Origin: an uncultured Propionibacteriales bacterium
Lineage (GTDB): Bacteria; Actinomycetota; Actinomycetes; Propionibacteriales; Nocardioidaceae
Direction: 5' to 3'
Length of the DNA: 64,000 nt
Assembly (NCBI GenBank): GCA_965653225.1
Contig: CBFGZI010000003.1
Span: 2,831-66,830, forward strand
Part shown: one piece after another, positions 1 to 64,000 of the stretch
How the letters are laid out: every line of letters starts with the position of its first letter
Position numbering within the stretch: the stretch's first letter is position 1
Program-made: the position numbers and the translations under genes
Notes under the pieces: model-generated
The model's database searches: none
Told to the model about the DNA's origin: nothing
What the model saw: only the letters and a program-made list of their open reading frames with translations

Positions 1-2
1 GG

Positions 3-1127
3 TCCTCCGGCTTCCTGATCGGTGCCGCGGGCCTGGCCACGGGCCAGCTGTGGCTGGTCTTCCTCGGCTACGGCTTCGTCGGCGGGATCGGCCTCGGCAT
101 CGGCTACATCTCCCCCGTCTCCACGCTGATCAAGTGGTTCCCCGACCGCCCGGGCCTGGCCACCGGGATGGCGATCATGGGGTTCGGCGGCGGCGCGATG
201 ATCGCCAGCCCCATCTCCGCGCAGCTGATGGGGATGTTCGACCCGTCGTTCAACCCCGACAACACCGAGTCCGTGGCCCAGCCGTCGGCGGTCGCGTCGA
301 TGTTCGTGGTGCTGGGTCTCGTCTACTTCTGCTTCATGATGTTCGGTGCCTTCACCGTCCGCGTCCCTGCCGACGACTGGAAGCCGGAGGGCTACGAGCC
401 GGCACAGGAGGTGCAGCAGAAGCTCGTCACCACCGGCGGCGTCTCGGCCGACAACGCGATCAAGACGCCGCAGTTCTGGCTGCTGTGGACGGTGCTGTTC
501 TGCAACGTCACCGCCGGCATCGGGATCCTCGAGCAGGCGTCGCCGATGATCCAGGACTTCTTCCGCGAGGGCGGAAGCACGTCGGTGAGCTCGAGCGCGG
601 CCGCCGGCTTCGTCGGCGTGCTGTCGATGTGCAACATGGGCGGGCGGTTCCTGTGGTCGACGACGTCCGACATCGTCGGCCGCAAGCCGATGTACATGAT
701 CTACCTCGGCGTCGGCATCGTCGCCTACGTCCTGGTCGCCATGTCGGGGTCCGCGTCCACCGTGCTGTTCGTGCTGCTTGCGGGCCTGATCATCTCCTTC
801 TACGGCGGCGGCTTCGCCACCGTGCCGGCCTACCTCAAGGACCTTTTCGGCAGCTTCCAGGTCGGCGCCGTACACGGGCGGCTGCTGACCGCGTGGTCGG
901 CCGCCGGGGTCGCCGGGCCGCTGATCATCAACGGCTTCCTGGACGCCCAGGGTGAGCCCGGCACGCTGACCGCCGAGGCCTACCAGCCCGCGCTGCTCAC
1001 GATGGTCGCCATCCTGGCGGTCGGCTTCGTCGCCAACCTGCTGATGCGTCCGGTCGCCGAGCGGTTCCACGAGCCCGAGTACCGACGTGCCGCAGCGGCG
1101 GCCGGGGCGACCGGATCGAGAGGATGA
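3..1127 (+). CDS. MFS transporter, oxalate/formate antiporter (OFA) family; 5' end lies outside the window
   Basis: Open in frame from the window edge. Translation contains ...GYISPVSTLIKWFPDRPGLATGMAIMGFGGGA... and multiple hydrophobic helices typical of OFA-type MFS. ORF-track entry 168..1127 is its 3' part. Confidence 0.85.
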   Translation, partial: SSGFLIGAAGLATGQLWLVFLGYGFVGGIGLGIGYISPVSTLIKWFPDRPGLATGMAIMGFGGGAMIASPISAQLMGMFDPSFNPDNTESVAQPSAVASMFVVLGLVYFCFMMFGAFTVRVPADDWKPEGYEPAQEVQQKLVTTGGVSADNAIKTPQFWLLWTVLFCNVTAGIGILEQASPMIQDFFREGGSTSVSSSAAAGFVGVLSMCNMGGRFLWSTTSDIVGRKPMYMIYLGVGIVAYVLVAMSGSASTVLFVLLAGLIISFYGGGFATVPAYLKDLFGSFQVGAVHGRLLTAWSAAGVAGPLIINGFLDAQGEPGTLTAEAYQPALLTMVAILAVGFVANLLMRPVAERFHEPEYRRAAAAAGATGSRG

Positions 1128-1267
1128 ACACGATGACGCAACCCACCACCTCCACCACGACCACGAGCCCGGTCATGCTGGTGGTCGCCTGGGCGCTGGT
1201 CGGCATCCCGCTGCTGTACGGCGTCTGGATGACGCTGCAGACGGCTGCGGCGCTGTTCACCGTCTAG
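1124..1267 (+). CDS. Small single-TM protein (47 aa), resembles the small subunit encoded after OFA-type MFS transporters
   Basis: Below the ORF-track size cutoff. Its ATG overlaps the upstream stop (ATGA at 1124-1127). Translation: MNTMTQPTTSTTTTSPVMLVVAWALVGIPLLYGVWMTLQTAAALFTV, i.e. one TM helix with a VGIPLxYG motif. GC3-rich codons. Confidence 0.6.
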   Translation: MNTMTQPTTSTTTTSPVMLVVAWALVGIPLLYGVWMTLQTAAALFTV

Positions 1268-1313
1268 CAAGGAGGCGCGTTTTCGTCATGCCGCACCCGG
1301 TTACGGGTGGGGT

Positions 1314-2291
1314 ATGACTGGTACACGCTTCGGCTACACGCTCATGACCGAGCAGTCCGGGCCGCGCGAGCTCGTCGACTACGCGGGCGCTGCGGAGGGC
1401 GCGGGCTTCGACTTCGAGGTGATGAGCGACCACTACTTCCCCTGGCTCGACGAGCAGGGGCACGCGGGGTACGCGTGGAGCATGATGGGCGCGGTCACCC
1501 AGGTGACCGAGCGAGTCGAGCTGATGACCTACGTCACCTGCCCGATCATGCGCTACCACCCGGCGGTGGTCGCGCAGAAGGCCGCCACGATCGGGCTGCT
1601 CTCCGACAACCGGTTCACTCTCGGGCTCGGTGCGGGCGAGAACCTCAACGAGCACGTCGTCGGACAGGGCTGGCCGCCGGTGAACGTGCGCCACGAGATG
1701 CTCGACGAGGCCATCGACATCATCCGGGCGCTCTTCGACGGCGGCTACGTCAGCTTCAGCGGCACGCACTACCGCGTCGACTCCGCCAAGATCTGGGACC
1801 TGCCCGAGCTGCAGGTGCCGCTGGCGGTGGCTGTTTCGGGTGACCAGTCGGTGCGCAGCTTCGCGCCGCTGTCCGACGCGATGGTCGCGGTCGAGCCCAA
1901 CCCCGACCTGGTGCGGACCTGGGACGAGGTCAACCCAAAGGCCGAGCGCAAGATCGGCCAGATCCCGATCTGCTGGGACCCCGACCGCGACGAGGCGGTA
2001 CGCCGGGCGCACGCGCAGTTCCGCTGGTTCGCCGGCGGCTGGAAGGTCAACTCCGAGCTGCCGGGTCCGGCCGGCTTCGCCGGTGCCACCCAGTTCGTGC
2101 GCCCCGACGACGTGGCCTCGTCGATCCCGTGCGGCCCCGACGTGCAGCCCATCGTCGACGCGGTCGGCTCGTTCTGGGAGGCCGGCTTCAGCGACGTCGC
2201 GCTGGTGCAGATCGGCGACGAGCGCCAGCACGACTTCCTGCGGTTCGCCGAGTCCGACCTGCTGCCGGCCCTGCGGGAGGCATCCGGCTGA
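1314..2291 (+). CDS. LLM-class F420-dependent oxidoreductase (luciferase-like monooxygenase family)
   Basis: 325 aa. FGYTLMTEQ...DFEVMSDHYFPW...RFTLGLGAGENLNEH pattern is typical of the F420-dependent G6PD-related LLM subgroup. Confidence 0.85.
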   Translation: MTGTRFGYTLMTEQSGPRELVDYAGAAEGAGFDFEVMSDHYFPWLDEQGHAGYAWSMMGAVTQVTERVELMTYVTCPIMRYHPAVVAQKAATIGLLSDNRFTLGLGAGENLNEHVVGQGWPPVNVRHEMLDEAIDIIRALFDGGYVSFSGTHYRVDSAKIWDLPELQVPLAVAVSGDQSVRSFAPLSDAMVAVEPNPDLVRTWDEVNPKAERKIGQIPICWDPDRDEAVRRAHAQFRWFAGGWKVNSELPGPAGFAGATQFVRPDDVASSIPCGPDVQPIVDAVGSFWEAGFSDVALVQIGDERQHDFLRFAESDLLPALREASG

Positions 2292-2380
2292 GCGGCGCGG
2301 GTGGTGGGCGAGGCCCGACCAGTCGCGTGTCAGACCTCGACACATCCACCACCGCAGCGACGACACACGACCAGCGCGGC

Positions 2381-3379
2381 TCAGCGCGCCGCCGGCTCGA
2401 GGTCCTTCGCCCAGTGCACGAAGGTCTCCTTCACCCGCATGCCCACGTGCAGGTAGAGGTCCAGCGCCCCGGTACGGGTGTCGGTGTTGAGCTCGGCCTT
2501 GGTCATCCCCCGCGCCCGGGCCTCACCGAACGCGCGCAGCAGCAGCGCTCGGGCCAGCCCGCGGCCTCGCCGGTCGCGGCGCACGGCGAGGTACTGCACC
2601 CAGCCGGTGTCGCGCGAGGGGATCACGAAGCACACGCCGACCACGTGTTCACCCTGGCCTTCTCTGCTCTGGTCCCCCTGGTTCCCGCGCTCCACGGCCA
2701 CCAGCAGCTGCCAGGGCTCGAAGCCGGGCCGCTCCAGCACGACCGCCGACCAGTCCTCGAACGACGTCGGGTCTCGGTCGGGCCACTCCGCGAACGCGTC
2801 CTCGACCGTCTGGTAGGCCATGCGCTCGTCCTGGCCGGGCACCATGGGCCGGATAGTCACGCCATCCGGCAGCGGGTTCGACGCGATCTCCGCGCCCTCG
2901 GGCAGCTCGAGGATCCACGAGGTCCAGAGCCGGCGGTAGCCGTGCGCCTCGAACAGCGCCGTCGCCCCCCTCGCACGCTCGGAGACCGTCTGCCCGACCA
3001 GCGTCCCCCCGAGGCCGGCTGCCAGCCGCCACGTCCAGCCCATCAGCGCCGTGCCAAGGCCGCGGCCGCGCACCTCCGGGAGCACGTACACCTCGGCGCG
3101 ACGGCCCTTGTACACCTCGCCGTAGGCCACCAGCCGGTCATGCTCGTCGAACACGCCCAGACTCTCGGTGGCGAGGTCGAAGCTCGGCCGCTGCCAGTCG
3201 CCGACGATGTCCTCGAGCTCGATCTGCACCTCGCCGATGTCGTGCTCCTCGCATACGGCCATCAGCTCGGTCACGGCGCGGGCGTCGTCCGGCGTCAGCG
3301 GCCGGCACCGGTACGGCGCGGTCAGGTCGATCGCTGTCGTCACCGACGCAGCATCGCCGATGCGACCGGCCCGGCGCAC
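2381..3379 (-). CDS. GNAT family N-acetyltransferase with two tandem GNAT folds (MshD-like architecture)
   Basis: 332 aa. Two acetyl-CoA-binding-type motifs (VLPEVRGRGLGTALM and VRRDRRGRGLARALL). The exact start is uncertain. Confidence 0.8.
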   Translation of the reverse strand: MRRAGRIGDAASVTTAIDLTAPYRCRPLTPDDARAVTELMAVCEEHDIGEVQIELEDIVGDWQRPSFDLATESLGVFDEHDRLVAYGEVYKGRRAEVYVLPEVRGRGLGTALMGWTWRLAAGLGGTLVGQTVSERARGATALFEAHGYRRLWTSWILELPEGAEIASNPLPDGVTIRPMVPGQDERMAYQTVEDAFAEWPDRDPTSFEDWSAVVLERPGFEPWQLLVAVERGNQGDQSREGQGEHVVGVCFVIPSRDTGWVQYLAVRRDRRGRGLARALLLRAFGEARARGMTKAELNTDTRTGALDLYLHVGMRVKETFVHWAKDLEPAAR

Positions 3380-3422
3380 GCGAATTCGGGAGTGCGTGTC
3401 GCCGGGCCGGTCGATGGACGCG

Positions 3423-5771
3423 TCAGCGGCAGGTGAAGGCCTCGACGTTGTCCAGCCACCAACCGAAGATGGCGGCCGCGCGGTCTCCGCTCACCGTCCA
3501 CCGCAGCCGTACGCTGCGGCCGGCGAAGCGGCTCAGGTCGAGCCGGCTGGACATGTAGCCGTGGCTGTCGCCGCCGAACCCGACGAACGGCTTCGGCCCG
3601 GCACCGATGATCCGCTGCTTGGGCCCGTTCACCCACCGCATGCCCGCGGTGCTCCTCCATGTGCGGCCCCGGTCCAGCGAGATCTGGAGCTGCCCGCCGT
3701 CGAAGTAGCGGGCCGCCGCTCCGGTGCGGAAGTTGTACTCGAACAGCCGCGCATGGTCGAACCGCAGGAACGTCTTGCCGACGCGTGCGACGTGGATCGG
3801 CTTGCGCAGCACCAGGCTGCTCGTACGCGGGTCACCCTGCGTGGGGTCGGGGTCGAAGCCGAAGAGGCTGTTCTGCCCGCTGGTGGCGAAGGGGCCGAGG
3901 ACGCCGTCCAGCGCCGGCTTCGGAAGCCGCAGCCACAGCTTCCCGAACTGCCAGACCTTTCGCGCCGGGTGCTCCATGTTGTCGAAGAACAGCCGGTGGC
4001 TGCGGGCGTTGCGCGGCGTGCACCGCGGCGCCTCCGGGGCGGTCGCGACGTGTGGCTGCTTCAGCAGCTGGGTGGCCTTGACGGCTCGTTTCACCTGGAC
4101 GCAGTCGGCCTTCGTGATCCGCGGCTTGCCGTGGCCCACGAGCGCACGGCAGGCCTGGGGCAGCACGCGGCCGAGGTCGGCGTAGTCGCTGCCGGAGGTC
4201 AGCATGCGGAGGGTGCGCAGGTAGATGCGCGCGGTCTTCAGCCCACGGGCGGGGTTCGGGCGCGCCGGCTCGATGCCATGAACGGTCACGCCGTTGAGCC
4301 TGCCGCCGTGGAAGATCAGGTACGCCGTCTTGTTGCCCACGCCGTTGTTCTGGTGGACACCGCCCGCGTCCGCACCGCGCGCGTCGGCCACGTAGAGCCG
4401 GCTGCGCATGCTGTCGGGCTGACCGAAGCGTCCCGGGTTCGCCATGCTCCGGATCGCACCGAGGTTGGTGTCCTCACCGATCAGGAAGTCCTGCGAGGGT
4501 GCGTCGCTGCCGCGCCCGTCGCGCTGGTCGATGATCTCGCCGAAGACATCGGCAAACGACTCGTTCATAGCGCCGGCCTGGTAAAGCATGAACAGGTTGG
4601 CGGTGTGCTGCACCACGCCGTGGGTCAGCTCGTGGCCGACCACGTCGTCGCCGAGGTCCAGGCCCTGCCCGAAGAAGGCCTCGCGGCCGTTCCAGAACGC
4701 GTTGTTGAAAGCGGGGATCTTGGCGGTTGCGCGGATCTTGCGGCCGTCGGCGCCGGTCCTGCCGATCATCTTGGGCAGGTTCACACCGAGCCGGCGGTAC
4801 AGGGCGACGGTGTCGGTGATGGTGTTGAACACCTGGTCGACGTTGCGGTCGCCGGTCGGCGGGTCTCCGTCGGTACGGGCGTAGTCGGCCTGGTTGCAGG
4901 GGAAGTCCTGGGGGACGGCACCCTCGGTCGTGCGGTCACAGACCGCCTGGGCGTCCGCGACCTGGTTCGCGCTTTCGACGATCCGACCGGTCACCGCGTC
5001 GATGAGGACCAGCTGGCGGATGTCGGTGCCGTTGGAGACGTCGACCCGCCACACCGGCCCGGGCTGGAACTGCACGGGGCTGCCGAACAGCGACGGGTCG
5101 TAGAACACCTCGCGTGCCGGGCTCACCGAGAGCGAGCTCGCCGACAGGCCGTACCGCTTCGCCGTGGCCACCAGCGCCGTGCGCGACGCGGCCGCGGCCG
5201 ACTCCGACGGGGCGCTGACCGTGATGTTGGGAGACGTGGTCTCGCCGTTGACCGACTGCAGCGCGCCGTCGCCGTCGAGCGACACGGCGAGCTCGCCGCC
5301 GAGAACCGGCAGCCCGTCCACCTGCTGCCCGAACTTCACGATGTGGCTGCGCCCGACGGTGTTCTCGACACCGACGACGTGCAGCTGGGCCTTCGGGTGG
5401 GTGACGCCGAACATGGCGCCGTAGCGGTCCATGTGCGCGCTGGCGGCCTGCACCGGAGTGTCGGCCGGGGTCACCGCGCTCGAGTCCACCGGCGCACCGA
5501 GCGTACCGACGAAGTTCGCCTCGCCGTCTCCGTCGGAGCTCACGACGACCGGGCCGGTGGCATCGGCACGCAGCCGCGCCTCGGCGGCCTGTTCCTCCGC
5601 GCTGCCGGGTCCGGAGCCGCTTGGGTCGTCAGCCGCTGCCGTAGGGGACACAGCGGTGGGCGACGCACCGGTGGCAGGCACAGCGGTGGCGGACAGGGCG
5701 CTGGTCGTGGCGGTGAAGCCGCCGACCAGCGACAGGGTTACAAGACAAGAAAGGGCATGGCGCGAGCGCAT
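3423..5771 (-). CDS. Secreted M4 (thermolysin-like) zinc metallopeptidase with propeptide and extra C-terminal domain
   Basis: HELTHGVVQ (HExxH) plus downstream NESFADVFG and GGVHQNNGVGNKTAY motifs. Signal-peptide-like MRSRHALSCLVTLSLVGG at the internal ATG (5771), chosen over the ORF-track start 5825. Confidence 0.9.
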   Translation of the reverse strand: MRSRHALSCLVTLSLVGGFTATTSALSATAVPATGASPTAVSPTAAADDPSGSGPGSAEEQAAEARLRADATGPVVVSSDGDGEANFVGTLGAPVDSSAVTPADTPVQAASAHMDRYGAMFGVTHPKAQLHVVGVENTVGRSHIVKFGQQVDGLPVLGGELAVSLDGDGALQSVNGETTSPNITVSAPSESAAAASRTALVATAKRYGLSASSLSVSPAREVFYDPSLFGSPVQFQPGPVWRVDVSNGTDIRQLVLIDAVTGRIVESANQVADAQAVCDRTTEGAVPQDFPCNQADYARTDGDPPTGDRNVDQVFNTITDTVALYRRLGVNLPKMIGRTGADGRKIRATAKIPAFNNAFWNGREAFFGQGLDLGDDVVGHELTHGVVQHTANLFMLYQAGAMNESFADVFGEIIDQRDGRGSDAPSQDFLIGEDTNLGAIRSMANPGRFGQPDSMRSRLYVADARGADAGGVHQNNGVGNKTAYLIFHGGRLNGVTVHGIEPARPNPARGLKTARIYLRTLRMLTSGSDYADLGRVLPQACRALVGHGKPRITKADCVQVKRAVKATQLLKQPHVATAPEAPRCTPRNARSHRLFFDNMEHPARKVWQFGKLWLRLPKPALDGVLGPFATSGQNSLFGFDPDPTQGDPRTSSLVLRKPIHVARVGKTFLRFDHARLFEYNFRTGAAARYFDGGQLQISLDRGRTWRSTAGMRWVNGPKQRIIGAGPKPFVGFGGDSHGYMSSRLDLSRFAGRSVRLRWTVSGDRAAAIFGWWLDNVEAFTCR

Positions 5772-5877
5772 TAAAACCCCCCGTTCCTGCCCCCAAGTGG
5801 TTTGAGGGCAGCGTAGTCGCGCCACGCAAAAAATGCTTGCATGAACCGATGATCCGGCCCGTTGGGACCAGACCCGG

Positions 5878-6804
5878 CTAGGCCACCGTGATCACTATCT
5901 TGCCCTGGGTGTGGCCCTCCTTGCTCCTTGACAAAGCCTGCGCGGCCTCATCGAGCGGAAAGGTCTCGGTCACCTCCACGCGCAGACGTCCGTCCGCGAC
6001 ATAGCCGACCAACCGGTCGAGCATCGCCGCGTCCGGGCGCACGAACACATAGTGGCCGCCGGGCCGCTCGAGCACCCCGGGGTCGGTCACGGAGGCCTCG
6101 CGGGCCTCGGCGGCGAGTGCCTCGCGGGACCGCTCGAGGGCGTCGCCGCCGACCAGGTCCAGCGCCACGTCGATGCCGTCGGGCGCGAGGTCACGCACCC
6201 GCTGCGCGAGCCCCTCGCCGTACTCCACCGGCTCCGCCCCCAGCGACCGGACGAAGTCGTGGCGGCCGCTGCTGGCCGTGCCGATCACGCGCGCGCCCCG
6301 CAGCGCGGCGAGCTGGACGGCGAACGTACCGACGCCGCCGGCCGCGTTGTGCACGAGGACGGTGTCCGCCTTCGACACCTCGGCGGCCTCGAGCAGCTGC
6401 TCGGCGGTCAGCCCCGCCAGCGGCAGCCCGCCCGCCGGTACGAGGTCGACGCCATCGGGGACCTTCGCCACCGCGCGCTCGGGCACCGCGACCTTCTCGG
6501 CGAAGGTGCCGTGCTGGACGTGGTCCTTGCGCGCGTAGGCGAGCACCGGGTCACCGGCCGCCACGGAGGTGACGGCAGGGCCGACCGCCTCCACGACGCC
6601 GGCCACGTCCCACCCGGGCACCAGCGGCAGATGGTGCGGGAACGCGCCCTGCAGATAGCCGGCCACGATCTTCCAGTCCACCGGGTTCACCCCGGCGGCA
6701 CGGACCGACACCAGCACGAAGTCGGGGCCGACCAGCGGGTCGTCGAGCTCACCGACCTCGACGACCGACGGGTCACCGAACTCTCGAATCAATGCTGCTC
6801 TCAT
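5878..6804 (-). CDS. NADPH:quinone oxidoreductase / zinc-type alcohol dehydrogenase family (MDR superfamily)
   Basis: MRAALIREFGDPSVVEV...VRAAGVNPVDWK...HNAAGGVGTFAVQLA (Rossmann AxxGxxG). Start taken at the internal ATG 6804. Confidence 0.85.
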   Translation of the reverse strand: MRAALIREFGDPSVVEVGELDDPLVGPDFVLVSVRAAGVNPVDWKIVAGYLQGAFPHHLPLVPGWDVAGVVEAVGPAVTSVAAGDPVLAYARKDHVQHGTFAEKVAVPERAVAKVPDGVDLVPAGGLPLAGLTAEQLLEAAEVSKADTVLVHNAAGGVGTFAVQLAALRGARVIGTASSGRHDFVRSLGAEPVEYGEGLAQRVRDLAPDGIDVALDLVGGDALERSREALAAEAREASVTDPGVLERPGGHYVFVRPDAAMLDRLVGYVADGRLRVEVTETFPLDEAAQALSRSKEGHTQGKIVITVA

Positions 6805-6859
6805 GTTTGGCGCCCCTACCCCGCGGGAGGCGGCGTCATGCACCTCGAGCGCTTCCGTG

Positions 6860-7357
6860 TCAGCCGGAGCCGTCCGGGTCGCGCGGTTCGAGGCGCACGT
6901 ACGGGAGGACCCGTCCGAGCGCGCGGTAGGACGCCTCGCTGCCGTCCACCGGCACCCCCATCTGCCGCGCGACCATCCGGGCCGACCGAGGGCGGCGGCG
7001 TGCGTAGTCGACCATCAGGTCGCCGCCCTCCTCCGCCGGCAGCGGGCGCGCGCGAACGGCGTGGCGCCGTGCTCCGAGCACGATCTGCGCGTCCGGGTCG
7101 GCCAGCAGGTTGCGGTACCAGTTGGAGGTCGGCCCGTACCCGGACGCGACCGTGACGGCTCCGGTCGCCGGGTCGCGGACCACGACCTCGACCACGACCT
7201 GCCGCCACCGGCCCGACGTGCGCCCGCGGTGGACGAGCATGACCAGGCGGTGGCCGAACAGCCACCCGAGACGAGCCCGATAGGCCAGCAGCGGCGCGCG
7301 GAACAGCCAGCGTCGCGGGCCGGTGGTCGGCAGGGTCTGCCAGTGCGGAGTCGCCAT
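6860..7357 (-). CDS. Deazaflavin (F420)-dependent nitroreductase family protein (Ddn-like)
   Basis: Only the C-terminal 165 aa of ORF 6860..7660 look protein-like: ...LVMLVHRGRTSGRWRQVVVEV...GYGPTSNWYRNLLADPDAQIV..., characteristic of the DDN/split-barrel family. Start at ATG 7357. Confidence 0.8.
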   Translation of the reverse strand: MATPHWQTLPTTGPRRWLFRAPLLAYRARLGWLFGHRLVMLVHRGRTSGRWRQVVVEVVVRDPATGAVTVASGYGPTSNWYRNLLADPDAQIVLGARRHAVRARPLPAEEGGDLMVDYARRRPRSARMVARQMGVPVDGSEASYRALGRVLPYVRLEPRDPDGSG

Positions 7358-7366
7358 TCCCCCATC

Positions 7367-7825
7367 ATGGGAGGCGTGTCCAGACTGCTGATCGTCCACC
7401 ACACGCCCTCGCCGTCCATGCAGGCCATGCTGGAGTCGGTGGTGTCGGGGGCCAACCACGAGGACATCGAGGGTGTCGAGGTCGTCGTACGGCCCGCGCT
7501 GTCGGCGACCGCGGTCGACGTGCTGGAGGCCGACGGCTACCTGCTCGGCACGCCGGCCAACCTCGGCTACATGTCGGGCGCGCTCAAGCACTTCTTCGAC
7601 ACCGTCTACTACCCGGTGCTCGACGCGACCCAGAAGCGGCCGTTCGCGGCGTACGTGCACGGCAACGAGGGCGTCGAGGGTGCCGTCCGGGCGATCGGCA
7701 GCGTCACGACCGGCCTGCAGTGGAAGCAGGTCGCCGAGCCGGTGACGGTGATGGGCGAGCCGAGCAAGGAGGACCTCGAGTCGTGCTGGGAGCTCGGCGC
7801 CACCGTCGCCGCGGGGCTGATGTGA
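7367..7825 (+). CDS. Flavodoxin-like fold / NAD(P)H-dependent FMN reductase-type protein
   Basis: Only the last 152 aa of ORF 6803..7825 are protein-like: RLLIVHHTPSPSMQAML...DGYLLGTPANLGYMSGALKHFFD. Divergent from the Ddn-like gene. Confidence 0.7.
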   Translation: MGGVSRLLIVHHTPSPSMQAMLESVVSGANHEDIEGVEVVVRPALSATAVDVLEADGYLLGTPANLGYMSGALKHFFDTVYYPVLDATQKRPFAAYVHGNEGVEGAVRAIGSVTTGLQWKQVAEPVTVMGEPSKEDLESCWELGATVAAGLM

Positions 7826-7828
7826 GCC

Positions 7829-8371
7829 TCAGCAGGCGCCCGGGCCGGCGTCCAGCCGCTCGACGACGTCCTGCACGACGCGTTCCGCCGGTTCGTCGGT
7901 CACCTCGACGGTGAAGCCGTCCTCGTCGGGCTGCAGCGGCTCGAGAGAGTCGAGCTGTGACTGCAGCAGGCTCGGTGGCATGAAGTGCCTGCGACTCTGC
8001 GTCCGCTGCTGCAGCCGCTCACGGTCGACGTGCAGGTGCACGAAGCAGGTGTTGTCGGCTCCGCCGCGCAGCGCGTCGCGGTAGCGGCGTCGCAGGGCCG
8101 AGCAGGTCATCACCGTCGACACGCCCTGCTCGTGCTTCTCCCGCACCCAGGCCGCGAGGCCGCGCAGCCAGGGCTCCCGGTCGACGTCGTCGAGCGGGAT
8201 GCCCTCCGACATCTTCTTCACGTTCGCCGGCGGGTGGAAGTCGTCACCCTCGGCGAACGCGTAGCCGAGCCGACCCGACAGCTCCTTCGCCACGGTCGTC
8301 TTGCCCGAACCGGACACACCCATGACCACCAGGTGCCTCGGCGACTCCCCCGCACGTGGACCTCGGCTCAT
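7829..8371 (-). CDS. gntK: Gluconokinase
   Basis: P-loop VVMGVSGSGKTTVAKEL, followed by FAEGDDFHPPANVKKMSEGIPLDDVDREPWL, the classic gluconate kinase signature. Confidence 0.85.
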   Translation of the reverse strand: MSRGPRAGESPRHLVVMGVSGSGKTTVAKELSGRLGYAFAEGDDFHPPANVKKMSEGIPLDDVDREPWLRGLAAWVREKHEQGVSTVMTCSALRRRYRDALRGGADNTCFVHLHVDRERLQQRTQSRRHFMPPSLLQSQLDSLEPLQPDEDGFTVEVTDEPAERVVQDVVERLDAGPGAC

Positions 8372-8454
8372 CGGGCTTGCCCCTCTCGTCTCTGGTCACG
8401 CTGTCGTGTTCGTGTCACGGCCACGCTGGCACACACCCTGAGTAGGCTCACCCC

Positions 8455-9177
8455 ATGGCACCCACGCTGCACCAGGGTGTGCTCGAACGGCTCGGCCCCG
8501 ACATCATCAGCGGCGCCTACCCGCCCGGTCACGTGCTGACCCTGGAGCGTCTCTGCACCGACTTCGGCGTGTCGCGGACGGTCGCGCGCGAGGTGGTGCA
8601 GGTGCTGGCGTCCATGGGCCTGGTGGAGAGCCGGCGTCGAACCGGCGTGACGGTGCGACCCTCGGAGCACTGGAACGTCTTCGACCCGTCGCTGATCCGG
8701 TGGCGTCTCGACGGGCCGGAGCGCCCGTCACAGCTGCGCCAGCTCACCGAGCTGCGGGCCGCCATCGAGCCGCTGGCCGCGGCCGGTGCCGCGAGGAACG
8801 CCAGCGATGCGCAGTGCAAGCGGCTGATGGAGCTGGCCGCACTGATGGAGGAGGCCGGCAACCAGGGCGACCTCGAGGTGTTCCTCGACTACGACATCGA
8901 GTTCCACCGGCTCGTGCTGGAGGGGTCGGGCAACGACATGTTCGCCGGGCTGAGCGACGTGGTCGAGGAGGTGCTGCGCGGGCGTACCCACCACCACCTG
9001 ATGCCTCGCCACCCCAAGGCCGAGGCGCGACGGCTGCACGAGGTGGTCGCCGACGCCATCGCCGAGAGGGAACCCGAGGTGGCGCAGGCGTCCATGACCG
9101 CGATCGTCGCGGAGGTGGTCGCCGTGATGACCAGGATCGGCGACCTCTCCGAGACGGACCGGGACAGCACGGACTAG
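8455..9177 (+). CDS. GntR/FadR-family transcriptional regulator (wHTH + FCD domain)
   Basis: N-terminal LTLERLCTDFGVSRTVAREVVQVLASMGLVESRRRTGVTV (GntR HTH) and a helical FCD-type C-terminus. Divergent from gntK. Confidence 0.85.
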   Translation: MAPTLHQGVLERLGPDIISGAYPPGHVLTLERLCTDFGVSRTVAREVVQVLASMGLVESRRRTGVTVRPSEHWNVFDPSLIRWRLDGPERPSQLRQLTELRAAIEPLAAAGAARNASDAQCKRLMELAALMEEAGNQGDLEVFLDYDIEFHRLVLEGSGNDMFAGLSDVVEEVLRGRTHHHLMPRHPKAEARRLHEVVADAIAEREPEVAQASMTAIVAEVVAVMTRIGDLSETDRDSTD

Positions 9178-9199
9178 GCACGTACGCCGGGCTCCTCCC

Positions 9200-10249
9200 T
9201 CATGCCCGCGACAGCAGCATCGAGTCGCCGAACTCGTGCCACCGGTACCGCTGGTCGACCGCCTGCCGGTAGGCCGCTGCCACCAGGTCTGCTCCGACGA
9301 CCGCCTCCAGCAACCGCAGGTGGCTGGCCTCCGGTGGGTGTAGCCCGGTGATCAGACCGTCCACGGTCCGAGCGGGACGCTCCGGACCCAGCACGAGCCC
9401 GGTCCAGCCCTCGTCCGCGTGCACGCGGCCGTCGGAGTCGGTCACCGACTCCAGAGCGCGTACGACGGTGGTGCCGACCGCGATGACCCGGTACCCGGCC
9501 GCTTTGGCGCAGCCGACGAGTCGGGCGGTGCTGGCCGGCACCGAGTACCACTCCGGCAGGGGAGGCTCGTGCGCCTCCTGGCTGGAGACGCCCGTGTGCA
9601 GCAGCAGCGGCGCGAACATCACCCCGCGGCTCATCAGCCGTCCGAGCAGCTCGTGGGTGAACGGGCGTCCCGCGCTGGGCATCTCCGCGCTGCCGGGGGT
9701 GTCGGCGTACACGTTCTGTAGGTACTCCAGCGGCCACGGCTTGCGGACGTAGCCGTAGCGGATGGGCCGTCCGTTCCTGGGCAGGTAGTCGACCGGCGCA
9801 CGGTACGGCGTGGGCCGTGCGCGCCACAGCCGGCTGTGCGACATCTCGGCGTCCGGGTAGGCGGACTCGATGCGCAGGCCGATGCGGCCGGGCAGCCCGA
9901 TCCGCTCCGTCGCCGTGACGTCGGTCGCAGGGCCGGTGTTGTCGGCCCGGCGTACCTCCACGACCCAGTCGCCGTCGTCGAGGGCACCGGAGACGTGCAA
10001 CAGACCGGCGTTGCCGTCGCCCCGGGTGACCGCCAGCGCGGCCGGCAGCGTCGCGGAGGTGTTCACCACGACGAGGTCTCCGGGCTTGAGCACGTCGGGC
10101 AGTTCGCGGAACACGTGGTGCTCGATGCCGTCGGGGGTCGCGGTCAGCAGCCGGACGCCGTCCCGCGCGACGCCGCGTGCCTCCGGCGGGGCGTCCGCCT
10201 CGCTGTCGGGCGGGAGGGTGAAGCGCACCGGCTCGGTCGTCGCGTTCAT
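9200..10249 (-). CDS. S-adenosylmethionine:tRNA ribosyltransferase-isomerase (QueA)-like protein
   Basis: 349 aa. ...GSAEMPSAGRPFTHELLGRLMSRGVMFAPLLLHTGVSS...AVGTTVVRALES... resembles QueA-family conserved blocks. Confidence 0.75.
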   Translation of the reverse strand: MNATTEPVRFTLPPDSEADAPPEARGVARDGVRLLTATPDGIEHHVFRELPDVLKPGDLVVVNTSATLPAALAVTRGDGNAGLLHVSGALDDGDWVVEVRRADNTGPATDVTATERIGLPGRIGLRIESAYPDAEMSHSRLWRARPTPYRAPVDYLPRNGRPIRYGYVRKPWPLEYLQNVYADTPGSAEMPSAGRPFTHELLGRLMSRGVMFAPLLLHTGVSSQEAHEPPLPEWYSVPASTARLVGCAKAAGYRVIAVGTTVVRALESVTDSDGRVHADEGWTGLVLGPERPARTVDGLITGLHPPEASHLRLLEAVVGADLVAAAYRQAVDQRYRWHEFGDSMLLSRA

Positions 10250-10959
10250 GCCGGCACCGCCGCGGCGAGGTCGGCGGCACGGAAGCGGCCGCTGGGTAGG
10301 CGCTCGTCGACCAGCCTCAGCAGCGCGGGCACCACGGTCTCCGGCAGCGGGCGGTCGGAGATGTCCTCGCCGGGAAACGCCTCCTGGTGCATCTGCGTGC
10401 GCATGTCGCCCGGGTCGAAGGCGTAGATGCGAAGGTGTGGCAGCTCGGCACCGAGGATCGCGGTCAGCTGCTCGAGCGCGGCCTTGGACGACCCGTAGCC
10501 GCCCCAGCCGGCGTACGGCTCCACGGCAGCGTCCGACGTCACGTTGACGATATGTCCGCCTGCCTGCTCGAGGTACGGCAGGACCGCCTGGGTAAGGGCC
10601 AGCGGTGCGACGGTGTTGACGGCGTAGACACGCTCGAGGTCGGCCAGCGGGTAGCCCGCCAGCGGGGGCTGCGGGCTCGGGCCGAGCGTGCTGGCGTTGT
10701 TGACCAGCAGGTCGAGTCCGGTCTCTGCCACGGTCTCTCCCAGGGCGGCTGCCAGGCGGGCGCGGTGCCCGGGGTCGGCGAGGTCGCCGGCGACCGCGCG
10801 TACGTCCGGCGACCCGGCCGCCCGCAGCGCGTCGGCGGTCTCGGTGAGCAGGGTGGCGCCGCGGGCGTCGATGACGAGGCTCCAGTGGCGTTCGGCCAGC
10901 GCAGTCGTGAGGGCCCTCCCGAGGCCGCGCGTCGCGCCGGTCACCAGGGCTGCAGGCAT
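10246..10959 (-). CDS. SDR family oxidoreductase
   Basis: ALVTGATRGLGRAL (TGxxxGxG), NNAS, and Y..SK (GGYGSSKAAL) catalytic motif. Stop overlaps the QueA-like start (4-nt overlap). Confidence 0.85.
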   Translation of the reverse strand: MPAALVTGATRGLGRALTTALAERHWSLVIDARGATLLTETADALRAAGSPDVRAVAGDLADPGHRARLAAALGETVAETGLDLLVNNASTLGPSPQPPLAGYPLADLERVYAVNTVAPLALTQAVLPYLEQAGGHIVNVTSDAAVEPYAGWGGYGSSKAALEQLTAILGAELPHLRIYAFDPGDMRTQMHQEAFPGEDISDRPLPETVVPALLRLVDERLPSGRFRAADLAAAVPA

Positions 10960-11005
10960 TGGTGCTCCAAGGATCAGTGATGGTCGGTTACCTGCTGATC
11001 CTGCA

Positions 11006-11025
11006 ACTTAAAGTTAACTTCAAGT
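11006..11025. promoter_or_regulatory. 20-bp near-perfect palindrome in an AT-rich stretch upstream of the SDR/QueA-like operon (candidate operator)
   Basis: acttaaagttaacttcaagt: 18 of 20 positions are self-complementary around a central GTTAAC. On the operon strand it lies between a TTGACT (-35-like) and a CAGGAT (-10-like) separated by about 19 nt. Confidence 0.35.
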
Positions 11026-11182
11026 CAACGTCTAAGCATGAGCGCGCGCCCGCAAGACCCGGGCACATGGCTGGCGGTCACTTCCCAGGGCGCATATCCC
11101 TCGGGAAGCGCCCATCGGACCCGGTTACATGGCGCGTGGTCGCGCCTGCCCGGCGCCGCCGCCGAAGCGCCGGCAACACCCG

Positions 11183-12490
11183 TCAGAGCGCGGTATCCAC
11201 TCCCGGATCCCGGCGAACCACGGTCAGCAGGAGCACGGCAGCCAGCCCGGCACCACTGAAGATCACCGCCGCCATCGGCACGGCCGAGCTCGTGCCCAGC
11301 ACGCCCACCAACGGTGCGGTCACCGCGCCGACGCCGAACTGCACCGAGCCCAGCATCGCCGCGGCCGTACCCGCGGCCTCGCCGTGTCGCGACAGCGCGA
11401 GCGCCGGCGTGTTCGGCAGCGCCAGGCCACAGCAGCCGACCACCATCGCCAGCGGCACCAGCAGGCCGAACAGCCCGCCGAACCCGGTGAGGGTCGTGAG
11501 CACCATCGTGGCGGCGGCGGTCGTCGCGCCGAGGACCGCGAACGTGAGCACCTGGCTGGGCCGGTAGCGCTGCAGCAGCAGCGGGTTGAGCTGCGTGCCG
11601 AGGACGATGCCCAGGGCGTTGCAGCCGAAGACGATCCCGAAGGTGCGCGGGTCGAGGCCGTAGATGCCCTGCAGCACGAACGACGAGCCGGAGACGTAGC
11701 TGAACAGCGCCGACATCATCAGCCCCGCCACCAGCACCAGAGCCACGAACGTGGGGTCACGAAGCAGCGAGCGATAGGTGCGCAACGTCGCCATCGGCCG
11801 GGCCGAGCGGCGCCGCGGGGGCGGCAAGGTCTCCCTCAGCCCGAACGCCGCCACCAGCACCATCAGCAGCGCGCACACCGCCAGGACGACGAAGATCCCC
11901 CGCCACGACGTGTACTGCAGGATCAGCCCGCCCAGGCTCGGCGCGAGCACCGGCGCGACGCCGATGACCAGCATCAGCCGCGACAGCAGCCTCGCGGCCG
12001 CGATCCCGACGAACAGGTCGCGCACGGTCGCCATCGCGTTGACGCTGATCGCGGCGCCCGCGAACCCCTGCAGCACGCGCACCGCGCTCAGGCTCACCAC
12101 GTCTGGGGCCACCGCGCACAGCAGCGAGGTCAGCGCGTGCACCGCCACCCCGACCAGCAGCGGACGGCGGCGGCCCAGCGCGTCGGACACCGGGCCGATC
12201 ACCAGCTGCCCACACGCCAGACCCAGAAGCATGCCAGTCAGCGTGAACTGCACGCCGGTGTCGGAGGCGCCGAGGTCCTTGGCGAGCGCGGGCAGCGCCG
12301 GGAGGTACATGTCGATGGTGAGCGGCCCCATGGCGATGAGCGCACCGAGCACCAGGACAAGCTGGACGTAGCGCCGGCCGGTGGGCGGCGTGGGCCGCGG
12401 GGACGACGGCACTACCGACGACGAGCCCACGGCCTCCGACGGCTGCTGACGGGTGTTGTGGGCGCATGAGGGCGGCGAGGTCACGGTCAT
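11183..12490 (-). CDS. MFS multidrug efflux transporter, Bcr/CflA subfamily
   Basis: LGALIAMGPLTIDMYLPALPALAKDLGASDTGVQFTLTGMLLGLACGQLVIGPVSDALGRRRPLL is the typical Bcr/CflA N-terminal signature. About 12 TM helices. Confidence 0.85.
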   Translation of the reverse strand: MTVTSPPSCAHNTRQQPSEAVGSSSVVPSSPRPTPPTGRRYVQLVLVLGALIAMGPLTIDMYLPALPALAKDLGASDTGVQFTLTGMLLGLACGQLVIGPVSDALGRRRPLLVGVAVHALTSLLCAVAPDVVSLSAVRVLQGFAGAAISVNAMATVRDLFVGIAAARLLSRLMLVIGVAPVLAPSLGGLILQYTSWRGIFVVLAVCALLMVLVAAFGLRETLPPPRRRSARPMATLRTYRSLLRDPTFVALVLVAGLMMSALFSYVSGSSFVLQGIYGLDPRTFGIVFGCNALGIVLGTQLNPLLLQRYRPSQVLTFAVLGATTAAATMVLTTLTGFGGLFGLLVPLAMVVGCCGLALPNTPALALSRHGEAAGTAAAMLGSVQFGVGAVTAPLVGVLGTSSAVPMAAVIFSGAGLAAVLLLTVVRRDPGVDTAL

Positions 12491-12818
12491 CCATCCTCGC
12501 CCAGGCCACCGACACGCCTCCGGACCGGGTTGCCCGCACGACGAAAGGCAAAATCTTCGCTCGCCCTGCCGGCCCCCGACCCGTCACAGCCGCCGCGCCG
12601 CCGTCGTTCGCCCGGCCTATGTCTGGCTATGTCCGGCGAACGCGCTCCACGCCCGAAAGATCAGTGCGCGCATCCGGCGGGCGGGCCTCTCATCACCGGC
12701 TCATAGAAGTGTCATTCAGGTGAACAATGGTTTACAGGTGAGAGCGCGCCGTGGGGAACTGTGCACACGTCGTGACAGGAGGCGAAGCGACTTGCACCCC
12801 GCTGTGACGGGTCAGCCC

Positions 12819-14042
12819 ATGCCGGCCGGATCGGGCGGTCGCCGCATCGGCTACGTGCTCGAGATGTACCCGCGGTTCTCCGAGGCCTTCATCGTCAACG
12901 AGATCCTGGCGCTGGAGGCGACGGGCGAGGAGATCGACATCTTCTCGCTGCGGCTGCCGATCGACGGCCGGTTCCACGAGTCGCTCGCCGAGGTGCGCGC
13001 GCCGGTGACCTATATGCCGTACCAGGTGAAGGCGCCCGAGGTGTGGGACCTGCTGCGCGAGGGGCTCGACGTGCTGCCGCGGCTGAACGCGCGCATCCCC
13101 GATGTGCTGGCGCTGCCCGTCACCGACGCGGCCGGGGCGGTGCAGCTGGCGATGGCCGTACACCGGCTGGGCATCACCCATCTGCACGCGCACTTCGGGT
13201 CGATCGCCGCCGACGTGGCCCGCGTGGCGGCCCGGCTCGCCGGCGTCGGCTACAGCTTCACCGCGCACGCCGGCGACATCTTCCACGCCGATGCCGACCA
13301 CGAGGCGCTGCGGCGCAAGGTCGCCGACGCCTCAGCGGTGGTGACCGTCAGCGACTTCCACGTCCACCACCTGCACACGATGTTGGGTTCGGTCGCCGGG
13401 AAGGTCGTCCGCGTCTACAACGGGGTGGACCTGGGCCGCTTCCCGTACTCGTCGCCGGCCGACCGCCCGCCCGTGGTCGTCGCCGTCGGCCCACTCGTGC
13501 CCACGAAGGGCTTCACACACCTGGTCGACGCGGTCGCGATGCTGGTGAGCGAGGGACGCGACGTACGGCTCGACCTCGTGGGCACCGGCGAGGAGGAGCA
13601 GGCCCTGCACGCGCAGGTCGACGCGCTCGGCCTCCACCGACAAGTCCGCTTCCGCGGCGCGCTCTCGCAGCCGCACACCCGCGCCGCGATCAGACAGGCA
13701 GCTGCGCTCGCCGCGCCATGCGTCGTGGCGCCCGACGGCAGCCGCGACGGCCTGCCGGCCGTGCTGCTGGAGGCGATGGCCCTCGGGACACCGTGCGTGG
13801 CCACGCCGGTCGCCGGCCTGCCGGAGGCCGTCGCTCCGGACCACACCGGGCTTGTCGTTCCGGAGGGCGACCCCGCCACGCTGGCGAAGGCGCTGGCCCG
13901 GCTCCTCGACGACGCCGACCTGCGCCTCGAGCTGTCGACCAACGCACGAGCACTGGTCGAGCGCGAGTTCGACATCGCGAAGACGTGCGAGCAGCTCCGT
14001 GATGTTCTCGTCAAGGCCATCGAGGCTCCGGTGGTGGACTGA
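12819..14042 (+). CDS. Glycosyltransferase family 4 (WcaL-like)
   Basis: RIGYVLEMYPRFSEAFIVNEILALEATGEEIDIFSL N-terminus and a C-terminal EGLPAVLLEAMALGTPCVAT (GT-B E-x7-E region). The 122-codon N-terminal extension of ORF 12453..14042 is Arg/Pro-rich and was rejected. Confidence 0.8.
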   Translation: MPAGSGGRRIGYVLEMYPRFSEAFIVNEILALEATGEEIDIFSLRLPIDGRFHESLAEVRAPVTYMPYQVKAPEVWDLLREGLDVLPRLNARIPDVLALPVTDAAGAVQLAMAVHRLGITHLHAHFGSIAADVARVAARLAGVGYSFTAHAGDIFHADADHEALRRKVADASAVVTVSDFHVHHLHTMLGSVAGKVVRVYNGVDLGRFPYSSPADRPPVVVAVGPLVPTKGFTHLVDAVAMLVSEGRDVRLDLVGTGEEEQALHAQVDALGLHRQVRFRGALSQPHTRAAIRQAAALAAPCVVAPDGSRDGLPAVLLEAMALGTPCVATPVAGLPEAVAPDHTGLVVPEGDPATLAKALARLLDDADLRLELSTNARALVEREFDIAKTCEQLRDVLVKAIEAPVVD

Positions 14043-14217
14043 TGCGAACGGCCCGCACGTGCACCGGCTCTCATGTACCGGTCTTCGGGCACCCGGGCCC
14101 CTCGGCCCACGTCCGGGCGAAGTTGCAGCGCCCCGGCAGGCGGGAGATCGGCATAACCCTGTTGACTGAGGGCTCGCCGGGGCCGCTGCACGACATCCGA
14201 GACACCAGGGAGCGACG

Positions 14218-15534
14218 ATGAAGCCACGCATCGCCGTGATCGGCACCGGCTATCTCGGAGTCACCCACGCAGCCTGTCTGGCACACCTCGGCTACGAGGT
14301 GCTCGGCGTCGACACCGACACCGAGAAGGTGGCGCGCCTGGCGCGCGGCGAACCCACCTTCTACGAGCCCGACCTGCCCGAGCTGCTGGCGGCGTACACC
14401 GCCTCGGGGCGGCTGCGGTTCACGACCTCCTTCGAGGACGCGGCGAGGTTCGCCGACCTGCACTTCCTGTGCGTGGGAACCCCGCAGAGCGACGACGGGC
14501 TGGCCGCGGACACCAGCCAGCTCACCGACGCCGTCGACGCGCTGGTCCCCCACCTCACCCGTCCGGCGATCCTGGTCGGAAAGTCGACGGTCCCGCCGGG
14601 TACGGCCCACCGGCTGAGCGAACGCGCCGCCCGACTGGCCCGGCCGGGTGTCGAGGTCGAGGTCGCCTGGAACCCCGAGTTCCTGCGCGAGGGCCGCGCT
14701 GTCGAGGACACCCTCCGCCCCGACCGGATCGTGGTCGGCGTCGACACCGCCGAGCCCGAGAAGGTGGTGCGGGAGGTCTACGCCCCGCTGCTGGACCTGG
14801 GCGTGCCGCTGGTGGTGACCGACGTGGTCACGGCCGAGCTGACCAAGATGTCGGCGAACGCGTTCCTGGCCATGAAGGTGTCGTTCATCAACGCGGTCGC
14901 GCAGATGTGCGAGGCGGCCGGCGGCGACGTGGTGCCCCTGGCCGACGCGCTCGCGCACGACCACAGGATCGGCCGCGGCTTCCTCGCGGCCGGCCTGGGC
15001 TTCGGCGGCGGCTGCCTGCCCAAGGACCTGCGGTCGATGATGGCCACGGCCGACGAGCTCGGTGCGCCGGAGGCGTACGCCCTGCTGCGTGACGTGGAGC
15101 GCATAAATGCCCACTGCCGCACCCGCCTGGTCGACATCGTCCGCGAGCAGTGCGGCGGCAGCGTCGACGGCCGCACCATCGGCGTGCTCGGTGCGGCGTT
15201 CAAGCCCGGAACCGACGACGTCCGCGACTCGCCCGCACTGGAGGTGGCGGGCCAGCTGCGGGCACGCGGGGCCCACGTGCGGGTGTACGACCCGCAGGCC
15301 AACGCCAACGCGTCCGCGCTCTTCCCGGCCCTCGAGTACGTCGACAGCGTCGTCGACGCGGTCCGCGACGCCGACCTGGTGCTGCACCTCACCGAGTGGC
15401 CGGAGTTCCGCGACCTCGACCCCGCACGGCTTCTGCCGCTGCCGCTGGAGGCGCAGGTCGTCGACGGCCGCAACGCCCTCGACCCGCACCGGTGGCGGGC
15501 AGCCGGCTGGGTCTACCGGGGCGTGGGACATTGA
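14218..15534 (+). CDS. UDP-glucose 6-dehydrogenase (UDP-glucose/GDP-mannose dehydrogenase family)
   Basis: IAVIGTGYLGVTHAACLA (Rossmann), WNPEFLREG, GFGGGCLPKD (catalytic Cys), AFKPGTDDVRDSPAL. Confidence 0.9.
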   Translation: MKPRIAVIGTGYLGVTHAACLAHLGYEVLGVDTDTEKVARLARGEPTFYEPDLPELLAAYTASGRLRFTTSFEDAARFADLHFLCVGTPQSDDGLAADTSQLTDAVDALVPHLTRPAILVGKSTVPPGTAHRLSERAARLARPGVEVEVAWNPEFLREGRAVEDTLRPDRIVVGVDTAEPEKVVREVYAPLLDLGVPLVVTDVVTAELTKMSANAFLAMKVSFINAVAQMCEAAGGDVVPLADALAHDHRIGRGFLAAGLGFGGGCLPKDLRSMMATADELGAPEAYALLRDVERINAHCRTRLVDIVREQCGGSVDGRTIGVLGAAFKPGTDDVRDSPALEVAGQLRARGAHVRVYDPQANANASALFPALEYVDSVVDAVRDADLVLHLTEWPEFRDLDPARLLPLPLEAQVVDGRNALDPHRWRAAGWVYRGVGH

Positions 15535-15634
15535 CCGCACGCCCGCAGAGGGTCGGTGACCCGGTGACGGGCCCGGTCGCCGCGCCGACGCGGCTCACCC
15601 GGTCCGGCTGACCGCGCGGACTAGCCTGGTCGCC

Positions 15635-16159
15635 GTGGCGCTGGCGGTGTGTCTGCTGTTCGACGAGCGCGCCGACCGCGCGATGCGCCGGCTCTGGGAC
15701 CGGCTCGAGGAGATCGACGTACCGACGCTTCGCTCGCACACCCACGGCCGGCACGTGCCGCACCTGTCGTACGCGGTGCTCCGCGAGTGGGACCTGGAGA
15801 AGGTGCGCGACCGCATCGAGGAGCTCCCCTCCGGCGACCCCGTGGACCTGCACTTCGACGCGCTGGGGACGTTCCGGCGTGGCCGCTCGTGGCTGGTGGC
15901 CGCCGTCGGCAGCGAGGTCATGACGCGCCAGGAGCGGGTGGTCCAGGCGGCCACCGACGCCGGCGCGGAGATGCACCGCAACTACCTGCCCGGCACGTGG
16001 GTGCCGCACTGCACGCTCGCGCCGAGGGTCCACCTGACGGACCTGCCGGCGGTCGCCGCGGCCGTGTACGACGTGCTGCCGCTGCACGCGCGCGCCGACC
16101 ACGCCGCGCTCGTCGACAGCGGCACCGGCCAGCTCTTCCCGCTCACCAACCTCCCGTGA
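15635..16159 (+). CDS. 2H phosphoesterase / 2'-5' RNA ligase (LigT-like) family protein
   Basis: Two H-x-S/T motifs (HVPHLSY and PHCTLAP) at the spacing expected for the 2H superfamily. GTG start. Confidence 0.7.
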   Translation: MALAVCLLFDERADRAMRRLWDRLEEIDVPTLRSHTHGRHVPHLSYAVLREWDLEKVRDRIEELPSGDPVDLHFDALGTFRRGRSWLVAAVGSEVMTRQERVVQAATDAGAEMHRNYLPGTWVPHCTLAPRVHLTDLPAVAAAVYDVLPLHARADHAALVDSGTGQLFPLTNLP

Positions 16160-16184
16160 GCGGCGCGCGACCTACGCTGGTCGG

Positions 16185-16370
16185 GTGGTACGCAAACGCT
16201 GGTACTTCGTGCTCATGGGCACCTGCATCGGCCTCATCCTGCTCGCATGGAACGTCGTGCGGTTCTGGTCGACGACCGCAGCCGTGGTGATGAGCGTGGT
16301 CGCAGCCGTCATCCCACCGGCCGCGGCGATCGTGGCCAACCCGCCGTGGCAGCGCGGCGACCGCTCCTAG
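16185..16370 (+). CDS. DUF3099-like small membrane protein
   Basis: 61 aa with two hydrophobic helices (YFVLMGTCIGLILLAW, AAVVMSVVAAVIPPAAAIV), as in the actinobacterial DUF3099 family. Confidence 0.6.
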   Translation: MVRKRWYFVLMGTCIGLILLAWNVVRFWSTTAAVVMSVVAAVIPPAAAIVANPPWQRGDRS

Positions 16371-16371
16371 C

Positions 16372-16935
16372 ATGGGGGCCATGGCCAGCCCCGACCCCAC
16401 GCCTGACCAAGAGCCTGACCAAGAGCCCGACCAAACGCCTGACCAAAGGCCTGACCGCGGGCCCGAGCGCGACCGAGACGAGCACGGGCGAGCCCGGCAG
16501 GCGCGCCCCCGTGACGAGCTGGGCCGGCCGCTGCCCTACGGCAGCAAGGGCGTCGAGCCGGTGTCGGAGGAGCCGCTGCCGCCCGACGAGACCCTGCGCT
16601 ACGCACGGGACCTGGTCGACGGCGGGCGGCCGTTCTCCGCGCACGAGGTGCTGGAAGCACGCTGGAAGGCCGGACCCGACGAGCAGCGCGACCTGTGGCA
16701 GGGGCTGGCGCAGATCTGCGTCGGGCTGACGCACGCCCTGCGCGGCAACCAGGTCGGCGCGCAGCGGCTGGTCGACCGAGGCTGCGCACGGCTGGACGCG
16801 TACGCCACCACCGGCGAGCCCGAATTCGGTCTCGACCTGGCCGAGGTGGCACGCTGCGCGCGCGGCAGGGTGGCGCAGCAGCCGGGGCGGGAAACCCAGC
16901 CAGGCCAGGCTGGTACCGAGGACGAGCCCCGGTAA
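16372..16935 (+). CDS. DUF309 domain protein with low-complexity (PDQE)n N-terminus
   Basis: FSAHEVLEARWKAGPDEQRDLWQGLAQICVGLTHALRGN matches the DUF309 core (HE.LE..W ... GL.Q.a..l.H...GN). Confidence 0.7.
   Translation: MGAMASPDPTPDQEPDQEPDQTPDQRPDRGPERDRDEHGRARQARPRDELGRPLPYGSKGVEPVSEEPLPPDETLRYARDLVDGGRPFSAHEVLEARWKAGPDEQRDLWQGLAQICVGLTHALRGNQVGAQRLVDRGCARLDAYATTGEPEFGLDLAEVARCARGRVAQQPGRETQPGQAGTEDEPR
16402..16461 (+). repeat. In-frame 12-bp tandem repeat, about 5 copies, encoding (P-D-Q-E/T/R)n
   Basis: cctgaccaagag / cctgaccaagag / cccgaccaaacg / cctgaccaaagg / cctgaccgcggg. Confidence 0.8.
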
Positions 16936-16946
16936 CCGCCCCGTCC

Positions 16947-17396
16947 TCACGCCGTCCGCGACGCCACCCAGCGACCCAGCCCGAGCCGCGCGCCGCGCAT
17001 CATCCACGCGTGGTTGAGCCGCAGCACCGGACGCCCGACGAACCCGACCCAGCGCAGCATCCGCCCGCGCACGACCACCTCCTGCTCGTACACCAGCGCG
17101 GTGCCCGCGTGCGTCGGCGTCATCGTCCATCGCGACCAGCCGTCGAGGTCGCCGTCCAGGCGTACCTCGAGAACGTGCGCGTCGGGGTCCTCGCGGGCCC
17201 GCTGCGCGCGCAGCCGCAGTGTGTAGGGCAACACGGAGCGGCATCGCACTGCCGCGGTGTCGTCGTCGATCCGCTCCACCGAGCGGAGCTGGGGCCACCA
17301 GTGCGGGTAGGCGGCGATGTCGGAGAGCACGTCGAACAGCCGGTCCGCGTCCAGGCCGACCTCCCAGGCCGAGCGGAAGCAGTACGTGCTGGGCAT
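16947..17396 (-). CDS. SRPBCC (polyketide cyclase/dehydrase-like) family protein
   Basis: MPSTYCFRSAWEVGLDADRLFDVLSDIAAYPHWWPQL... is typical of the SRPBCC/START fold. Start taken at the internal ATG 17396. Confidence 0.7.
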   Translation of the reverse strand: MPSTYCFRSAWEVGLDADRLFDVLSDIAAYPHWWPQLRSVERIDDDTAAVRCRSVLPYTLRLRAQRAREDPDAHVLEVRLDGDLDGWSRWTMTPTHAGTALVYEQEVVVRGRMLRWVGFVGRPVLRLNHAWMMRGARLGLGRWVASRTA

Positions 17397-17435
17397 CACC
17401 CCTCCATCCTGCCGGACGTGCATAGGCTGACCCCC

Positions 17436-17735
17436 ATGATCGTCGCGTTCAGCATCAGCCCGGGAGTGGCCGACGAGTCCGGCGGAGTCAGCGAGGCGGT
17501 CGCCGAGGCGATCCGCGTCGTCCGTGACTCCGGGCTCCCCCACGAGACCAACGCCATGTTCACCAACATCGAAGGCGAGTGGGACGAGGTCATGGCCGTC
17601 GTCAAGCAGGCCGTCGACGTCATCGCAGCCAAGTCCCCTCGCGTCGGGCTCGTCCTCAAGGCCGACATCCGGCCGGGTCGCACCGGGCAGCTACAGGCGA
17701 AGGTGCAGCGCATCGAGGAGCGTCTGCAGCAATGA
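17436..17735 (+). CDS. MTH1187/YkoF-like thiamine-binding family protein
   Basis: 99 aa: MIVAFSISPGV...SEAVAEAIRVVRDSGLPHETNAMFTNIEGEWDEVMAVVKQA, the hallmark of the MTH1187 (DUF77) family. Confidence 0.75.
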   Translation: MIVAFSISPGVADESGGVSEAVAEAIRVVRDSGLPHETNAMFTNIEGEWDEVMAVVKQAVDVIAAKSPRVGLVLKADIRPGRTGQLQAKVQRIEERLQQ

Positions 17736-19186
17736 CCTCCGAGCCGCACGACCGGTCCGCGCTGGAGCAGGCCGCGGCGATCCGCGCCGGTGAGGTCTCG
17801 TCGGTCGAGCTGACCGAGCACTACCTGCGACGTGTCGAGCGGCTCGACAGCGAGGTCGGGGCGTTCATCACGGTCACCGCCGAGGAGGCGCTCGAGGCTG
17901 CGCGCGCGGCCGACGACACGCTGCGTCAAAATGACGATAAGGCCATGTTGCCCCCGTTCCTCGGCGTGCCCACCGCGATCAAGGACCTCAACCTCACGGC
18001 GGGGGTGCGCACGACGATGGGCTCCGCGGCGTTCGAGGACTTCGTTCCCGACACCAGCGACGAGGTCGTGCTCCGTCTCGAGCGCGCCGGTCTGGTCAGC
18101 CTCGGCAAGACCAACACCCCCGAGTTCGGCAGCCCCTGCTACACCGAGCCCGCCGTCGCGCCGCCCGCGCGCACGCCGTATGACCTCGACCGCGGCGCGG
18201 GCGGGTCCAGCGGCGGCGCCGGCGCGGCCGTGTCCGCGGGCCTGGTGCCGTGGGCGCAGGGATCCGACGGCGGCGGGTCGATCCGGATCCCCGCCAGCGT
18301 GTGCGGGCTGGTGGGCCTCAAGCCCAGCCGCGGCCGGGTGACCACGGCACCCATGTACGGCGACCTGATCGGTCTCGGCATCGCCGGGCCGCTGACCCGC
18401 ACGGTGCGCGACGCCGCCGCCATGCTCGACCTGCTCGCCGGCCCCGCGGTCGGCGACCCCCATCCCTCGCCACCCCCGCCCCCGGCGTCGTCTCCGTCGG
18501 AGCCGGGCGACGGGACGTTCCTGTCGTGGTGCGACCGCACCCCGCAGCAGCTGCGGGTGGCCCGGTTCAGCGCGCCCTTGATCGCCGACGTCGACGTCGC
18601 GCCGGAGTGCGAGGCCGCCTTCGAACGCACCTCCGCGCTGCTGAGCGACCTCGGTCACGAGGTGGTGGACGTCGACCGTCCGCTGAGCCACGACGCGGTG
18701 CCGGTGTTCGAGACCTGCTGGGCGGTGCTGAGCGCGACCTCGGTCGTACCGCCGGACCAGCGTTCGTTGCTTCGTCCGCTGACCCGCTGGCTGGCAGAGC
18801 GCGCCGCCGAGATCCCGTCGGTCGACTTCGCGCTCGCCGCCGGGGAGCTGCGGCGGGTGGCCGCCGTGGCGCTGCAGGCACTGGCGCCCTACGACCTGGT
18901 GCTCACGCCGACGCTGGCGTCGCTGCCCGCGCCCGTCGGCGCGATACGCGACGACGACGACCCCGCGCAGGACTTCGAGAACCAGAAGCGGTTCACGCCG
19001 TACACATCGGCCTGGAACGTCACCGGCATGCCGGCGATCTCGCTACCGCTGCACTGGACAGACGCGGGACTCCCGGTCGGCGTCATGCTCGCCGCGCGGC
19101 CGGGTGCGGAGCACGTGCTGCTGTCGGCGGCGGCTCAGGTCGAGGCGGCCGAGCCCTGGCGCGACCACCACCCGCCCTGCTGGTGA
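17732..19186 (+). CDS. Amidase (amidase signature family)
   Basis: GVPTAIKDL, and GGSSGGAGAAVSAGLVPWAQGSDGGGSIRIPAS (AS-family Ser-cisSer-Lys region). ATGA overlap with the upstream gene. Confidence 0.9.
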   Translation: MTSEPHDRSALEQAAAIRAGEVSSVELTEHYLRRVERLDSEVGAFITVTAEEALEAARAADDTLRQNDDKAMLPPFLGVPTAIKDLNLTAGVRTTMGSAAFEDFVPDTSDEVVLRLERAGLVSLGKTNTPEFGSPCYTEPAVAPPARTPYDLDRGAGGSSGGAGAAVSAGLVPWAQGSDGGGSIRIPASVCGLVGLKPSRGRVTTAPMYGDLIGLGIAGPLTRTVRDAAAMLDLLAGPAVGDPHPSPPPPPASSPSEPGDGTFLSWCDRTPQQLRVARFSAPLIADVDVAPECEAAFERTSALLSDLGHEVVDVDRPLSHDAVPVFETCWAVLSATSVVPPDQRSLLRPLTRWLAERAAEIPSVDFALAAGELRRVAAVALQALAPYDLVLTPTLASLPAPVGAIRDDDDPAQDFENQKRFTPYTSAWNVTGMPAISLPLHWTDAGLPVGVMLAARPGAEHVLLSAAAQVEAAEPWRDHHPPCW

Positions 19187-19210
19187 CGGCTGATGACGAC
19201 TCGCGACGGC

Positions 19211-19266
19211 TCGGCCGGTCTTGCTCGGCCGGTCTTGCTCAGCCGGTCTTGCTCAGCCGGTCTTGC
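19211..19266. repeat. 14-bp tandem repeat x4 (tcRgccggtcttgc) in the convergent gap; the last copy contains the stop of the DUF5302-like gene
   Basis: tcggccggtcttgc tcggccggtcttgc tcagccggtcttgc tcagccggtcttgc, read directly from the sequence. Confidence 0.85.
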
Positions 19267-19432
19267 GGCGGAAGCCCGGGCCCTTGGTCGGCCCGGCCGT
19301 CCCGTGCGACTTGTTGGACCCGTCGCGCTTGGCCGACTTCGCGCTGGCGTGCTGCTGGTCGTGCTTGCGCTCGAGCGCCTCGCGGAACTTCCGGCGTACG
19401 TCGTCGTCCTTGGCGTCCGGTTCTGCAGCCAC
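19253..19432 (-). CDS. DUF5302-like small protein (59 aa)
   Basis: GTG start 6 nt after GGGGAGG. ...DDDVRRKFREALERKHDQQHA...GPTKGPGFRRKTG resembles actinobacterial DUF5302 proteins. The rest of the 414-aa ORF 19253..20497 was rejected. Confidence 0.6.
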   Translation of the reverse strand: MAAEPDAKDDDVRRKFREALERKHDQQHASAKSAKRDGSNKSHGTAGPTKGPGFRRKTG

Positions 19433-19632
19433 GGAAACCTCCCCGTGTCGTCGGCCGCGCGGGCGGCTGTTCTCCTCAGGCTCGCATGCGGCGGCTCCCT
19501 CGCGCCAGAGGGTTTCCGCGAGGGCCCGGCGCGTCGCGAGCGCCGACAGTCGCGTGTCAGGTCTCGATACATCTGGAGCCCAGGCGCTGACACGCGACCA
19601 GTGCCGGCCGCGTCCCGGCAGTGCCAGGGCGT

Positions 19633-20715
19633 CTAGAGCTCTTCCGGCGCGCCCGTCTGCACCGCCACGTGGTCGCACACCCGCATGACGTCCTCGGTCA
19701 GCGACACGGCACGCACGCCGTCCTCGATCGTCGGCAGACCGTCCGGGGAGCCGCCCCGCACCGCGGCGTACGCGTCGGCGACGAACGCGTCGAAGCAGTC
19801 CAGGTAGCCCTGCGGGTGGCCGGGCGGCACCAGGCTCAGCCGCGCGGCGTCGGGGTCCAGCGTCCCGGGGTCGCGCTCGACGATGCGCGTCCCGTCGCGG
19901 CCGCCGACCCACAGCGTGTTGGGCTCCTCCTGCCAGAACACGACCGAGTGCTCCGAGCCGTCGACCTCGAGCCAGAGCCGGTTCTTGCGCCCGGGCGAGA
20001 CCTGCGACACCACCACCGACCCGAGGGCACCCGAGTCGCCGGTGAGGCTGACCACGACCGCGTCCTCGGTCGGCCGTCCGGCCACGAACGTGCGCCGCTG
20101 CGCGGCGTGCACCCGCAGTCGCTCGCCGGTGACGAACTCCGCGAGGTCGCACCAGTGCGAGCCGATGTCGGCGAACGCGCGCGAGCGGCCGCCCTGTACG
20201 TCGTCGACGCGCCAGTTGGTGTCCTCGTCGCGCGTCAGCCAGTCCTGGAGGTACGTGCCGTGCACCAGGCGGACCGTGCCCACCTCGCCGTTGCGCACCA
20301 TGGCGCGGGCCTGGCGGGCCATGGCGTGGTAGCGGTACACGAACGGCACGGCGACGACCCGCCCGGCCGAGTCCGCCCGGTCGCGTACTGCCCTGGCCTC
20401 GGCCAGCGACGTGGCGACCGGCTTCTCGCAGACCACGTGCAGCCCGTTGTCGAGAGCTGCGGTCGTCAGCGCCGCGTGCGTGTCGTTGGGCGTGCACACG
20501 TGTACGACGTCGAGGCTGGTGTCGGCGACCACGTCCTCGGCCGTGGCGTAGCCCGTGGACACGCCGAGCCGCTGCGCCTCGGCCTCCGACCGTTGCGGCG
20601 TCGAGGCCGCCACGCCGACCACCTCGGCCCCGGTCAGGCGTGCGGACCGGACGTGCACACCCCCGATGAAGCCGGTCCCGATGACCGCGACTCGGAGTCT
20701 GTCGCTACTGCTCAT
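19633..20715 (-). CDS. Gfo/Idh/MocA family oxidoreductase
   Basis: LRVAVIGTGFIGGVHVRSA N-terminal Rossmann motif and VVCEKPVA (EKP) motif. Confidence 0.85.
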   Translation of the reverse strand: MSSSDRLRVAVIGTGFIGGVHVRSARLTGAEVVGVAASTPQRSEAEAQRLGVSTGYATAEDVVADTSLDVVHVCTPNDTHAALTTAALDNGLHVVCEKPVATSLAEARAVRDRADSAGRVVAVPFVYRYHAMARQARAMVRNGEVGTVRLVHGTYLQDWLTRDEDTNWRVDDVQGGRSRAFADIGSHWCDLAEFVTGERLRVHAAQRRTFVAGRPTEDAVVVSLTGDSGALGSVVVSQVSPGRKNRLWLEVDGSEHSVVFWQEEPNTLWVGGRDGTRIVERDPGTLDPDAARLSLVPPGHPQGYLDCFDAFVADAYAAVRGGSPDGLPTIEDGVRAVSLTEDVMRVCDHVAVQTGAPEEL

Positions 20716-20781
20716 GCTGTGGCTCCCGGTGCTGGCGATCGGCCCGTCGGCCGACTGGTCCCGCGTGGAACACTAGGGGCC

Positions 20782-21402
20782 ATGTCCACGCCGCAGCATC
20801 AGTTCACGCCGAACCCGATGTACGTCCCGAAGTTCTACGTGCGGCAGCGGATCACGCTGATGGTGAACCAGTACGAGGTCTACCCGGCCAACCCCGACGG
20901 CAGTGAGGGACCGCTGCTGGCGTTCGCGCAGCAGAAGCGGATGGCGTTCAAGGAAGAGGTCACCTTCTTCACCGACCAGGCCAAGTCGCGCCCGGTGTTC
21001 TCGTTCAAGGCGCGCAAGCGGCTCGACCTCGGCTCGGGCTACGACGTGTTCGACGAGGTCGGACGGCCACTCGGGCACTTCCGCAAGGAGTTCGGGGCCA
21101 GCCTGCTGCGCTCGACCTGGGCTCTGTCCGGGCCCGGCCTGGAGGCGGGCGGAACCGAGCGCAACCTCTTCGTCGCGCTGCTGCGCCGGATCTGGGACTT
21201 CATCCCGTTCCTGGGTGAGGTGTGGATCCCGTTCATCTTCCACTTCGACTTCACCGACCGGGCCACCGGAGCGCCGGTGATGTCCAGCGAGCGCAAGCCG
21301 TCGATCCGCGACAGCTACATCGTGGACGTCCCCGACGAGCGGCTCGACTTCCGGCTGGCCGCCTCGATGGCGGTCGCTCTCGACGCGCTGCAGAGCCGCT
21401 GA
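20782..21402 (+). CDS. LURP-one-related / scramblase-like (tubby C-terminal-like) protein
   Basis: 206 aa. KFYVRQRITLMVNQYEVY...FKEEVTFFTD...FSFKARKRLDLGSGYDVFDE has repeated beta-strand patterning like the DUF567 family. Only the 3' part of ORF 19621..21402 is used. Confidence 0.55.
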   Translation: MSTPQHQFTPNPMYVPKFYVRQRITLMVNQYEVYPANPDGSEGPLLAFAQQKRMAFKEEVTFFTDQAKSRPVFSFKARKRLDLGSGYDVFDEVGRPLGHFRKEFGASLLRSTWALSGPGLEAGGTERNLFVALLRRIWDFIPFLGEVWIPFIFHFDFTDRATGAPVMSSERKPSIRDSYIVDVPDERLDFRLAASMAVALDALQSR

Positions 21403-21500
21403 GCGCCGGAGCCCAGCCGACCGGGCGCGCGGCTGAGCACGGCAGGCTGCCCACGTGCCGAATAGCACACCTGAAATTACTTACCCAAACCAATGCAAAA

Positions 21501-21521
21501 CGGCACACTCAACGTGTGCCG
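21501..21521 (+). terminator. Hairpin (8-bp stem, 5-nt loop) downstream of the LURP-one-like gene
   Basis: cggcacac-tcaac-gtgtgccg, preceded by an unusually AT-rich tract. There is no U-tract. Confidence 0.3.
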
Positions 21522-21556
21522 CTGCAGCGCTGGATGTTCGTCGAGAAGGTCGCCGG

Positions 21557-22501
21557 GTGAAGGAGCCCGTGCGTCGCCGCTGCGCCGTGGTCGCCGCGGT
21601 CCTCGCCGCCGCCACCGGCGCCGGGGCGGTCAGCGGCTGCGACCCCTACGCCGCCCCGCCAAAGGACGTCGTGACACTGTCGGTCTCCTCGCTGCACAAC
21701 CCGTACTTCCGCGCGCTGCGCACCGGCGCGCGGCAGGCCGCGGACGCCTCCGGCGTACGGCTGGAGGTCGTGGGCGCGGGCAACAGCCTGGACCGGCAGG
21801 CGAAGCAGGTACGCAAGGCCGTCAGGCACGGCAGCGACGCCGTCCTGGTCAACCCGGTCGACTCACTGACCGCCGACACCGCCCTGCGGCCCGTGCTGCA
21901 CACGAAGGTGCCGGTGGTCGCCGTGGACCGCAGCCTGCCGGGCGCCGACGTGGAGAGCACCGTGGTCTCCGACGACGCCGACGGGGGCATGCAGGCCGCG
22001 GAGGCCGTGGCCGAGGCGGTGGACGGCCCCGGGCAGGTGATCCACCTGCAGGGCGTGCCGAACACCTCGTCGAGCATGAACCGGGGCCGCGGCTTCGAGA
22101 AGGCGATCGGCTACCACGACGAGCTCGACGTCGTCGCCGAGCAGCCGGCGTACTACGACCGCGGGTCGGCCCGCGAGGTCACCTCGCAGCTGCTGAGGGC
22201 ATACCCCCACGTCAAGGCGATCTTCGCCGAGAACGACGAGATGGCGCTCGGGGCGATCGACGCCCTCGGCGACCGGGCCGGCACCGACGTGCAGGTGGTC
22301 GGGTACGACGGCATCCCGCAGGCCCTGCGTGCGATCCAGTCCGGGCGGATGTACGCGACGGTCGCCCAGGCGCCCGAGCAGATCGGCCGGACCGCGGTCG
22401 AGCAGGCGGTGTCGGCCATCGACGGCGGGCTGGTGGCGCCGCACGTCCCCGTTGGCGTGCAGCTGGTGACCGGTGGCAACGTCAACGACTTTCTCTACTA
22501 G
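21557..22501 (+). CDS. Sugar-binding lipoprotein (RbsB/LacI-type periplasmic binding protein); no adjacent ABC permease or ATPase
   Basis: Lipobox AVSGC after a signal peptide. TLSVSSLHNPYFRAL..., VLVNPVDS, VVAVDR, IFAENDEMALGA, VVGYDG are motifs of type-I sugar-binding proteins. Start is GTG 21557 or 21569. Confidence 0.8.
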   Translation: MKEPVRRRCAVVAAVLAAATGAGAVSGCDPYAAPPKDVVTLSVSSLHNPYFRALRTGARQAADASGVRLEVVGAGNSLDRQAKQVRKAVRHGSDAVLVNPVDSLTADTALRPVLHTKVPVVAVDRSLPGADVESTVVSDDADGGMQAAEAVAEAVDGPGQVIHLQGVPNTSSSMNRGRGFEKAIGYHDELDVVAEQPAYYDRGSAREVTSQLLRAYPHVKAIFAENDEMALGAIDALGDRAGTDVQVVGYDGIPQALRAIQSGRMYATVAQAPEQIGRTAVEQAVSAIDGGLVAPHVPVGVQLVTGGNVNDFLY

Positions 22502-22534
22502 GCCCTCCACGTGGTCGCGGGCCAACGGCCCCGG

Positions 22535-22894
22535 TCAGGCCGGTTTCAGCGGGTCGTGGCCGATCGTCATCAGCCGGTGCCGCCAGTGCGCCTCCCCCGC
22601 GGTCGGCTCGAGGTCGTCCCGCCGCTCGGCGAGCACGCGGTCGACCACGTTGCGCATCACCCGCGCGTCCTCGTCGCTGATGTCGGTGCGGCGCTTGCCG
22701 AGGATGTGGAGTACGTGCCGTCCCGTCTCGGTACCCGACTGCTCGGGCAGGGTCTCGGTATCGGGGTCGGCCGACCGGGTGCGCAGCCACTCGTCCAGCT
22801 CGCGTGAGGTCATGTTCACCACGCGGTGAAAGTCGGTCCACAGCTCGTCGCTCACGGCCGTCTCGGCCACGTCCATCACCTCCGTATCGCTCAC
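22535..22894 (-). CDS. DUF3140-like protein
   Basis: 119 aa. FHRVVNMTSRELDEWLRT...GRHVLHILGKRRTDISDEDARVMRNVVDRV matches the DUF3140 pattern. GTG start overlaps the upstream stop. Confidence 0.6.
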   Translation of the reverse strand: MSDTEVMDVAETAVSDELWTDFHRVVNMTSRELDEWLRTRSADPDTETLPEQSGTETGRHVLHILGKRRTDISDEDARVMRNVVDRVLAERRDDLEPTAGEAHWRHRLMTIGHDPLKPA

Positions 22895-23688
22895 TGGTCG
22901 GCTACCCCGACATCGGTGCCGCTAACTCCGGTGCCGCCGGCCTCCGCGCCTCTGCCGGACCTGCCACCGAACCCCTCGCCGGTCCCCCACGGATGGAACG
23001 ACGTGCGCGTCAACGGCGGGTGCAGCAGCTCTGCCCGGCCGCGCCGGTACAGCTGCGCCGGCCGACCGCCGCGCCTGGTCACGTGCTCGCCGGTCTCGAC
23101 CACGAACCCGTCAGCGCCGGTGACCTTCCGGTGGAAGTTGCCGGGATCGAGCCGGCGACCCCACACGACCTCGTAGACCCGGCGCAGGTCGGCGATGGTG
23201 AACTCCTCACCGCAGAACGCGGTGCCGATGGTGGAGTACTCCAGCTTCGCCTGCGCGCGCTCGACGCCGTCCTGCATAATCCGGCGGTGGTCGAAGGCCA
23301 TTGGCTGCCCGCGCAGCAGCTCGTCTACCGGGACCCACCGCGCCGGGGCGTCCGCGCCCGCCGCCGGCTCCGGCGCGTCTGGGGCGACCGCCAGCCACGC
23401 CACGCTCACTGTAGGTGACCGCGGGTCACGACCGGGCTCGCCGTACGACGCGAGCTGCTCCAGGTGCACCTCGTCCGCGCCCGTCGCCGCCAGCGCGGCC
23501 AGCTCTCGCCGGGCAGCGAGGTGCAGGGTCTCCTCGACGCGGACGAAACCGCTGGGCAACGCCGCGAAGCCGGCGTACGGCTCGACCGGGCGGCGTGTCA
23601 CCAGCGCGCAGAGCCGTTCCTCGCGGATGGTCAGCACCACGAGGTCCACGGTCACCGCGAACCGCGCGTGGTCGCTGAGATCGGCCAT
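22891..23688 (-). CDS. NUDIX hydrolase with C-terminal winged-helix domain (NrtR-like architecture)
   Basis: LPSGFVRVEETLHLAARRELAALA (degenerate Nudix box), followed by HRRIMQDGVERAQAKLEYSTIGTAFCGEEFTIADLRRVYEVVWG, typical of the NrtR C-terminal domain. Confidence 0.7.
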   Translation of the reverse strand: MADLSDHARFAVTVDLVVLTIREERLCALVTRRPVEPYAGFAALPSGFVRVEETLHLAARRELAALAATGADEVHLEQLASYGEPGRDPRSPTVSVAWLAVAPDAPEPAAGADAPARWVPVDELLRGQPMAFDHRRIMQDGVERAQAKLEYSTIGTAFCGEEFTIADLRRVYEVVWGRRLDPGNFHRKVTGADGFVVETGEHVTRRGGRPAQLYRRGRAELLHPPLTRTSFHPWGTGEGFGGRSGRGAEAGGTGVSGTDVGVADQ

Positions 23689-23755
23689 GTCGACGACCCT
23701 ACGAAACGTGGCGACTGGCGTAGTATTGGCCCGGTCCAGGGCTCTGGAGACCGGT

Positions 23756-24700
23756 ATGCGCGGCACGTTCGTGGGGAACAGCACAGCGTCCCGGGGACAC
23801 TTGGAGCACATAGCGATGCTCTACCAAGGTGTCCGCGAGTACGTCGAAGGCATCCTGGGCTTTCTCCAGGAGGGCGGCGACTTTCCTGCCCTGGTCGCGG
23901 TGCCCGGCCCGCACGCGGACCTGCTCCGGCGGCACATGAGCGGTCTCTCCGACCGGACCCAGTTCGTCGACATGCACCTGCTCGGCCGCAACCCCCGCCG
24001 GATCATCCCCGCGATCCGGGAGTTCCTCGAGGGCCACCCGGACCGTCACGTGGACTTCGTCGGCGAGCCGATCTGGCCCGGCCGCACCGCCGCCGAGGTG
24101 GCCGAGGCGACCCAGCACGAGTCGCTGCTGAACCTTGCGTTCGGCGAGACATCCATGTCGATCCTTTGCCCGTACGACGTCGAGCGGCTCGACCCCTCGG
24201 TCCTCGACGACTCCCTCCGGACCCATCCGGTGGTCATCGAGCGCGGCGAGCGGCGCGACAGCGCGCAGTACACCGATCCGGCCACGTTGTGCGAGCCCGG
24301 ACGGTGGCCGCTTCCACCACCGCCCTGGGGCGCCCGGGTGCTCGCGTTCGACGCCCGGCACCTCGTCCGGGTCCGGCACGTCGTACAACGCCGTGCCGCT
24401 GAGGCCGGGCTCGCCCACGAGCCGATGCACGACCTGCTGCTGGCGATCAACGAGGCGGCCACCAACACCGTGCGACACGGTCCGGGCCGCGGGATCCTGC
24501 GGCTGTGGCAGGAGCCGGGTTCGCTGGTGTGCGAGATCCGCGACCGGGGCCGCATCGACGACCCGCTGGCCGACCGCTACTTTCCCGACGACGAGGCGGA
24601 GGGCGGCTGGGGCCTGCTGCTGGTCAACCAGCTGTGCGACCTGGTCGAGCTGCGCTCCGACGCAGGTGGGACGACCCTGCGGATGCACATGTCGCTGTGA
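23756..24700 (+). CDS. MEDS-domain + HATPase_c anti-sigma-factor-like regulatory protein (RsbA-type)
   Basis: HIAMLYQGVREYVEGILGFL (MEDS start) and a C-terminal AINEAATNTVRHG...GGWGLLLVNQLCDLVEL (GHKL ATPase N and G boxes). Confidence 0.75.
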   Translation: MRGTFVGNSTASRGHLEHIAMLYQGVREYVEGILGFLQEGGDFPALVAVPGPHADLLRRHMSGLSDRTQFVDMHLLGRNPRRIIPAIREFLEGHPDRHVDFVGEPIWPGRTAAEVAEATQHESLLNLAFGETSMSILCPYDVERLDPSVLDDSLRTHPVVIERGERRDSAQYTDPATLCEPGRWPLPPPPWGARVLAFDARHLVRVRHVVQRRAAEAGLAHEPMHDLLLAINEAATNTVRHGPGRGILRLWQEPGSLVCEIRDRGRIDDPLADRYFPDDEAEGGWGLLLVNQLCDLVELRSDAGGTTLRMHMSL

Positions 24701-24819
24701 GCCGGTCCGCTCGCCGAAAACCACCCCCATCGGCTGGGGGCGCGGCGTATTCTTGCGCCCGACGGAGGAGAGCCGCCGCAGGAGCGGCGAGCACCCTCCG
24801 ACTGAGTCTGGGGGGCTTC

Positions 24820-25518
24820 ATGCGAGGACGGTTCTGGGCCGCTGCGGTGAGCGGGTTGCTCATGCTCTCACTGCTGGGATGCGGGAACGCCTCGACCGTG
24901 CGCACGGCGACCCCCGCCAAGCCGGCTACCGGCGTCTGCGACGGGGTGGCGAAGTGTCACGTCGTAGCAAACACCGATGTCGACGGCGACGGCGTCCGAG
25001 ACCAGGTCGGCTTCGTGGTCCAGACCAAGCGACACGTGGTCGTCTACGTCAAGGCCGCCACCGGGCAACGGGTCAAGCGCGACATGAACGTGCTGTGGTT
25101 CCCGCGCGGTGAGTTCTACGGCGCCGCACCGGTCGACGGGCAGCCCGGGTCCGAGCTCGTCGTCGGCAGCACGATGGGCGCGCACACCCTGTGGTTCACC
25201 ACACTGACCATGCGGAACGGGCGGCTGGTCCGGCTCGACCCGCCCGGCCATGGCAAGGAGTGGATGATCGACGGTGCGTTCTCGTTCTTCGCCGGCGTGG
25301 TCCGGAGCGTCGAGAACGGCACCGTGGTGGTCACCCTGCGGCAGGCCGCCCGCAACGGGGTGCGTCCGACCTTCACCGGCTCCGACCGCACCTTCGCCTG
25401 GAACGGCAACGGGTGGCAGCACCGGTCGACGACCCGGACCCACTACGCGAACGACAAGGCCGCCGACGTGGTCGGCGGCTGGCACGTGGCAGGGCTGCGG
25501 CGCTTTCCCGAGTTCTGA
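24820..25518 (+). CDS. Hypothetical lipoprotein with an FG-GAP/calcium-binding-like DVDGDGVRD motif
   Basis: Signal peptide plus lipobox (LLMLSLLGC). Good GC3 bias. No family recognised. Confidence 0.55.
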   Translation: MRGRFWAAAVSGLLMLSLLGCGNASTVRTATPAKPATGVCDGVAKCHVVANTDVDGDGVRDQVGFVVQTKRHVVVYVKAATGQRVKRDMNVLWFPRGEFYGAAPVDGQPGSELVVGSTMGAHTLWFTTLTMRNGRLVRLDPPGHGKEWMIDGAFSFFAGVVRSVENGTVVVTLRQAARNGVRPTFTGSDRTFAWNGNGWQHRSTTRTHYANDKAADVVGGWHVAGLRRFPEF

Positions 25519-25545
25519 TCGGCTCTCGCGAGTACCGTCTGTGGT

Positions 25546-25806
25546 GTGAGGGGCGACCGAGTCGAGATCGTCGTCGACGCCGGAGAGGGCATCCGGGTCT
25601 ACGAGATCACCGCGACCCGCGCCGGCCGACGGGTCGAGGTGACTACCGGCCGCGGCCTGGTGGAGGTGGCCGAGGTGACCCGCGGCGGCAGCACCGTACG
25701 CTCCGCCCGGTTCATGGCATCCCGCGTCGTCGCGCTGGTCGAGCATCCCGCCGGAGAGGCGCCGGCGCGGATCTTCCCCGGTGTCGACGAGCCGCATCGC
25801 GGGTGA
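25546..25806 (+). CDS. Hypothetical protein (86 aa)
   Basis: GTG-initiated ORF with coding-like GC3. No recognisable motif. Confidence 0.3.
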   Translation: MRGDRVEIVVDAGEGIRVYEITATRAGRRVEVTTGRGLVEVAEVTRGGSTVRSARFMASRVVALVEHPAGEAPARIFPGVDEPHRG

Positions 25807-25872
25807 AGCGCGAGCAAGGCATCCAGCGACAATGCGCGCCGTGGACAAGTGCGTTCCGCAGAACACACTTAT

Positions 25873-25912
25873 CCACGACGCCCGGGGTTCCGCGGAACCG
25901 CGGGCGTCGTGG
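25873..25912. terminator. 40-nt near-perfect palindrome between convergent genes (bidirectional terminator candidate)
   Basis: ccacgacgcccg-gggttccgcggaaccg-cgggcgtcgtgg: 12-bp outer arms enclose the GGTTCCGCGGAACC palindrome. Confidence 0.55.
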
Positions 25913-25920
25913 ACCGAAGG

Positions 25921-27618
25921 TCAGACCTGGGGCTTGACCGGCAGCGCACGGTCCTGGATCGACGCCTTGGCCGCCTCGACCGCCGCCTCCCACGCTCCCG
26001 TCGCCGAGTCGAACTCGCCGGTGATCCGGTCACTCTCGTCAGAGAAAGTCTGCCAACCCGCCGTGTTCCGGTAGTAGCAGGTCGAGGTGCACCACTGCGC
26101 GTCGAGGAGACCGCTGTACGCGGAGTCCATTGCCGAGACGGCGTCGTCGATGACGTCGAGCAGGCGGTCGTGCTCGGACTGGACCTCGCCGGGGACGGTT
26201 AAGGCATCCATGGCGTCTCGGACGTCCATGCGGTCGAGCGAGCCCTGGCTGAACTCGTCGTAGGCCTCGTTGTAGGTGACGAACGAGCCGGGGTCCTCGA
26301 TCCGGTCCACGAAGTCGCTGGTCTCACCGCGCAGGTCGTCGTACGCCTCCAGTTCGGCACGCATGCCCGCCGCGTAGTCGTCGAGTGCGTTCAGGTCGTC
26401 AGTGCGTTGTTGCACGGCCGCGTCGTAGCTGGCTTGCCACTCCGCCAGCGTCTCCTCGGCATGCCGCACCAGCCGGTCGAGCACCCGCACCGCCTTGTCG
26501 CCGGCAGCGGACCCCACCAGCCCGTCGTCCTCGGCTGACAGGCTCGACAGAGCCGTCTCCAGTGGCGCCTGCGTCCGGGACCAGACCCCGAGGTTGTCGC
26601 CGTTGAGGGCTGACAGCGCCGCGAGCTGCTCGATCACGTCGGTCGCGGCGGCCAGCCGCTTCCCCTCCGGGCTGGTGCTGTCCACGCCCGCCCGCGCCGC
26701 GCCCAGGGTCGCGGCCGTATCGGCCGCGTCCGCGGCGACGGCGCGAACGTCGGCCGTGTGGCGGGCGTCGGCCACCTGCGCCAGCAGCTCGTCGGTGGCG
26801 TCGGAGGCCATGCCGGCGACAGCCTCGCCCACGTACTGCTCGACGTGGTGTACCGCGGCAGCGCTTCCGGGCATGGCGGCGACCGAAGTAGCCTCGACGG
26901 CCTTCAACTCCGCACGGGCGCGCGTCTCCTCACGCTCGGCCTTGACCAGGGCCGCGTGCAGATCCCCCCACTGCTCCAGGGACTGCTCGTCGAGATCTGA
27001 GAGAGCCGCTGTTGCCTCGGCCACCGCGACCTCGGCGCCGACGACATCGGTTGCGCGGGTGGCCAGGTCGCCCGAGCGCCCCTGGAGGTCGGAGAACCGC
27101 CCACGCAAACGAGGAAGTGAACGCTGTGCCTGCGCGGCCGCGCTGTGCAGGTCGGAGAAGTCGTCGACCGAGGTCAACGACGCGACGACAGGGCGGTACG
27201 TTCCGGCTGCCGCATCCAGCGCCTGGTGAACCGGGCGGTCACGCAGGAAGCTGGCCCCGGCCATGCCGCCCCAGCCGAACAATGGCGCTGCCACCGCAAC
27301 CGCGGCTACGACGGCCCAGCGAGAACGCATTGCTCTGCCTGACACCACGGGCTCGTACGGCGATGGCGCGCCGGAATCCGCCCAGTGGTCATACGACACG
27401 GGTTCCCAGATCGCCGTCTGCTCGTCACCGACCGCTTCCGCCGTATCAGCCGGCCCGAGGACCACGGTTTCCTCGTTCGCGTCAGCTGACGGCGTTGAGG
27501 ACAGGTCCTCGTGCGCGCGACCGCAATCCGCGCAGTAAGGCGCGACCCCATGCCGCGCAGCACCACACCAGGTGCAGAAGGCCGGTAGCCGGTCATGCGG
27601 CTGCCCAGAGAATGTCAT
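25921..27618 (-). CDS. Membrane protein: N-terminal zinc ribbon, one TM helix, long alpha-helical extracytoplasmic domain
   Basis: CTWCGA..x..CADCG zinc ribbon, TM helix WAVVAAVAVAAPLFGWGGMAG, then about 430 aa rich in Ala, Asp, Glu and Leu. ATG 27618 is preceded by GGGGGGAG. Confidence 0.65.
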   Translation of the reverse strand: MTFSGQPHDRLPAFCTWCGAARHGVAPYCADCGRAHEDLSSTPSADANEETVVLGPADTAEAVGDEQTAIWEPVSYDHWADSGAPSPYEPVVSGRAMRSRWAVVAAVAVAAPLFGWGGMAGASFLRDRPVHQALDAAAGTYRPVVASLTSVDDFSDLHSAAAQAQRSLPRLRGRFSDLQGRSGDLATRATDVVGAEVAVAEATAALSDLDEQSLEQWGDLHAALVKAEREETRARAELKAVEATSVAAMPGSAAAVHHVEQYVGEAVAGMASDATDELLAQVADARHTADVRAVAADAADTAATLGAARAGVDSTSPEGKRLAAATDVIEQLAALSALNGDNLGVWSRTQAPLETALSSLSAEDDGLVGSAAGDKAVRVLDRLVRHAEETLAEWQASYDAAVQQRTDDLNALDDYAAGMRAELEAYDDLRGETSDFVDRIEDPGSFVTYNEAYDEFSQGSLDRMDVRDAMDALTVPGEVQSEHDRLLDVIDDAVSAMDSAYSGLLDAQWCTSTCYYRNTAGWQTFSDESDRITGEFDSATGAWEAAVEAAKASIQDRALPVKPQV

Positions 27619-27996
27619 GTGGTTGCTCCCCCCGAAGCGCAACGACGTCCGCCCATGGAAACACCGCGAGCACGGGCGCCGTGCTGGATTGTCGACATTT
27701 TCCGTGGCCGACGCGTTAATTGACCTTGCTTCTCAAGCCGATCACCGACGCTGTCCCACAGTCGGTAACCGCCCGGTGACAGCGCGCGCTGGACCCCCGG
27801 ACCGTGTCACCGGACGTAATGGACCTGCTGCGCTGCGTCGTGAGTCGCGGGGGTCGCCGTGGCCGATGCCCAAGGGCTCCGGCTCACCGGGGCGACGCCT
27901 GCTGACCCCGGGCCAGGGGGTGGGACGGGCCGGTCGGACTGCCTGCATTCCGGCCGGCCCGATTGGCCCGAGCCTTGTCTCGGCGCGGCGCGTGTC

Positions 27997-28746
27997 TCAG
28001 TACGTGTCGATGCCCAGCTTGACCGCGAGCGCCAGCCCGGCGAGGCCGATCAGCACCCGCAGCACGCCCGCCGGTGAGTGTCGTACGAGCACCGGACCGA
28101 GCCGGCCGCCGACGAGGCACCCGATGCCCAGTGGGATGACGGCGGCCCACTCCACCGGTCCCGCGAACACGAAGGTCAGTGCGGCGACGCCGTTGGCGAG
28201 GGCGAGCACGGCGTTCTTCAGTGCGTTGCTGCGCGCCAGGATGTCGCCGGTCGCGGCGATCAGCAGGGCCAGGATCACGACGCCGGCCGCGGCCCCGAAG
28301 TAGCCGCCGTACACGGCCGCGAGGAAGATGCCGACGAGCAGTGCGGGGCTGTCACCTCCGTGGTGCATCTGCTGCATGAACTGGGGGCGCGGCTGCACCA
28401 GGATCACCAACGAGGCGGCGCCGATCAGCACCGGCACCATTGCGGCGAAGGTGTCGGGAGGTGTGAGCAACAACAGCGCGCCACCGACCACGCCGCCGGA
28501 CAGCGCGACCAGGCCGAGCCGCCGCAGCCGCTCCTTCTGCCCCCGCAGCTCCGGACGCGAACCGAGGGCGGCACCGACTCCGCTGCCGACGAGCGCCACC
28601 GTGTTCGTCACGTTGGCCGGTACGGGAGGGAGGCCGACCGCAAGCAGCGCTGGGTAGCTGACCAGGGACGCGAGCCCCGCGGCACTGCCCGCGATGCCGG
28701 CGCCGATCCCGGCGAGCGCCAGCCAGGCGAGTTCGGGGAGGGGCAC
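27997..28746 (-). CDS. Sulfite exporter TauE/SafE family protein
   Basis: 249 aa, about 8 TM helices, Gly-rich repeats (GIGAGIAGSAAG..., GYFGAAAGVVILALL) typical of TauE/SafE. Confidence 0.85.
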   Translation of the reverse strand: MPLPELAWLALAGIGAGIAGSAAGLASLVSYPALLAVGLPPVPANVTNTVALVGSGVGAALGSRPELRGQKERLRRLGLVALSGGVVGGALLLLTPPDTFAAMVPVLIGAASLVILVQPRPQFMQQMHHGGDSPALLVGIFLAAVYGGYFGAAAGVVILALLIAATGDILARSNALKNAVLALANGVAALTFVFAGPVEWAAVIPLGIGCLVGGRLGPVLVRHSPAGVLRVLIGLAGLALAVKLGIDTY

Positions 28747-28796
28747 CGCCCAACTCTGTCAGGCGGTGCCCCTTCGCGTGGTGCCGGGTGAGCCCG

Positions 28797-30035
28797 CTAC
28801 TGGGTGATCAGCGTGGCCCCGTAGGCGCTCAGCGCCTCACCGACCGGCTGGTAGTAGCTGACGTTGGGCTGGCCGACCTTCTCGCCGCACACCAGCCGCC
28901 CGCCGGAGGAGTACAGCGACCCGCCGCTGGACAGCCCCTGGGCGTAGTTGCCGCTCATGTTCGAACCACCGCTGTCGCCCTGCTCGACGCACGCGCTGTG
29001 CCGCACCAGGCCGGACACGATGTCGCCACCGCCGTAGTTGACCGTCTGGTTGTAGGCCTGGATGGTGCCGCAGGTCCAGCCCGTCGTACGGCCGCTCTTG
29101 CACAGCGACGACCCGACCGGCGCACTGCTGTAGCCGGACACCACGCGGGCGTACCCGTTGTACATGTCCACCGCGCCCTGTGGGTTCCAGTACGCCGGGT
29201 CGTTGATGTTGACCGAGGCGTAGTCGTTGCCCGGGAAGCTGTAGCCGCGGGTCGAGCCGATCGTCACCCCGTTGCGGGAGAACGTCGGGTAGCCCTCGCC
29301 GCAGTGCCCGGCGGTGAGCAGGATGTACGCACCGGACGAGGTGCGGGCGTTGAAGCCGTTGGAGCAGATGTAGCCGTTGCTCATCTCTACCTGCTGGCCG
29401 CCGTACAGGTACGCCGCGGGCACGGTCTCGGCCGTGCTTCGCTCGATCGTCACGCGGTCGCCGTACGAGCGCGCCTTGTGCAGGAACGCACGGGTCTGCT
29501 GGCTGTCCGCGCCTGCCGTCGTCGTGACGACAACGCTGTTGTCGCGGACATCGACGTACCAGCCCTGGACCGCGCCTGCGCCGTGCTGCCGCGAGAACCT
29601 GTCGAGCTGCTGGTGCACCGAGCCTAGGTCACGCGACGAGTACGACACGCGCTGCGGCTGCGCGTCCGTCGAACGCACCTGCCTGGCCGAGGCGGCGTCG
29701 GTGACCGTGACGACCAGTGAACCGGTGCGGCCGATGTAGGCCCCGCCGGTATGGCGGGTCCCGATCCGGCGGGTGAGCGCGTCGGAGAGCCGGTCGAGGC
29801 TGCGCTCGTTGTCGAGTCGCTGCTGCGCCGTGGCCGTGCTGATGCCGTACTCGCGCGCAAGCGCAGCCGCGGCACCGGCCTGACCGGCGTCGGCGGAGGT
29901 GTCGAGGCGTGCGGCGTCGGGCCGCGCGCTCGCCGTGGTGGTCGACCCGAGCACCAGCGCGGCTGTCGCCGTCGCTGCCCCGAGGCCGATCACGGCCCGC
30001 CGTGCCCTGGGTCGCGCGATGGATGGTTCAGACAT
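28797..30035 (-). CDS. Secreted S1 peptidase, alpha-lytic protease/streptogrisin type, with prodomain
   Basis: Signal peptide. LTAGHCGEG (His), and CVEQGDSGGS (Ser) chymotrypsin-fold catalytic motifs. N-terminal prodomain of about 180 aa. Confidence 0.9.
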   Translation of the reverse strand: MSEPSIARPRARRAVIGLGAATATAALVLGSTTTASARPDAARLDTSADAGQAGAAAALAREYGISTATAQQRLDNERSLDRLSDALTRRIGTRHTGGAYIGRTGSLVVTVTDAASARQVRSTDAQPQRVSYSSRDLGSVHQQLDRFSRQHGAGAVQGWYVDVRDNSVVVTTTAGADSQQTRAFLHKARSYGDRVTIERSTAETVPAAYLYGGQQVEMSNGYICSNGFNARTSSGAYILLTAGHCGEGYPTFSRNGVTIGSTRGYSFPGNDYASVNINDPAYWNPQGAVDMYNGYARVVSGYSSAPVGSSLCKSGRTTGWTCGTIQAYNQTVNYGGGDIVSGLVRHSACVEQGDSGGSNMSGNYAQGLSSGGSLYSSGGRLVCGEKVGQPNVSYYQPVGEALSAYGATLITQ

Positions 30036-30195
30036 GGTGTCCCCTCTGATCTCAACCGGTGCCCCTGGGATCCCCAGGGACTGCCCGCGATGTCGAGCAC
30101 ACGCAAAGTAATCAGATAGTCACAAAGGGTCAATAGGTGACATTCCGGCGAATGCCTGATATGCGCCGACGCCGGTGGCAGTCGGGAGGGCCGGA

Positions 30196-31299
30196 CTACG
30201 AGATGTGCACCGGATGCGCGACGACGGCGTTGTAGAGGTAGCCGCCGTCGTTCCAGGGCACATCGTCGGGCTGCTCGTGGCCCTGGTCGTCGGTCGCGCG
30301 CACCCGGACGAAGTACTCCCCCGGCCGGTCGACGTCCCAGACGAAGTCCCAGCGCACCCAGGCGCCCGCGATGTTCGGCGAGCGCAGGCTCGCGTCGTGC
30401 CACGACGCACCGCAGTCGACGCTGTAGCGGACGTGGGTGACCCGGCCCTCACCGGACCAGGCACGACCGCGGATGGTGTGCCTGCCGACGGCGAGTCGCG
30501 CGGGCCAGGGCAGCTCCACGGCGCTCGCGACCGGAAGGGTGGTGATCACGTGCCCGCGTGCGGGCGGCTCCTTGGCGTACTCGCTCCCGATGAGCACGTA
30601 CTTGTCGGTCGACCACTGCGAGTGCAGCGGGACCTCCGACACCTCGACCCGGCCGAGCCACTTGATGCTGGCGACCCCGGCCCAGCCCGGCACGACCAAC
30701 CGCACGGGGTAGCCGTGGTCGGGTGGCAGCGGGGCGCCGTTCATGCCGAACGCGACGATCGTGTCGTCGGCGAGCGCCTTGGTGATCGGCAGGGGCCGTC
30801 GGCCGCGGCACTCGTCGAGCCCCTCCGGCATCGCGCACACCGCGCAGTGCCGAAGCCCTGCACGCTCGAGCAGGACCCGCAGGGGCACGCCGGTCCACTC
30901 CGCGACGCCGATCGCGCCGAGCCGCCACTGGGCGCCGTCCGGTTGCCGGCATTCCCGGTCGGCATAGAAGGCGCGGCCGTTGCCGGCGCACTCGACGGCG
31001 CGGACGATCGAGGTGACCTCGGGTGTGGCGAGCAGGTCGTCGTAGGTCAGCGTGAGGGGTCTCTCGACCCCGGAGCCCTCGATGCGCAGCGTCCACGTCG
31101 CCGCGTCGATGCAGGGCGTGGGCGCGTGGCTGCGCACGTAGAAGCGGTCGTTGCCGACGACGTAGCCGAGCGGCGCCATCACCGACCACCGGGTCTCGTA
31201 CTCGGTGCCGCTGGGATGGCTGACGAAAAGGTCGTCCGGCGTGGGCTTCACGACCTTGCGGGCAAGCCCGGGCACGTCCACCACCTCCGGCTGCCCCAC
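30196..31299 (-). CDS. Sulfite oxidase-like molybdopterin oxidoreductase (SUOX fold + dimerisation domain)
   Basis: FYVRSH..., VECAGNGR (Mo-coordinating Cys), GAPLPPDHGYPVRLVVPGWAGVASIKWL. Start set to GTG 31299 because the upstream part of ORF 30196..31695 overlaps hyuB and is Arg-rich. The start is uncertain. Confidence 0.8.
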   Translation of the reverse strand: MGQPEVVDVPGLARKVVKPTPDDLFVSHPSGTEYETRWSVMAPLGYVVGNDRFYVRSHAPTPCIDAATWTLRIEGSGVERPLTLTYDDLLATPEVTSIVRAVECAGNGRAFYADRECRQPDGAQWRLGAIGVAEWTGVPLRVLLERAGLRHCAVCAMPEGLDECRGRRPLPITKALADDTIVAFGMNGAPLPPDHGYPVRLVVPGWAGVASIKWLGRVEVSEVPLHSQWSTDKYVLIGSEYAKEPPARGHVITTLPVASAVELPWPARLAVGRHTIRGRAWSGEGRVTHVRYSVDCGASWHDASLRSPNIAGAWVRWDFVWDVDRPGEYFVRVRATDDQGHEQPDDVPWNDGGYLYNAVVAHPVHIS

Positions 31300-31379
31300 G
31301 GCAGATGCTACGCGGGTCGCGGCCGTCGCACGACCGCGCAGACGGCCTGCGGGAGGGCCAGTCGGGACTGTCAGTGGCG

Positions 31380-33137
31380 TCAGTGCTCTGCGCGCAGGGC
31401 TTCGGTCGCCGGGACGTCGACGCGGTAGGTCTCGGGCGGTCGTACGACGGCGTCCGGCGGTCCGGTGTACTCGACGACCACGCCGTAGCGCTCGCGCGCC
31501 GCCTCTGGACTGACGTATCCGTTGACCACATCGGCGAGCACCCGCTCGACCGGACGCGCACGCGCGTCGCCGTACCCACCTCCGCCCGGAAAGCTCAGCC
31601 GCACGGCGTCGTCGGCGCTCAGCCGCACCAGCTGCTTGCGGGGCAGCCGCTCCTCCGTGGCGACGGCGACGAAGTCGCCCGTCCACCCCTCGCACCCGCC
31701 GGCGGCCCCCGGTGCGGGGTTGAGCACGCGGTCGATGTTGGCGTTGACCGTCCAGGCGGCGCGCGCTCGACTGGCCATCTCGACGACCTGGCCGAGCCCG
31801 CCGCGGTGCAGTCCGGGGCCGCCGGAGTCGGTGCGGATGCGGCGGCAGTGCTGTACCAGGGGGGTGAGCGTCTCGAGCACCTCGGTCGGAGCGGCGCGCA
31901 CGCCGGTGGGGAACCCGGTCGTGGTGAGCCCGTCCTTGGTCGGGCGGCCGCCCGACCCGCCGGCGCCGAAGGCGGTCAGGGTGAACGGCCTGTCATCATC
32001 TCCCGCACCGCGCCAGACCGTCATCCACAGCGCGTCCGCGCTGGCCGCGGGCAGTCCCGCGTCGACGGCCGGTCGCAGCGCCTCGAAGACAAGACTCGGC
32101 AGGAAGTGGCCCACCAGGTGGCGGGAGGCCACCGGTGCGGGGTCCACGCAGTTGAGCACCGACCCGACCGGCGCGGTCACCTCGACCGGCCGGAAGGAGC
32201 CCGCGTTGTGCGGCACCTCGGGTGCGAGAGCCGCCTTCACCGCGAACGACGTGTAGGCCCGGGTGTAGTTGAGCACGACGTTGACGCCGTACGCGGACTG
32301 CGGCGACGAGCCAGAGTAGTCCACGTTCATGGCGTCGCCCTTGATCGTCACCGTGACATGAAGGTCGAGAGTCTCGTCGCCGAAGCCGTCCGCGCGCATG
32401 TGTGCGGAGTACTCGCCGTCGGCCACGGAGCTCAGCGCGGTGCGCAGCGCGTCCTCCGACCGGTTCATCACCTCCGCCGCCACGGCGTCGATCTCGGCGA
32501 GGTCGAACTCGTCCATCAGGCGAAGGAGGCTGCGCGCGCCGACCTGGTTGCCGGCGACCTGGGCGTAGATGTCTCCCATGGTCTCGTCCGGCGTGCGCAC
32601 GTTGGTGCGGATCAGCGTCTCGAGCACTGGGTCGGGGACGCCGGCGTGCAGCAGCTTGAGGATCGGCAACCGCAGGCCCTCCTCGAAGACCTCGGTGGCC
32701 GCGGCGGAGAGGATCCGGCCGCCGATGTCGGGTGAGTGGCAGCAGCTGGCGAACCAGGCGACCACGCGGCCGCCGCGGAAGACTGGCGTGGCCACGGTGA
32801 TGTCGTTGATCTGACCCGCGGTCATCCAGGGGTCGTTGGTGATGAGCACATCGCCTTCGGCCAGGTCGTCCGGCGGGGATGCCGACACGATGTGCTGCAT
32901 TCCGGTCGCCATCGCGTTGATGTGACCGGGCGTGCCGCCCGTGGACTGGCCGATCATCCGGCCCTGGGAGTCGAACACCGCGCAGGCCAGGTCGAGGCAC
33001 TCGCGGACCACCGGGCTGAACGCGGTGTTGACCAGTGCCGTCTGCTGCTCGCTGAGCAGCGAGTGCAGCCGGTTGGCCACCAGCCCCACCACGATCGGGT
33101 CGACTCCGGGCTCGAGGGTCTGCTCGCGTCCGCTCAC
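31380..33137 (-). CDS. hyuB: Hydantoinase B/oxoprolinase family protein
   Basis: 585 aa. DPIVVGLVANRL..., NDPWMTAGQINDITV, GGGGYGD blocks are typical of HyuB/acetone-carboxylase-type subunits. Confidence 0.9.
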   Translation of the reverse strand: MSGREQTLEPGVDPIVVGLVANRLHSLLSEQQTALVNTAFSPVVRECLDLACAVFDSQGRMIGQSTGGTPGHINAMATGMQHIVSASPPDDLAEGDVLITNDPWMTAGQINDITVATPVFRGGRVVAWFASCCHSPDIGGRILSAAATEVFEEGLRLPILKLLHAGVPDPVLETLIRTNVRTPDETMGDIYAQVAGNQVGARSLLRLMDEFDLAEIDAVAAEVMNRSEDALRTALSSVADGEYSAHMRADGFGDETLDLHVTVTIKGDAMNVDYSGSSPQSAYGVNVVLNYTRAYTSFAVKAALAPEVPHNAGSFRPVEVTAPVGSVLNCVDPAPVASRHLVGHFLPSLVFEALRPAVDAGLPAASADALWMTVWRGAGDDDRPFTLTAFGAGGSGGRPTKDGLTTTGFPTGVRAAPTEVLETLTPLVQHCRRIRTDSGGPGLHRGGLGQVVEMASRARAAWTVNANIDRVLNPAPGAAGGCEGWTGDFVAVATEERLPRKQLVRLSADDAVRLSFPGGGGYGDARARPVERVLADVVNGYVSPEAARERYGVVVEYTGPPDAVVRPPETYRVDVPATEALRAEH

Positions 33138-35233
33138 GACGCACCGCCCTCGGGCCGCAGCCGTACGACGATGCTGCCGTCCTTGCCCACGGTGCCGGTC
33201 ATACCTGGTGCGAGCACGAGCGTGGACTCGTCCTCCTCGACCAGCGCGGGGCCGTGGACCTTGGCGTCCGGCGGCAGCCGGTACCGGTCGTACACGGGGG
33301 TCTGCACGTACCCGTCCTCCTGCGGGAAGTACGCCGCCCGCTCTCCTACGCTGCTGACGGAGTGCGCGTCGGGCGGCGAGAGCCGCAGCCGGGCGTCTGG
33401 CTCGGGCCCGCGAGCGGTGACGCGCCAGCTGATGATCTCGGCATCGACGTGCCGCGGGGCCACGGCGCCGAAGCGCTCGCGGTACTGGTCGGCGAAGGCC
33501 TGCTGCACGCTGGCCTGCCAGCCGTCGCCGGGTTCGGGCACCGGCACCTCGATCTCGTTGCCCTGCCCGACGAAGCGCATCTCCAGGCTTCGGCTGAACA
33601 CGATGTCGCCGGCGGCGACACCTGACTCGCGCAGCACCTGCCCGCCCTGCTCCGCAAGGTTCTGCAGCACCGTGGCCGCGTCCTGCGTCGTGACCGCGCC
33701 GAGCTCGGTGTGCCAGGAGTGCACGAAGTCGATCGACAGCGGCGCCGCGAGGAAGCCCAGCGCGCTGAGCACCCCTGCGGCCGGGGGTACGACGACGGTG
33801 TCGGAGCCGAGCGCCTGCGCGACACCGGGTCCGTGCACCGGACCGTTGCCGCCGAACACCAGCATCGGCAGCCGTGCCGGGTCCTGGCCCCGCTCGACCG
33901 CGTGCACGCGTGCCGCGTTGGCCATGTTCTCGTTGACGGTCGCGTGGACGCCCCAGGCCGCCTGGGGCACCGAGATCGCCATCGGCTGGGCGACCTGCGT
34001 GCGGATGGCGTCGGCGGCCGCGTCCACGTCGAGGCTCATCCGGCCGCCGAGGAAGCGGTCGGGGTCGAGGTAGCCGAGCACCACGTCGGCGTCGGTGACC
34101 GTGCAGGCAGTGCCGCCGCGGCCATAGCTGACCGGGCCCGGCTCCGAGCCGGCGGAGTCCGGTCCGACGCTGACCAGCCCGAGCGCGTCGACCCGGGCGA
34201 TCGACCCGCCCCCGGCGCCGATCTCGATCATGTCGATGACCGGGGCGCGCACCGGGAGTCCGGAGCCGGCGCGGAGACGGTAGACGCGGTCGACCTCGAA
34301 CGCGTGCGTGACCAGCGGACGGCCGTCCTCGATGATGCAGACCTTCGCGGTGGTGCCGCCCATGTCGAACGAGAGCTGGTCGTCCCGCCCGGCGGCGCGG
34401 CCGAACGCGACCGCGCCGAGCGCGCCACCGGCGGGTCCCGACTCGAGCATCCGGATCGGGAACCGGCGGGCCGTCTCGATGGTCGCCACTCCCCCGTTCG
34501 ACAGCATGATGCGGGGCTCCGGACCAAGGCCGACCCGTCGCAGCCGCCGCTGCAGGTCGGCCAGGTAGTCCTCCACCAGCGCCTGCACGTAGACGTTGGC
34601 CAGCGTGGTCGACGCCCGCTCGTACTCGCGGATCTCGGGGTTGACCTCGCTGGAAAGCGCGACCCGCAGCTGCGGCGCCGTCTCCTGGATGACCTCGCGC
34701 GCCTCACGCTCGTGTGCGGGGTTGGTGTGGCTGTGCAGGAAGCAGACCGCGACCGCCTCGACACCGGCATCCGCGAGCTCTCGGGCCAGCGTCGCGACCC
34801 GCCTGCGGTCGAGGGGTACGGCCACGCTGCCGTCGGCGTACATCCGCTCGGTGACGTCGAACCGCAGCCACCGCGGCACCAGCGGGCGCGGCAGCTCGAG
34901 GTCGAGGTCGTAGAGCTCGTACCGGTGCTCGCGGCCCATCTCGACGACGTCCCGGAAGCCTGCCGTCGTGATCAGGGCGGTGCGGGAGCCGGTGCGCTCG
35001 ATCAGCGCGTTGGTCACCAGCGTGGTGCCGTGCACCACGCTGCTGATCGCGGCGGGGTCGAGCCGGTGGGTGGACAGCGTCTCCTGCAGCACCGCCTCCA
35101 CCCCGGCAGCCGGCTCGGTGTGGGTGGTCAGCGTCTTGCCGACCGCCACGATGCCGTCGGCGCCGAGCACGCACACGTCGGTGAAAGTACCCCCGATGTC
35201 GACGCCGAGCCGCAGGTCTCGCCGTTCGTGCAC
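33134..35233 (-). CDS. hyuA: Hydantoinase/oxoprolinase family protein (A subunit)
   Basis: LRLGVDIGGTFTDV N-terminus (ASKHA fold). GTG 35233 lies 5 nt after GAGGAGG. The 317-codon extension in the ORF track (to 36187) overlaps the divergent E1 gene and was rejected. 4-nt overlap with hyuB. Confidence 0.9.
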   Translation of the reverse strand: MHERRDLRLGVDIGGTFTDVCVLGADGIVAVGKTLTTHTEPAAGVEAVLQETLSTHRLDPAAISSVVHGTTLVTNALIERTGSRTALITTAGFRDVVEMGREHRYELYDLDLELPRPLVPRWLRFDVTERMYADGSVAVPLDRRRVATLARELADAGVEAVAVCFLHSHTNPAHEREAREVIQETAPQLRVALSSEVNPEIREYERASTTLANVYVQALVEDYLADLQRRLRRVGLGPEPRIMLSNGGVATIETARRFPIRMLESGPAGGALGAVAFGRAAGRDDQLSFDMGGTTAKVCIIEDGRPLVTHAFEVDRVYRLRAGSGLPVRAPVIDMIEIGAGGGSIARVDALGLVSVGPDSAGSEPGPVSYGRGGTACTVTDADVVLGYLDPDRFLGGRMSLDVDAAADAIRTQVAQPMAISVPQAAWGVHATVNENMANAARVHAVERGQDPARLPMLVFGGNGPVHGPGVAQALGSDTVVVPPAAGVLSALGFLAAPLSIDFVHSWHTELGAVTTQDAATVLQNLAEQGGQVLRESGVAAGDIVFSRSLEMRFVGQGNEIEVPVPEPGDGWQASVQQAFADQYRERFGAVAPRHVDAEIISWRVTARGPEPDARLRLSPPDAHSVSSVGERAAYFPQEDGYVQTPVYDRYRLPPDAKVHGPALVEEDESTLVLAPGMTGTVGKDGSIVVRLRPEGGAS

Positions 35234-35329
35234 GCGGACCTCCTCGCTGGGTGCTCTCGTAGGGCTCGTTCGCTGGAGCCTTCCCGACGCCGTACTTCGA
35301 CAGTACGAAAAATCTGCCGATCCATCACA

Positions 35330-37525
35330 ATGGTGGCGATGACCGACCCAGTAGACCAGCACTTCCTCGACAGCCTGGAGTCGCTGCCCCGCGACGAGCC
35401 ACGCGGGGCGCCGCGGGGTGACATGTCCCCGGAGCGGCTGCTGGAGCTGTTCGACTCCCAGCTCGGCAGCCGGCACCTCGACCTCGCCGCGCGGCACCTG
35501 CAGGCCCAGGGCAGGGGCTTCTACACGATCGGCTCGTCCGGGCACGAGGGCAACGCCGCGGTCGCGGCCGCGCTGCGGCCCACCGACCCCGCGCTGCTGC
35601 ACTACCGGTCGGGCGCGTTCTACCTGGAGCGCGCCCGGCAGGTGCCGGGTCAGGAGCCGTTGCGCGACGTGCTCCTGGGCCTGGTCGCGGCCGCCGAGGA
35701 GCCGATCTCCGGCGGCCGGCACAAGGTCTTCGGACGCCAGGAGCTGGCGATCATCCCGCAGACCTCGACGATCGCCTCGCACATGCCGCGCGCGGTCGGC
35801 GTGGCGTGGTCGGTGAGCCGCGCGCGCAAAGTGGGCGTGCCGGTGCTGTGGCCGGAGGACGCGGTGGTCGTGTGCAGCTTCGGAGACGCCTCGGCCAACC
35901 ACTCCACCGCGCTCGGCGCGATCAACGCGGCCACGCACTCGGCCTACATCGGTCTGCCGATGCCGCTGCTGTTCGTGTGCGAGGACAACGGGATCGGGAT
36001 CAGCGTGCGTACGCCGGGCGGGTGGGTCGCGAACCGGTTCGGTGACCAGGACGGACTGGAGTACTTCGCCGCCGACGGCTGTGACCTGGTCGAGGCGATG
36101 GAGGTGTCCGCACGGGCGGCCGACTGGGTCCGGCGGCACCGCCGGCCCGCGTTCCTGCACCTGCGCACGGTGCGGCTGATGGGACATGCCGGGTCCGACG
36201 TGGAGAGCGCCTACCGCCGTGCCGGCGACATCGCCTCCGACCTGCGCCGCGACCCGGTGCTGACCACCGCACGCCTGCTGGTCGACAACGGCGTCCTCAG
36301 CGTCGCGGAGGTGAGGGACCGCTACGAGGCCAAGCGGGCGGAGGTGCTCGACCTCGCGGCGAAGGTCGCGGAGTCACCGCGGCTGGCCTCGGCCGAGGAG
36401 GTGATGCGGCCGCTGCAGGTGGGTGCTCGCGTCACGGAGGCTTATCCGTCCGGGGAGTCGTCCGGTGTGTCGTCCCTGGCCCCGGCGGGCGCGGAGGACG
36501 GGGAGCCGCTGACCGTGGCGCAGTCGGTCAACCGCGCGCTCGCCGACATCCTGCGGCGGCGGCCGGAGGCACTCGTGTTCGGTGAGGACGTGGCCCGCAA
36601 GGGCGGCGTGTACGGCGTGACACGGGGCCTGATGAAGCAGTTCGGGCCCGCGCGGGTGTTCGACACGTTGCTTGACGAGCAGTCGATCCTCGGGCTGGCG
36701 CTGGGTGCGGGGTTGTCGGGGATGCTGCCGGTCCCGGAGATCCAGTACCTCGCGTACGTGCACAACGCGGCGGACCAGATCCGTGGCGAGGCCGCGACCC
36801 TGCGATTCTTCTCCAACGACCAGTACCGCAACCCGATGGTCGTGCGGATCGCGTCGTACGCGTACCAGAAGGGCTTCGGCGGGCACTTCCACAACGACAA
36901 CGCGGTCGCGGCGCTGCGAGACATCCCCGGTGTGGTGGTCGCGTCACCTTCTCGTCCCGACGACGCGGCCGCGATGCTGCGCTGCTGCGCGGCCGAGGCC
37001 GCGGGGTCTGGTCGCGTGTGCATGTTCCTCGAGCCGATCGCGCTGTACCACACGCGCGACCTGCACGCCGACGGCGACGAAGCGTGGCTGGCGCCGTACC
37101 CCGGTGACGCAACGGCCGAGTCCGAGTGCGCGGTCGGAAGGGGACGTACCTACGGCGAGGGTGGCGACCTGACCATCGTCACGTTCGCCAACGGGGTACG
37201 GATGAGCCTGCGGGTGGCCGAACGTCTCCGGTCGTCGGGTGTCGACGCGCGGGTGCTCGACCTGCGGTGGCTCGCGCCGCTACCGGTCGAGGACCTGCTG
37301 CGTGAGGCGGAGACGACCGGTCGCGTACTTGTCGTCGATGAGACGCGACGAAGCGGCGGTGTGTCGGAGAGCGTGCTGACGGTGCTGCTCGACGCCGGGT
37401 ACACCGGACGGGCCGCCCGGGTGGCGAGTGAGGACAGCTTCATCCCACTTGGCGACGCGGCACGGCACGTGCTGGTCAGCGAGGAAGACGTCGAGCGGGC
37501 CGCTCGCCGGCTGGTACAGCGGTGA
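35330..37525 (+). CDS. Fused alpha/beta E1 component of a 2-oxoacid dehydrogenase-type thiamine-diphosphate enzyme
   Basis: 731 aa. N-terminal half has GSSGHEGNAAVA...SFGDASANHSTALGAIN (E1-alpha TPP motif); C-terminal half has VFGEDVARKGGVYGVT...FDTLLDEQSILGLALG (E1-beta/transketolase Pyr domain). Confidence 0.85.
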   Translation: MVAMTDPVDQHFLDSLESLPRDEPRGAPRGDMSPERLLELFDSQLGSRHLDLAARHLQAQGRGFYTIGSSGHEGNAAVAAALRPTDPALLHYRSGAFYLERARQVPGQEPLRDVLLGLVAAAEEPISGGRHKVFGRQELAIIPQTSTIASHMPRAVGVAWSVSRARKVGVPVLWPEDAVVVCSFGDASANHSTALGAINAATHSAYIGLPMPLLFVCEDNGIGISVRTPGGWVANRFGDQDGLEYFAADGCDLVEAMEVSARAADWVRRHRRPAFLHLRTVRLMGHAGSDVESAYRRAGDIASDLRRDPVLTTARLLVDNGVLSVAEVRDRYEAKRAEVLDLAAKVAESPRLASAEEVMRPLQVGARVTEAYPSGESSGVSSLAPAGAEDGEPLTVAQSVNRALADILRRRPEALVFGEDVARKGGVYGVTRGLMKQFGPARVFDTLLDEQSILGLALGAGLSGMLPVPEIQYLAYVHNAADQIRGEAATLRFFSNDQYRNPMVVRIASYAYQKGFGGHFHNDNAVAALRDIPGVVVASPSRPDDAAAMLRCCAAEAAGSGRVCMFLEPIALYHTRDLHADGDEAWLAPYPGDATAESECAVGRGRTYGEGGDLTIVTFANGVRMSLRVAERLRSSGVDARVLDLRWLAPLPVEDLLREAETTGRVLVVDETRRSGGVSESVLTVLLDAGYTGRAARVASEDSFIPLGDAARHVLVSEEDVERAARRLVQR

Positions 37526-37568
37526 GCCGGCCGTTCCGCGGGTTGCCCCGGCACGGATACTGGCGGTC

Positions 37569-38066
37569 ATGGAGACACCCGAGCTGAGCGGCGACGCGTA
37601 CGAGATCGCCGAGGAGATCTCCCGGCGCGCACAGGAGACCGGTCTCACCGTGGCGACGGCGGAGTCGCTGACCAGCGGCCAGGTGGCGGCGCACCTGGGT
37701 GCCGCGTCGGGCTCGTCGTCGTGGTTCAAGGGCGGGGTGGTCGCCTACGACGACGAGGTGAAGTACAAGGTGCTCGACGTGCCGCGCGGACCCGTGGTGT
37801 CGGAGGACTGCGGGAGCGCCATGGCCGAGGGTGTTCGGCGGCTGCTCGACGCCGACGTCGCCGTCGCGCTCACCGGTGTCGGCGGTCCGGACGAGCAGGA
37901 CGGCGAGCCGCCCGGCACGGTGTACGTGGCCGTGTCCGGCGCGGAGGGCGGCTCCTGCCGGCACCACCGGTTCGAGGGTGACCCCAAGGCGGTGCTCACG
38001 GCGGCGACGCTCGAGGCGCTGCGGTCACTGGACGAGCACCTGGGCCAGGTCTCGGCGGCCGGCTGA
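37569..38066 (+). CDS. CinA C-terminal-domain family protein (nicotinamide-nucleotide amidohydrolase PncC-like)
   Basis: LTVATAESLTSGQVAAHLGAASGSSSWFKGGVVAYDDEVKYKVLDV is the canonical CinA/PncC motif block. Confidence 0.8.
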   Translation: METPELSGDAYEIAEEISRRAQETGLTVATAESLTSGQVAAHLGAASGSSSWFKGGVVAYDDEVKYKVLDVPRGPVVSEDCGSAMAEGVRRLLDADVAVALTGVGGPDEQDGEPPGTVYVAVSGAEGGSCRHHRFEGDPKAVLTAATLEALRSLDEHLGQVSAAG

Positions 38067-38077
38067 CGGCTCGCCTG

Positions 38078-38096
38078 ACGCGGTGCTACACCGCGT
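38078..38096 (+). terminator. Short hairpin just after the cinA-like stop
   Basis: acgcggtg-cta-caccgcgt (8-bp stem). No U-tract. Confidence 0.3.
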
Positions 38097-38188
38097 AGTC
38101 GCGCTCGCGCAACATTGACCGCGCAGGTGCCCGACCGCGACCATGAACCTCGCCCGCTCCGCGACCGGGGGGTGAGAGGTGACATGGC

Positions 38189-39757
38189 ATGACACAGCAG
38201 GCAGAGCCGCGGCTCTCTGACCGCACCATCGTGGACATGTTCCGTGACCTCGCGCGCGACCGCCCGGAGCACCCGGCGCTGGTGTGCGGCGAGCGGAGCG
38301 TCACCTACGCCACGCTCGACCAGCGCTCCTGCCGGCTCGCCAACGCGCTGCTGGCCGAGGGCGTCCACGTCGACTCCCGGGTCGCGTACCTGGACGTGAA
38401 CGAGCCGGAGTTCTTCGAGGTGATGCTCGGCTGCACCAAGATCGGCGCCACCGTGGCCCCGATCAACTTCCGGCTGACGCCTCGCGAGATCGGCCAGATC
38501 GTCGCCGACTCCGAGGCGACGGTGCTCGTGCTGGGGCACCGGTTCGCCTCGCTGGCCGAGCCCGTGCAGGAGGCGGCGAGCGGACTGCGGCGCGTGGTCG
38601 TCACCGGCCCCGAGTACGAGCAGTGGATCGACGCCTGCGACGACGCGGACCCGTCGTACAGCGGTGGTCCGGATGACGTGGTGCTGCAGCTGTACACGTC
38701 GGGGACGACCGGGCTGCCCAAGGGCGTGCTGATCGACAACGCGAACTGCTCGGCGCTGCTCAACGTGGCGCAGGAGTGGTCGGTCGACGAGTCGAGTGTG
38801 TGCATGGTCGCGATGCCGCTGTTCCACATCGGTGGGTCGGGGTGGGCCATGGTCGGGCTGGCCGCGGGCGCGACCGACGTGCTGGTGCCCGAGCTCGACC
38901 CCGCCGGCGTGCTCGACCTGATCGAGCAGCGCCAGGTGACGAACGCGTTCATCGTGCCCGCGGTGCTGCAGATGATGACGAACGTGCCGGGTGCCGAGAA
39001 CCGGTCGTACTCCTCGCTGCGCTCCATCGCGTACGGCGCCTCGCCGATCACGCCGGCGGTGCTTCGGCGGTCGCTCGAGGTGCTCAGAGCGCCGCTGTAC
39101 CAGGTGTACGGGCTGACCGAGTCGACCGGCGCCGTCACCCAGCTGCCGGCCGAGGACCACGACCCGGGCGGTCCCCGCGAGCACCTGATGCGCTCAGCCG
39201 GGCGGGCGTACCCGTGGGTGGAGCTGAAGGCGGTCGACCCGGTCACCGGGGAGGACGCCCGTCCCGGCGACGTGGGCGAGATCCTGATCCGCTCGGTGCA
39301 GGTGACGACCGGCTACTGGAACAAGCCCGAGGAGACGAAGGCCACGATCGACGAGCAGGGCTGGCTGCACACGGGCGACGCCGGCTACGTCGACAACGAG
39401 GGCTACGTGTTCCTGACCGACCGGATCAAGGACATGATCGTCAGCGGCGGGGAGAACGTATACCCCATCGAGGTCGAGACCGTGCTCGCCGAGCACCCCG
39501 ACGTCGCCGACGTGGCCGTGATCGGCGTTCCTGACGAGAAGTGGGGCGAGACCGTGAAGGCGGTCGTCGTGCTCCGCGAAGGCTCCGACCTCACCGAAGA
39601 GGCCCTGCTCGACTACGGCAAGCAGAACCTCGCCGGCTTCAAGCGCCCGCGCTCGGTTGACTTCGCCGGTGAGCTGCCGCGCAACCCGTCGGGCAAGCTG
39701 CTCAAGCGCGTGCTGCGCGAGCCGTTCTGGGCCGACAAGGGCCGCAGCATCGGCTGA
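38189..39757 (+). CDS. Long-chain-fatty-acid--CoA ligase / AMP-dependent synthetase
   Basis: LQLYTSGTTGLPKGVL (AMP-binding P-loop), YGLTES, GWLHTGDAGYVDNEGYVFLTDRIKDMIVSGGENVYP, PRNPSGKLLKR. Confidence 0.9.
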   Translation: MTQQAEPRLSDRTIVDMFRDLARDRPEHPALVCGERSVTYATLDQRSCRLANALLAEGVHVDSRVAYLDVNEPEFFEVMLGCTKIGATVAPINFRLTPREIGQIVADSEATVLVLGHRFASLAEPVQEAASGLRRVVVTGPEYEQWIDACDDADPSYSGGPDDVVLQLYTSGTTGLPKGVLIDNANCSALLNVAQEWSVDESSVCMVAMPLFHIGGSGWAMVGLAAGATDVLVPELDPAGVLDLIEQRQVTNAFIVPAVLQMMTNVPGAENRSYSSLRSIAYGASPITPAVLRRSLEVLRAPLYQVYGLTESTGAVTQLPAEDHDPGGPREHLMRSAGRAYPWVELKAVDPVTGEDARPGDVGEILIRSVQVTTGYWNKPEETKATIDEQGWLHTGDAGYVDNEGYVFLTDRIKDMIVSGGENVYPIEVETVLAEHPDVADVAVIGVPDEKWGETVKAVVVLREGSDLTEEALLDYGKQNLAGFKRPRSVDFAGELPRNPSGKLLKRVLREPFWADKGRSIG

Positions 39758-39842
39758 GGGTCGTCCAGCCTTCGCAACGAGCTGCGTTCGAGGCGCGCCT
39801 GTACCTGGAGTCGTTCACCACCGCCGAACACCCCGAGGAGCG

Positions 39843-40250
39843 CTAGCGGCCTGACCTACGACGTCGTGGACGGATCTGCTTGGCACGGTCGCCTGCCCGG
39901 CGGCGGAGCTCACGCATCCGCTGCCGCTCGCGGGCCTGCTCCGGGGTGATCCGCTTGGCGAGGTTGGCATGAGCGACCAGTTCGTTGAGCGGCTTCGACG
40001 TTGGCGGGTAGGCGGTGACGGGCTCGTCTCCGGAGTAGACCACCCACACCTTGGCCCCGTCGTGCATGACGCCGAGGATCGAGCCGTGGTTGATGGTGTC
40101 GGCGTGCTGCAGGGCGGTACGCCGGGCGACCCAGCTGCTCGCCTGCCTCTGCACCGCAGCCTGCGTCGGCTTGCCCAGGTGCTTCCACGCCTGCGCGGCG
40201 TAGGGCCCGTACTTCAGCGCCCGCTTGGCCGCGGGCCCCATCCAGCTCAT
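39843..40250 (-). CDS. Hypothetical protein with a basic C-terminal tail
   Basis: Coding-like GC3. No family recognised. Start ambiguous (40295 or 40250). Confidence 0.4.
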   Translation of the reverse strand: MSWMGPAAKRALKYGPYAAQAWKHLGKPTQAAVQRQASSWVARRTALQHADTINHGSILGVMHDGAKVWVVYSGDEPVTAYPPTSKPLNELVAHANLAKRITPEQARERQRMRELRRRAGDRAKQIRPRRRRSGR

Positions 40251-40332
40251 CGCACTCCCATGAGACGTCGTCGTGCCACTCGTCGACACCACCATTGTCC
40301 CGCCGCCGGCGCACCAGACGAAAACCCACGCC

Positions 40333-41574
40333 TCAGATCAGGTCGAGCATCTGTTGGGAGATGTCGGTGGTGATCTGCTGTGTTTGGTCGCGGTGGTCGG
40401 TGAGCTCGCGGCCGTGTTTGGTGTGGAACCGGAACCGTCCGGCCTCGGCTCGGATGCGGAGGCGTCCGGAGTGCACGTTGCGGTGGTGGCGGGGGCACAG
40501 CGACACCATCTGGTCCAGGTCGGTGGGGCCGCCGTCGACCCAGTGGGTGAGGTGGTGCAGCTGCACCAGCCGGCTGCGGCAGCCCGGCACCCGGCAGCGG
40601 CCCCGGTCGCGCACCCGGGCACCGCGCCGCTGGGCGGCGGAGGCGGTGCGGGCGGTCCGGCCCAGCTCGATCGGCGACCCGTCGGGGGCGATCACCACCC
40701 GGGCGACCTGGGCGTCGCAGGCCAGCCGACGCACCAGGGAGGTGGGGACCGGGCCGAAGCCGTCCAGCTGCGCCGGTGCCGACCCCAGCCGGCCGACGAG
40801 GCTGTCCCAGGACAGCACCACGCTCAGGTGCGGCCGGATGCCGTTGTCCTGCGGCAGCCCGGAGTCCAGCACCGACCGGCACACGTCCCCGAGCGCGTCG
40901 GCGCGCCGCTGCCCGGCCGAGCGCCCGTCTCCGGGCTGCGGCTTGGACAGCGTGTCCAGCACCTGGGCGAGCATGGCGCCGGTCTCGGCGTCCAGCACGC
41001 CCTTGGCGACGTACTCGTCCCCGACCGGGGTGATCGTGAAATACCGCCGCTGCATCGCCTTGCGCTGCTGCTCGTCCACCCGGTCGGGGTCGACACTGTG
41101 CTGGAGTGTGCGAATCGCCTGCCGTAGGTCCCACGGGTCGTTGAGCCGGGCCAGCTCCAGCAGGGCCTCCTGCGCGGCGCGCACCGCGGCCAAACCGAGG
41201 TCGTCGACCGCACCTGCCAGCACCTCCACCTGCGCCAGCCCGATCTCGCCGGCGAGAAAGGCCCGGTGGACCTGCGGCAGGTCGGGCAGCCGCTGCCCGA
41301 CCAGCACCCGGCGGCGGGCCTCGCCGGCGCTCATGCGCAGCTGGTGTCGCAGCCATGAGGCCGCGGTGCGGGCGCCGACGTCCTTGTAGGCCTCGGTGGC
41401 CTCGAACACCGCGGTGGTCTCGGCGAACACGGCCTCCACCGGGTCACCCAGCCGGCGCAGGTCGCGCAGCCGATCTTCGAGCTGGGCGGGGGGCAGCAGC
41501 GCGAGGTTGTCCGCACCCACCGCGGCCACGGCTGCGACGAGACGGTCCATCGACGACTGCTCTGGCGAACACAT
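40333..41574 (-). CDS. HNH endonuclease with DUF222 N-terminal domain (REP13E12-type selfish gene family)
   Basis: N-terminus ...TAASWLRHQLRMSAGEARRRVLVGQRLPDLPQVHRAFLAGEIGLAQVEVLA (DUF222). C-terminus CRVPGCRSRLVQLHHLTHWVDGGPTDLDQMVSLCPRHHRNVH (HNH). Confidence 0.85.
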   Translation of the reverse strand: MCSPEQSSMDRLVAAVAAVGADNLALLPPAQLEDRLRDLRRLGDPVEAVFAETTAVFEATEAYKDVGARTAASWLRHQLRMSAGEARRRVLVGQRLPDLPQVHRAFLAGEIGLAQVEVLAGAVDDLGLAAVRAAQEALLELARLNDPWDLRQAIRTLQHSVDPDRVDEQQRKAMQRRYFTITPVGDEYVAKGVLDAETGAMLAQVLDTLSKPQPGDGRSAGQRRADALGDVCRSVLDSGLPQDNGIRPHLSVVLSWDSLVGRLGSAPAQLDGFGPVPTSLVRRLACDAQVARVVIAPDGSPIELGRTARTASAAQRRGARVRDRGRCRVPGCRSRLVQLHHLTHWVDGGPTDLDQMVSLCPRHHRNVHSGRLRIRAEAGRFRFHTKHGRELTDHRDQTQQITTDISQQMLDLI

Positions 41575-41696
41575 GTTCGAACACTATGGCCCCCACGTCG
41601 CCCCGCGCAGCAGCGCAGACCAACCTGTGCACAACCCCGGCAACGTCACTACCTGTGGACGAAAACCGGCCAGAGAGCGCTCGCGACCAGGGCGGA

Positions 41697-42348
41697 CTAC
41701 TCAGCCGACGGACGCAAGGACACAACTTTGGCACCTGCCGAGGCCCGCTTCCCAACCCCGCCGCTGCGCCCCTTGCGGCGTCGCCGAGGTCGACTGTCGT
41801 TCTGCCGGTCCAGGTAGGACTCGTATGCCAGGACCTCACGTGCGATGAGCCGCGAGTCGGCGGGCGGCAGGACTTCCTCCCGAACCTCGTTGTCCTCGAC
41901 GCGGATAAGGAACAGCTCCTTGTCGTCGCGCCGGCACCCCGCGATGACCCCGTCACAACGATGGTCGAAGGTGAACCTGCCGAACGAGGGCAGTCCGCTC
42001 TTTGACGCGTGCGCGTCCGGCCGCAGGAAGTGGTCGATCAGGTATCTCATCCACGCAGTGGGGTCGTAGAACCTCTCGTAGCCGTTGTAGGCGAGGCAGC
42101 AACCTCCCCAACAGGGCACCCAGTCGCAGTGCAACCCCGGCTGGCCCGGGGCCGCCTCGTTGAAAGATCTCGACCGGCACGTCGTCTGCGCGCTCTTGGT
42201 CAGCGGCAGGATTCGGTGGCACTTCGTAGGGACCACCCGGTCGTGCGTATCTCCGGGATGCGCTGAATGCCTGGAGGTACGCCGTCTCGTCGTCGTTGAG
42301 CATCGGCTCGATGTCAACGTGACCGATGAAGTCCGTCGTGTAGCCCAT
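41697..42348 (-). pseudogene. Conserved-looking hypothetical gene interrupted by a +1 frameshift at an A/T run near 42163-42165
   Basis: MGYTTDFIGHVDIEPMLNDDETAYLQAFSASRRYARPGGPYEVPPNPAADQERADDVPVEIF (frame of ORF 41953..42522) continues sensibly only in the frame of ORF 41697..42317 (NEAAPGQPGLHCDWVPCWGGCCLAYNGYERFYDP...). Total length is 3n+1. Confidence 0.6.
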
Positions 42349-42361
42349 CGCAGATCCGGAG

Positions 42362-42721
42362 GTGCTCCCCGTCGACAGCAGGATCGACCAGTACGAAGAG
42401 GCTCGAGACCTGCTGTACGAGACGATGCAGGGACTGCCGCTGCCCGGGTTCGCCGGCCCAGACACCCGGCACCTGGTGGTGACCGTCCTGGTGCGACCGG
42501 GCCTGACGATTCTCGGCCGCAACGAGTCGCAGTGGCTCCGTGCCTGGCGCTACAGCAACCACCTCAGGGGAGCCTTTGACGGCGACATCGTGCTCGTGAC
42601 CGAACACGGCTGGGTGCACTGGCCGTCCGACTGGGGCGGCCATGAGCCACGGATGCAGCCCGCTGACCATCCGCCGGGACAGGCCGCCGACACAGTTCCC
42701 TCCCAGTACGGGCTCGCCTAG
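42362..42721 (+). CDS. Hypothetical protein
   Basis: GC3-rich ORF. Only 13 nt from the divergent start at 42348, so the true start may be ATG 42425. The 3' end overlaps the convergent helicase stop by 4 nt. Confidence 0.4.
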   Translation: MLPVDSRIDQYEEARDLLYETMQGLPLPGFAGPDTRHLVVTVLVRPGLTILGRNESQWLRAWRYSNHLRGAFDGDIVLVTEHGWVHWPSDWGGHEPRMQPADHPPGQAADTVPSQYGLA

Positions 42722-44377
42722 AGACCCAGCCGCTTCAGCACCTCAGGCCCGCCGACGGCACCGACGTACGCCGGGTCGCCGCACACCACCAGCTGGTCGC
42801 GTGCCCGCGAAAGTCCGACGTACAGCCGTTCCCTGGACCGCTCCTTCGGCTCCGACTCGTTGAGCGCGAGGACGACCGCTGGGCGTTCGAGACCCTTGAA
42901 CCCGAGCACGTGCCCGTAGAACACCTGCTCCTCGTCCCAGAAGGACTCCCAGTAGACGTCCTGGCCCTCCTCCTGTCGGGCCGCCTGCTCCGGGTGCTTG
43001 CTGCGAGCCGCCAGCAGAGCGATGTCTCCCGGCCGCCACCCTTCGTCGATCAGCGCGTCCACCTGGTCATCGGCGACGTCGAGGGCCTCGTCGGCGCCGC
43101 ACTCGACGAAACGAACGGCAGGACCGTCGACATCCACCAACCGCATGCGCATCGGCGCCAGCGGCGAGAAGGTGTCGGCGATCTGCCTGGTGTTACGCAG
43201 GTTCTGGTCGAGCACCAGCGGTACGAGAGCGATGGGCGGCCCACCGAAGCGGGCGAAGATCCGCTGGCCCTCGTCGGTGAATACGTACACCCCTCCGGCA
43301 TCGCCATCGCGCAGCGCCGCCAGCAGCACCGACCACCACGCGTCGGCGAAGTCCTGCGCCTCGTCGACCACGACCGCGTCGAACCGCTTCCCCGGCGGGA
43401 GCTCAGCCGCCATCCCCACCATCTGCGCGGGAAGCCGATGCTCCCAGAAGTCGCTGTCGTCGTCGGACTCCATCTCGGCTCCCCACTGCTCGCCGAGACC
43501 GTGGAACGTGCCGACGTACGCCGGGCGCTGCCTCCACGGCAGCAGCACCGCACGCTTCTGCATAAAGCGTGCGAGGCCTCGCGAGTAGCACATGAGCGCG
43601 ACGCGTTGGCCCTCGTGGCTCAACCGAACGCGCCTGCTCGAGCGCGAGCCACGTTTTGCCGCTGCCGGCGCCACCACGGATCTCGACGCGCTTCAGCATC
43701 CGCGCGGCGTCGAGCAGGATCGCCTGCTGTTGGGTCAGCCGGTCGATTCGCGCCTCATGCTCGGTGGCCGCCGCGACCAGGTCGGCCTGCGGGTGGGTCC
43801 GGCCATGCAGGATCTCGCGCAGGTCGGCGATGTCGGCCTTGCTCGCGCGCGGCTTGGCGTTCTGCTGCCGGTCGAGCATGTCCCGCAGCTGTGCAGCGAG
43901 TCCCGGCAGGTCGTGCCGTCCCGCGATCGCCCACCGCGGACACGCGGGAGTGGCAAAGCTGTCGTCGACGTCGGTGAACGGCAGAACGACTGCGTGCGCC
44001 CAGCGGACGCGACGCCGGTGCCAGCGCTCGTCGTTGTCGGCGTACTTACGCGCCGCATACATCCCGTTGCGCGCCTGACCCACCGGGTCGATCACCCGGC
44101 GGCCGTTGTTCCACGGCTGCGTCCACTTTCCGTCCGGCTCACAGCGAACGACGCTGCCCTTGACCTCGAGGACGACGAAGCCGTGGCCGGCAAGCCCGAC
44201 CAGGAAGTCGAGCTCGTAGTCCTGCCTGCGGTCGGTGAGCCTCAGGTTGGGAACAAGGAGGTCGTCCTCGTCGAGCTGGCCGCGCAGGCCCTCCCACACG
44301 ACACGCTCGCTGTCGGTGGTGAAGACCGGCGAATCTGTCGACACCATGGACTTCTCTCTCCCCGCTTGCTCGTACAT
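42718..44377 (-). pseudogene. NERD nuclease-related domain fused to an SF1 (UvrD-like) helicase, interrupted by a +1 frameshift just after the Walker A motif (near 43627)
   Basis: ORF 43403..44377 gives the NERD motif (DYELDFLVGLAGHGFVVLEVKG) and GGAGSGKTWLALEQAR. The sequence then continues in the frame of ORF 42718..43677 (RLSHEGQRVALMCYSRGLA...VVVDEAQDF...LDQNLRNTRQI...LYVGLSRARDQLVV). Total length is 3n+1. Confidence 0.75.
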
Positions 44378-44384
44378 CTCCTGG

Positions 44385-45359
44385 TCAATCCTCGCGGGCT
44401 CGGTACGCGTGCCAGATCTCCGGGCGCAGCCTTCCCTTGTCGGGTACGGCGAAGCCCTCCTCCCGCGCCCACGCGCGAACCTCAGCGGTAGTCGGTTCCA
44501 CCGGTGCCGGTGGTCCGGCGGCAGGCAGACCTGACACCACCGCGGCGGCCGGAGCCTCCTGCCGCACCTCCGCCAGCGCAGCGCCGAGGAACCGGTAGGT
44601 CCACTCCTGTGCCAGGGCGCGGGTCTCGCAGAACATGATCGGCACCGTCGGGAACCGCACCTGGCACTCCGCGAGTCCCTCGGCCACCACAGAAGGTCGA
44701 ACCCGGCTCAGCCTGAAGACCTCGGAGTAGCGCGCCTCGACCACGACCGCCGCACGTCCGACAGCGGCCAGGTCGGCCAGCACGTAGCGCAACTTGCCGG
44801 CGGTCAGCGTGGATACCAGGTCCTGCAGGCTCTTGCGCTCGACCGCGGCGACGATGTCACCGTCGTGCTCCACGCCGTAGTCACCGGCGGGCAGACCGCG
44901 TCGGCTCGTAGTCGCCTGCTGGTCGGTGAACTTCCAGGCGTAACGCTCGTGGGAGTCCACGATGATAGGCAGGTCGGTGATCCCGGACGCCCGTGCGGTC
45001 GGCACGACGACGTTCGGGCGAGCCTGCTTCGCCGTACGCGCGCTCTGCCAGAAGATCGCCTGACGGCCTCCGCGAATGCGCGTGAAAACGATCTGCGACC
45101 TGTTCTCACGACCTCGGTCGAGTACGAGGTCGATCGCGGCCCCGCGTTGCACGCACGAACGGACCCGCACCCGCTCGACGACCTCGGCCTGCGCGGGCCA
45201 CTCGTCCGCAGGGTGGCAGTAGACCTTGCTCAGGCGCGGCCAGGTGTCACGCGCCTTGAGGACGACCCCCTCGGACCCGAGCGGCAGCCTGATCAGGTAC
45301 GGCAGCGACGAGTCCGGGTCCGGGTTGCGCGCGATCAGGAAGTCGTCGTACACGGCCAT
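44385..45359 (-). CDS. ERCC4 (XPF/Mus81-type) nuclease domain protein with an unrecognised N-terminal domain and an Lsr2-like C-terminal DNA-binding tail
   Basis: LPAGDYGVEHDGDIVAAVERKSLQDL matches the ERCC4 GDx(n)ERKx3D signature. The C-terminus TTAEVRAWAREEGFAVPDKGRLRPEIWHAYRA resembles the Lsr2 C-domain (..[29 protein letters not shown]). It starts 14 nt after the recD stop. Confidence 0.75.
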   Translation of the reverse strand: MAVYDDFLIARNPDPDSSLPYLIRLPLGSEGVVLKARDTWPRLSKVYCHPADEWPAQAEVVERVRVRSCVQRGAAIDLVLDRGRENRSQIVFTRIRGGRQAIFWQSARTAKQARPNVVVPTARASGITDLPIIVDSHERYAWKFTDQQATTSRRGLPAGDYGVEHDGDIVAAVERKSLQDLVSTLTAGKLRYVLADLAAVGRAAVVVEARYSEVFRLSRVRPSVVAEGLAECQVRFPTVPIMFCETRALAQEWTYRFLGAALAEVRQEAPAAAVVSGLPAAGPPAPVEPTTAEVRAWAREEGFAVPDKGRLRPEIWHAYRARED

Positions 45360-45373
45360 CAGTCTGCAGCAGC

Positions 45374-47245
45374 TCAGGCCCTTCCGCGCAGCCCACTCGC
45401 CCGGACGATCGGCCGGCGCACTGCGGCATCCAGCGCGTCCCGAGTACCGATGACCCGGACGTGCTCCTTGGCGCGCGTGACCGCGGTGTAGAGCAGCTCG
45501 CGCGTCAGTAGCGGTGACTCGGCCGGCGGCAGCACGACCGTCACGCGGTCGAACTGGCTTCCCTGGCTTCGGTGCACCGACATCGCATGCACCGTCGTCA
45601 CGTCCGAGAGCCGGCTGGTCGGCAGCGTCGTGACGACACCGTCGCGACGGAACGCGGCCCGCGGATGCCCGCCGTCGTCGACGACGACGCCGCTGTCGCC
45701 GTTGAACAGCCGCAGCTGGTAGTCGTTAGACGTGACCAGCAGCGGTCGCCCGACGTACCAGAGCCCTTCGCGTCCGTAGCCCTCGATGGCCTCACCGAGC
45801 CACTCCTCCACCAGCGCGCCCCACTGCGCGACCCCGTGCGGCCCCTCGCGGTGCCCGCACAGCAGGCGGTGCCGCTCCAGCGCGGCGAGTGCACCAGCTG
45901 CGTCGCCGTTTCGCGCTTTCTTGGTGAGCTCGGTGCCTGCCTTCACCACGTCGGTGCGGACGGAGTCGAGCTCGGTCGTCGTCGCCGGGTCGTCCTCGAC
46001 GAACTCGATGCACGTGTAGTCCTTCGCGACCACGCCCGCCACGACGTCGGGGTCGCCGCTGCGGATCGCCTCGGCGAGCTCCTGGATCTCCTCCGAGAAC
46101 CGGTACACGTGCGAGAGCCGCACGACCCCGGCCGCCAGCGCGCGCTCACGCTCGTGGTCGGGAAGCCCGGCGAGGTCTTGCGCCGCAAGGTCCCCGACAC
46201 CCTTCGTCTCCTCGAGTACCGGTGCGACCGGCCGCTCGACCAGGTCGCCGAGGACGGCGCCGACCTCCACCGAGGCAAGCTGGTCAGGGTCGCCGACCAG
46301 GATCAAACGGCTTGTCGGCCGCAGCGCCTCAGCCAGCCGCGCCATCATCGTCAGCGACACCATCGAAGCCTCGTCGACGACGACCACGTTGTACGGCAGC
46401 CGGTTGTCGCGGTCGTGCCAGAACCTGGTGCGCGCACCGGGCTTGTAACCCAGCAGCCGATGCAGTGTCGACGCCTTCAGCTCTCCGAGCCGGTCGCGGT
46501 CCTCGGAGCTCAGACTGTCTGCGGCGGCGGTGGCGGCCTCCTGCAGGCGGGCAGCCGCCTTCCCGGTCGGCGCCGCCAGCGCGATCCGCAGACGACCGCC
46601 CTCGAGGTCCTGCAGGACGGCCAGGATCTTGGCGACCGTTGTGGTCTTCCCGGTACCGGGTCCACCCGCCAGGATGCTCAGCCGCCGGTGCGCCGCGACC
46701 ACCGCGGCGAGTCGCTGTCGGTCGGCTCCGTCGTCGGGGAAGAGCCGCGCGACGGCCTGCGCCAGCGCGGCCGCGTCCACGGCCTCCCCCGACCGCGACG
46801 TCGCCGAGTCCACGTAACCGGCGATCATCTGCTGCTGCCGCCAGTAACGGTCGAGATAGAGCAGCCCGTCCGCCCACCGCAGCGGCCGGTCCTCCGGCCC
46901 GTCGGCACCGACCGCGGTCAGCCGGCTCGCCTCCACCGCCGAGACCCAGGCGTCCGCCTCGGGCCAGGGCAGCGCCGCGACATCTTCCGCGGAGACGCCG
47001 TCCACCGCGGTCGTCTCCGCCGCGGCCGCGAGGTCCACGCACACCGACCCCTGCCGCACGGCGCGTACGACCAGCGCCGCCGCGAGCAGGACCCGCTCGT
47101 CGCTCTCGCCGCCGAGTCGCTCCAGTCGCTGCGCCACGTGTACGTCAGCGGCGCCGAGTACGCCGGCGTGGTTGAACTCCGCGAGCAGTCCCTCGACGCG
47201 GCGTACCTGCTGCGCGTCGAGCATGTCGGGCACCGTCACGGTCAT
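45374..47245 (-). CDS. recD: Exodeoxyribonuclease V subunit alpha
   Basis: ILAGGPGTGKTTTVAKIL (Walker A), VVVDEASMV (Walker B), AMSVHRSQGSQFD, LLYTAVTRAKEHV. 4-nt overlap with recB. Confidence 0.9.
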   Translation of the reverse strand: MTVTVPDMLDAQQVRRVEGLLAEFNHAGVLGAADVHVAQRLERLGGESDERVLLAAALVVRAVRQGSVCVDLAAAAETTAVDGVSAEDVAALPWPEADAWVSAVEASRLTAVGADGPEDRPLRWADGLLYLDRYWRQQQMIAGYVDSATSRSGEAVDAAALAQAVARLFPDDGADRQRLAAVVAAHRRLSILAGGPGTGKTTTVAKILAVLQDLEGGRLRIALAAPTGKAAARLQEAATAAADSLSSEDRDRLGELKASTLHRLLGYKPGARTRFWHDRDNRLPYNVVVVDEASMVSLTMMARLAEALRPTSRLILVGDPDQLASVEVGAVLGDLVERPVAPVLEETKGVGDLAAQDLAGLPDHERERALAAGVVRLSHVYRFSEEIQELAEAIRSGDPDVVAGVVAKDYTCIEFVEDDPATTTELDSVRTDVVKAGTELTKKARNGDAAGALAALERHRLLCGHREGPHGVAQWGALVEEWLGEAIEGYGREGLWYVGRPLLVTSNDYQLRLFNGDSGVVVDDGGHPRAAFRRDGVVTTLPTSRLSDVTTVHAMSVHRSQGSQFDRVTVVLPPAESPLLTRELLYTAVTRAKEHVRVIGTRDALDAAVRRPIVRASGLRGRA

Positions 47246-50200
47246 GCGACGTCACCCCCGTCGAGCAAGTCGGACAGGTCCTGCGCCAAGGCGGGTGGCG
47301 GCGCCCACGAGAACACCCCGCACGGGACCCCGCCGACGACCGGCGTCTCCTCGCCGCACATGCCACGCAGGAACAGGTAGAGCACGCCGCCGAGGTGTAC
47401 GGCCGGGTCGTACGCCGGCTGCCGCCACCGCAGGAAGCGGTGCAGCGCGACCGAGTACAGCAGCGCCTGCAACGGGTAGTGCGCGTGCCGCATCGCGCGA
47501 GCCAGCGCCTCGGGCTGGTAGTGCTGCGCGGTCAGCGGGCCGTCTCCGCCGAGCCAGTTGGTCTTGTAGTCGACGACGAGGTAGCGCACCTCGCCGTCGT
47601 CCTTCCGCACGCGCAGCACTGCGTCGATGCTCCCGGTGAGGAAGCCTCGCATCCGCTGCGACGCGAGCACCGGCGCCGCCAGGTCGTCGGCGTAAGCGGC
47701 GAGGGGGTCGTCGTCCTGTAGATGGCGCCGCAGCAGGGTGGCGATCCGACCCACCGCCGCCCCGCCGGTCGGCACATCGCCTCCCGCAAGTGGCAGCTCG
47801 AACTCGAGCTCGTCGAGCCGGTCACCGGTCGCGATGTCGGCGAGCCGTCGTCCGTCCGCCAGCGGCCCCAGTGGTGTTCGCAGCGATGGCAGCAGCGCGT
47901 CGGCGAGCACGTCCGCGGGCACGTTGACGAAGCGTTCCGCACCCGCACCGGCGCACGCCTCCACCAGCGCCGACCGCAGGTCGGTCGCGGCGAAGTCGAC
48001 CTCCTCCAGCACGCGGTGCACGAGCGTGCCGAACGCCGCACCGCTGGGCAGGTCGACCATCGGCGACACCGGCCAGGTCTCGTCGGGCTCGGCCTCCTCA
48101 GAGGTCGGCTCGCCCTCCGGCCCGACCGGCAGCTCGTCGATGACACCGGGGGTCTCCGGCTCACTGGTGACGCGTGCTGCGGTTTCCTCATGAAGGGCCG
48201 CGGTCAGCCTGGAGTACGAGGTGCGCGCCCATACCAGGTCGAGTGCACGGTCGAACGCCCGCACGGACAGCTCGGGGGTTTGCGTCCTCTCGACGGGAAG
48301 CACCTCAGAGGCGCCGCGGTAGACGGGCTCCACGCTGACGCCACCGCCGGACGTGGCCGCGATGGCGGTCAGCCGCTCCTTGGCTTCGTAGTCGGTGGGG
48401 ATCGCCACCCTGTCCGGCACCACCCCGCCGTTCTTGCGCTCGCCGAACAGCAGCCGGTGCCACGGGGCGCAAGGGGTGTTGTTGGTCGGCGCCCAGTACG
48501 TCACGACCTGGCACTTTGCGCGAGTGAGCGCGACGTACGCGAGCCGCAGCGACTCCCCCGCGTCCTCCGCCAGGTGGGCCTCCTTGTGCTCGTCGTACGC
48601 GGGGCCTCCGCGTGAGCCCACGTCGAGCACCCGCGCCCCGGTGTCGTCGTGCAGCTTGAGCGGATCGGGGTCGGTGGGCACCCAGCGGCTCCACAGGTAC
48701 GGCGCGTAGACGACCGGGAACTGCAGCCCCTTGCTGCGGTGCACGGTGAGCACCTGCACGGCCTTGGCGTCGGACTCCAGCCGCCGGCTGCGCTCTTCGT
48801 CCGGGTCCTCTCGGGACTCGGCGATGCGGTGCTGCAGCCACTCGACCAGCGAGGCCACGCCGCCGTGCACCTGCGTGGCCTGGGCGTGCAGTGTCTGGCC
48901 GATGTGGCGAAGGTCGGTGAGGTCGCGTTCGCCGTCATCGTGGGCAAGCACGCGTGCGGTGAGGCCGTAGGTCGCGGTGACGCGCTCCAGCAGAGCGGCG
49001 ACACCACTTCCGGTCAGGACGCCGGCCCACTCGCGCAGGCGTGCGCCCAGCTCGTCGAGCTGTTCGTCGCTGGCGGTGGCGAGCTGCTCGGCAGTCCAGC
49101 CGACGAAGTCCGTCAGCGCGGCGGCACGGGCGAGGCCGGGACGCTGCGGCTGCTCGAGCGCGGTCAGCAGTGTCAGCCAGTCACGCGCGGCTGCGGACCG
49201 GAACACGCTGATCGTGCCGAGGAGCACGACGGGCACACCGGCGACGTCGAGCGCGTCGCGGACTGTGAGGCCGTCCTCGTTCCGCTGCACGAGCACGGCG
49301 ATGTCGGCGGGCTCGAGAGACCGCTTGTCGCCGTTATCGGTGATCCGGGCGTCGGAGCACAGCAGCTTGACGATGTCGGCGGCGACGTCGTCGGCGATGA
49401 ACGGACGCACGTCGGGGACCGTCAGAGGTTTGTCCGGTTCCTCGACGCCGAGTGCCTTGCGGGGCACGGCGCGGATGCGCAGGGGTGCGTCGACGGGTGC
49501 CCCGGAGAGGGTGGGTTCGGGGTGTCCGGCGTTGACGTCGTGCACGAGGATGCGCGGGTCGCCGAGCGCGACGTCGCCGATGACGTGTCTCAGCGCGTCC
49601 ACCAGCGGCCGGTCGCTGCGCCAGTTGGTGCCCAGCGTCGCCTTCGTGGCCGCAGCCTCCGTGGCGAGCAGGTAGGTGACGACGTCGGCGCCGCGGAAGG
49701 CGTAGATGGCCTGCTTCGGGTCGCCGATGAGCACGAGAGTGCGGTGGCCGTGGAATGCGCGCTCGAGGATCTCCCACTGCACCGGGTCGGTGTCCTGGAA
49801 CTCATCGACGAGCACGATCTTGTAGCGGCTGCGCACCCGCGCGCATGCGTCCTCGCCGGTCTCGGGGTCGGTCAGCGCGTTGCGCAGGTGGACCAGCAGG
49901 TCGTCGTAGTCCATGACCCGCATGGCCCGCTTGCGCTGAGCGACGGTGTCGCGCGCGCGTTCGGCAAAGCGGTACCGGACCGCCGCCTCCGGGTAGGTGG
50001 CGCGGTCGGCGTCGGCGGGCTCTAGGCGTGCGGCGGGGTCGCCGACCGCCTCCTTGGCGACGCTCGTCGCGATGCCGAACCTCAGGGGCGTCTCGGTGGG
50101 GTCTGGGCTGCCGTAGTCGGCGACGTACAGGTCGGTGGCGACGTCGGTGACCAGGTCGCCGGTCCACTCCGCGAACGTCACGTCGTGGTCGACGTCGGCC

Positions 50201-50619
50201 GCGATGCCCATGCCGGCGAGCATCTGGTGGCAGAAACCATGTGTGGTGGCGATGGTGGCGGCGTCGAAGTTGGCGGCGGCGGTCGCCAGGCGCTGTCGAC
50301 GTACGTCGACCTCTGCGTCGCTCCCCTGCGCCAGGTGGCGGATGAGGTCATCCATGGAACTGCGGGCGGCGTCGATGTCGTCGAGGCTTGTCGTCGCCTC
50401 GACGAGCCGCTCGCGGACCCGTTCGCGCAGCTCGGCCGTGGCCGCGCGGCCGAAGGTCACGAGCATGAGCTCGTCGATGCGTGCGACCCCTTCGGCGAGG
50501 TAACGCACCGCGAGACCGGCGATCGTGTAGGTCTTCCCGGTGCCGGCGCTGGCCTCGAGAACGGTCGTGCCTTCGGGCAGCGGCCCGCACAGGTCGAAGA
50601 TGGGAGGCGTAGGCGTCAT
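47242..50619 (-). CDS. recB: Exodeoxyribonuclease V subunit beta (UvrD-type helicase + PD-(D/E)XK nuclease)
   Basis: VLEASAGTGKTYTIAGL, VLVDEFQDTDPVQW, TVHRSKGLQFPVVY, C-terminal GFLTGSIDAVL...LVVDYKTNWLG nuclease motif. ATG 50619 overlaps the recC stop (ATGA). Confidence 0.9.
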   Translation of the reverse strand: MTPTPPIFDLCGPLPEGTTVLEASAGTGKTYTIAGLAVRYLAEGVARIDELMLVTFGRAATAELRERVRERLVEATTSLDDIDAARSSMDDLIRHLAQGSDAEVDVRRQRLATAAANFDAATIATTHGFCHQMLAGMGIAADVDHDVTFAEWTGDLVTDVATDLYVADYGSPDPTETPLRFGIATSVAKEAVGDPAARLEPADADRATYPEAAVRYRFAERARDTVAQRKRAMRVMDYDDLLVHLRNALTDPETGEDACARVRSRYKIVLVDEFQDTDPVQWEILERAFHGHRTLVLIGDPKQAIYAFRGADVVTYLLATEAAATKATLGTNWRSDRPLVDALRHVIGDVALGDPRILVHDVNAGHPEPTLSGAPVDAPLRIRAVPRKALGVEEPDKPLTVPDVRPFIADDVAADIVKLLCSDARITDNGDKRSLEPADIAVLVQRNEDGLTVRDALDVAGVPVVLLGTISVFRSAAARDWLTLLTALEQPQRPGLARAAALTDFVGWTAEQLATASDEQLDELGARLREWAGVLTGSGVAALLERVTATYGLTARVLAHDDGERDLTDLRHIGQTLHAQATQVHGGVASLVEWLQHRIAESREDPDEERSRRLESDAKAVQVLTVHRSKGLQFPVVYAPYLWSRWVPTDPDPLKLHDDTGARVLDVGSRGGPAYDEHKEAHLAEDAGESLRLAYVALTRAKCQVVTYWAPTNNTPCAPWHRLLFGERKNGGVVPDRVAIPTDYEAKERLTAIAATSGGGVSVEPVYRGASEVLPVERTQTPELSVRAFDRALDLVWARTSYSRLTAALHEETAARVTSEPETPGVIDELPVGPEGEPTSEEAEPDETWPVSPMVDLPSGAAFGTLVHRVLEEVDFAATDLRSALVEACAGAGAERFVNVPADVLADALLPSLRTPLGPLADGRRLADIATGDRLDELEFELPLAGGDVPTGGAAVGRIATLLRRHLQDDDPLAAYADDLAAPVLASQRMRGFLTGSIDAVLRVRKDDGEVRYLVVDYKTNWLGGDGPLTAQHYQPEALARAMRHAHYPLQALLYSVALHRFLRWRQPAYDPAVHLGGVLYLFLRGMCGEETPVVGGVPCGVFSWAPPPALAQDLSDLLDGGDVA

Positions 50620-53600
50620 CCTTGGCGTGTCTCCTCGGCCGCCAGCAGCGGTGACCACACGCGCCGCGCGAGCTGCCCGAACAGGTGAGGCTCCTCGGGG
50701 TAGGTGCCGTCAGCCTCGGGCGGGTGGTCGAGTAGCGCCTGGATCTGTACGTCACCCCACACCAGCCGGTTCTGCGCGTCGCCGAACTCGCCGAACTCCT
50801 GGGGACCCGATCCCTTCCGCCGCCACGCGCTCCTGGCGTACGTCACCGCCGTGTGCACGGACTTGCCGTCGCCCCGCTTCTCGGCGTACCGGCACGAGGT
50901 CTCCGGCGGCAGCGGCAGGGGGAACGTGAGCCCGGTGCGGTGGACCTTCACCAGCGTGTCCAGGTGTGCGAGCGCGTCCTGCGGGCTGACGTCGCGAAGG
51001 AACGAGCCGAGCACGTTGCCGCCGCGCCAGTCGGGGTTGCGTCCGACGGTGGCGGCACGCCACGCGCTCTCGGAGGCGTGCGCCTGTAGCGCCAGGAGAT
51101 AGACCCAGGCGCGCAGACGGTGCTTTGGCGAGAGCTTGGAGTAGACGACGCGCACGATGCAGTCGCCGTGGATGCTCGGCACCGTGCCGGCCAGCGTCAC
51201 ACCCGACGGGAGGGTGACGGACACGTCGGCCTGCGTCGGGTCGATGCTGCGCAGCCGCGCACTGGTGTCGACAAGCTCGGCCACCTGCTCGGCGATGGGG
51301 GTGACGATGTCGTCGCCGAGACGTCCCGGCGGCAGCTGTCCGCGCAGCCACTCGGCCCGGACGGCGCGGTCGTCCGGGATGCCGGCCACACCGGCACGCA
51401 GGAGTCGGTCGCCCACTGACCACCTCTCGAGCCCGTCGGGGTCGACCGGGATAGCGTCGCTGGGCTCGTCCTCCTCGTCGGTGGTGCTCAGCTCGAGACG
51501 CTGGCGGAGGAAGCCCCTGGCCGGGTGCTCGAGGAAACGGACGAGCGCGTCGAGCTCGACGACCTGCGGCGGGTCCGGGTCTGGGACCGGCGCGGGGAGG
51601 AACGGCGGTCGGGGTCGCCGTTCGCGGAGCAGCGCCCGGCTGCCCTCATACGCGGACCGGTCGAAGCTGAACGGCTCCTCGCGCACCATGTCGCCGGCGA
51701 CGAAGTTGCGGGCGTCGAAGGGCTGCAGCGGATGGCGGGTGAGGACACGGTCGCGAGCACGTCCTGTGGGGACCTGAGCCGTGCGGTCGAGGACGTCGAG
51801 CAGCTCGCCGAGGGGTACGGCCGGCGGGCGCTCGGCGCCGGTGCGCTCGTCGGCGCCGGAGTAGACGCAGACGAGCCGCTCCTTGGCCGCGAGGATCGCG
51901 TCCAGGAACAGCTGACGGTCCTCCGCGCGGGCGTCACGCTCGCCCACGTGCGGGCGGCGGGCGAGGATGTCGTCGCCGTCGACCCGGGTGGTGCGCGGGA
52001 AGACGCCGTCGTCGAGGCCGAGCAGGCACACAACCCGATGCGGCACCGAGCGCATCGGGACCATCGTGCACATGGTCAGCGCACCGGTGCGGAAGTTGGC
52101 CCTTGTCGGGCGTCCCTTCAGGCGCTCGCCGAGCAGTGCGCGTACGTCGGAGAGGCGGAGCGCGGTCCCCTCGGTGTGGCCTTCGGCGGCCGTCAAGGTG
52201 TCGGCGAGCTGCCAACGCGCCTGGGAGACCTGCCACGAGTCCCGCGGGCTGACCGCCACGAGGCTCTCCACCGCATCGCCGAGGGCGGCGAGCCACTTGT
52301 CCAGAGTCTGCTCGCGGTTGAGGGCCTCGACGGCTGCTGCGAGGCGGTCAAGGAGCTCGGCCAGCCGGCCGGCGAGGTCGATCTCGTTGCTGTCCACGTC
52401 GTCCAGCGGGAGCGTGCCGTCGACGCTGCGCAGGTCGTCCTCGGCCATCGTCACGCCGACGAGAATGCGGTCGAGACCCGACTGCCAGGTGTTCTGGTGG
52501 AACTCACCGAGGCCGAAGCTGCTGCGCGCCTCGGCGTCGAGCCCCCAGCGCACGCCGGATCGGCGTACCCAGTCGCCGACCCGCTCCAGCGAGTCGTCGT
52601 CGAGGTGGAACCTCCGGCGTACTGGCGGCATCGCGGCGAGATCGAGCACCTCGGAGGCGGTCAGCCGCGAGTCGGCGAGCTCGAGCAGACGTGCCGCAAC
52701 CGCGAGGACGGGGTTGGTCTGGCGCAGCGACCTGTCGGCGAGCCGGACGCTCAGGCGATGGCCCGGGTGGGCGTTCTCGCTCCATTCACCACTGGCATCG
52801 TCTAGGTCCGATGCCGACAGGCCGAACGCGGCCGCAACGAGAGGCGCGTACGACTCGATGTCGGGGCACATCACGATGAGGTCGCGCGGCTCGAGCGTCG
52901 GATCGTCGGCGAGCAGCCCGAGCAGCACCTCGCGGAGCACCTCGACCTGGCGCTGCCGACCGTGGCAGGCGTGGACCTGCACCGACGTGTCGTGGTCCCC
53001 CAGCAGATGCTCACCGGTCGGTGCCCGGTCGGCGTGGATGTCGCGTTGCAGTGCTGCCAGCAGCGTCTCGCCGTCTGGCTCGACCGGGATGTGCTCGTCG
53101 CTATCCACGCGCGTATTGGCCTGCAGACGCAGCTGCATCTCCCGAGCGTCACGCCCGAGCGAGCGGACCAGCGGATGCTCAGGAACGTCGGCCGTCGGGT
53201 CGTCGCGGCGGGTCGGGACCCGCAGCTGCGTCTCTGCGGTCGCCTCCGCGACGTGCTCCCAGAGTCCCGAGGACGGGTACGGCAGCCACACATGCATTTC
53301 CCGCTGGGCCGCCAGCGCGTCGAGCACCTGGATCTCGGCCGTGCTCAGCCGTGTCGGTCCGAAGATCGACAGTCGCTCCGGCAGCTCCACCAGCGCAGCC
53401 TGGTCCCGCAGCTGGGCCACGGCTTCCTCTGCCCGTTCCGCGGGACTCGCCACGCCGATGCGGTCGCGTAGCCGCCGCCACAGCTCCGCCTGCCACCGGT
53501 GGTCGGCGTCGAGCGGGTCGCCGTACCCGTCGCTGTCGCGCCCGTCCAGCCAGTCGCGAACCATCGTGGGCCGCTGCGCGCCGTACGAGGCGAACAGGCC

Positions 53601-54029
53601 GGCCACCTTCTGCGCGACCGCCATGCGCCGCCCCTGGTCGACCGCGCCGTCGATCAGGCCCAGATGCCGGCCGAGCGTGCGACACCACGCCTCCGAGGCG
53701 CACCCGTCGATGACCTCCAGCAGCGGCCACGGCAGCCGGTGCTGGGCCCACGGGTCGTCGTCTGCGTCCATACCCGAGCCGGCCGCGACCGCCTCGCGCA
53801 CCAGCCGCCCGGGCGACGGGAACACGACGTTGGCGCACACTCCGTCGCCGCGGCCCTCTTGTGTGCCCAGCACTGACGAGAGCGACTGCGCGATCCACCG
53901 CTCCACGCCCCTTGACGGCACCGCCACCACATCAGGCGTGAACGGGTCACCCGGCGCCGCGCGCAGCACGCCCGCAAGGCCCGCAACCAAGGCGTCAGCC
54001 CGCTCGGCTCGGTGGATCCTCAGCGGCAC
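50616..54029 (-). CDS. recC: Exodeoxyribonuclease V subunit gamma
   Basis: About 1137 aa. N-terminus LRIHRAERADALVAGLAGVL...VAVPSRGVERWIAQSLS is typical of RecC. Start set to the in-frame GTG (codon 43 of ORF 50616..54155). Confidence 0.9.
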   Translation of the reverse strand: MPLRIHRAERADALVAGLAGVLRAAPGDPFTPDVVAVPSRGVERWIAQSLSSVLGTQEGRGDGVCANVVFPSPGRLVREAVAAGSGMDADDDPWAQHRLPWPLLEVIDGCASEAWCRTLGRHLGLIDGAVDQGRRMAVAQKVAGLFASYGAQRPTMVRDWLDGRDSDGYGDPLDADHRWQAELWRRLRDRIGVASPAERAEEAVAQLRDQAALVELPERLSIFGPTRLSTAEIQVLDALAAQREMHVWLPYPSSGLWEHVAEATAETQLRVPTRRDDPTADVPEHPLVRSLGRDAREMQLRLQANTRVDSDEHIPVEPDGETLLAALQRDIHADRAPTGEHLLGDHDTSVQVHACHGRQRQVEVLREVLLGLLADDPTLEPRDLIVMCPDIESYAPLVAAAFGLSASDLDDASGEWSENAHPGHRLSVRLADRSLRQTNPVLAVAARLLELADSRLTASEVLDLAAMPPVRRRFHLDDDSLERVGDWVRRSGVRWGLDAEARSSFGLGEFHQNTWQSGLDRILVGVTMAEDDLRSVDGTLPLDDVDSNEIDLAGRLAELLDRLAAAVEALNREQTLDKWLAALGDAVESLVAVSPRDSWQVSQARWQLADTLTAAEGHTEGTALRLSDVRALLGERLKGRPTRANFRTGALTMCTMVPMRSVPHRVVCLLGLDDGVFPRTTRVDGDDILARRPHVGERDARAEDRQLFLDAILAAKERLVCVYSGADERTGAERPPAVPLGELLDVLDRTAQVPTGRARDRVLTRHPLQPFDARNFVAGDMVREEPFSFDRSAYEGSRALLRERRPRPPFLPAPVPDPDPPQVVELDALVRFLEHPARGFLRQRLELSTTDEEDEPSDAIPVDPDGLERWSVGDRLLRAGVAGIPDDRAVRAEWLRGQLPPGRLGDDIVTPIAEQVAELVDTSARLRSIDPTQADVSVTLPSGVTLAGTVPSIHGDCIVRVVYSKLSPKHRLRAWVYLLALQAHASESAWRAATVGRNPDWRGGNVLGSFLRDVSPQDALAHLDTLVKVHRTGLTFPLPLPPETSCRYAEKRGDGKSVHTAVTYARSAWRRKGSGPQEFGEFGDAQNRLVWGDVQIQALLDHPPEADGTYPEEPHLFGQLARRVWSPLLAAEETRQG

Positions 54030-54280
54030 GTCTCTACCCCCGTGTCTGCCACCTAGCGACCATAACGAACAGGTCGGACTGTCTACAGGTGGTCCACAGG
54101 TACAGCAGGCTCCCTTGCAGGCGGTCAGGTGCCCTCTGGTCCGGCGTATCCACATCGGGAGCGGTGAACAACAATCCTTCCCTCGGGTGTGTCACTCCGC
54201 TCCGGACGCCCGGAAAGCGCCTCGTCGTCCGCGCCGCACCGCGGACATGCGACAGCCGGCATCACACCTCCTTCAGGAGC

Positions 54281-54778
54281 TCATCCACGCGGATGATCCG
54301 GCGGAAAAATCCGGACCCCCCCAGACCCGATGACGCACGAGGTCGCCTGCGACCAGATCTCGTTGAGACGGGAGGCTGCTGGTTCTCGCACCTCGACTCC
54401 AGAGGACTGCAAGTAGTTCCACGGGACTTGATCGACCAGTTCCAGCAGCATATTGGTGTCTACTCGCTCTTCGACGGGTATGCACTGGTGCCACCGAACG
54501 TCGATGTACGACGTAGTGCGGTCGCCACCGTCCCAGTGCATGTCCTTGAAGGGCACACTCGTTGCCTCCCCGCGGGCAACCAGACCGCGTCCCTTAGTCC
54601 CCTGGCGCAACAGAAAGACGATGTCGCCGGGTGCTACACCCCTGACTCTGTTACCGACGCTCCACGTACCCTCGATGACTCCGCCTTGCGCCGTCTGCTC
54701 CACGTAGGCGTTCCAGTCATCGCTGAGAGCCGGCCACTTATCGGGGTTCCAGGTGAGCAGGATCGTTCGGGCCGTCAT
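54281..54778 (-). CDS. Hypothetical protein, possibly PUA/EVE-like fold
   Basis: 165 aa. ILLTWNPDKW...GTWSVGNRVRGVAPGDIVFLLRQGTKGRGLVARGEATS... resembles EVE/PUA-like beta-barrel modules by eye only. 4-nt overlap with the upstream XRE gene. Confidence 0.45.
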   Translation of the reverse strand: MTARTILLTWNPDKWPALSDDWNAYVEQTAQGGVIEGTWSVGNRVRGVAPGDIVFLLRQGTKGRGLVARGEATSVPFKDMHWDGGDRTTSYIDVRWHQCIPVEERVDTNMLLELVDQVPWNYLQSSGVEVREPAASRLNEIWSQATSCVIGSGGVRIFPPDHPRG

Positions 54779-55287
54779 CGGTCACCAGTTTCGCGGCGTT
54801 CGTCGATGAGCTGCTCCATAACTCGACGCTGTGCGGCATTGATGACGTCGAGACGCTGCTCTTGGGGCAGCTGACCCACCAGGTCGGCGATCTGCTGAGC
54901 CACGCGCCTCGGGTCGGACGGCGGCGGGCCGGCCGCGGCGGGGACCGCGAGAGCCGCCGCGGATTCTTCGTACTGCGGGTTCGTGTACCAGCTCTCCCGG
55001 GCCCGCGCCGCTCGCGGCCGCCGGGGTGAGCCCAGGTCCGACGAGGCGAGCGCCTCCTCGTACGGGATCGATGCCGACAGCTCGCTGGGCGACAGCTCCA
55101 ACGCCTCGGCAAGCGCGGCGAGCGCCTTGTGCGACGGCAGCCGGTAGCCGGTCTCCAGCTGCGACACATACGGATACGACAAGCCACTGGCCTCGACGAG
55201 GTCGCGCCGGCTCAGGCCGAGCTCCTCGCGGCGCGCCTTGATCCGGCGGCCGAAGGCCTCGGCTCCCGGCTCCTTCCGTGCGGCCAT
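54775..55287 (-). CDS. XRE-family helix-turn-helix transcriptional regulator with a C-terminal extension
   Basis: FGRRIKARREELGLSRRDLVEASGLSYPYVSQLETGYRLPSHKALAALAEALELS is the canonical Cro/C1 HTH. Confidence 0.85.
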   Translation of the reverse strand: MAARKEPGAEAFGRRIKARREELGLSRRDLVEASGLSYPYVSQLETGYRLPSHKALAALAEALELSPSELSASIPYEEALASSDLGSPRRPRAARARESWYTNPQYEESAAALAVPAAAGPPPSDPRRVAQQIADLVGQLPQEQRLDVINAAQRRVMEQLIDERRETGDR

Positions 55288-55291
55288 CGCC

Positions 55292-55340
55292 TATGCTCCT
55301 TGCATAACTCTGCTCTGTGCATTATGCTGCTCTCAGCATA
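55292..55340. promoter_or_regulatory. Two related inverted repeats (candidate operators) in the 78-bp divergent XRE / vWA intergenic region
   Basis: TATGC-tcctt-GCATA (55292-55306) and TATGCTG-ctct-CAGCATA (55323-55340). This is the most AT-rich stretch locally, and GGGGAGGG precedes the vWA ATG. Confidence 0.5.
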
Positions 55341-55365
55341 AGAGTACGACATAGGGGAGGGAACC

Positions 55366-56634
55366 ATGAAGATCGACGCGCAGATGGGTGTGGACCTGGT
55401 TGCGGTCGAGGGCGAGGAGGAGCTGTCGGCTCTGATCGCGCTCACGGCGCCGGAGAGCCCGCAGCAGGACGCCGAGCGCACGCCCAGCACGCTCATCGTC
55501 GTACTCGACCGGAGCGGCTCGATGGCCGGTGACCGGCTGGAGGGGGCAAAGCGGGCCCTGCTCTCCCTGGTCGACCGCCTCTCCCCCACCGACCGGTTCG
55601 GGCTGGTCACTTTCGACGACCACGTCCGCGTCGAGGTCCCGGCCGCCACCATGACCGACAAGCCGGCCGTCAAGGCCCGGATCGCGCACATCCACTCCGG
55701 CGGAACCACCAACCTCTCCGCCGGCTACCTCCGCGGCCTGCAGGAGGCGCGCCGAGTCGCGGCCGACGAGGGCGCCACCGTGCTGCTCATCAGCGACGGC
55801 CATGCCAACGCCGGCGTCACCGAGCCCGACCAGCTCGCCAGCGTCTCCGTCACGTACGCCCAGAAGCACGTGACCACCTCCACGCTCGGCTACGGCCTCG
55901 GGTACGACGAGCGCCTCCTCACCGCGATCACGAAGGGCGGTCGGGGCAACGAGCACTTCGCCGAGGACCCCGACACGGCGGCAGCGCTGATCGCCGGCGA
56001 GGTCACCGGCCTGCTCAGCCAGACCATCCAGGCGGCCTCGCTGACCATCCAGATGTCGCCGCACGTCCGCGGCGTACGGCTCGCCAACGACCTACAGGTC
56101 GCCCCGGTCGTCAACGGTCTGCAGGTCGAGCTCGGCAGTCTCTGGGCCGGCGAGGAGCGCAAGCTCGTACTCGTCTTCGACGTCCCGCAGCTCCCCGCGC
56201 TCGGTCTTACCGAGATCGCTTCGCTGGAGCTCCGCTACGTCGACACGGTCGAGCTCAAGGAGGAGACGGTGACGATCCCGCTGCACGTCAACGTCGTCCC
56301 CGGCGACCAGGCGGCCGGCCGCACGGTCAACCCGGTCGTCGCCACCGAGCTGGCGTTCCAGGAGGCCCAGCGCGCCAAGCGCGAGGCCTCGCGGCGCCTG
56401 TACGAGGGCGACGTGGCCGGCGCTGCCATGCAGCTCGGCATGGCGGGTTCGGCGATCGCCGACGCCATGGGATGGGCTCCGGTCGAGTCCAGGGCCGAGC
56501 TGTCCGACGAAGCCGCGGAGATCGACCAGATGATGCACGAGGCCCGGTACGGCGAGATGACGCGGGCGTCCAAGCGCCTCTCCTCCGACGCCGCGCGCAA
56601 GTCGCGCCAGCGCGGCCGCCGCGACATCTTCTGA
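55366..56634 (+). CDS. von Willebrand factor type A (vWA) domain protein with a large C-terminal extension
   Basis: MIDAS motif VVLDRSGSMAGDRL, plus GGTTNLSAG and LLISDGHANAG. About 200 aa beta-rich region and a helical tail follow. Confidence 0.85.
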   Translation: MKIDAQMGVDLVAVEGEEELSALIALTAPESPQQDAERTPSTLIVVLDRSGSMAGDRLEGAKRALLSLVDRLSPTDRFGLVTFDDHVRVEVPAATMTDKPAVKARIAHIHSGGTTNLSAGYLRGLQEARRVAADEGATVLLISDGHANAGVTEPDQLASVSVTYAQKHVTTSTLGYGLGYDERLLTAITKGGRGNEHFAEDPDTAAALIAGEVTGLLSQTIQAASLTIQMSPHVRGVRLANDLQVAPVVNGLQVELGSLWAGEERKLVLVFDVPQLPALGLTEIASLELRYVDTVELKEETVTIPLHVNVVPGDQAAGRTVNPVVATELAFQEAQRAKREASRRLYEGDVAGAAMQLGMAGSAIADAMGWAPVESRAELSDEAAEIDQMMHEARYGEMTRASKRLSSDAARKSRQRGRRDIF

Positions 56635-56655
56635 GCGACCAGCACTGTCGGTGCC

Positions 56656-57642
56656 GTGCGCGACCATGTCCGCATGCGCGACGACGTGCTTCCCCGCGAC
56701 GTCCCCACCGACCAGCAGGCTCTCTTCCCCGACGTCGGTGGGGACTCGGTGGGCACGCCCGACGACGCGACCCGCGTTCTCGACGAGCTTGTGCACGACG
56801 CCCGGATGTACCGCTCAGGGAGCGCGTTTCGCGAGCTGCTCGAGTTCGCGGGTCGCTTCCGGTTCTACTCCCCCTTCAACGCCATGTTGGTCCGCGCCCA
56901 GCTGCCAGGCGCCACGTTCGTCGCGCCGGCGCGACGCGGGCGGGCGACGTACGGCCGCGCGGTCCGGGCCGCGGCGCGACCGATCGTCATGCTGCGTCCA
57001 CGCGGGCCGGTGATGATCGTGTTCGACGTCTCCGACACGGTGCCCGTCCAGGGTGAGGCGCTCCCGCTGCCGCCCGAGGTGCTGCGGCCGTTCGAGATCA
57101 GCCGCCTGCCCGATATCGAGGCGATCATGGCGCGCACCGAGCGCAACGCTGTGCGCGACGGCGTACGCGTCGCGCCGGCGCGAGCGGGCTCGCAGCAGGG
57201 TGGCCGGATCCAGACCGCGCCCGGCCCGGCACTGCAGCTCAACGTACGTCGAAGCAACGCAACCGAGATCGTCTACGTACCGCAGCGCTACGTCGCCTGC
57301 CTCAACGCCGACCACGACCCGTCCCGGCAGTACGCCACGCTCGTGCACGAGCTCGCCCACCTCTACTGCGGGCATCTCGGCACTCCTGACGAGCGGTGGT
57401 GGCCCAACCGGAGCCGGCTAGACCACGCGACCGAGGAGTTCGAGGCGGAGGCGGTGTCGTACATTGTCTGCAAGCGGATCGACGACAACCTGCGGTTCCC
57501 GCCGTACCTCGCGCATCTGCTGGAGGGCGACGAGCCGCCGCCGTTCAGCCTGGACCGGATCGTCAAGGTCGCCGGTGACATCGAGCAGATGGGCAAGCAG
57601 AACCTGCCGCCGCGCAAGGACATGCCGCGCACACGGCGCTAG
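56656..57642 (+). CDS. ArdC-like protein: ssDNA-binding-type N-domain + HExxH zincin (ImmA/IrrE-like) C-domain
   Basis: FYSPFNAMLVRAQ (ArdC-N YSxxNxxL-type motif) and HELAHLYCGH...EEFEAEAVSYIVCKR (HExxH plus a downstream Glu-rich helix). It starts 21 nt after the vWA stop. Start is GTG 56656 or ATG 56674. Confidence 0.6.
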   Translation: MRDHVRMRDDVLPRDVPTDQQALFPDVGGDSVGTPDDATRVLDELVHDARMYRSGSAFRELLEFAGRFRFYSPFNAMLVRAQLPGATFVAPARRGRATYGRAVRAAARPIVMLRPRGPVMIVFDVSDTVPVQGEALPLPPEVLRPFEISRLPDIEAIMARTERNAVRDGVRVAPARAGSQQGGRIQTAPGPALQLNVRRSNATEIVYVPQRYVACLNADHDPSRQYATLVHELAHLYCGHLGTPDERWWPNRSRLDHATEEFEAEAVSYIVCKRIDDNLRFPPYLAHLLEGDEPPPFSLDRIVKVAGDIEQMGKQNLPPRKDMPRTRR

Positions 57643-57654
57643 GGCGAGGATCCG

Positions 57655-58695
57655 TTACGCGGCGGGCGACGGCTTCCCGTATTCGTATCGGACGTCACTG
57701 GTCAGCGGCGTGTCTCCGACTAACCCCACCGCGCCAGGCAAGAGGCGTCCGTCACGGACACCACGGGCCACCGCGCACAGCCAGCCGGGCAACGGCGCCC
57801 GGGCATGCTCGTTTGCGGCCTCCATCGCCGCAGCGTCGTGCGCAGTCTCCCGGTCGACTCGCATCGGCCGTCTCTCGAACATCAGGCCAGGTGCCTGCTC
57901 GATCGGTACGAGGCGGCCGAGCAAGTGCTGACCGGCCTCGACATCATTCATGGCACCCAGGTCGAGGATCCGCCGCTGAAGCCCAGACGCAAGGTCCGTT
58001 GCGAGGATGTCTCCGCAGTCCTTTCCCTCGTAGCGCAAGGGGCGCAACGCCGCATCCACCCACGCCTGGAGCATCGAGCAGCCGGTCAGAAGACGCTGAC
58101 CGATGGCGGCATCGACGTAGTCCGCGAGCCCACCCAACATGTGAGTTGCCAGCTCGGCGCAGACCGCATCCGACGCGGCTACGAGCGTGCCCAAGCGGTA
58201 CAACGTCGCAGGATCGATGTCCGGGTCGCGTTCGTAGCAGGCGGCCAGCGTCAGACACACCGCTGTGTCGATACGCGGGTCGCGTTTACAGAGCATCCAC
58301 AGATATGACTGCCGTACCACCCAGCGGTTCAGCACCCATGAGGGCCCGTTATCCCCGAGCTCGATGACCTCTCGCAGTTGGCGCTCGTAGGGCGCATCCA
58401 CGATGTGTGGTGTGAGGAGATAGAGATCGAGAGCGCTCTGCGCATCGCCCGTAGTCTGCGCTTCGAAGCTCTGCGTCATCAGCCACTCGTCGTCTGCAGT
58501 GAGGTTGCGGTCTAATACGTCGACCAGCTCGTCAGGATGCACCTGGATCACGGCGTTCTGGCCGCACCCGCACGAGCACTCCTCGTCCGTCAGCGGCGAT
58601 GGACGTGACAGCTTGTCGGGCTTTCGGGTGGCGCCTGGACCATCAAGAGGCACCTGGCGTCGCGGCTTGCGTCGGTTGCTCACGGCGATGATCAT
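57655..58695 (-). CDS. Hypothetical protein (346 aa), N-terminal basic region with CSCGC motif
   Basis: Coding-like composition. Start taken at the internal ATG 58695, because the longer ORF would overlap the divergent SelW-like gene. No family recognised. Confidence 0.5.
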   Translation of the reverse strand: MIIAVSNRRKPRRQVPLDGPGATRKPDKLSRPSPLTDEECSCGCGQNAVIQVHPDELVDVLDRNLTADDEWLMTQSFEAQTTGDAQSALDLYLLTPHIVDAPYERQLREVIELGDNGPSWVLNRWVVRQSYLWMLCKRDPRIDTAVCLTLAACYERDPDIDPATLYRLGTLVAASDAVCAELATHMLGGLADYVDAAIGQRLLTGCSMLQAWVDAALRPLRYEGKDCGDILATDLASGLQRRILDLGAMNDVEAGQHLLGRLVPIEQAPGLMFERRPMRVDRETAHDAAAMEAANEHARAPLPGWLCAVARGVRDGRLLPGAVGLVGDTPLTSDVRYEYGKPSPAA

Positions 58696-58763
58696 GAGCC
58701 GTTCGCGCGTCCGGCAACAGGTCCAATGTCCCGCCTGTGGACAACGCGGGAACAGTCGGCGAC

Positions 58764-58781
58764 GGTTCCGCGGAACCGCGG
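58764..58781. promoter_or_regulatory. Palindrome GGTTCCGCGGAACC(gcgg) in a divergent intergenic region; exact 18-nt copy of the sequence at 25886-25903
   Basis: ggttccgcggaaccgcgg occurs identically at both loci. Here it lies between the starts at 58695 (-) and 58818 (+). Confidence 0.4.
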
Positions 58782-58817
58782 CAGACCCCGCCCCGGGCGC
58801 TTTGGCAAGGTAGAGCC

Positions 58818-59117
58818 ATGACCTCGGACACCGCGAAGCCACGGGTGGCCATCACGTACTGCACGCAGTGCAAGTGGCTGCTGCGCGCCGCGTGGATGGC
58901 GCAAGAGCTGCTCAACACATTCACCACGGAGCTCGGTGAGGTCGCGCTAGTCCCGGGCACCGGCGGGATCTTCCGCATCACCGTCGCCGACAAGCAGGTG
59001 TGGGACCGAAAGTCAGAGGGCGGCTTCCCCGAGATCACGACGTTGAAGCAGCGCGTGCGCGACGAGGTGGCACCGGAGCGGAACCTCGGGCACGCTGACA
59101 AGCGCGAGGACGGGTAA
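58818..59117 (+). CDS. SelT/SelW/SelH (Rdx) family redox protein, Cys-containing form
   Basis: VAITYCTQCKWLLRAAWMAQELL (CxxC at the Rdx position) ...GGIFRI...VWDRKSEGGFPE. Both motif cysteines are TGC codons, with no in-frame TGA. Confidence 0.75.
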   Translation: MTSDTAKPRVAITYCTQCKWLLRAAWMAQELLNTFTTELGEVALVPGTGGIFRITVADKQVWDRKSEGGFPEITTLKQRVRDEVAPERNLGHADKREDG

Positions 59118-59704
59118 TGAGCAGCCCTCGGTCATCCACACCCGACAACCCGCACGGTCACGGCACGTGGCGAACGAGGGACGGGGCCGCGGTCGCGTTT
59201 TCCGACGCGCGCAGAATCTGGACCAGGGAAGCACGAGCGGTGCTCGTCGACACGGCGCGGCGCTATCACGCCTACGTGACGTACGGCGAGCTCGCCGAGG
59301 CAGTTCAGGCCCGAACCGGGATCCGTACCCGGTCCCAGATGCGGAACTGGATCGGCTGGGTGCTCGGCCGTGTGGCTGACGACTGTGAGCGCAGAAACGA
59401 GCCTCCATTGTCGGCACTGTGCGTGCGCCAGGATGAGACCGTCGGCGAGGGATATGCCTACGTAGTCGAAATCCAGGGCAAGCCGATCCCCGACGACCTC
59501 GACCAGCACGCAGCGGAGGCGAGGCTGGAGTGCTATCGCTTCTTCGGGGCGGATCTGCCGCCCGACGGCGGTCGGGCCGCTCTCACTCCGAAGGTGGCGG
59601 CCGCGCGACACCGTGCAAAGGGACGCCACTCAGAGTCCGTTGATGTCTGCCCTCACTGCCATACTGCCCTTCCAAAGAGCGGGATCTGCGACTACTGCAG
59701 CTGA
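59117..59704 (+). CDS. Hypothetical protein with a C-terminal zinc ribbon (CPHC...CDYC)
   Basis: ATG overlaps the SelW-like stop (TAATG). Coding-like GC3. No family recognised. Confidence 0.5.
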   Translation: MSSPRSSTPDNPHGHGTWRTRDGAAVAFSDARRIWTREARAVLVDTARRYHAYVTYGELAEAVQARTGIRTRSQMRNWIGWVLGRVADDCERRNEPPLSALCVRQDETVGEGYAYVVEIQGKPIPDDLDQHAAEARLECYRFFGADLPPDGGRAALTPKVAAARHRAKGRHSESVDVCPHCHTALPKSGICDYCS

Positions 59705-59799
59705 CGGGCCGCACGAGTCCTGTGGACCGTCGCGTCCCGCAGAACGCTGCCGGTGCGCTTGGCGTCGTCGCGATTCGGTCCTCTGGTTGACTGACGCAC

Positions 59800-60930
59800 A
59801 TGCCTGCTCACACAGACATCGCCGTCGTCGGCGCCGGCATCGTGGGGCTGTCGACCGCCTACGCCGCCAGGCAGCACGGTCTCTCGGTCACCCTGTACGA
59901 CGCCGCGCCGCCTGGCAGCGGGCAGTCGGCCGGCCAGTCGCGGCTGTTCCGGCACGCGCACGACGACCCGCGTCTGGTCGCGATGGCGGTCGAGAGCCGC
60001 GAGCTGTGGCACGCATGGGAGAGCGACTTCGGCGACGAGCTGGTGTCGGCCGACGGCGGCGTCGTGCTCGGGCCGGCGGTCCCCGACCGGCTGAAGGTGC
60101 TGTCTGCGTTCCCCGACCTGCCCGTACGCCCCATCGACCCCGCCGAGCTTGCCGAGCGGCTGCCGCTGCTAGCGGCGTACGACGGGCCCGCGATGTTGGA
60201 CGAGTCGGCCGGCGCGATCCGTACGAGAGCCGCGATCGCCGCACTCACAGATCGCCTCAAGGACTCGATCGTCGTCGACCACGTGCTGTCGCTGCGGCCG
60301 ACCACGTCGGGAGCCGTGGAGGTTCGCACCGGCACCGGTCGCCAGGAGCACGGCCACGTCATCGTCTGCGCCGGACGCGGCACTCCCGCGCTCGCCCGCG
60401 GGGCCGGAGTCTCCATACCGCTGGGGCACAACGCGACTGTCCGCGTGACGTTCGCGGTGCAGGGAGAGCCACCGCACCGAGTGGCCACGCTGCAGGACGC
60501 CAGCGGAGCCTTCGGGGAAACCGGTGTGTACGCCAGCCCATACCCCGGGAACACCCACTACGCCGTCGGCCTCAGCGGACACGTGCCCGGCAACGAGGAC
60601 GGCAGCCTCGCCGAACCCGGGCAGCTCGCCGACTTCGCCGACCAGACCGCCGCGTACGTCGCCCGTGCACTTCCCGGACTCGATCCCACGCCGGTCGACT
60701 ACGTGCACTGCTGGACCACCGAGCTGCCCTGGGACAAGGACGCGATCGGGGTCTGGGAGACACCCGGCGTCTCGTTCATCGCCGGGCACAACCTGTTCAA
60801 GCACGCGCCCGGGCTGGGACAGGCCCTGGTACGCAGCATCACCGACGGGCGCCTGCGCGAAGAGCTCAGGCCGGGCTCTCGTCTCGGTGACCCGAACCAC
60901 GCGGGCCAGAAGACGTCTAGCAGCTCGTAG
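59800..60930 (+). CDS. FAD-dependent oxidoreductase (DAO / sarcosine-oxidase-like)
   Basis: DIAVVGAGIVGLSTAYAA (GxGxxG), SGQSAGQSRLFRHAH, and HNLFKHAPGLG C-terminal block. Confidence 0.85.
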   Translation: MPAHTDIAVVGAGIVGLSTAYAARQHGLSVTLYDAAPPGSGQSAGQSRLFRHAHDDPRLVAMAVESRELWHAWESDFGDELVSADGGVVLGPAVPDRLKVLSAFPDLPVRPIDPAELAERLPLLAAYDGPAMLDESAGAIRTRAAIAALTDRLKDSIVVDHVLSLRPTTSGAVEVRTGTGRQEHGHVIVCAGRGTPALARGAGVSIPLGHNATVRVTFAVQGEPPHRVATLQDASGAFGETGVYASPYPGNTHYAVGLSGHVPGNEDGSLAEPGQLADFADQTAAYVARALPGLDPTPVDYVHCWTTELPWDKDAIGVWETPGVSFIAGHNLFKHAPGLGQALVRSITDGRLREELRPGSRLGDPNHAGQKTSSSS

Positions 60931-61082
60931 ATGTGACGGCGCCTGCGGCGCGGAGGCGGCAAGCCCTCGTGGCCGTTCCTTCGAGCGAGTCGACGTCTCC
61001 GCGATCGCGAACGGTTCGGATGCCCGACCAGGCGCGTAGAGTCGCCCGAGGATCTGGTCGGGGACGGCGAACGGAGCGTGCT

Positions 61083-62546
61083 GTGGGACTTCTGGACAGC
61101 GTCGACTGGCAGGGCAAGGTGCTCAAGTCGGGCAAGTGGCAGGCGGCATCCGGCGGCGACTACGCCGTGGTGGAGCCGGCCACCGGCAAAGAGCTGGGGC
61201 GGATGGGACTGGCCACCGCCGAGGACGTCGCCGAGGCGGCGCAGTCGGCGCGGGAGGCCCAACGAGAGTGGGCCGCCCTCCCCCACACCGCCCGGTCGAA
61301 GGTGCTGCGCCGTGCCGGAGACCTGTGGACCGAGCACGCCGAGGAGATCAGCCGGTGGAACGTCCGGGAGGTCGGCGCGGTCCCCGGCCTGGCCGGGTTC
61401 TCACTGCACGTGGCCGCCGAGGAGTGCTACGCGGCCGCCGCCCTGCCCGGCCTGGCGATGGGTGAGCTGTTGCCGTCGGAGGAGCCACGCCTGTCCATGG
61501 CCCGGCGGATGCCCGCCGGTGTCGTGGGCGTGATCTCGCCGGTCAACGTGCCGATCATCCTGGGCATCCGCTCGGTCGCACCCGCGCTGGCGCTCGGCAA
61601 CGCCGTACTGCTCAAGCCCGACCCGCGCACGGCGGTCACCGGCGGAACCCTGCTGGCACGCGTGCTGGAGGAGGCCGGGCTGCCGCCCGGGGTGCTGCAG
61701 ATGCTCCCCGGCGGCGGTGACGTCGGCGAGGCGCTGGTCACCGACCCGAACGTGCGGGTCATCTCGTTCACCGGCTCCACCCCGGTCGGCCGCCGGATCG
61801 GCGAGCTGGCCGGCAAGCACCTCAAGCGGGCGCACCTCGAGCTCGGCGGCAACTCCGCGCTGCTGGTGCTCGACGACGCCGACGTCGACGCGGCGGTCAA
61901 CCTGGCCTCGTGGGGCTCGTTCTTCCACCAGGGGCAGATCTGCATGACCGCCGGGCGTCACCTGGTGGCAGACGGGCTCTACGACGACTTCGTCGAACGC
62001 CTGGCCGACAAGGCCACGCACCTGCCCGTGGGCGACCCGGCCACCGAGGAGGTCGCGCTCGGGCCGGTCATCGACGAGCGGCAACGCGACCGGATCCACG
62101 GCATGGTCACCACCAGCACCGGCCAGGGAGCGCGGCTGGCGGCGGGCGGTGAGTACGACCGTCTGTTCTACAAGCCGACCGTGCTCGCCGACATCCCGCA
62201 TGCCGCACCCGCGTTCGCCGACGAGGTCTTCGGCCCCGTCGCGCCCGTGACCAGGGTCAGCTCGGTGGAGGACGCCGCCCGGCTGGCGGCCGAGAGCGAC
62301 TACGGCCTGTCACTGGGCATCGTCACGCGCGACGTGATGCGCGGGCTGGCCGTGGCCGAGCAGATCCCGACGGGGATCGTGCACATCAACGACCAGACCG
62401 TCAACGACGAGGCGAACGCGCCCTTCGGCGGGGTCGGCGCCTCCGGGACCGGCGCGCGGTTCGGTGGCGCGCAGGCCAACATCGAGGCGTTCACCGAGAG
62501 CCGCTGGATCACCATGCGCGGGGAGCCGCCGCAGTACCCCTTCTGA
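61083..62546 (+). CDS. Aldehyde dehydrogenase family protein
   Basis: FTGSTPVGRRI, LELGGNSALLV (catalytic Glu), FFHQGQICMTAGR (catalytic Cys), PFGGVGASGTG. GTG 61083 chosen; the upstream 50 codons are Arg-rich. Confidence 0.9.
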   Translation: MGLLDSVDWQGKVLKSGKWQAASGGDYAVVEPATGKELGRMGLATAEDVAEAAQSAREAQREWAALPHTARSKVLRRAGDLWTEHAEEISRWNVREVGAVPGLAGFSLHVAAEECYAAAALPGLAMGELLPSEEPRLSMARRMPAGVVGVISPVNVPIILGIRSVAPALALGNAVLLKPDPRTAVTGGTLLARVLEEAGLPPGVLQMLPGGGDVGEALVTDPNVRVISFTGSTPVGRRIGELAGKHLKRAHLELGGNSALLVLDDADVDAAVNLASWGSFFHQGQICMTAGRHLVADGLYDDFVERLADKATHLPVGDPATEEVALGPVIDERQRDRIHGMVTTSTGQGARLAAGGEYDRLFYKPTVLADIPHAAPAFADEVFGPVAPVTRVSSVEDAARLAAESDYGLSLGIVTRDVMRGLAVAEQIPTGIVHINDQTVNDEANAPFGGVGASGTGARFGGAQANIEAFTESRWITMRGEPPQYPF

Positions 62547-62554
62547 GCCGAAAA

Positions 62555-62630
62555 GGATGTAACCGCCTGTTCCCTGGCCCTCCCGCACTTTGCAGGAGGC
62601 GGGGAGGTCATGGAACGGACGGTTACATCC
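62555..62630 (+). other. Nested inverted repeats (possible structured RNA or terminator) just after the ALDH stop
   Basis: Outer 11-bp arms ggatgtaaccg / cggttacatcc are separated by 54 nt that contain an inner imperfect stem, ccctcccgc ... gcggggagg. Confidence 0.3.
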
Positions 62631-62817
62631 CGTTCAAGAACCGCATGCGTGCGATGGATGACCCTTCGCGGTCGGCCGAGCATAGGTACGACCACCGAGA
62701 CTTCCCTCCGCCTCGGCTGGGACCGCCCAGCGGCGTCATTGAAGGACCCAAGGGCCGGGCGTAGCGTCCGGGCCGAGGGCCGGGCATTTCGATCCGGCCG
62801 GGGAGGGGTACACCGTC

Positions 62818-64000
62818 ATGCTCGGATCCCGCGCCCGTCGCTCCCTGGTCGCGCTCACCGGCGCCGCCGCGGTCGCCGTACCCCTGGCCGCCACCGGTAC
62901 GACGAGCGCCGCGCCCGCGGCCCCGTCCGCGGCCACCGCGCCGGCCAGGCCAACGCCCGGCGGCGCCGGGGCCGGCGACCCCTACTTCCCGCTGTACGGC
63001 AACCGCGGCTACAACGCGCAGCACTACGGGCTGCGCATCCGCTACAACCCGGCCACGAACCAGCTGCACGGCAACGCCCGGATCCGGGCACGGGCGCACA
63101 AGGCGCTCAGCCGTTTCAACCTCGACTTCGTCGGGCTGCGGGTCCGGTCGGTCGCGGTGAACGGACGACGTGCCCGCTGGAACCGCCCGAACAAGCACGA
63201 GCTCGTCGTGACGCCCGCCCGCGCGCTGCCGGCCGCCCGCCCGTTCACGGTCCGGGTGCGCTACCACGGCGTACCCCAGGTATTCCGCACCCCCGGGCTC
63301 GGTGCGTCCGCGTTCCTCGCCACCAGCGACGGGGCGACGGCGATCGGGGAGCCGCAGGTGGCGGCGTTCTGGTTCCCGGTCAACGACCACCCCAGCGACA
63401 AGGCGACCTATCGCGTCACCCTGACGGTCCCCCGGCGCCTGGACGCGATCTCGAACGGCCTCCCCTCGCCCACCACGGTCCACGGCCAGTGGGCGACGAC
63501 GACATGGCAGGCGCGAGACCCGATGGCCAGCTACCTGGCGTTCATGTCAGTCGGACGATATGACGTGCACCGCTGGACCACCGCCGCCGGGCTGCCGATG
63601 ATCGACGCGGTCGACTCACGCATCCCCGCCAACGTCAAGCGGCGCATCAACACCTCCCTCGCCCGGCAGGGCGAGATCCTGCGCGCAGAGACCCACTGGT
63701 TCGGCCCGTACCCGTTCGAGACCGCGGGCGCCGTGGTCGACCGGCTTCCCGCCCAGTTCGCCCTGGAGAACCAGACCCGCCCCACCTACGTGCCCGTGTT
63801 CTGGGAGATTCCGACCTCCCCGACCCTCGGCGACGACGTGGTCGTGCACGAGCTCGCACACCAGTGGTTCGGCGACACGGTCTCAGTCGAGAAATGGCGC
63901 GACATCTGGCTCAACGAGGGTTTCGCCACCTACGCCGAGTGGCTGTGGAACCAGCGCGAGCACGGCTTCTCGCCACGCGACTTCTTCCACCACTACTTCG
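62818..64000 (+). CDS. Secreted M1 family metallopeptidase (aminopeptidase N-like); 3' end lies outside the window
   Basis: Not in the ORF track (no stop within the window). ATG follows GGGGAGGGG. Signal peptide, GDPYFPLYGNRGYNAQHYGL, and VVHELAHQWFGD...WLNEGFATY (HExxH-x18-E). Confidence 0.85.
   Translation, partial: MLGSRARRSLVALTGAAAVAVPLAATGTTSAAPAAPSAATAPARPTPGGAGAGDPYFPLYGNRGYNAQHYGLRIRYNPATNQLHGNARIRARAHKALSRFNLDFVGLRVRSVAVNGRRARWNRPNKHELVVTPARALPAARPFTVRVRYHGVPQVFRTPGLGASAFLATSDGATAIGEPQVAAFWFPVNDHPSDKATYRVTLTVPRRLDAISNGLPSPTTVHGQWATTTWQARDPMASYLAFMSVGRYDVHRWTTAAGLPMIDAVDSRIPANVKRRINTSLARQGEILRAETHWFGPYPFETAGAVVDRLPAQFALENQTRPTYVPVFWEIPTSPTLGDDVVVHELAHQWFGDTVSVEKWRDIWLNEGFATYAEWLWNQREHGFSPRDFFHHYF

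What the first reader, a model, noticed from the sequence alone, without database searches (positions are those of the whole stretch)
42718..54029. The recC-recB-recD operon continues directly into an ERCC4 nuclease and a NERD-SF1 helicase
Seen in the sequence:
- Five same-strand genes are packed with 4-nt overlaps (recC/recB and recB/recD), a 14-nt gap (recD to ERCC4) and a 7-nt gap (ERCC4 to NERD-helicase).
- I saw no hairpin or AT-rich promoter-like tract in those gaps.

Established knowledge: canonical recBCD operons end at recD. RecBCD is both a double-strand-break repair engine and a front-line degrader of linear foreign DNA. NERD+SF1 single-chain nuclease-helicases resemble the Nhi-type immunity architecture.

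Inference: the two extra genes may form an accessory nuclease/helicase module that is co-expressed with, and functionally coupled to, RecBCD. For example, it could create or process DNA ends on invading DNA. I do not know of this arrangement being described.
Basis: partly seen in the sequence, partly recalled or inferred. Interest (0 to 1): 0.75.

Follow-up and report, generated by a model that had tools for sequence, protein, structure and literature searches.

The report
recBCD operon with two add-on genes
A normal recC-recB-recD repair operon is followed by a free-standing, plasmid-borne type of nuclease gene and a broken nuclease-helicase gene, and comparison with related genomes suggests a recent, lineage-specific patchwork rather than a conserved five-gene system.

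Summary
The gene order and spacing are real. On the minus strand, recC, recB and recD are followed by an ERCC4 nuclease gene after 14 nt. A NERD-SF1 helicase gene follows 7 nt later (37 nt from the likelier start).

Two points change the picture:
- **The helicase gene is broken.** It is 1660 nt long, and one extra base just after the Walker A motif splits it into two ORFs. All homologues are single chains of about 545 aa.
- **The two extra genes are not a conserved pair.**

ERCC4 also carries an Lsr2 DNA-binding domain. It belongs to a very large, uncharacterised actinobacterial family that also occurs on plasmids and has no conserved neighbours. recBCD lies directly upstream in 1 of 80 surveyed genomes and within 10 kb in 3 of 80. 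Only the nearest relatives share the tight recD-ERCC4 junction, and they lack the helicase gene.

The helicase family lies loosely near recBCD in one clade only (9 of 14 informative loci), with variable spacers and orientation. It is not Nhi.

Read-through transcription from recBCD is plausible. A dedicated accessory module is not supported.

The parts
50616..54029 (-). recC (exodeoxyribonuclease V gamma subunit). The start is the GTG at 54029.
   Evidence: TIGR01450 scores 898.7 bits against a cut-off of 582.9. Pfam Exonuc_V_gamma and RecC_C both match. The start region was read.
47242..50619 (-). recB (exodeoxyribonuclease V beta subunit). Its ATG overlaps the recC stop as ATGA.
   Evidence: TIGR00609 scores 732.4 bits against a cut-off of 696.05. 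UvrD-helicase and PDDEXK_1 match. The junction was read.
45374..47245 (-). recD (exodeoxyribonuclease V alpha subunit). It overlaps the recB stop by 4 nt.
   Evidence: TIGR01447 scores 514.3 bits against a cut-off of 310.15. RecD_N, AAA_19/30 and UvrD_C_2 match.
44385..45359 (-). ERCC4-Lsr2 protein, 324 aa, in three parts:
- a conserved beta-rich N-terminal domain (about 1-106) with no Pfam family;
- an XPF/Hef/Mus81-type ERCC4 nuclease (134-257) with an intact VDSHE...GD...ERKS..D motif;
- an Lsr2-type DNA-binding domain (289-321).

The gene lies 14 nt after recD.
   Evidence: Pfam ERCC4 scores 48.6 bits and Lsr2_DNA-bd 34.3 bits. Invariant catalytic residues are seen in A1. PDB sequence matches are Hef 1J22 and Lsr2 2KNG/6QKP. 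The AF2 model (pLDDT 82) matches Hef 1J24 in Foldseek at E=5e-8 with TMt 0.76.
42718..44377 (-). NERD nuclease + SF1B-like helicase gene, disrupted (1660 nt). The likely true start is the ATG at 44347. As sequenced it gives ORF 43403..44377 (NERD + Walker A + out-of-frame tail) and ORF 42718..43677 (the rest of the helicase).
   Evidence: Searches show the split. Pfam NERD scores 31.7 bits and UvrD_C_2 32.8 bits. An AF2 model of homologue P0121 gives a helicase core closest to SLFN11, IGHMBP2, RecD2, Upf1 and Dna2.
43626..43628 (-). Frameshift site: one extra nucleotide (the T in GCGCGTTCGG) relative to all four aligned homologous genes, just after the Walker A motif GAGSGKT.
   Evidence: MAFFT DNA alignment with L085, L086, L087 and L032. 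Deleting either T restores ...EQARRLSHEGQRVALMCYSRGLA....
42362..42721 (+). Small convergent ORF (119 aa, no Pfam family) that abuts the helicase stop. Its homologue in the nearest relative abuts the ERCC4 stop instead.
   Evidence: coding-like GC3. Window 42453-42655 is 86% identical to L176 3624-3420. The L176 gene call 3339-3602(-) is. No Pfam hit.
41697..42522 (-). Second apparently frameshifted gene (MGYTTDFIGH... / ...GQPGLHCDWVPCW...), function unknown.
   Evidence: Two overlapping same-strand ORFs. The joined protein aligns over residues 1-165, across the junction, in a single tblastn piece to Enterococcus plasmid hypothetical proteins. L177 has the N-terminal part.
40333..41574 (-). 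DUF222 + HNH endonuclease gene (multi-copy actinobacterial family). It is a recurrent neighbour of both extra genes in relatives.
   Evidence: Pfam DUF222 scores 144 bits and HNH 23.8 bits. It is adjacent to ERCC4 in L081 and L082 and near the NERD-helicase in L085, L087 and L088. It occurs in 10 of 80 ERCC4 loci.
39843..40295 (-). Small ORF (150 aa, no family). In relatives it sits between recD and the NERD-helicase.
   Evidence: tblastn gives 62-69% identity in L085 (3329-3688) and L086 (303-617).
54030..54330 (-). Region upstream of recC. It holds a terminator-like hairpin (54330-54311) after the preceding ORF, then about 250 nt that probably carries the recCBD promoter.
   Evidence: The promoter itself is inferred and was not detected by the sigma-70 scan.

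Best explanation
The window carries a canonical, intact recC-recB-recD operon. The stretch downstream of recD varies between related genomes, and three separate things sit there.

**1. ERCC4-Lsr2**
- It is a free-standing gene of a very large actinobacterial family.
- The protein has an unknown beta-rich domain, an XPF/Hef-type structure-specific nuclease and an Lsr2 minor-groove/AT-rich DNA-binding domain.
- The family moves between chromosomes and plasmids and has no fixed partners.
- In this lineage it landed 12-14 nt behind recD and is probably transcribed by read-through.

**2. NERD-SF1B nuclease-helicase**
- Its domain order resembles Dna2 and Schlafen.
- Its more deeply conserved partner elsewhere is a TY-chaperone gene.
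- In one clade, apparently centred on Nocardioidaceae, it was ancestrally located somewhere near recBCD.
- Here it is a 1.74-kb indel relative to the nearest relative, and a 1-nt insertion has inactivated it.

**3. Other genes further downstream**
- A second frameshifted gene, a DUF222-HNH gene and a small ORF follow.

The 'five-gene operon' is therefore a recent mosaic, not a conserved RecBCD accessory system.

**Inferred mechanism for the intact extra gene**
- It probably acts as a dimeric ERCC4 endonuclease that cuts branched or flapped DNA.
- The Lsr2 domain would tether it to AT-rich DNA.
- Any ends it makes would be ordinary RecBCD substrates, without dedicated coupling.
For: **Shown**
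- Operon identity.
- Frameshift, while homologues are single chains of about 545 aa.
- The ERCC4-Lsr2 family has more than 6000 clusters and is about 65-72% identical across Actinomycetes and Acidimicrobiia.
- Across 80 genomes the neighbours are unrelated, and about half are on the opposite strand.
- recBCD is directly upstream only in L024, with a 145-nt repeat-filled spacer, and within 10 kb in L003 and L008.
- ERCC4 relatives at 79-80% identity sit beside DUF222-HNH, a SLFN-like helicase plus MazG, or a lipase.
- There are 22 full-length plasmid copies, including the M. liflandii plasmid pMUM002 and a 21-kb M. lentiflavum plasmid where the gene lies between a resolvase and ParA.
- None were found in phages or viral contigs.
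- The nearest relatives L176/L177 (RecD 89-94% identical) have recD-12 nt-ERCC4 and then DNA homologous to window 42453-42655. The helicase gene is absent.
- In L085, L086, L090 and L091 the NERD-helicase lies 0.7-3 kb after recD, with DUF222, peptidase genes on the other strand, or a hairpin in between.
- In L089 it lies upstream of recC.
- The linked copies fall in one clade.
- A TY-Chap gene is adjacent in 7 loci, down to 51% identity.
- Other window genes that were checked are intact, so the two frameshifts are local.

**Inferred**
- Read-through transcription.
- The biochemical role of ERCC4-Lsr2.
Against: - ERCC4-Lsr2 is near recBCD more often than chance would give: 3 of 80 against about 0.4 expected, Poisson P about 0.01 if the cases are independent. 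These cases fall in at least three places on the ERCC4 tree.
- The NERD-helicase stays near recBCD across RecD divergence down to about 50% identity while other flanking genes change. L174 looks like a real recCBD-TYChap-NERDhel operon.
- The tight 12-14-nt recD-ERCC4 junction is conserved between the window and L176.
- The frameshift could be an assembly error. It is not in a homopolymer, and no reads are available to check it.
Confidence: 0.68

Rival explanations
1. ERCC4 and the NERD-helicase would form an accessory nuclease/helicase module, co-expressed with and functionally coupled to RecBCD. For example, they could make or process ends on invading DNA, which RecBCD then degrades.
For: - The spacing is tight and no terminator is present.
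- The recD-ERCC4 junction is conserved in L176/L177.
- Both families lie near recBCD more often than chance predicts in some lineages.
- The Lsr2 domain could direct a nuclease to AT-rich foreign DNA (the targeting idea is inference).
Against: - The two genes are close neighbours (within about 2 kb) only here and in L032.
- The nearest relative lacks the helicase.
- The helicase is frameshifted.
- More than 95% of ERCC4-Lsr2 genes, and all NERD-helicase genes at 56% identity or below, are away from recBCD.
- No PADLOC system was detected.
Confidence: 0.1
2. The NERD-SF1B helicase, usually with a TY-chaperone gene, would be a stand-alone conflict or defence gene. In one clade it is kept beside recBCD because it monitors or backs up RecBCD. 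The window copy is a decaying remnant, and ERCC4-Lsr2 is an unrelated insertion.
For: - 9 of 14 informative loci in the clade have recBCD within 6 kb despite a changing wider context.
- L174 has recCBD-TYChap-NERDhel with a 96-nt gap and a 4-nt overlap.
- The best PADLOC matches are defence-associated NERD-helicases: RTasNERD-Hel at 3e-32 and C3a187 at 3e-20.
- TY-chaperones were predicted in counter-viral systems (PMC9503650).
Against: - The linked copies form essentially one clade, so a single ancestral placement followed by slow erosion explains the pattern.
- Spacing, order and orientation are not conserved.
- None of the 15 or more informative loci outside the clade are linked, apart from L097.
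- There is no experimental evidence.
Confidence: 0.15
3. The frameshift would be an assembly or sequencing error. The helicase would then be intact in the organism, and a five-gene operon would be expressed.
For: - A single-base difference is all that separates the sequence from a full-length ORF whose conserved motifs are all present.
- GC3 stays coding-like on both sides of the shift.
Against: - The extra base is not in a homopolymer run.
- A second neighbouring gene is also frameshifted.
- The long recB/recC/recD genes and the other genes checked are intact.
- Even if the helicase were intact, the comparative evidence against a conserved module would stand.
Confidence: 0.25

Closest known systems
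RecBCD / exonuclease V operon (E. coli; also present in mycobacteria)
   Same: recC, recB and recD each pass the NCBIfam equivalog cut-offs. They are translationally coupled by ATGA overlaps, and RecB carries a PD-(D/E)XK nuclease domain.
   Different: Two unrelated genes follow on the same strand. In the related contig L082, the same flanks (VWA/HTH on one side, ERCC4-DUF222 on the other) hold a Schlafen-like helicase plus MazG where the window has recCBD.
Archaeal/eukaryotic ERCC4 nucleases (Hef, XPF, Mus81)
   Same: The nuclease fold and the catalytic VD..E / GD / ERK...D motif are shared. Foldseek matches Hef 1J24 at E=5e-8 with TMt 0.76.
   Different: The protein is bacterial. No helicase domain or (HhH)2 domain was detected. 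Instead it has a novel N-terminal beta domain and a C-terminal Lsr2 DNA-binding domain. A 2012 survey listed the ERCC4 family as Archaea and Eukaryota only (PMC3424549).
Lsr2 nucleoid-associated protein of Actinomycetota
   Same: The C-terminal DNA-binding domain matches (PF23359; PDB 2KNG, 6QKP/6QKQ) and has a (R/K)GR-type motif.
   Different: There is no match to an Lsr2 N-terminal oligomerisation domain, and the domain is fused to a nuclease. Some databases nonetheless name family members 'Lsr2 family protein'.
Nhi (nuclease-helicase immunity, staphylococci)
   Same: A single chain with an N-terminal nuclease and an SF1 helicase (architecture only; my knowledge of Nhi comes from the literature, not from a test here).
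   Different: The PADLOC Nhi model matches only the P-loop region: 47 residues, 15.7 bits, E=1e-3. The protein is not a member.
PADLOC RTasNERD-Hel (DRT-associated) and C3a187 NERD+UvrD
   Same: These are the best profile matches to the repaired protein, at 3.2e-32 and 3.1e-20. They cover the NERD domain and the first half of the helicase.
   Different: No reverse transcriptase or CRISPR genes are adjacent. The neighbours are ERCC4 and a small convergent ORF.
Dna2 / Schlafen-11/14 / RecD2-Upf1-like SF1B helicases
   Same: The predicted helicase core is closest to SLFN11, IGHMBP2, RecD2, Upf1 and Dna2. As in Dna2 and SLFN11, a nuclease domain precedes the helicase.
   Different: TM-scores are low (about 0.35) and sequence identity is 13-18%. 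No PDB sequence relative was found at E<=1e-3. The nuclease is a NERD domain.

Membership tests
RecBCD (exodeoxyribonuclease V) | All three subunits are present and score above the curated equivalog cut-offs. | tested here: met
   recC scores 898.7 against 582.9, recB 732.4 against 696.05, and recD 514.3 against 310.15.
ERCC4 / XPF-Mus81 nuclease family | An ERCC4 domain above the Pfam gathering score, with the catalytic GDXnERKX3D signature. | tested here: met
   PF02732 scores 48.6 bits against a cut-off of 24. D135, E138, G159-D160, E174-R175-K176 and D180 are invariant in 20 homologues, including the window protein. The fold matches Hef.
ERCC4 / XPF-Mus81 nuclease family | A C-terminal tandem helix-hairpin-helix (HhH)2 dimerisation/DNA-binding domain, as in XPF, Hef and Mus81. 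| tested here: not met
   There is no HhH Pfam hit. The C-terminus is an Lsr2 DNA-binding domain.
Lsr2 nucleoid-associated protein | An N-terminal oligomerisation domain plus a C-terminal AT-rich DNA-binding domain. | tested here: not met
   Only the C-terminal domain (PF23359, 34.3 bits) matches. Residues 1-257 are the unknown domain plus ERCC4.
Nhi | A full-length match to the Nhi profile. | tested here: not met
   PDLC02372 gives E=1.1e-3 and 15.7 bits, covering residues 216-262 only.
NERD-SF1 helicase family (about 545 aa, actinobacterial) | A single uninterrupted chain with the NERD D..ExK motif, Walker A, DEAQD and the C-terminal helicase motifs. | tested here: not met
   All motifs are encoded. 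However, the reading frame is broken by a 1-nt insertion, so the window copy is not an intact member.
DRT-type defence system (PADLOC RTasNERD-Hel) | A NERD-helicase encoded next to a defence reverse transcriptase. | tested here: not met
   The profile match is 3.2e-32, but no RT was seen among the neighbouring genes.
Conserved operon / functional module with recBCD | Adjacency to recD is retained across independent lineages. | tested here: not met
   ERCC4: 1 of 80 loci directly adjacent and 3 of 80 within 10 kb. NERD-helicase: linkage is confined to one clade with variable arrangement. The two genes are close neighbours only in the window and L032.
Conserved operon / functional module with recBCD | Co-transcription of recD, ERCC4 and the helicase gene. 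| not testable with these tools
   Only indirect evidence is available: gaps of 14 and 7/37 nt, no terminator-like site, and no stable junction hairpin.

The most novel reading that the evidence does not exclude
ERCC4-Lsr2 could be an unrecognised bacterial immunity or plasmid-competition nuclease.
- Its Lsr2 domain would direct an XPF/Hef-type cutter to AT-rich, xenogeneic DNA.
- Its repeated placement beside recBCD (window/L176, L024, L008, L003) would reflect a real 'cut, then RecBCD degrades' partnership.
- The NERD-SF1B helicase with its TY-chaperone would be a second RecBCD-linked conflict gene in the same hotspot.
Probability: 0.08. Interest if true: 0.75.

Novelty: new variant of a known kind. 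Interest (0 to 1): 0.35.

Why it matters
If the coupling were real, it would show RecBCD recruiting dedicated end-making enzymes. That would bear on how bacteria tell foreign DNA from their own.

As the evidence stands, the arrangement is best read as local genome plasticity downstream of recD. Two by-products may be worth following up:
- **ERCC4-Lsr2.** This is a very large, well-conserved, plasmid- and chromosome-borne bacterial family with an unknown N-terminal domain. I found no literature on it.
- **NERD-SF1B helicase with a TY-chaperone.** This gene pair tends to sit near recBCD in one actinobacterial clade.

Tried and rejected
- **Nhi membership.** Rejected. Only a P-loop match was found.
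- **Known defence system around the locus.** PADLOC profiles on 13 neighbouring proteins gave only generic HTH and partial hits.
- **Prophage or integrative-element insertion.**
  - The window has no tRNA and no Rfam match.
  - No flanking direct or inverted repeats exceed chance.
  - No integrase was found.
  - ERCC4-Lsr2 is absent from 50,697 phage genomes and from IMG/VR. Only a 27%-coverage archaeal-virus ERCC4 hit appeared.
- **General sequencing-error explanation.** Candidate split genes elsewhere in the window turned out to be complete, separate genes.
- **Programmed frameshift.** None of the homologues has the extra base, and there is no slippery motif.
- **Hidden terminator or promoter in the junctions.** None was found.
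- **Identifying the N-terminal domain of ERCC4-Lsr2.** There is no Pfam family. The only structural hint is weak: LigD 3'-phosphoesterase 3P4H at E=0.037. I did not rely on it.
- **Solved-structure relatives of the NERD-helicase by sequence.** None at E<=1e-3.
- **Literature.** No paper mentions both ERCC4 and Lsr2, and none describes a recBCD-ERCC4-NERD arrangement.


Full report
**1. What is in the sequence**

The window is about 71% G+C. On the minus strand the genes run as follows.
- recC runs 54029..50616.
- recB runs 50619..47242. Its ATG overlaps the recC stop as ATGA.
- recD runs 47245..45374, again with an ATGA overlap.
- After a 14-nt gap comes a 324-aa gene, 45359..44385.
- After a further 7 nt there is an ATG at 44377.

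recC, recB and recD all exceed the curated NCBIfam equivalog cut-offs. Its first 100 or so residues are strongly conserved but belong to no Pfam family.

The simple scan found no terminator-like or sigma-70-like site between recD and the end of the cluster. The junction RNAs fold no better than shuffled controls. The gene order, strand, overlaps and gaps are therefore confirmed.

**2. The helicase gene is broken**

- The interval 42718..44377 is 1660 nt, which is not a multiple of three.
- It reads as two overlapping ORFs:
  - 43403..44377 holds the NERD domain, the Walker A motif GAGSGKT and an out-of-frame tail.
  - 42718..43677 holds the rest of the helicase.
- A DNA alignment with four homologous genes shows exactly one extra base in the window, GCGCG[T]TCGG at about 43627-43628.
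- Deleting it restores a 552-aa protein. That protein is 60-79% identical over 97-98% of its length to a large family of single-chain proteins of about 545 aa.
- Homologues align only from residue 9-17, and a GGAGAG motif precedes the ATG at 44347. The real ERCC4-to-helicase gap is therefore probably 37 nt.
- The next minus-strand gene (41697..42522) also looks frameshifted. The joined product aligns across the junction in one piece to plasmid hypothetical proteins.
- Other suspicious ORF pairs in the window proved to be complete, separate genes. The two frameshifts are therefore local, which favours real decay. Without reads, an assembly error cannot be excluded.

**3. ERCC4-Lsr2 is a free-standing, mobile gene family**

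- A protein search returned more than 6000 clusters. The best 120 hits all have the same ERCC4+Lsr2 architecture and are 66-86% identical. The named ones are Nocardioidaceae, Segeticoccus, Ilumatobacteraceae and Acidimicrobiia.
- The catalytic residues VD..HE, GD and ERKS..D are invariant.
- By sequence, the profile matches the Hef nuclease domain and Lsr2 DNA-binding domains in the PDB.
- An AF2 model (pLDDT 82) matches Hef, XPF and Mus81 by fold. The N-terminal beta domain has no convincing match.
- I fetched 80 genome loci with up to 10 kb on each side and searched them with the window's proteins.
  - recBCD is directly upstream only in L024.
  - It lies within 10 kb in L003 and L008.
  - The NERD-helicase is within 10 kb only in L032.
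- Clustering all flanking proteins shows no conserved neighbour. The largest non-ERCC4 cluster has 13 proteins in 11 loci, and about half of the immediate neighbours are on the other strand.
- ERCC4 relatives at 79-80% identity sit next to DUF222-HNH, a Schlafen-like helicase plus MazG, or a lipase.
- Twenty-two plasmids carry full-length copies: Mycobacterium (including pMUM002), Rhodococcus, Streptomyces and Pseudonocardia. On a 21-kb M. lentiflavum plasmid the gene lies between a resolvase and parA.
- No phage genome or IMG/VR contig carries it.
- I found no paper that mentions ERCC4 together with Lsr2. A 2012 survey listed the ERCC4 family as archaeal and eukaryotic.

**4. How the window's arrangement arose**

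- The nearest relatives are L176 and L177 (RecB 89%, RecD 89-94%, ERCC4 86% identical).
  - They have recB-recD, a 12-nt gap, ERCC4, and then DNA homologous to window 42453-42655 plus the MGYTTDF gene.
  - The 1.74 kb that makes up the helicase gene is simply absent.
- Slightly more distant relatives have the converse arrangement:
  - L085 has recD-DUF222-small ORF-NERDhel.
  - L086 has recD-small ORF-two M14 peptidase genes on the other strand-NERDhel.
- Homology between all of these breaks right after the recD stop codon. In L090 a long hairpin follows recD. In L024 the recD-ERCC4 spacer is 145 nt of tandem repeats.
- L082 shares the window's outer flanks (VWA/HTH and ERCC4-DUF222) but has a Schlafen-like helicase plus MazG where the window has recCBD.
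- The region is thus a variable slot, and the window's five-gene row is one recent combination.

**5. Is there any real linkage to recBCD?**

For ERCC4-Lsr2:
- 3 of 80 loci contain recBCD, against about 0.3-0.5 expected from the sequence examined.
- Poisson P is about 0.01 if the three cases are independent and about 0.07 if there are only two independent events.
- On an ERCC4 tree the cases fall in three places: window+L176, L008+L024, and L003. In each place the sister taxa are unlinked.
- This is a modest enrichment, not conservation.

For the NERD-helicase, I examined 80 metagenome loci plus 9 contigs found by exact look-up.
- recBCD lies within 0.7-6 kb in the window, L085, L086, L089, L090, L091, L097, L172 and L174.
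- It does not in L087, L088, L093, L173 and L175.
- It does not in any of the 15 or more informative loci whose helicase is 56% identical or less.
- Position and orientation vary: downstream of recD, upstream of recC in L089, and convergent in L097.
- Only L174 looks operon-like: recCBD, a 96-nt gap, TY-Chap, then a 4-nt overlap into the NERD-helicase.
- On a helicase tree all linked copies except L097 fall in one clade, interspersed with unlinked ones. One ancestral placement followed by erosion explains most of the pattern.
- A TY-chaperone gene is adjacent to the helicase in seven loci, down to 51% identity. It is a more deeply conserved partner, and it is absent from the window. TY-chaperones were predicted in counter-viral systems (PMC9503650).

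**6. What the helicase is like**

- Its best PADLOC matches are defence-associated NERD-helicases: RTasNERD-Hel at 3e-32 and C3a187 at 3e-20.
- The Nhi profile matches only the P-loop.
- An AF2 model of homologue P0121 (pLDDT 78) is closest to SF1B/Upf1-like cores: SLFN11, IGHMBP2, RecD2, Upf1 and Dna2.
- It has a nuclease-then-helicase order, as in Dna2 and Schlafen 11.
- No PDB sequence relative was found.

**7. Conclusion**

The layout is real, but the fifth gene is a frameshifted pseudogene as sequenced.
  - Read-through co-expression is plausible, and both families show some tendency to sit near recBCD.
  - However, they are not a pair, and neither is a conserved operon member.
  - The nearest relative lacks the helicase, most ERCC4-Lsr2 genes are elsewhere (including on plasmids), and the Nhi analogy fails.
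- My best explanation (confidence about 0.68) is a lineage-specific mosaic in a variable slot downstream of recD.
- The intact extra gene probably encodes a structure-specific endonuclease tethered to AT-rich DNA by its Lsr2 domain. That mechanism is inferred from domain content, not tested.
- The most interesting residue is the uncharacterised ERCC4-Lsr2 family itself, together with the clade-level NERD-helicase/TY-Chap proximity to recBCD.

Noticed in passing
window 41697-42522 (-): A second apparently frameshifted gene lies directly downstream of the broken helicase (MGYTTDFIGH... joins ...GQPGLHCDWVPCW...). It has no Pfam family. The joined product aligns in one piece to Enterococcus plasmid hypothetical proteins.
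   Followed up: partly
window 44385-45359 (-); plasmid loci L170, L171: The ERCC4-Lsr2 family is carried on at least 22 actinobacterial plasmids, including M. liflandii pMUM002 and 21-kb M. lentiflavum/intracellulare plasmids, where it lies between a resolvase and parA. Databases variously name it 'ERCC4 domain-containing protein' or 'Lsr2 family protein'. I found no literature on it.
   Followed up: partly
L087, L088, L110, L121, L172, L174, L032: A TY-chaperone gene (PF22551, PF22552, PF22554) lies directly next to the NERD-SF1B helicase gene in seven loci, down to 51% helicase identity. This may be a two-gene module. It is absent from the window.
   Followed up: partly
L082 4600-12400 compared with window 40340-56625: A related contig shares the window's VWA/HTH flank and its ERCC4-DUF222 flank. 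Between them it has a 298-aa gene, a Schlafen-group-3-like helicase and MazG where the window has recCBD. The recBCD operon itself may therefore sit in a replaceable slot.
   Followed up: no
window 40333-41574 (-) and 39843-40295 (-): A DUF222+HNH endonuclease gene and a 150-aa ORF with no family recur in shuffled order around recD, ERCC4 and the NERD-helicase in relatives (L081, L082, L085, L086, L087, L088). DUF222-HNH is the most frequent neighbour of ERCC4-Lsr2, present in 10 of 80 loci.
   Followed up: partly
window 54120-54330 (-): A terminator-like hairpin (54330-54311) is followed by a 46-codon ORF with CxxC...C motifs (about 54260-54120), just upstream of recC. Its significance is unknown.
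   Followed up: no
L024 9850-9995: The recD-ERCC4 spacer in this genome is filled with tandem copies of a roughly 17-nt unit (GCCGGGCGTGGCTGACA-like).
   Followed up: no
L158 499-2131: Another NERD-helicase homologue appears as three tblastn pieces (46%, 46% and 59% identity). This suggests a second, independently degraded copy of the family.
   Followed up: no
window 54775-57642: An XRE-type HTH gene (-), a VWA-domain gene (+) and an M78/IrrE-like peptidase gene (+) lie upstream of recC. The 165-aa ORF between the HTH gene and recC (54281-54778) has a low GC3 of 0.73.
   Followed up: no

Follow-up and report, generated by a model that had tools for sequence, protein, structure and literature searches.

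The gene under study lies on the minus strand of a 64,000-nt window (the whole stretch of DNA that was analysed, to which all positions refer) and encodes a three-part protein, flanked on one side by recBCD and on the other by a helicase gene (Table 1). Its ORF is intact, running from an ATG at 45359 to a TGA at 44387-44385, and these bounds are exactly those given in an initial annotation made by reading the sequence, which named no strand. Homologues of 317-341 aa, more than 120 in number, show the protein to be full length, and the AlphaFold model of the whole protein has a pLDDT of 84.

Table 1. Features of the target gene, the domains of its product and the neighbouring genes
Feature	Position in the window	Strand	Description and basis
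Target gene	44385..45359	minus	324 aa; N-terminal beta-barrel, ERCC4 nuclease and Lsr2-type DNA-binding tail (ORF list, translation)
N-terminal domain, aa 1-112	45024..45359	minus	Eight-stranded, Arg-rich beta-barrel; AlphaFold pLDDT ~85-90
Barrel-nuclease linker, aa 113-128	44976..45023	minus	Low confidence; pLDDT <50 at aa 112-122
ERCC4 (XPF/Mus81/Hef-type) nuclease domain, aa 134-257	44589..44960	minus	Pfam PF02732; Foldseek to 1J22
Catalytic signature G159-D160-Y161 ... E174-R175-K176-x3-D180	44820..44885	minus	Sequence; aligned to Hef
Upstream acidic pair D135/E138	44946-44957	minus	Aligned to Hef
Helix and Pro/Ala-rich linker, aa 258-288	44496..44588	minus	Variable; in the model, helix 247-276, then coil
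Lsr2-type DNA-binding domain, aa 289-321	44397..44495	minus	Two helices flanking a loop; PF23359, PDB Lsr2 alignments, model
K308-G309-R310 loop	44430-44438	minus	Within the Lsr2-type domain
recC	50616-54155	minus	Upstream of the target; Pfam domains
recB	47242-50658	minus	Upstream of the target; Pfam domains
recD	45374-47245	minus	Directly upstream; 14 nt from recD stop to target ATG; Pfam domains
NERD and UvrD-like helicase gene	42718..44377	minus	7 nt downstream of the target; frameshift-split between 43608 and 43622

The central domain had been called an ERCC4 nuclease from its motif, and this call was borne out. Pfam PF02732 matched over all 140 profile positions with 48.6 bits, where the cut-off is 24 (E = 9.8e-13), Foldseek matched the AlphaFold model to the nuclease domain of Hef (1J22; E = 4.6e-8, TM 0.79 normalised to the target) as well as to XPF and Mus81, and NCBIfam gave a weak match, also to the Hef nuclease. 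The GDXnERKX3D motif and the pair D135/E138 align with Pyrococcus Hef; all 26 divergent relatives compared keep D135, E138, G159, D160, E174, R175 and K176 unchanged, and conservation of D180 is at least 90%. A proper alignment, which the initial annotation had proposed as a check for a dead core, found the acidic and lysine residues all present and invariant across the family. The metal-binding and catalytic set is complete, and the nuclease core is apparently catalytically competent, judging from its sequence. It might be argued that the protein instead has no catalytic role and serves as a nucleoid-associated or regulatory factor whose ERCC4 fold is dead and used only for DNA binding, as in ERCC1, EME1 and FAAP24. 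Eukaryotes commonly have ERCC4 paralogues that are inactive, LlaI.R1 is a described bacterial case of an ERCC4-like DNA-binding module, and many members of the family are labelled 'Lsr2 family protein' by NCBI. However, none of the catalytic residues (D135, E138, D160, E174, R175 and K176) varies between phyla, which would not be expected of a dead domain, and we consider this explanation extremely unlikely.

The usual DNA-binding and dimerisation domain of XPF-family enzymes is (HhH)2. No HhH domain was matched in the target by Pfam even at E 10; the model shows a long helix, a coil and the Lsr2-type domain, and the segment of aa 258-288, which is poorly conserved among relatives, occupies the (HhH)2 position of canonical XPF-family proteins. 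The ERCC4 fold is common to the target and to archaeal Hef and short XPF (P. furiosus Hef, 1J22-1J25; Aeropyrum pernix XPF, 2BGW/2BHN), eukaryotic XPF and MUS81 (Foldseek E = 4.6e-8 to 1e-4, TM up to 0.79), as are the signature with its upstream D/E pair and a DNA-binding module placed C-terminal to the nuclease. Unlike these proteins, the target comes from a bacterial (Actinomycetota) host and lacks (HhH)2, the helicase-like N-terminal domain and a PCNA motif, having the Lsr2-type tail and the beta-barrel N-terminal domain instead.

The C-terminal tail had been aligned by eye with mycobacterial Lsr2, and the profile-HMM search and structure prediction proposed as checks both agreed with that assignment. 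Pfam PF23359 (Lsr2_DNA-bd) matched aa 289-321 above its cut-off (34.3 bits against 26.9, E = 1.5e-8), PHROGs matched the tail to Lsr2-like families, and the model places helices at aa 291-300 and 313-323 (pLDDT ~88) around the loop. Single-sequence matches to the Lsr2 domains 6QKQ, 6QKP and 2KNG were weak taken alone (E = 0.2-0.4) and fell in the register that had been proposed. The minor-groove loop is K-G-R in the target and R-G-R in most relatives, with G309 invariant and R310 at least 90% conserved. The ~35-aa tail therefore has the helix-loop-helix and the [R/K]-G-R loop in common with Lsr2 (M. tuberculosis Rv3597c; 2KNG, 6QKP, 6QKQ) and with the phage Lsr2-like phrog_1223 and phrog_6269, although the loop of the target is K-G-R rather than R-G-R. 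The N-terminal oligomerisation domain of Lsr2, in contrast, is absent (no PF11774 match), its place being taken by an unrelated barrel followed by ERCC4, and because of this absence the target is not expected to form filaments or bridges or to act as a xenogeneic silencer. Conservation of the [R/K]-G-R loop makes AT-biased targeting through the tail plausible. A search of the window for a canonical Lsr2 gene returned the tail of the target as its sole match. A PADLOC type II methyltransferase model, PDLC03328, has a similar Lsr2-like C-terminal tail (E = 2e-10, aa 276-321 of the target) on a catalytic domain unrelated to that of the target, so the Lsr2 DNA-binding domain would appear to be a movable tether on DNA enzymes.

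The N-terminal domain is the best conserved part of the protein among relatives, with P41, G73, R82 and W104 invariant family-wide. The first ~125 aa gave no sequence-family match in Pfam, NCBIfam, PHROGs, PADLOC or a PDB sequence profile, even at E 10, as expected from the initial annotation, which had recognised no family there. The only signals were matches to DUF7665 below threshold, given by two of the 23 members searched (E = 8e-4 at best) and set aside as not interpretable. When the predicted barrel was searched against the PDB with Foldseek, the top two matches were the LigD 3'-phosphoesterase structures 3P43 and 3P4H (TM 0.56-0.58 over ~121-126 columns, probability 0.99-1.00, E = 0.01-0.1), and all remaining matches had a TM below 0.3; against viral structures nothing was found. 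An hhalign comparison of the domain profile with four PDB-derived phosphoesterase sequences aligned only 15 columns at 1.8% probability, and for this reason homology to the LigD phosphoesterase is not claimed, fold resemblance being the most that we accept. The best local profile alignment sets LPYLIRLP of the target opposite LHYDFRLE of the phosphoesterase, with the Arg kept; in this sole aligned register the metal-binding His and Asp of the phosphoesterase correspond to Pro20 and Leu22, and no His or Asp of the N-terminal domain is invariant family-wide. The modelled barrel thus resembles the LigD 3'-phosphoesterase domain (3P43, 3P4H, 3N9B), its sole structural match, at the fold level, whereas the His-His-Asp manganese site with the catalytic Arg, His and Tyr of that enzyme is not reproduced in the target. 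A tblastn search with phosphoesterase domains found no match in ~2 Mb of fetched loci, and there is therefore no LigD linkage.

Within Actinomycetota, more than 500 species genomes encode a full-length relative (at least 546 matches in the search of species-representative genomes), metagenomes gave a further 562 matches, and the distribution within the phylum is not universal. Mean identity is 63% between Acidimicrobiia and Actinomycetes and 66-70% within these classes. Similarity clustering mostly follows taxonomy, with exceptions such as the window protein, which together with a Nocardioidaceae relative (L001) lies next to one from Acidimicrobiales (L002). As identity between classes is near that within classes and clustering is congruent with taxonomy, the sequences indicate that the family has been under long-term purifying selection, and such slow evolution and taxonomic clustering are unlike those of typical defence genes. 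Twenty-two full-length copies were found on plasmids of Mycobacterium (including pMUM002 and a 21-kb plasmid on which only 19 features are annotated), Rhodococcus, Streptomyces and Pseudonocardia, the hosts including the M. ulcerans, M. liflandii and M. avium groups; these copies adjoin IS21 elements, integrases, a resolvase and ParA. On chromosomes, a Tn3 transposase or a DUF222-HNH gene is the immediate neighbour at several loci, and of 80 genome loci, 10 have DUF222-HNH elements in the vicinity of the gene. Searches of 50,697 phage records and of IMG/VR contigs found no relative, the only match being an unrelated ERCC4 gene of a Halorubrum virus, and a phage origin of the gene was rejected on these grounds.

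The plasmid copies and their neighbours, together with the completely variable chromosomal contexts and the placements that depart from taxonomy, would fit a gene serving mobile elements rather than the host, for example in competition between plasmids or integrative elements, in resolving replication or recombination intermediates of the element or as a toxin-like nuclease, that spread horizontally and was repeatedly domesticated. However, the family is highly conserved and its clusters mostly agree with taxonomy, the neighbours are mostly housekeeping genes, copies in phages or viral contigs were not found, and the target has no conserved neighbour that could act as a cognate antitoxin or immunity gene. 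We therefore hold a mobile-element function to be distinctly improbable.

Two sister groups share the N-terminal domain and the ERCC4 core with the target at 35-48% identity, with the same invariant residues, and their genes also stand alone in unrelated contexts. They differ in the C-terminal DNA-binding module. In one group (e.g. P0168 and P0310), from Chloroflexota (Anaerolineae), Deinococcota (Trueperaceae) and Bacillota, it is a winged helix, a form not found in Actinomycetota; in the other (e.g. P0196, P0213 and P0372; ~270-290 aa, one from an Acidimicrobiaceae genome), it is missing. Because the same barrel and ERCC4 core occur with a winged helix or without a tail, the tail would seem to be an exchangeable DNA tether and not the functional core, in keeping with a generic tether standing in for (HhH)2. 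For the same reason, the reading of AT-rich DNA cannot be what defines the function of the family.

The initial annotation had proposed that the nuclease hands its substrates to the co-encoded RecBCD. A relative with 86% identity (L088) has retained the recC-recB-recD-target arrangement, with a gap of 12 nt between recD and the target homologue. At the locus of an 80%-identical relative (L084) with the same flanking genes, an SLFN-like helicase gene and a MazG-like gene replace recBCD. Among 160 other loci, rec genes within 10 kb were found in three or four, against ~0.7 expected by chance, namely L024, in which the target homologue adjoins recD, L003 (arranged like L096) and L008 (recC only). 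With more than 95% of the 160 loci unlinked and the linkage lost in the syntenic L084, RecBCD linkage was rejected as a family trait; the link to RecBCD finds no support in related genomes, and the co-encoding is a lineage-specific accident of this locus.

Eukaryotic single-strand annealing makes use of an ERCC4-family nuclease that removes 3' tails or flaps. It is thus conceivable, as a special case of a repair function, that the target is the missing 3'-flap endonuclease of RecBCD-dependent single-strand annealing in actinobacteria, analogous to Rad1-Rad10/XPF-ERCC1. The operon arrangement in the window and in L088, the adjacency to recD in L024, rec genes near the target at about four times the chance level and an N-terminal fold like that of a module binding DNA 3' ends speak for this proposal, as does the report that mycobacterial RecBCD is dedicated to single-strand annealing and needed for that pathway only (review PMC4888836). 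Nevertheless, the great majority of loci are unlinked, a close relative is without recBCD at the same locus, and members of the family reside on small plasmids; we judge this proposal quite unlikely.

No conserved partner gene was found in 160 plus 8 loci by de novo ORF calling and clustering (66 loci), by scanning 150 neighbours with Pfam and PADLOC models and by eight context look-ups. These 150 genes, taken from ~45 loci, have ordinary functions in metabolism and transport, and no Pfam family occurs among them more than three times; they show no enrichment in defence genes, with very few PADLOC matches and no model matched by more than one neighbour. PADLOC-DB 2.0 contains no model for the nuclease or the N-terminal domain of the target, the tail alone matching the methyltransferase model mentioned above. 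The NERD-UvrD helicase encoded next to the target in the window matches the PADLOC C3a187, GajB and DRT-associated models; a tblastn search with an intact homologue (L032) placed the two halves of its gene in different frames, and the gene is missing from L088.

These data bear on the proposal that the Lsr2 tail, in a host of ~70% GC, directs cleavage by the ERCC4 domain to foreign DNA rich in AT and that RecBCD degrades the resulting ends. The conserved minor-groove loop of the actinobacterial subfamily, the active-looking core and co-transcription with recBCD in the window, L088 and L024 would suit such an immune nuclease, as would the defence-like neighbours in this lineage (NERD-UvrD; the SLFN-like helicase and MazG-like gene in L084), copies on plasmids and near mobile elements, which recall many defence genes, and the tail of the same kind in a PADLOC type II methyltransferase model. 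However, RecBCD is linked at only three or four loci, the neighbours are not enriched in defence genes, neither the nuclease nor the N-terminal domain is represented among the PADLOC models, the core is unchanged in tail-less and winged-helix relatives, and evolution of the sequence is slow, with similarity clusters that largely follow taxonomy. ERCC4 nucleases, moreover, are established to read DNA structure and not base composition, and AT-rich islands of the host itself would be endangered. The discrimination of foreign DNA suggested in the initial annotation thus found no comparative backing, and we regard the proposal as rather unlikely. A single-gene variant, which may be called xenogeneic restriction, would have the protein cut AT-rich invaders, or their replication or recombination intermediates, instead of silencing them, with the barrel sensing ends or junctions and winged helices doing the equivalent elsewhere; this we see as unlikely.

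We favour, at about an even chance of its being correct, the reading that the target is a stand-alone bacterial endonuclease of the structure-specific XPF/Mus81/Hef (ERCC4) type with non-canonical accessory modules, tethered to DNA, with an accessory role in repair or recombination. By analogy with its relatives, the protein would form a dimer through the ERCC4 domain, and the two Lsr2 tails would hold it on duplex DNA or on the nucleoid, somewhat favouring AT-rich tracts. The basic barrel may engage a DNA end or a junction of single-stranded and double-stranded DNA, and the nuclease would then incise branched DNA such as 3' flaps, forks and nicked junctions, a specificity assumed from relatives. 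Such an enzyme might contribute to the maintenance of chromosomes and plasmids as an accessory to recombination or repair, without a multi-gene system. Its co-transcription with recBCD in the window would suit the trimming of 3' flaps in RecBCD-dependent single-strand annealing, but this gene order is peculiar to the lineage.

Several side observations touch on this repair reading. On one side, the N-terminal domain has its sole fold match in a 3'-end-binding domain of a DNA enzyme, and neither a conserved partner nor defence enrichment nor phage copies were found in the sets searched. On the other side, the non-universal distribution in Actinomycetota, the plasmid copies and the DUF222-HNH neighbours are hallmarks of the flexible genome, not of core repair; the locus is a variable hot spot in this lineage, with the defence-like neighbours described above; and the likeness of the barrel to the phosphoesterase is at the fold level only.

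To our knowledge, bacterial nucleases of the XPF/Mus81 family are essentially unstudied, and our literature search found no publication on this family or architecture. The family is large, with thousands of members in Actinomycetota, uncharacterised and stand-alone, and its N-terminal domain is undescribed. If its members are repair enzymes, they could fill gaps in the repair of double-strand breaks in actinobacteria, for example as the flap nuclease of RecBCD-dependent single-strand annealing; if the immune reading were true, they would be composition-guided immune nucleases that complement silencing by Lsr2. Under either reading, the Lsr2 DNA-binding domain would serve as a portable tether on enzymes, beyond its use in silencers.

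The initial annotation had read an ERCC4 nuclease signature in the 324-aa target protein, and this proved real: Pfam placed an ERCC4 domain at residues 134–257 (48.6 bits; cut-off 24) with the full profile covered, the GDY…ERKx3D signature aligned with that of Pyrococcus Hef, and Hef (1J22) was the top PDB match of the AlphaFold model (mean pLDDT 84; E = 4.6e-8; target-normalised TM 0.79), followed by archaeal XPF, human XPF and MUS81. Residues D135, E138, G159, D160, E174, R175 and K176 were invariant in 26 aligned relatives with identity down to 35%, so the core, judged by its sequence, looks catalytically competent. It is therefore highly improbable that the protein is dead and purely architectural, and the loss of catalytic residues that the initial annotation had considered was found in none of these relatives. 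The interpretation that we favour, and to which we give about an even chance, is that the protein is a stand-alone XPF/Mus81-type structure-specific endonuclease, probably acting as a dimer on branched DNA.

The proposed Lsr2-type tail was likewise borne out. Pfam located the Lsr2 DNA-binding domain at residues 289–321 (34.3 bits; cut-off 26.9), Lsr2-like families of PHROGs also matched, and the model showed the expected two helices around a loop. Single-sequence matches to solved Lsr2 domains were weak (E = 0.2–0.4) and fell in the register originally drawn by eye. The loop reads K-G-R in the target and [R/K]-G-[R/K] in relatives, its glycine being invariant. A PADLOC type II methyltransferase model with an Lsr2-like C-terminal tail (PDLC03328) was matched by residues 276–321 (E = 2e-10), which indicates that other DNA-modifying enzymes of Actinomycetota are also tethered by this domain; the tail acts as a portable tether.

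When 50%-identity representatives were searched exhaustively (324 clusters at E < 1e-30), two sister forms emerged that share the barrel and ERCC4 core: a tail-less form of approximately 270–290 aa, found in one Acidimicrobiaceae genome, and a form of approximately 350–430 aa with a winged helix-turn-helix tail (DeoR/MarR-type matches below threshold), found in genomes of Bacillota, Trueperaceae, Chloroflexota and Anaerolineae. The DNA-binding module at the C terminus can thus be swapped, each lineage having one appropriate to it, and the suggestion that function hinges on the tail does not hold for the family. Canonical XPF-family proteins differ in having (HhH)2 at this position, for which the Lsr2-type tether would stand in.

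The N-terminal ~125 aa, described earlier as belonging to no recognised family, indeed had no match in Pfam, NCBIfam, PHROGs, PADLOC or PDB sequences, yet no part of the protein is better conserved (mean column identity 77% among close relatives). Residues 6–106 were confidently modelled as an eight-stranded, Arg-rich β-barrel. Modelled alone, it matched only two archaeal LigD 3′-phosphoesterase domains, 3P43 (TM 0.57, probability 1.00, E = 0.01) and 3P4H (TM 0.56–0.58); all remaining matches had TM < 0.3, and the viral structure library gave none. When profiles were compared using phosphoesterase sequences recovered from PDB, hhalign aligned only 15 columns (PDSSLPYLIRLPLGS versus DASRLHYDFRLELDG; probability 1.8%), so the modelled resemblance is at the fold level only. 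In this register the phosphoesterase metal ligands His and Asp are replaced by Pro20 and Leu22, whereas the Arg is kept. P41, G73, R82 and W104 are invariant family-wide, with C48, C69 and R87 nearly so, a set that does not resemble an active-site pattern. We infer that this basic barrel of phosphoesterase-like fold serves as a non-catalytic nucleic-acid-binding module, possibly for an end or junction. Pfam DUF7665 matched this domain in the relative P0203 and one other aligned member below the cut-off of 27 (best E = 8e-4, ~16.6 bits) and may be a distant relative.

The intact target gene (GC ~0.69–0.70, equal to its surroundings) sits between recD and a NERD + UvrD-like helicase gene on the same strand (see the table). 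The recB/recD overlap of 4 nt (47242–47245) and the 43-nt overlap of the longest recC and recB ORFs (50616–50658), together with the short gaps flanking the target, suggest that recC-recB-recD-target-(NERD helicase) forms a single operon with translational coupling. The helicase gene is broken into two frames between 43608 and 43622, just past the Walker A motif GGAGSGKT, so that it is a pseudogene unless the break is a sequencing error; both halves matched the PADLOC 'NERD+UvrD' (C3a187), GajB and DRT-associated helicase models, and at another locus (L032) the ERCC4-Lsr2 gene is followed, ~2 kb downstream, by an intact homologue of 552 aa. Adjoining recC, 54775–57642 encodes an HTH regulator (assigned to the XRE type from its L084 homologue), a 422-aa VWA-domain protein and a 328-aa IrrE-like M78 peptidase-domain protein, which could form a stress- or defence-related module.

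Coordinates of the target, its neighbours and related regions at other loci carrying relatives (L-numbers)
Feature	Location	Strand	Remarks
Target ORF, intact, 324 aa	window 44385–45359	-	ATG at 45359, TGA at 44387–44385
recC	window 50616–54155	-	upstream of target, same strand
recB	window 47242–50658	-	upstream of target
recD	window 45374–47245	-	14-nt gap to target, which is downstream
NERD + UvrD-like helicase gene	window 42718–44377	-	7 nt downstream of target
Hot spot	window 44385–57642; L084 1–10408		orthologous, variable
DUF222 + HNH endonuclease gene	window 40333–41574	-	
DUF222 + HNH genes elsewhere	L084 9167–10408; L087 133–1509		
DUF222 + HNH genes elsewhere	L008 ~8147–9190; L015 ~8621–9634; L058 ~11274–12272		
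Plasmid homologue region	L082 7992–9807		M. avium p2-JPH1
Plasmid homologue region	L083 7995–11099		M. liflandii pMUM002
Plasmid homologue region	L081 8614–12284		21-kb M. lentiflavum plasmid

The closest relative (L088, 86% identity) keeps recB-recD-target and lacks the NERD helicase. At L084, with an 80%-identical relative, the same flanks (VWA 82% and HTH 70% on one side, ERCC4-Lsr2 80% and DUF222-HNH 74% on the other) enclose a 298-aa gene, a 621-aa SLFN-like/AAA_30 helicase and a MazG-like gene in place of the 9.4 kb of recBCD. Across 160 loci (1.67 Mb of flanking sequence), rec genes were near the target at L024 (adjacent), L003 (3.5 kb away, arranged as at L096) and L008 (recC only) and at no others, ~0.7 cases being expected by chance. 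The swap and the rare linkage show that the recBCD adjacency belongs to a variable hot spot of one lineage and is not a family feature. The co-encoding with RecBCD that the initial annotation had invoked thus stands for the window operon but not for the family. Its model of an AT-rich foreign-DNA nuclease feeding RecBCD, with which the conserved RGR-type loop and the known gathering of host Lsr2 at phage replication zones agree, is unlikely, as neither the co-encoding nor a key role of the tail holds as a family trait. A flap nuclease of RecBCD-dependent single-strand annealing would fit the operon seen here and the reported restriction of mycobacterial RecBCD to that pathway (PMC4888836), but linkage in <5% of loci makes this idea distinctly doubtful.

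The target-family gene is a solitary one. When ORFs were called de novo and clustered at 66 loci, no conserved neighbour emerged, and no neighbour family occurred in more than 6. Genes immediately upstream ranged from a mannosyltransferase, a ceramidase and a Tn3 transposase to pyruvate phosphate dikinase, a permease and a cyclase; among 150 neighbour proteins each Pfam family occurred at most three times (DUF222, ABC-2 transporter family), with a handful of PADLOC matches. The winged-helix and tail-less relatives were equally solitary. The commonest neighbour was a DUF222-HNH element (the REP13E12-like family of actinobacteria), which lay within 10 kb at 10 of the 80 genome loci and next to the gene at several. 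Its recurrence points to the flexible genome, and reflects either a functional link or merely shared residence in variable regions.

More than 6,000 proteins matched the target; the best 120 of these (317–385 aa, mostly 317–341; 66–86% identical) all have both Pfam domains and carry names such as 'ERCC4 domain-containing protein', 'Lsr2 family protein' and 'ERCC4 domain/Lsr2'. Relatives are encoded in at least 546 stretches of species-representative genomes (including Nocardioidaceae, Acidimicrobiales, Ilumatobacteraceae, Georgenia, Ornithinimicrobium, Intrasporangium, Propionibacteriaceae, Geodermatophilaceae, Pseudonocardiaceae and Mycobacteriales) and 562 further metagenome stretches; none was found in 50,697 phage records or IMG/VR contigs. 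Twenty-two full-length copies are on plasmids of Mycobacterium (M. liflandii pMUM002, M. ulcerans, M. pseudoshottsii, M. avium/intracellulare), Rhodococcus, Streptomyces and Pseudonocardia, those at L081–L083 being 56–61% identical. Plasmid copies adjoin IS21 elements, integrases, a resolvase and ParA. On two different plasmids the homologue is convergent with an IS21 istB gene, on the 21-kb plasmid (19 annotated features) it is flanked by a resolvase-type recombinase and ParA, and M. chubuense NBB4 plasmid NC_018022.1 has matches in three places. A role serving mobile elements, to which the plasmid and insertion-sequence neighbourhoods lend some weight, we hold to be rather improbable.

No paper mentioning an ERCC4-Lsr2 fusion was found in the literature searched, and the family is uncharacterised. 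Both domains are already annotated in databases, so their combination is itself no discovery; what appears to be new is the N-domain, whose fold is like that of the LigD phosphoesterase, the fact that the tail can be exchanged, and the finding that the gene stands by itself, outside the RecBCD system.

UPGMA clusters of 80 homologues mostly tracked taxonomy, with a few odd placements, and mean identity was 70% within Acidimicrobiia, 66% within Actinomycetes and 63% between these classes. These sequence comparisons indicate strong purifying selection and mainly vertical descent with some transfer. This pattern would be seen more typically in a DNA-metabolism enzyme than in a rapidly evolving defence gene, and the putative XPF/Mus81-type endonuclease would serve in repair, recombination or replicon maintenance.

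Follow-up and report, generated by a model that had tools for sequence, protein, structure and literature searches.

The locus lies in a 64,000-nt stretch of DNA from an uncultured Propionibacteriales bacterium (hereafter, the window) and comprises four ORFs that diverge from a 78-bp predicted promoter/operator region (55288-55365). On the minus strand, the gene for an XRE-family HTH regulator (54775-55287, 170 aa) is followed by a gene for a stand-alone EVE/YTH-like protein of the PUA fold (54281-54778, 165 aa), the ORF of which overlaps the XRE stop codon by 4 nt (ATGA). On the plus strand, a vWA gene (55366-56634, 422 aa) is followed by the gene for an ArdC-like zincin (56656-57642), which encodes 328 aa from a GTG codon or 322 aa from the ATG at 56674, the start chosen by gene callers for the identical protein P0001. 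The gap between the two genes is 21 nt, or 39 nt with the ATG start, and no terminator was found in it. The initial annotation, which was made from the sequence alone, had placed the module beside recBCD, and recC and recB indeed lie directly upstream; the DAO and aldehyde-dehydrogenase ORFs at 59.8-62.5 kb were named from their counterparts in the loci of close relatives. Its statement that integrase and conjugation genes are absent nearby agrees with the Pfam results: none occurs among the 25 Pfam families listed, out of 51, for the large ORFs of the window to 47.2 kb and its last ORF (62.8-64 kb), and a scan of the module's own neighbours revealed no integrase, relaxase or transfer genes. 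The four ORFs, their overlap and gap, the intergenic repeats and all of the motifs quoted in that annotation are present in the sequence and its translations.

Residues 11-70 of the XRE protein match the Pfam families HTH_3 (PF01381, 48.9 bits) and HTH_31 (48.2 bits), and the capH, HTH_VI and Control_protein models of PADLOC align to this HTH only. The C-terminal region, in which the motifs W..NP.Y and LP..qRL are conserved, is subfamily-specific. The intergenic region has a GC content of 51%, compared with about 71% in its flanks, and contains three 14-nt direct repeats of the form TGCTCnnnGCATWA at a spacing of 17 nt (55294-55307, 55311-55324 and 55328-55341), together with a perfect 8-nt inverted repeat, TTATGCTG/CAGCATAA (55322-55329 and 55334-55341), and a ribosome-binding site, GGGGAGGG, that precedes the vWA ATG. 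Elsewhere in the 64 kb, the repeat pattern recurs at a single site with one mismatch; the resulting four matches compare with 0.32 expected, and none of 100 shuffles reached four. At vWA loci with an XRE gene, TATGC/GCATA motifs upstream of the vWA gene average 3.0 per 160 nt (three or more in 16/27), and at loci lacking it they average 0.16 (three or more in 1/43), so that the operator motif, which is kept down to about 50% vWA identity, tracks the presence of the XRE gene. As judged from this conservation, the XRE protein is the predicted repressor of both divergent promoters; it most likely occupies the TATGC/GCATA-based repeats in multimeric form, and once bound would repress transcription of its own gene and of the divergent vWA gene.

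The vWA domain occupies residues 43-205 of its protein (PF00092, 72.6 bits) and carries the motifs DRSGSM (48-53), GGTTNL (112-117) and SDGHAN (143-148), in which the MIDAS residues D48, S50, S52, T115 and D144 are invariant among 16 orthologues; among solved structures, the vWA domains of ITIH heavy chains come nearest. The C-terminal half of the protein is not part of the vWA domain and is also conserved, and the protein is apparently cytoplasmic. Full-length orthologues with 50-60% identity occur widely across Actinomycetota, for example in Friedmanniella, Microlunatus, Catellatospora and Actinoplanes, and a full-length XRE homologue lies divergently upstream of the vWA orthologue in about 30 of 84 loci (in 19 of the 50 that have at least 700 nt of upstream sequence). 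None of the 48 testable vWA loci has a zincin downstream, no gene recurs in that position across the orthologue loci, and even L102 and L188, whose vWA proteins are 81-82% identical to that of the window, have other genes there and no zincin. The slot downstream of the XRE gene is likewise variable and is filled by SIR2_2, DinB, DUF6308, YbjN or EVE. The XRE-vWA pair is the only conserved unit among the four genes.

The zincin consists of a divergent ArdC-N-like domain (residues about 35-150), which includes the motif FYSPFNAMLVRAQ (70-82), and an ImmA/IrrE-type (M78) gluzincin domain with HELAHLYCGH (231-240) and EEFEAEA (260-266). The latter domain contains H231-E232-xx-H235, C238, H240 and E261/E263/E265; H231, E232, H235, E261, E263 and E265 do not vary among the 79 aligned sequences, so that both the HExxH motif and the glutamate of the following helix are present, and Cys238, beside HExxH, is nearly invariant in the family. 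Peptidase_M78 (PF06114) matches the window protein at 26.7 bits against a gathering score of 22 and matches all 79 aligned members. PF08401 (ArdcN) is detected in none of the 79 members at E<=1, the window protein included, though in hhalign the family profile matches, across the N-terminal and the gluzincin domain alike, ArdcN-carrying plasmid proteins with a C-terminal zincin from L095, L096 and L182, at probabilities of 99.0% (E 5e-18), 98.7% (3e-16) and 98.8% (7e-17), respectively; PF08401 is above threshold in the first two and is among the precomputed Pfam hits of the third. A tblastn match spans residues 35-326 (E 2e-9); in all, only 35 distant plasmid matches and three phage matches were found. 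With an AlphaFold2 model of the zincin (pLDDT 85), a structure search of the PDB gave no match, and one of BFVD gave weak matches to IrrE and SprT. The family numbers about 1,960 cluster representatives from many phyla. The layout is that of ArdC from plasmid R388 and of the 'ArdC-like ssDNA-binding domain-containing proteins' of Gram-positive plasmids, in which an N-terminal ArdC-N-type domain precedes a gluzincin; ArdC itself is described as having HExxH and a downstream ExxA 'glutamate helix' (PMC7213743). Unlike ArdC, the window zincin is chromosomal, vertically inherited and outside a transfer leading region, and its relatives reside in restriction or BREX-related operons of the host and not in incoming elements. 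From these sequence relationships, the protein would belong to a branch of the ArdC superfamily that is encoded on the chromosome and combines an ssDNA-binding-type N-domain with an ImmA/IrrE-type metalloprotease.

Comparison of close relatives at the recC-rdx site separates the histories of the genes. The closest, L092, has the XRE, vWA and zincin genes in the same arrangement and lacks the EVE gene, which is also absent at this site in L002. In L002 and L093, XRE'-'vWA fusions with differing breakpoints are found (55065>56133 and 55233>56291 in window coordinates), and in L094 only the last 30 nt or so of the vWA gene is left of the pair. The zincin gene is intact in all four; XRE and vWA have been removed by three independent deletions, and the zincin remained. 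Among relatives with this locus, zincin dN/dS values of 0.20-0.33 (with 0.42 between L093 and L094, the closest pair) resemble those of flanking genes, and the zincin is, judging from these ratios, under purifying selection. Its dS agrees with the values for recC and DAO, its position is kept in at least five relatives, and GC3 of the XRE, vWA and zincin genes is host-like (0.84-0.94). The zincin is passed on vertically, and neither its inheritance nor the selection on it depends on XRE-vWA. DUF222/HNH elements are also found at this recC-rdx site, which varies between strains. The vWA-zincin adjacency dates to the common ancestor of the window, L092, L002, L093 and L094, and the 21-39 nt gap is compatible with an operon; therefore, a functional link specific to this lineage may exist. 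The zincin gene is probably co-transcribed with the vWA gene, and would be under XRE control by position only.

The EVE-like protein has no match in Pfam, NCBIfam, PADLOC or PHROG. Its AlphaFold2 model (pLDDT 86) matches, with a Foldseek probability of 1.0, the PDB entries 2eve (TM 0.60/0.66) and 2ar1 (0.65/0.68), as well as YTH domains, THYN1 with 5mC DNA and the EVE-HNH enzyme VcaM4I, with TM values of 0.5-0.68 over the whole set. The model thus points to the PUA-like beta-barrel common to EVE and YTH structures, in accord with the fold assigned initially. Only 12 homologues were found, several of which are fusions with NOV_C/DUF3883 or HNH; the precomputed annotation of another homologue entry, P0124, lists PF01878 (EVE), a match that the window protein lacks. 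The gene has a GC content of 0.616 and a GC3 of 0.729, compared with 0.84-0.94 for its neighbours; by these values and its distribution, it is a strain-specific, low-GC3 insertion of foreign composition. Its arrival downstream of the XRE gene would be recent, and translation of the two genes is probably coupled. The relatives are fused to nucleases, HNH or REase-like NOV_C, as in modification-dependent restriction enzymes; the window protein, which, unlike the EVE-HNH type IV enzymes, lacks a nuclease domain and is not matched by the Pfam EVE model, is predicted to be a stand-alone reader domain.

The zincin family was surveyed in 80 loci from many phyla. A vWA gene of the window type occurs in none of them, EVE in one, and an XRE-type ORF within 500 nt of the zincin in only four. 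In at least 24 of 76 loci, the neighbours on the same strand are of restriction type: SNF2-nuclease, DUF1156 methylase and HEPN-DUF499; type I hsdR/M/S; or GmrSD. PglZ, RAMP and TIR neighbours are also seen, and some family members are fused to retron-like reverse transcriptases. Most members of the family are encoded on chromosomes, within defence operons of the host. The set of SNF2-nuclease, DUF1156 methylase and HEPN-DUF499 (DUF499 ATPase) corresponds to a Type-1 BREX-related system (PMC12839542), and such operons include genes for relatives of the window zincin with 45-50% identity, placed between those for the helicase-nuclease and the methylase (L017, L023, L027, L063 and L077). The main text of PMC12839542 describes no peptidase or ArdC-like accessory of these systems, and none of their genes is present in the window.

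The initial annotation had interpreted the four genes as a self-contained switch in which the zincin cleaves the XRE repressor. Its domain calls (XRE, vWA with intact MIDAS, PUA/EVE-like and ArdC-like zincin) all proved right, but the switch as one conserved four-gene unit is not supported: with heuristic gene calling in the retrieved loci, the four genes were not found together elsewhere, an outcome that the annotation had itself counted against its proposal, and the EVE gene is missing even in the closest relative. As in that annotation, no named defence system was matched with the component profiles of PADLOC-DB v2: the matches are confined to generic models of the HTH and to the C-terminal portion of the RT_III-A model, and the vWA and EVE-like proteins gave none. 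The locus is probably a mosaic of three independently inherited modules, gathered in the variable recC-rdx spot of one high-GC actinobacterial lineage. The proximity of EVE-like homologues to ArdC-type proteins in two other contexts, L087 and L182, hints at a non-random EVE-ArdC link that the mosaic does not explain.

Such a switch, modelled on CapP/CapH or IrrE/DdrO, would have the zincin sense ssDNA through its ArdC-N-like domain and cleave the XRE protein, derepressing the vWA-zincin and XRE-EVE operons as one damage- or infection-triggered unit. ImmA/IrrE/CapP-type peptidases cleave XRE-type repressors upon ssDNA binding, protease-repressor pairs of the ImmA/ImmR, IrrE/DdrO and CapP/CapH kind are triggered by ssDNA or DNA damage, and CapP, a peptidase activated by ssDNA, has as its substrate an HTH repressor encoded next to immune operons (PMC13228613); among bacterial proteins, the one structurally closest to ArdC is IrrE, the protease that cleaves DdrO (PMC7213743). 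The window resembles these pairs in having an M78/COG2856-type peptidase above the Pfam threshold, predicted to be joined to an ssDNA-binding-type domain, near an XRE-type HTH gene that matches PADLOC capH (E 4.5e-6), and the XRE-vWA-zincin arrangement is intact in L092 as well; Cys238 recalls the cysteine switch of CapP, but its position differs. However, the protease gene does not adjoin the repressor gene, in contrast to ImmA/ImmR and CapP/CapH, and the two are not co-conserved. Outside the genus there is no co-occurrence (0/48, 0/80 and 4/80) and no comparative support, about 30 XRE-vWA loci have the same operator and no zincin, and the zincin, under purifying selection, outlasted its presumed repressor in three deletions; it also lacks the HTH and GAF domains of IrrE/CapP and does not match the PADLOC capP model. 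We consider this switch rather unlikely. It is unlikely, too, that the vWA protein and the zincin form a functional pair, in which the vWA protein would serve the protease as a substrate recruiter or as a sensor and the XRE protein would regulate both. The short gap without a terminator and their co-inheritance with similar dS in the window and L092 agree with such a pair, and cytoplasmic MIDAS vWA proteins adjoining peptidases are known from the MoxR-vWA-peptidase ternary conflict systems (PMC7159879). Against the pair stand the same counts (0/48 and 0/80), the other genes that follow the vWA gene in L102 and L188 and the three losses of vWA with retention of the zincin; nor do the neighbours include a MoxR AAA+ ATPase or an iSTAND component as in the ternary systems.

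Descent from a decayed integrated conjugative or mobilisable element, with the zincin as its ArdC anti-restriction gene and XRE, vWA and EVE as cargo, is very improbable. The full-length remote homology of the zincin to ArdC proteins of relaxase-encoding plasmids (MOB-typed mobilizable/conjugative), the occurrence of EVE-NOV_C homologues within a TrbL/ArdcN conjugation cluster and a strain-variable site that also receives DUF222/HNH elements would all accord with such an origin. Integrase, relaxase and transfer genes are nevertheless absent from the 25 families listed and from the neighbours scanned, the plasmid and phage matches are few, most family members are chromosomal in host defence operons, and GC3 of XRE, vWA and zincin is host-like; in addition, at least five relatives keep the zincin at this position, and its dS equals the values for the housekeeping genes on either side.

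Within the mosaic, the most likely activity of the zincin is predicted to be DNA-dependent (ssDNA-stimulated) proteolysis of a partner other than the neighbouring XRE protein. The distribution of its relatives permits a tentative extension: the family might constitute a module of DNA-targeting immunity that acts on the host side and has gone unrecognised, namely a metalloprotease with ssDNA-binding capacity in BREX-related and type I restriction operons and in fusions to retron-like reverse transcriptases, one member of which was captured behind an XRE-controlled vWA gene near recBCD; XRE-vWA with its operator would then be a second, undescribed regulatory module of actinobacteria. If this is true, the zincin could serve as a DNA-triggered protease, for example in restriction alleviation or effector activation.

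The four ORFs upstream of recC lie where the initial annotation placed them, and every peptide motif it quoted was found in the translations. The gene of the EVE-like protein (54281-54778, minus strand, 165 aa) shares 4 nt with the XRE gene (54775-55287, minus strand, 170 aa), and the divergent vWA gene (55366-56634, plus strand, 422 aa) is separated from the zincin gene (56656-57642, plus strand, 328 aa) by the claimed 21 nt, counted from a GTG start; an alternative ATG start at 56674, chosen by gene callers for the identical database protein, gives a gap of 39 nt. The XRE-vWA spacer, described as AT-rich and palindromic, is 78 bp long with a GC content of 51% against a background of ~71%, and contains a perfect 8-nt inverted repeat and three copies of TGCTCnnnGCATWA with a period of 17 nt. 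This pattern has four matches in the 64-kb window, where 0.32 would be expected, and no shuffled sequence reached four; a scan of the window for extra operator copies elsewhere found none. Alignment with relatives over 53950-54160 suggests that recC starts at ~54033 (VPLRIH...) rather than at ATG 54155 of the longest ORF.

It is XRE plus vWA, rather than all four genes, that form the conserved unit. Among 84 fetched loci encoding full-length vWA orthologues (49-81% identity), a homologue of the window XRE gene is located divergently upstream in ~30, and in 19 of the 50 whose upstream sequence spans 700 nt or more. TATGC/GCATA-based palindromes like those of the window recur in the intergenic regions of XRE-positive vWA loci. 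When operator pentamers were counted across the 160 nt upstream of the vWA gene, XRE-positive loci had a mean of 3.0 (at least three in 16/27) and XRE-negative loci a mean of 0.16 (at least three in 1/43), whereas coding controls had none. The motif is thus the phylogenetic footprint of an operator accompanying the XRE gene, and the XRE protein would bind the repeats and repress both divergent promoters. This protein has an ordinary HTH_3/HTH_31 domain (residues 11-70) and a conserved, subfamily-specific C-terminal region. In the vWA protein, the MIDAS motif of the vWA domain (residues 43-205) is invariant, the C-terminal half is as conserved as this domain, and no signal peptide or hydrophobic segment was seen by inspection. 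Induction of a Limnobacter VIT-vWA protein by gamma radiation (bioRxiv 10.64898/2026.05.23.727404) is a distant lead only and is not used as evidence.

Neighbour clustering revealed no recurrent vWA neighbour beyond XRE, which is weak negative evidence because greedy ORF calling is noisy in high-GC DNA. In L102 and L188, loci with vWA proteins of 81-82% identity, the XRE-vWA pair is followed by unrelated genes. The same-strand gene directly 3′ of XRE differs with the lineage, being a SIR2_2, DinB-type polymerase, DUF6308 or YbjN-like gene in other loci (L098:2606-4902; L105:2349-3923; L119; L127) and the EVE gene in the window; according to Pfam, the functions of these genes are unrelated to each other, and the position behaves like a variable cargo slot.

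The zincin gene follows a different distribution. In 80 fetched loci encoding zincin relatives of 41-53% identity, a vWA orthologue was present in none, an EVE-like gene in one, and an XRE-type HTH ORF within 500 nt in only four, as judged with an iterated HTH profile. Conversely, no zincin was found 3′ of vWA in the 48 vWA loci with at least 1 kb of downstream sequence, and the four-gene neighbourhood is therefore not conserved elsewhere. Close relatives sharing the synteny recC ... rdx-DAO-aldehyde dehydrogenase form a series in which the modules separate. XRE, vWA and zincin are present and the EVE gene is absent in L092, whose zincin is 85% identical; a deletion has joined the 3′ portions of XRE and vWA in L001-L006 (window 55065>56133); L093 has a different deletion (55233>56291) plus DUF222 genes; and everything from recC to the last ~30 nt of vWA is gone in L094. 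The zincin ORF is intact in all of these relatives, and in L002 and L094 it would need its own promoter. Because its dN/dS is 0.20-0.33 (0.42 in the closest pair, L093 and L094), compared with 0.14 for recC, 0.27 for DAO and 0.24 for vWA, and its dS is comparable to that of these genes, the zincin is inherited vertically and under selection with or without XRE and vWA. Genes for a Schlafen-like helicase, MazG, ERCC4-Lsr2 and DUF222/HNH proteins surround XRE-vWA or the zincin in L188:1-6400 and L093:4072-5257; the site seems to be a hotspot of variation that resembles a defence island.

These distributions bear on the proposal that a ssDNA-type M78 zincin cleaves the XRE repressor and that the whole locus is one switch. 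Such a mechanism is reasonable, because M78 peptidases that are activated by ssDNA and cleave XRE-type repressors are established in IrrE/DdrO and CapP/CapH (PMC13228613; PMC7213743). The zincin of the window may likewise bind ssDNA and be an active protease, and it is probably co-transcribed with vWA. Nevertheless, cleavage of XRE by the zincin is unlikely, because it has no support from the comparisons and the deletion series in close relatives contradicts it. A partnership between the vWA protein and the protease is weaker still, and the locus is even less probably a decayed mobile element. The self-contained four-gene switch is unsupported by the comparisons, which establish what the domains are, that the operator is conserved, that the modules are independent and that the zincin is kept where XRE and vWA have been lost. 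The individual calls of the initial annotation (XRE, vWA, PUA/EVE-like and ArdC-like) hold, but not their union in a single switch. Judged from sequence comparison, the locus is most likely a mosaic specific to this lineage, located at a variable site next to recBCD, and not a new four-gene system.

The zincin and all 79 aligned relatives pass the Pfam Peptidase_M78 model (ImmA/IrrE family). Pfam ArdcN was not detected directly in the family, and the family profile aligns over both domains to plasmid proteins composed of ArdcN and a zincin, with a probability of 98.7-99%. The zincin model recovered neither ArdC nor IrrE from the PDB (Foldseek; nothing at E<0.06) and gave only weak IrrE and SprT matches in BFVD; the family profile matched no PDB sequence, and neither PADLOC nor NCBIfam provided a system-level or equivalog assignment. 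Directly after HExxH, the motif HELAHLYCGHLG (residues 231-240; window 57346-57375) contains the nearly invariant Cys238 and the invariant His240. These residues could add a ligand to the metal site, or the cysteine could be regulatory; the cysteine-switch loop of CapP differs in position from Cys238.

To our knowledge, proteins of the ArdC type have been described solely as anti-restriction factors of plasmids. A large sister family of ArdC is found on chromosomes, with members inside host restriction-type systems and as fusions to defence reverse transcriptases. An exhaustive search yielded 1,962 cluster representatives, some of them ~580-705 aa long, and the 80 fetched loci span Acidobacteriota, Planctomycetota, Nitrospirota, Actinomycetota, Bacillota, Desulfobacterota and further groups. 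Neighbours were clustered in the 76 usable loci and their representatives scanned with Pfam: at least 24 loci have restriction-type neighbours on the same strand, among them an SNF2 helicase-NOV_C nuclease (12 loci), a DUF1156 adenine methylase (11 loci), a HEPN-DUF499 ATPase (5 loci), type I hsdR, hsdM and hsdS, and GmrSD; additional PglZ, RAMP, TIR and methylase genes also occur. The first three constitute the 'Type-1 BREX-related' system (PMC12839542). Its operons in L017 (2785-14139), L063 (818-11456), L023 and L077 have the zincin between the SNF2-nuclease helicase and the DUF1156 methylase, whereas that in L027 has one more large gene between zincin and helicase; these five zincins are 45-50% identical to that of the window, and the zincin precedes the HEPN-DUF499 ATPase in operons having that gene. 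The main text of the 2026 BREX-diversity paper does not mention a peptidase or ArdC accessory (PMC12839542).

Of the longer proteins inspected in this set, two, P0298 (679 aa) and P0351 (705 aa), combine a retron-like reverse transcriptase in the N-terminal half (motifs DIADFF, LPQGAPTSG and YSDD) with a C-terminal ArdC-like zincin; the N-terminus of P0253 (640 aa) is of another, repeat-like kind. Such fusions explain why the PADLOC RT_III-A model matches the zincin at profile positions 382-562; Mestre 2020 was found to contain nothing that would explain this match. Because of the restriction-type neighbours, the reverse transcriptase fusions and the few, distant plasmid and phage homologues, the family appears to be a protease module of conflict systems, host-side and DNA-linked, and is not a repressor-specific ImmA.

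The 165-aa protein has no profile match in Pfam, NCBIfam, PADLOC or PHROG. Its AlphaFold2 model (pLDDT 86) matches EVE and YTH structures with a Foldseek probability of 1.0, including 2eve (the founding EVE structure), THYN1 with 5mC DNA and the EVE-HNH enzyme VcaM4I. From the profile alignments and these structure matches, both 'ArdC-like' and 'PUA/EVE-like' are correct as statements of remote homology, and the EVE-like protein may read a modified base. Its homologues are few, with fusions to NOV_C/DUF3883 or HNH nuclease domains. The EVE gene has a GC3 of 0.73 compared with host-like values of 0.84-0.94 for XRE, vWA and zincin, and two unannotated ORFs flanking rdx (57655-58842, minus strand, 395 aa; 59117-59704, plus strand, 195 aa) have a GC3 of ~0.76. 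All three are foreign by composition and are absent from relatives, the two ORFs specifically from L002, L093 and L094. The 395-aa ORF has no match in Pfam (gathering score), PHROGs, NCBIfam or PADLOC, nor the 195-aa ORF in Pfam (gathering score) or PHROGs; both look like strain-specific insertions.

Actinotalea sp. K2 (L087:803-8817) provides a second, independent case in which the EVE-like and zincin families are neighbours: hsdM, hsdS, hsdR, an ArdC-like zincin and an EVE-like/NOV_C fusion are encoded in this order on one strand. Another such fusion lies in an actinobacterial conjugation-type cluster (L182:5352-10398; DUF6112, TrbL_3, AAA_10), together with the gene of a true ArdcN-plus-zincin protein. 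The proximity of EVE-like homologues to ArdC-type proteins in these two loci is an unexplained hint. EVE and vWA co-occur again in L186:2560-6453, where a stand-alone EVE-like homologue (150 aa) lies at a distance of 2 kb from a vWA paralogue of 30% identity, which forms a pair with a MerR-type regulator and is surrounded by phosphatase and ADP-ribosylglycohydrolase genes.

Because the four-gene switch does not hold, pursuit of the locus as a new defence system is unwarranted. What is new here is a branch of ArdC-like proteases that is chromosomal and embedded in defence systems, and a conserved XRE-vWA pair whose operator is defined. Because this operator is clear and phylogenetically footprinted, the pair offers an easy starting point for studying what cytoplasmic vWA proteins do in Actinomycetota. 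The chromosomal ArdC-like family would change how ArdC-like proteases in genomes are read, and it makes DNA-dependent proteolysis in immunity accessible to testing.
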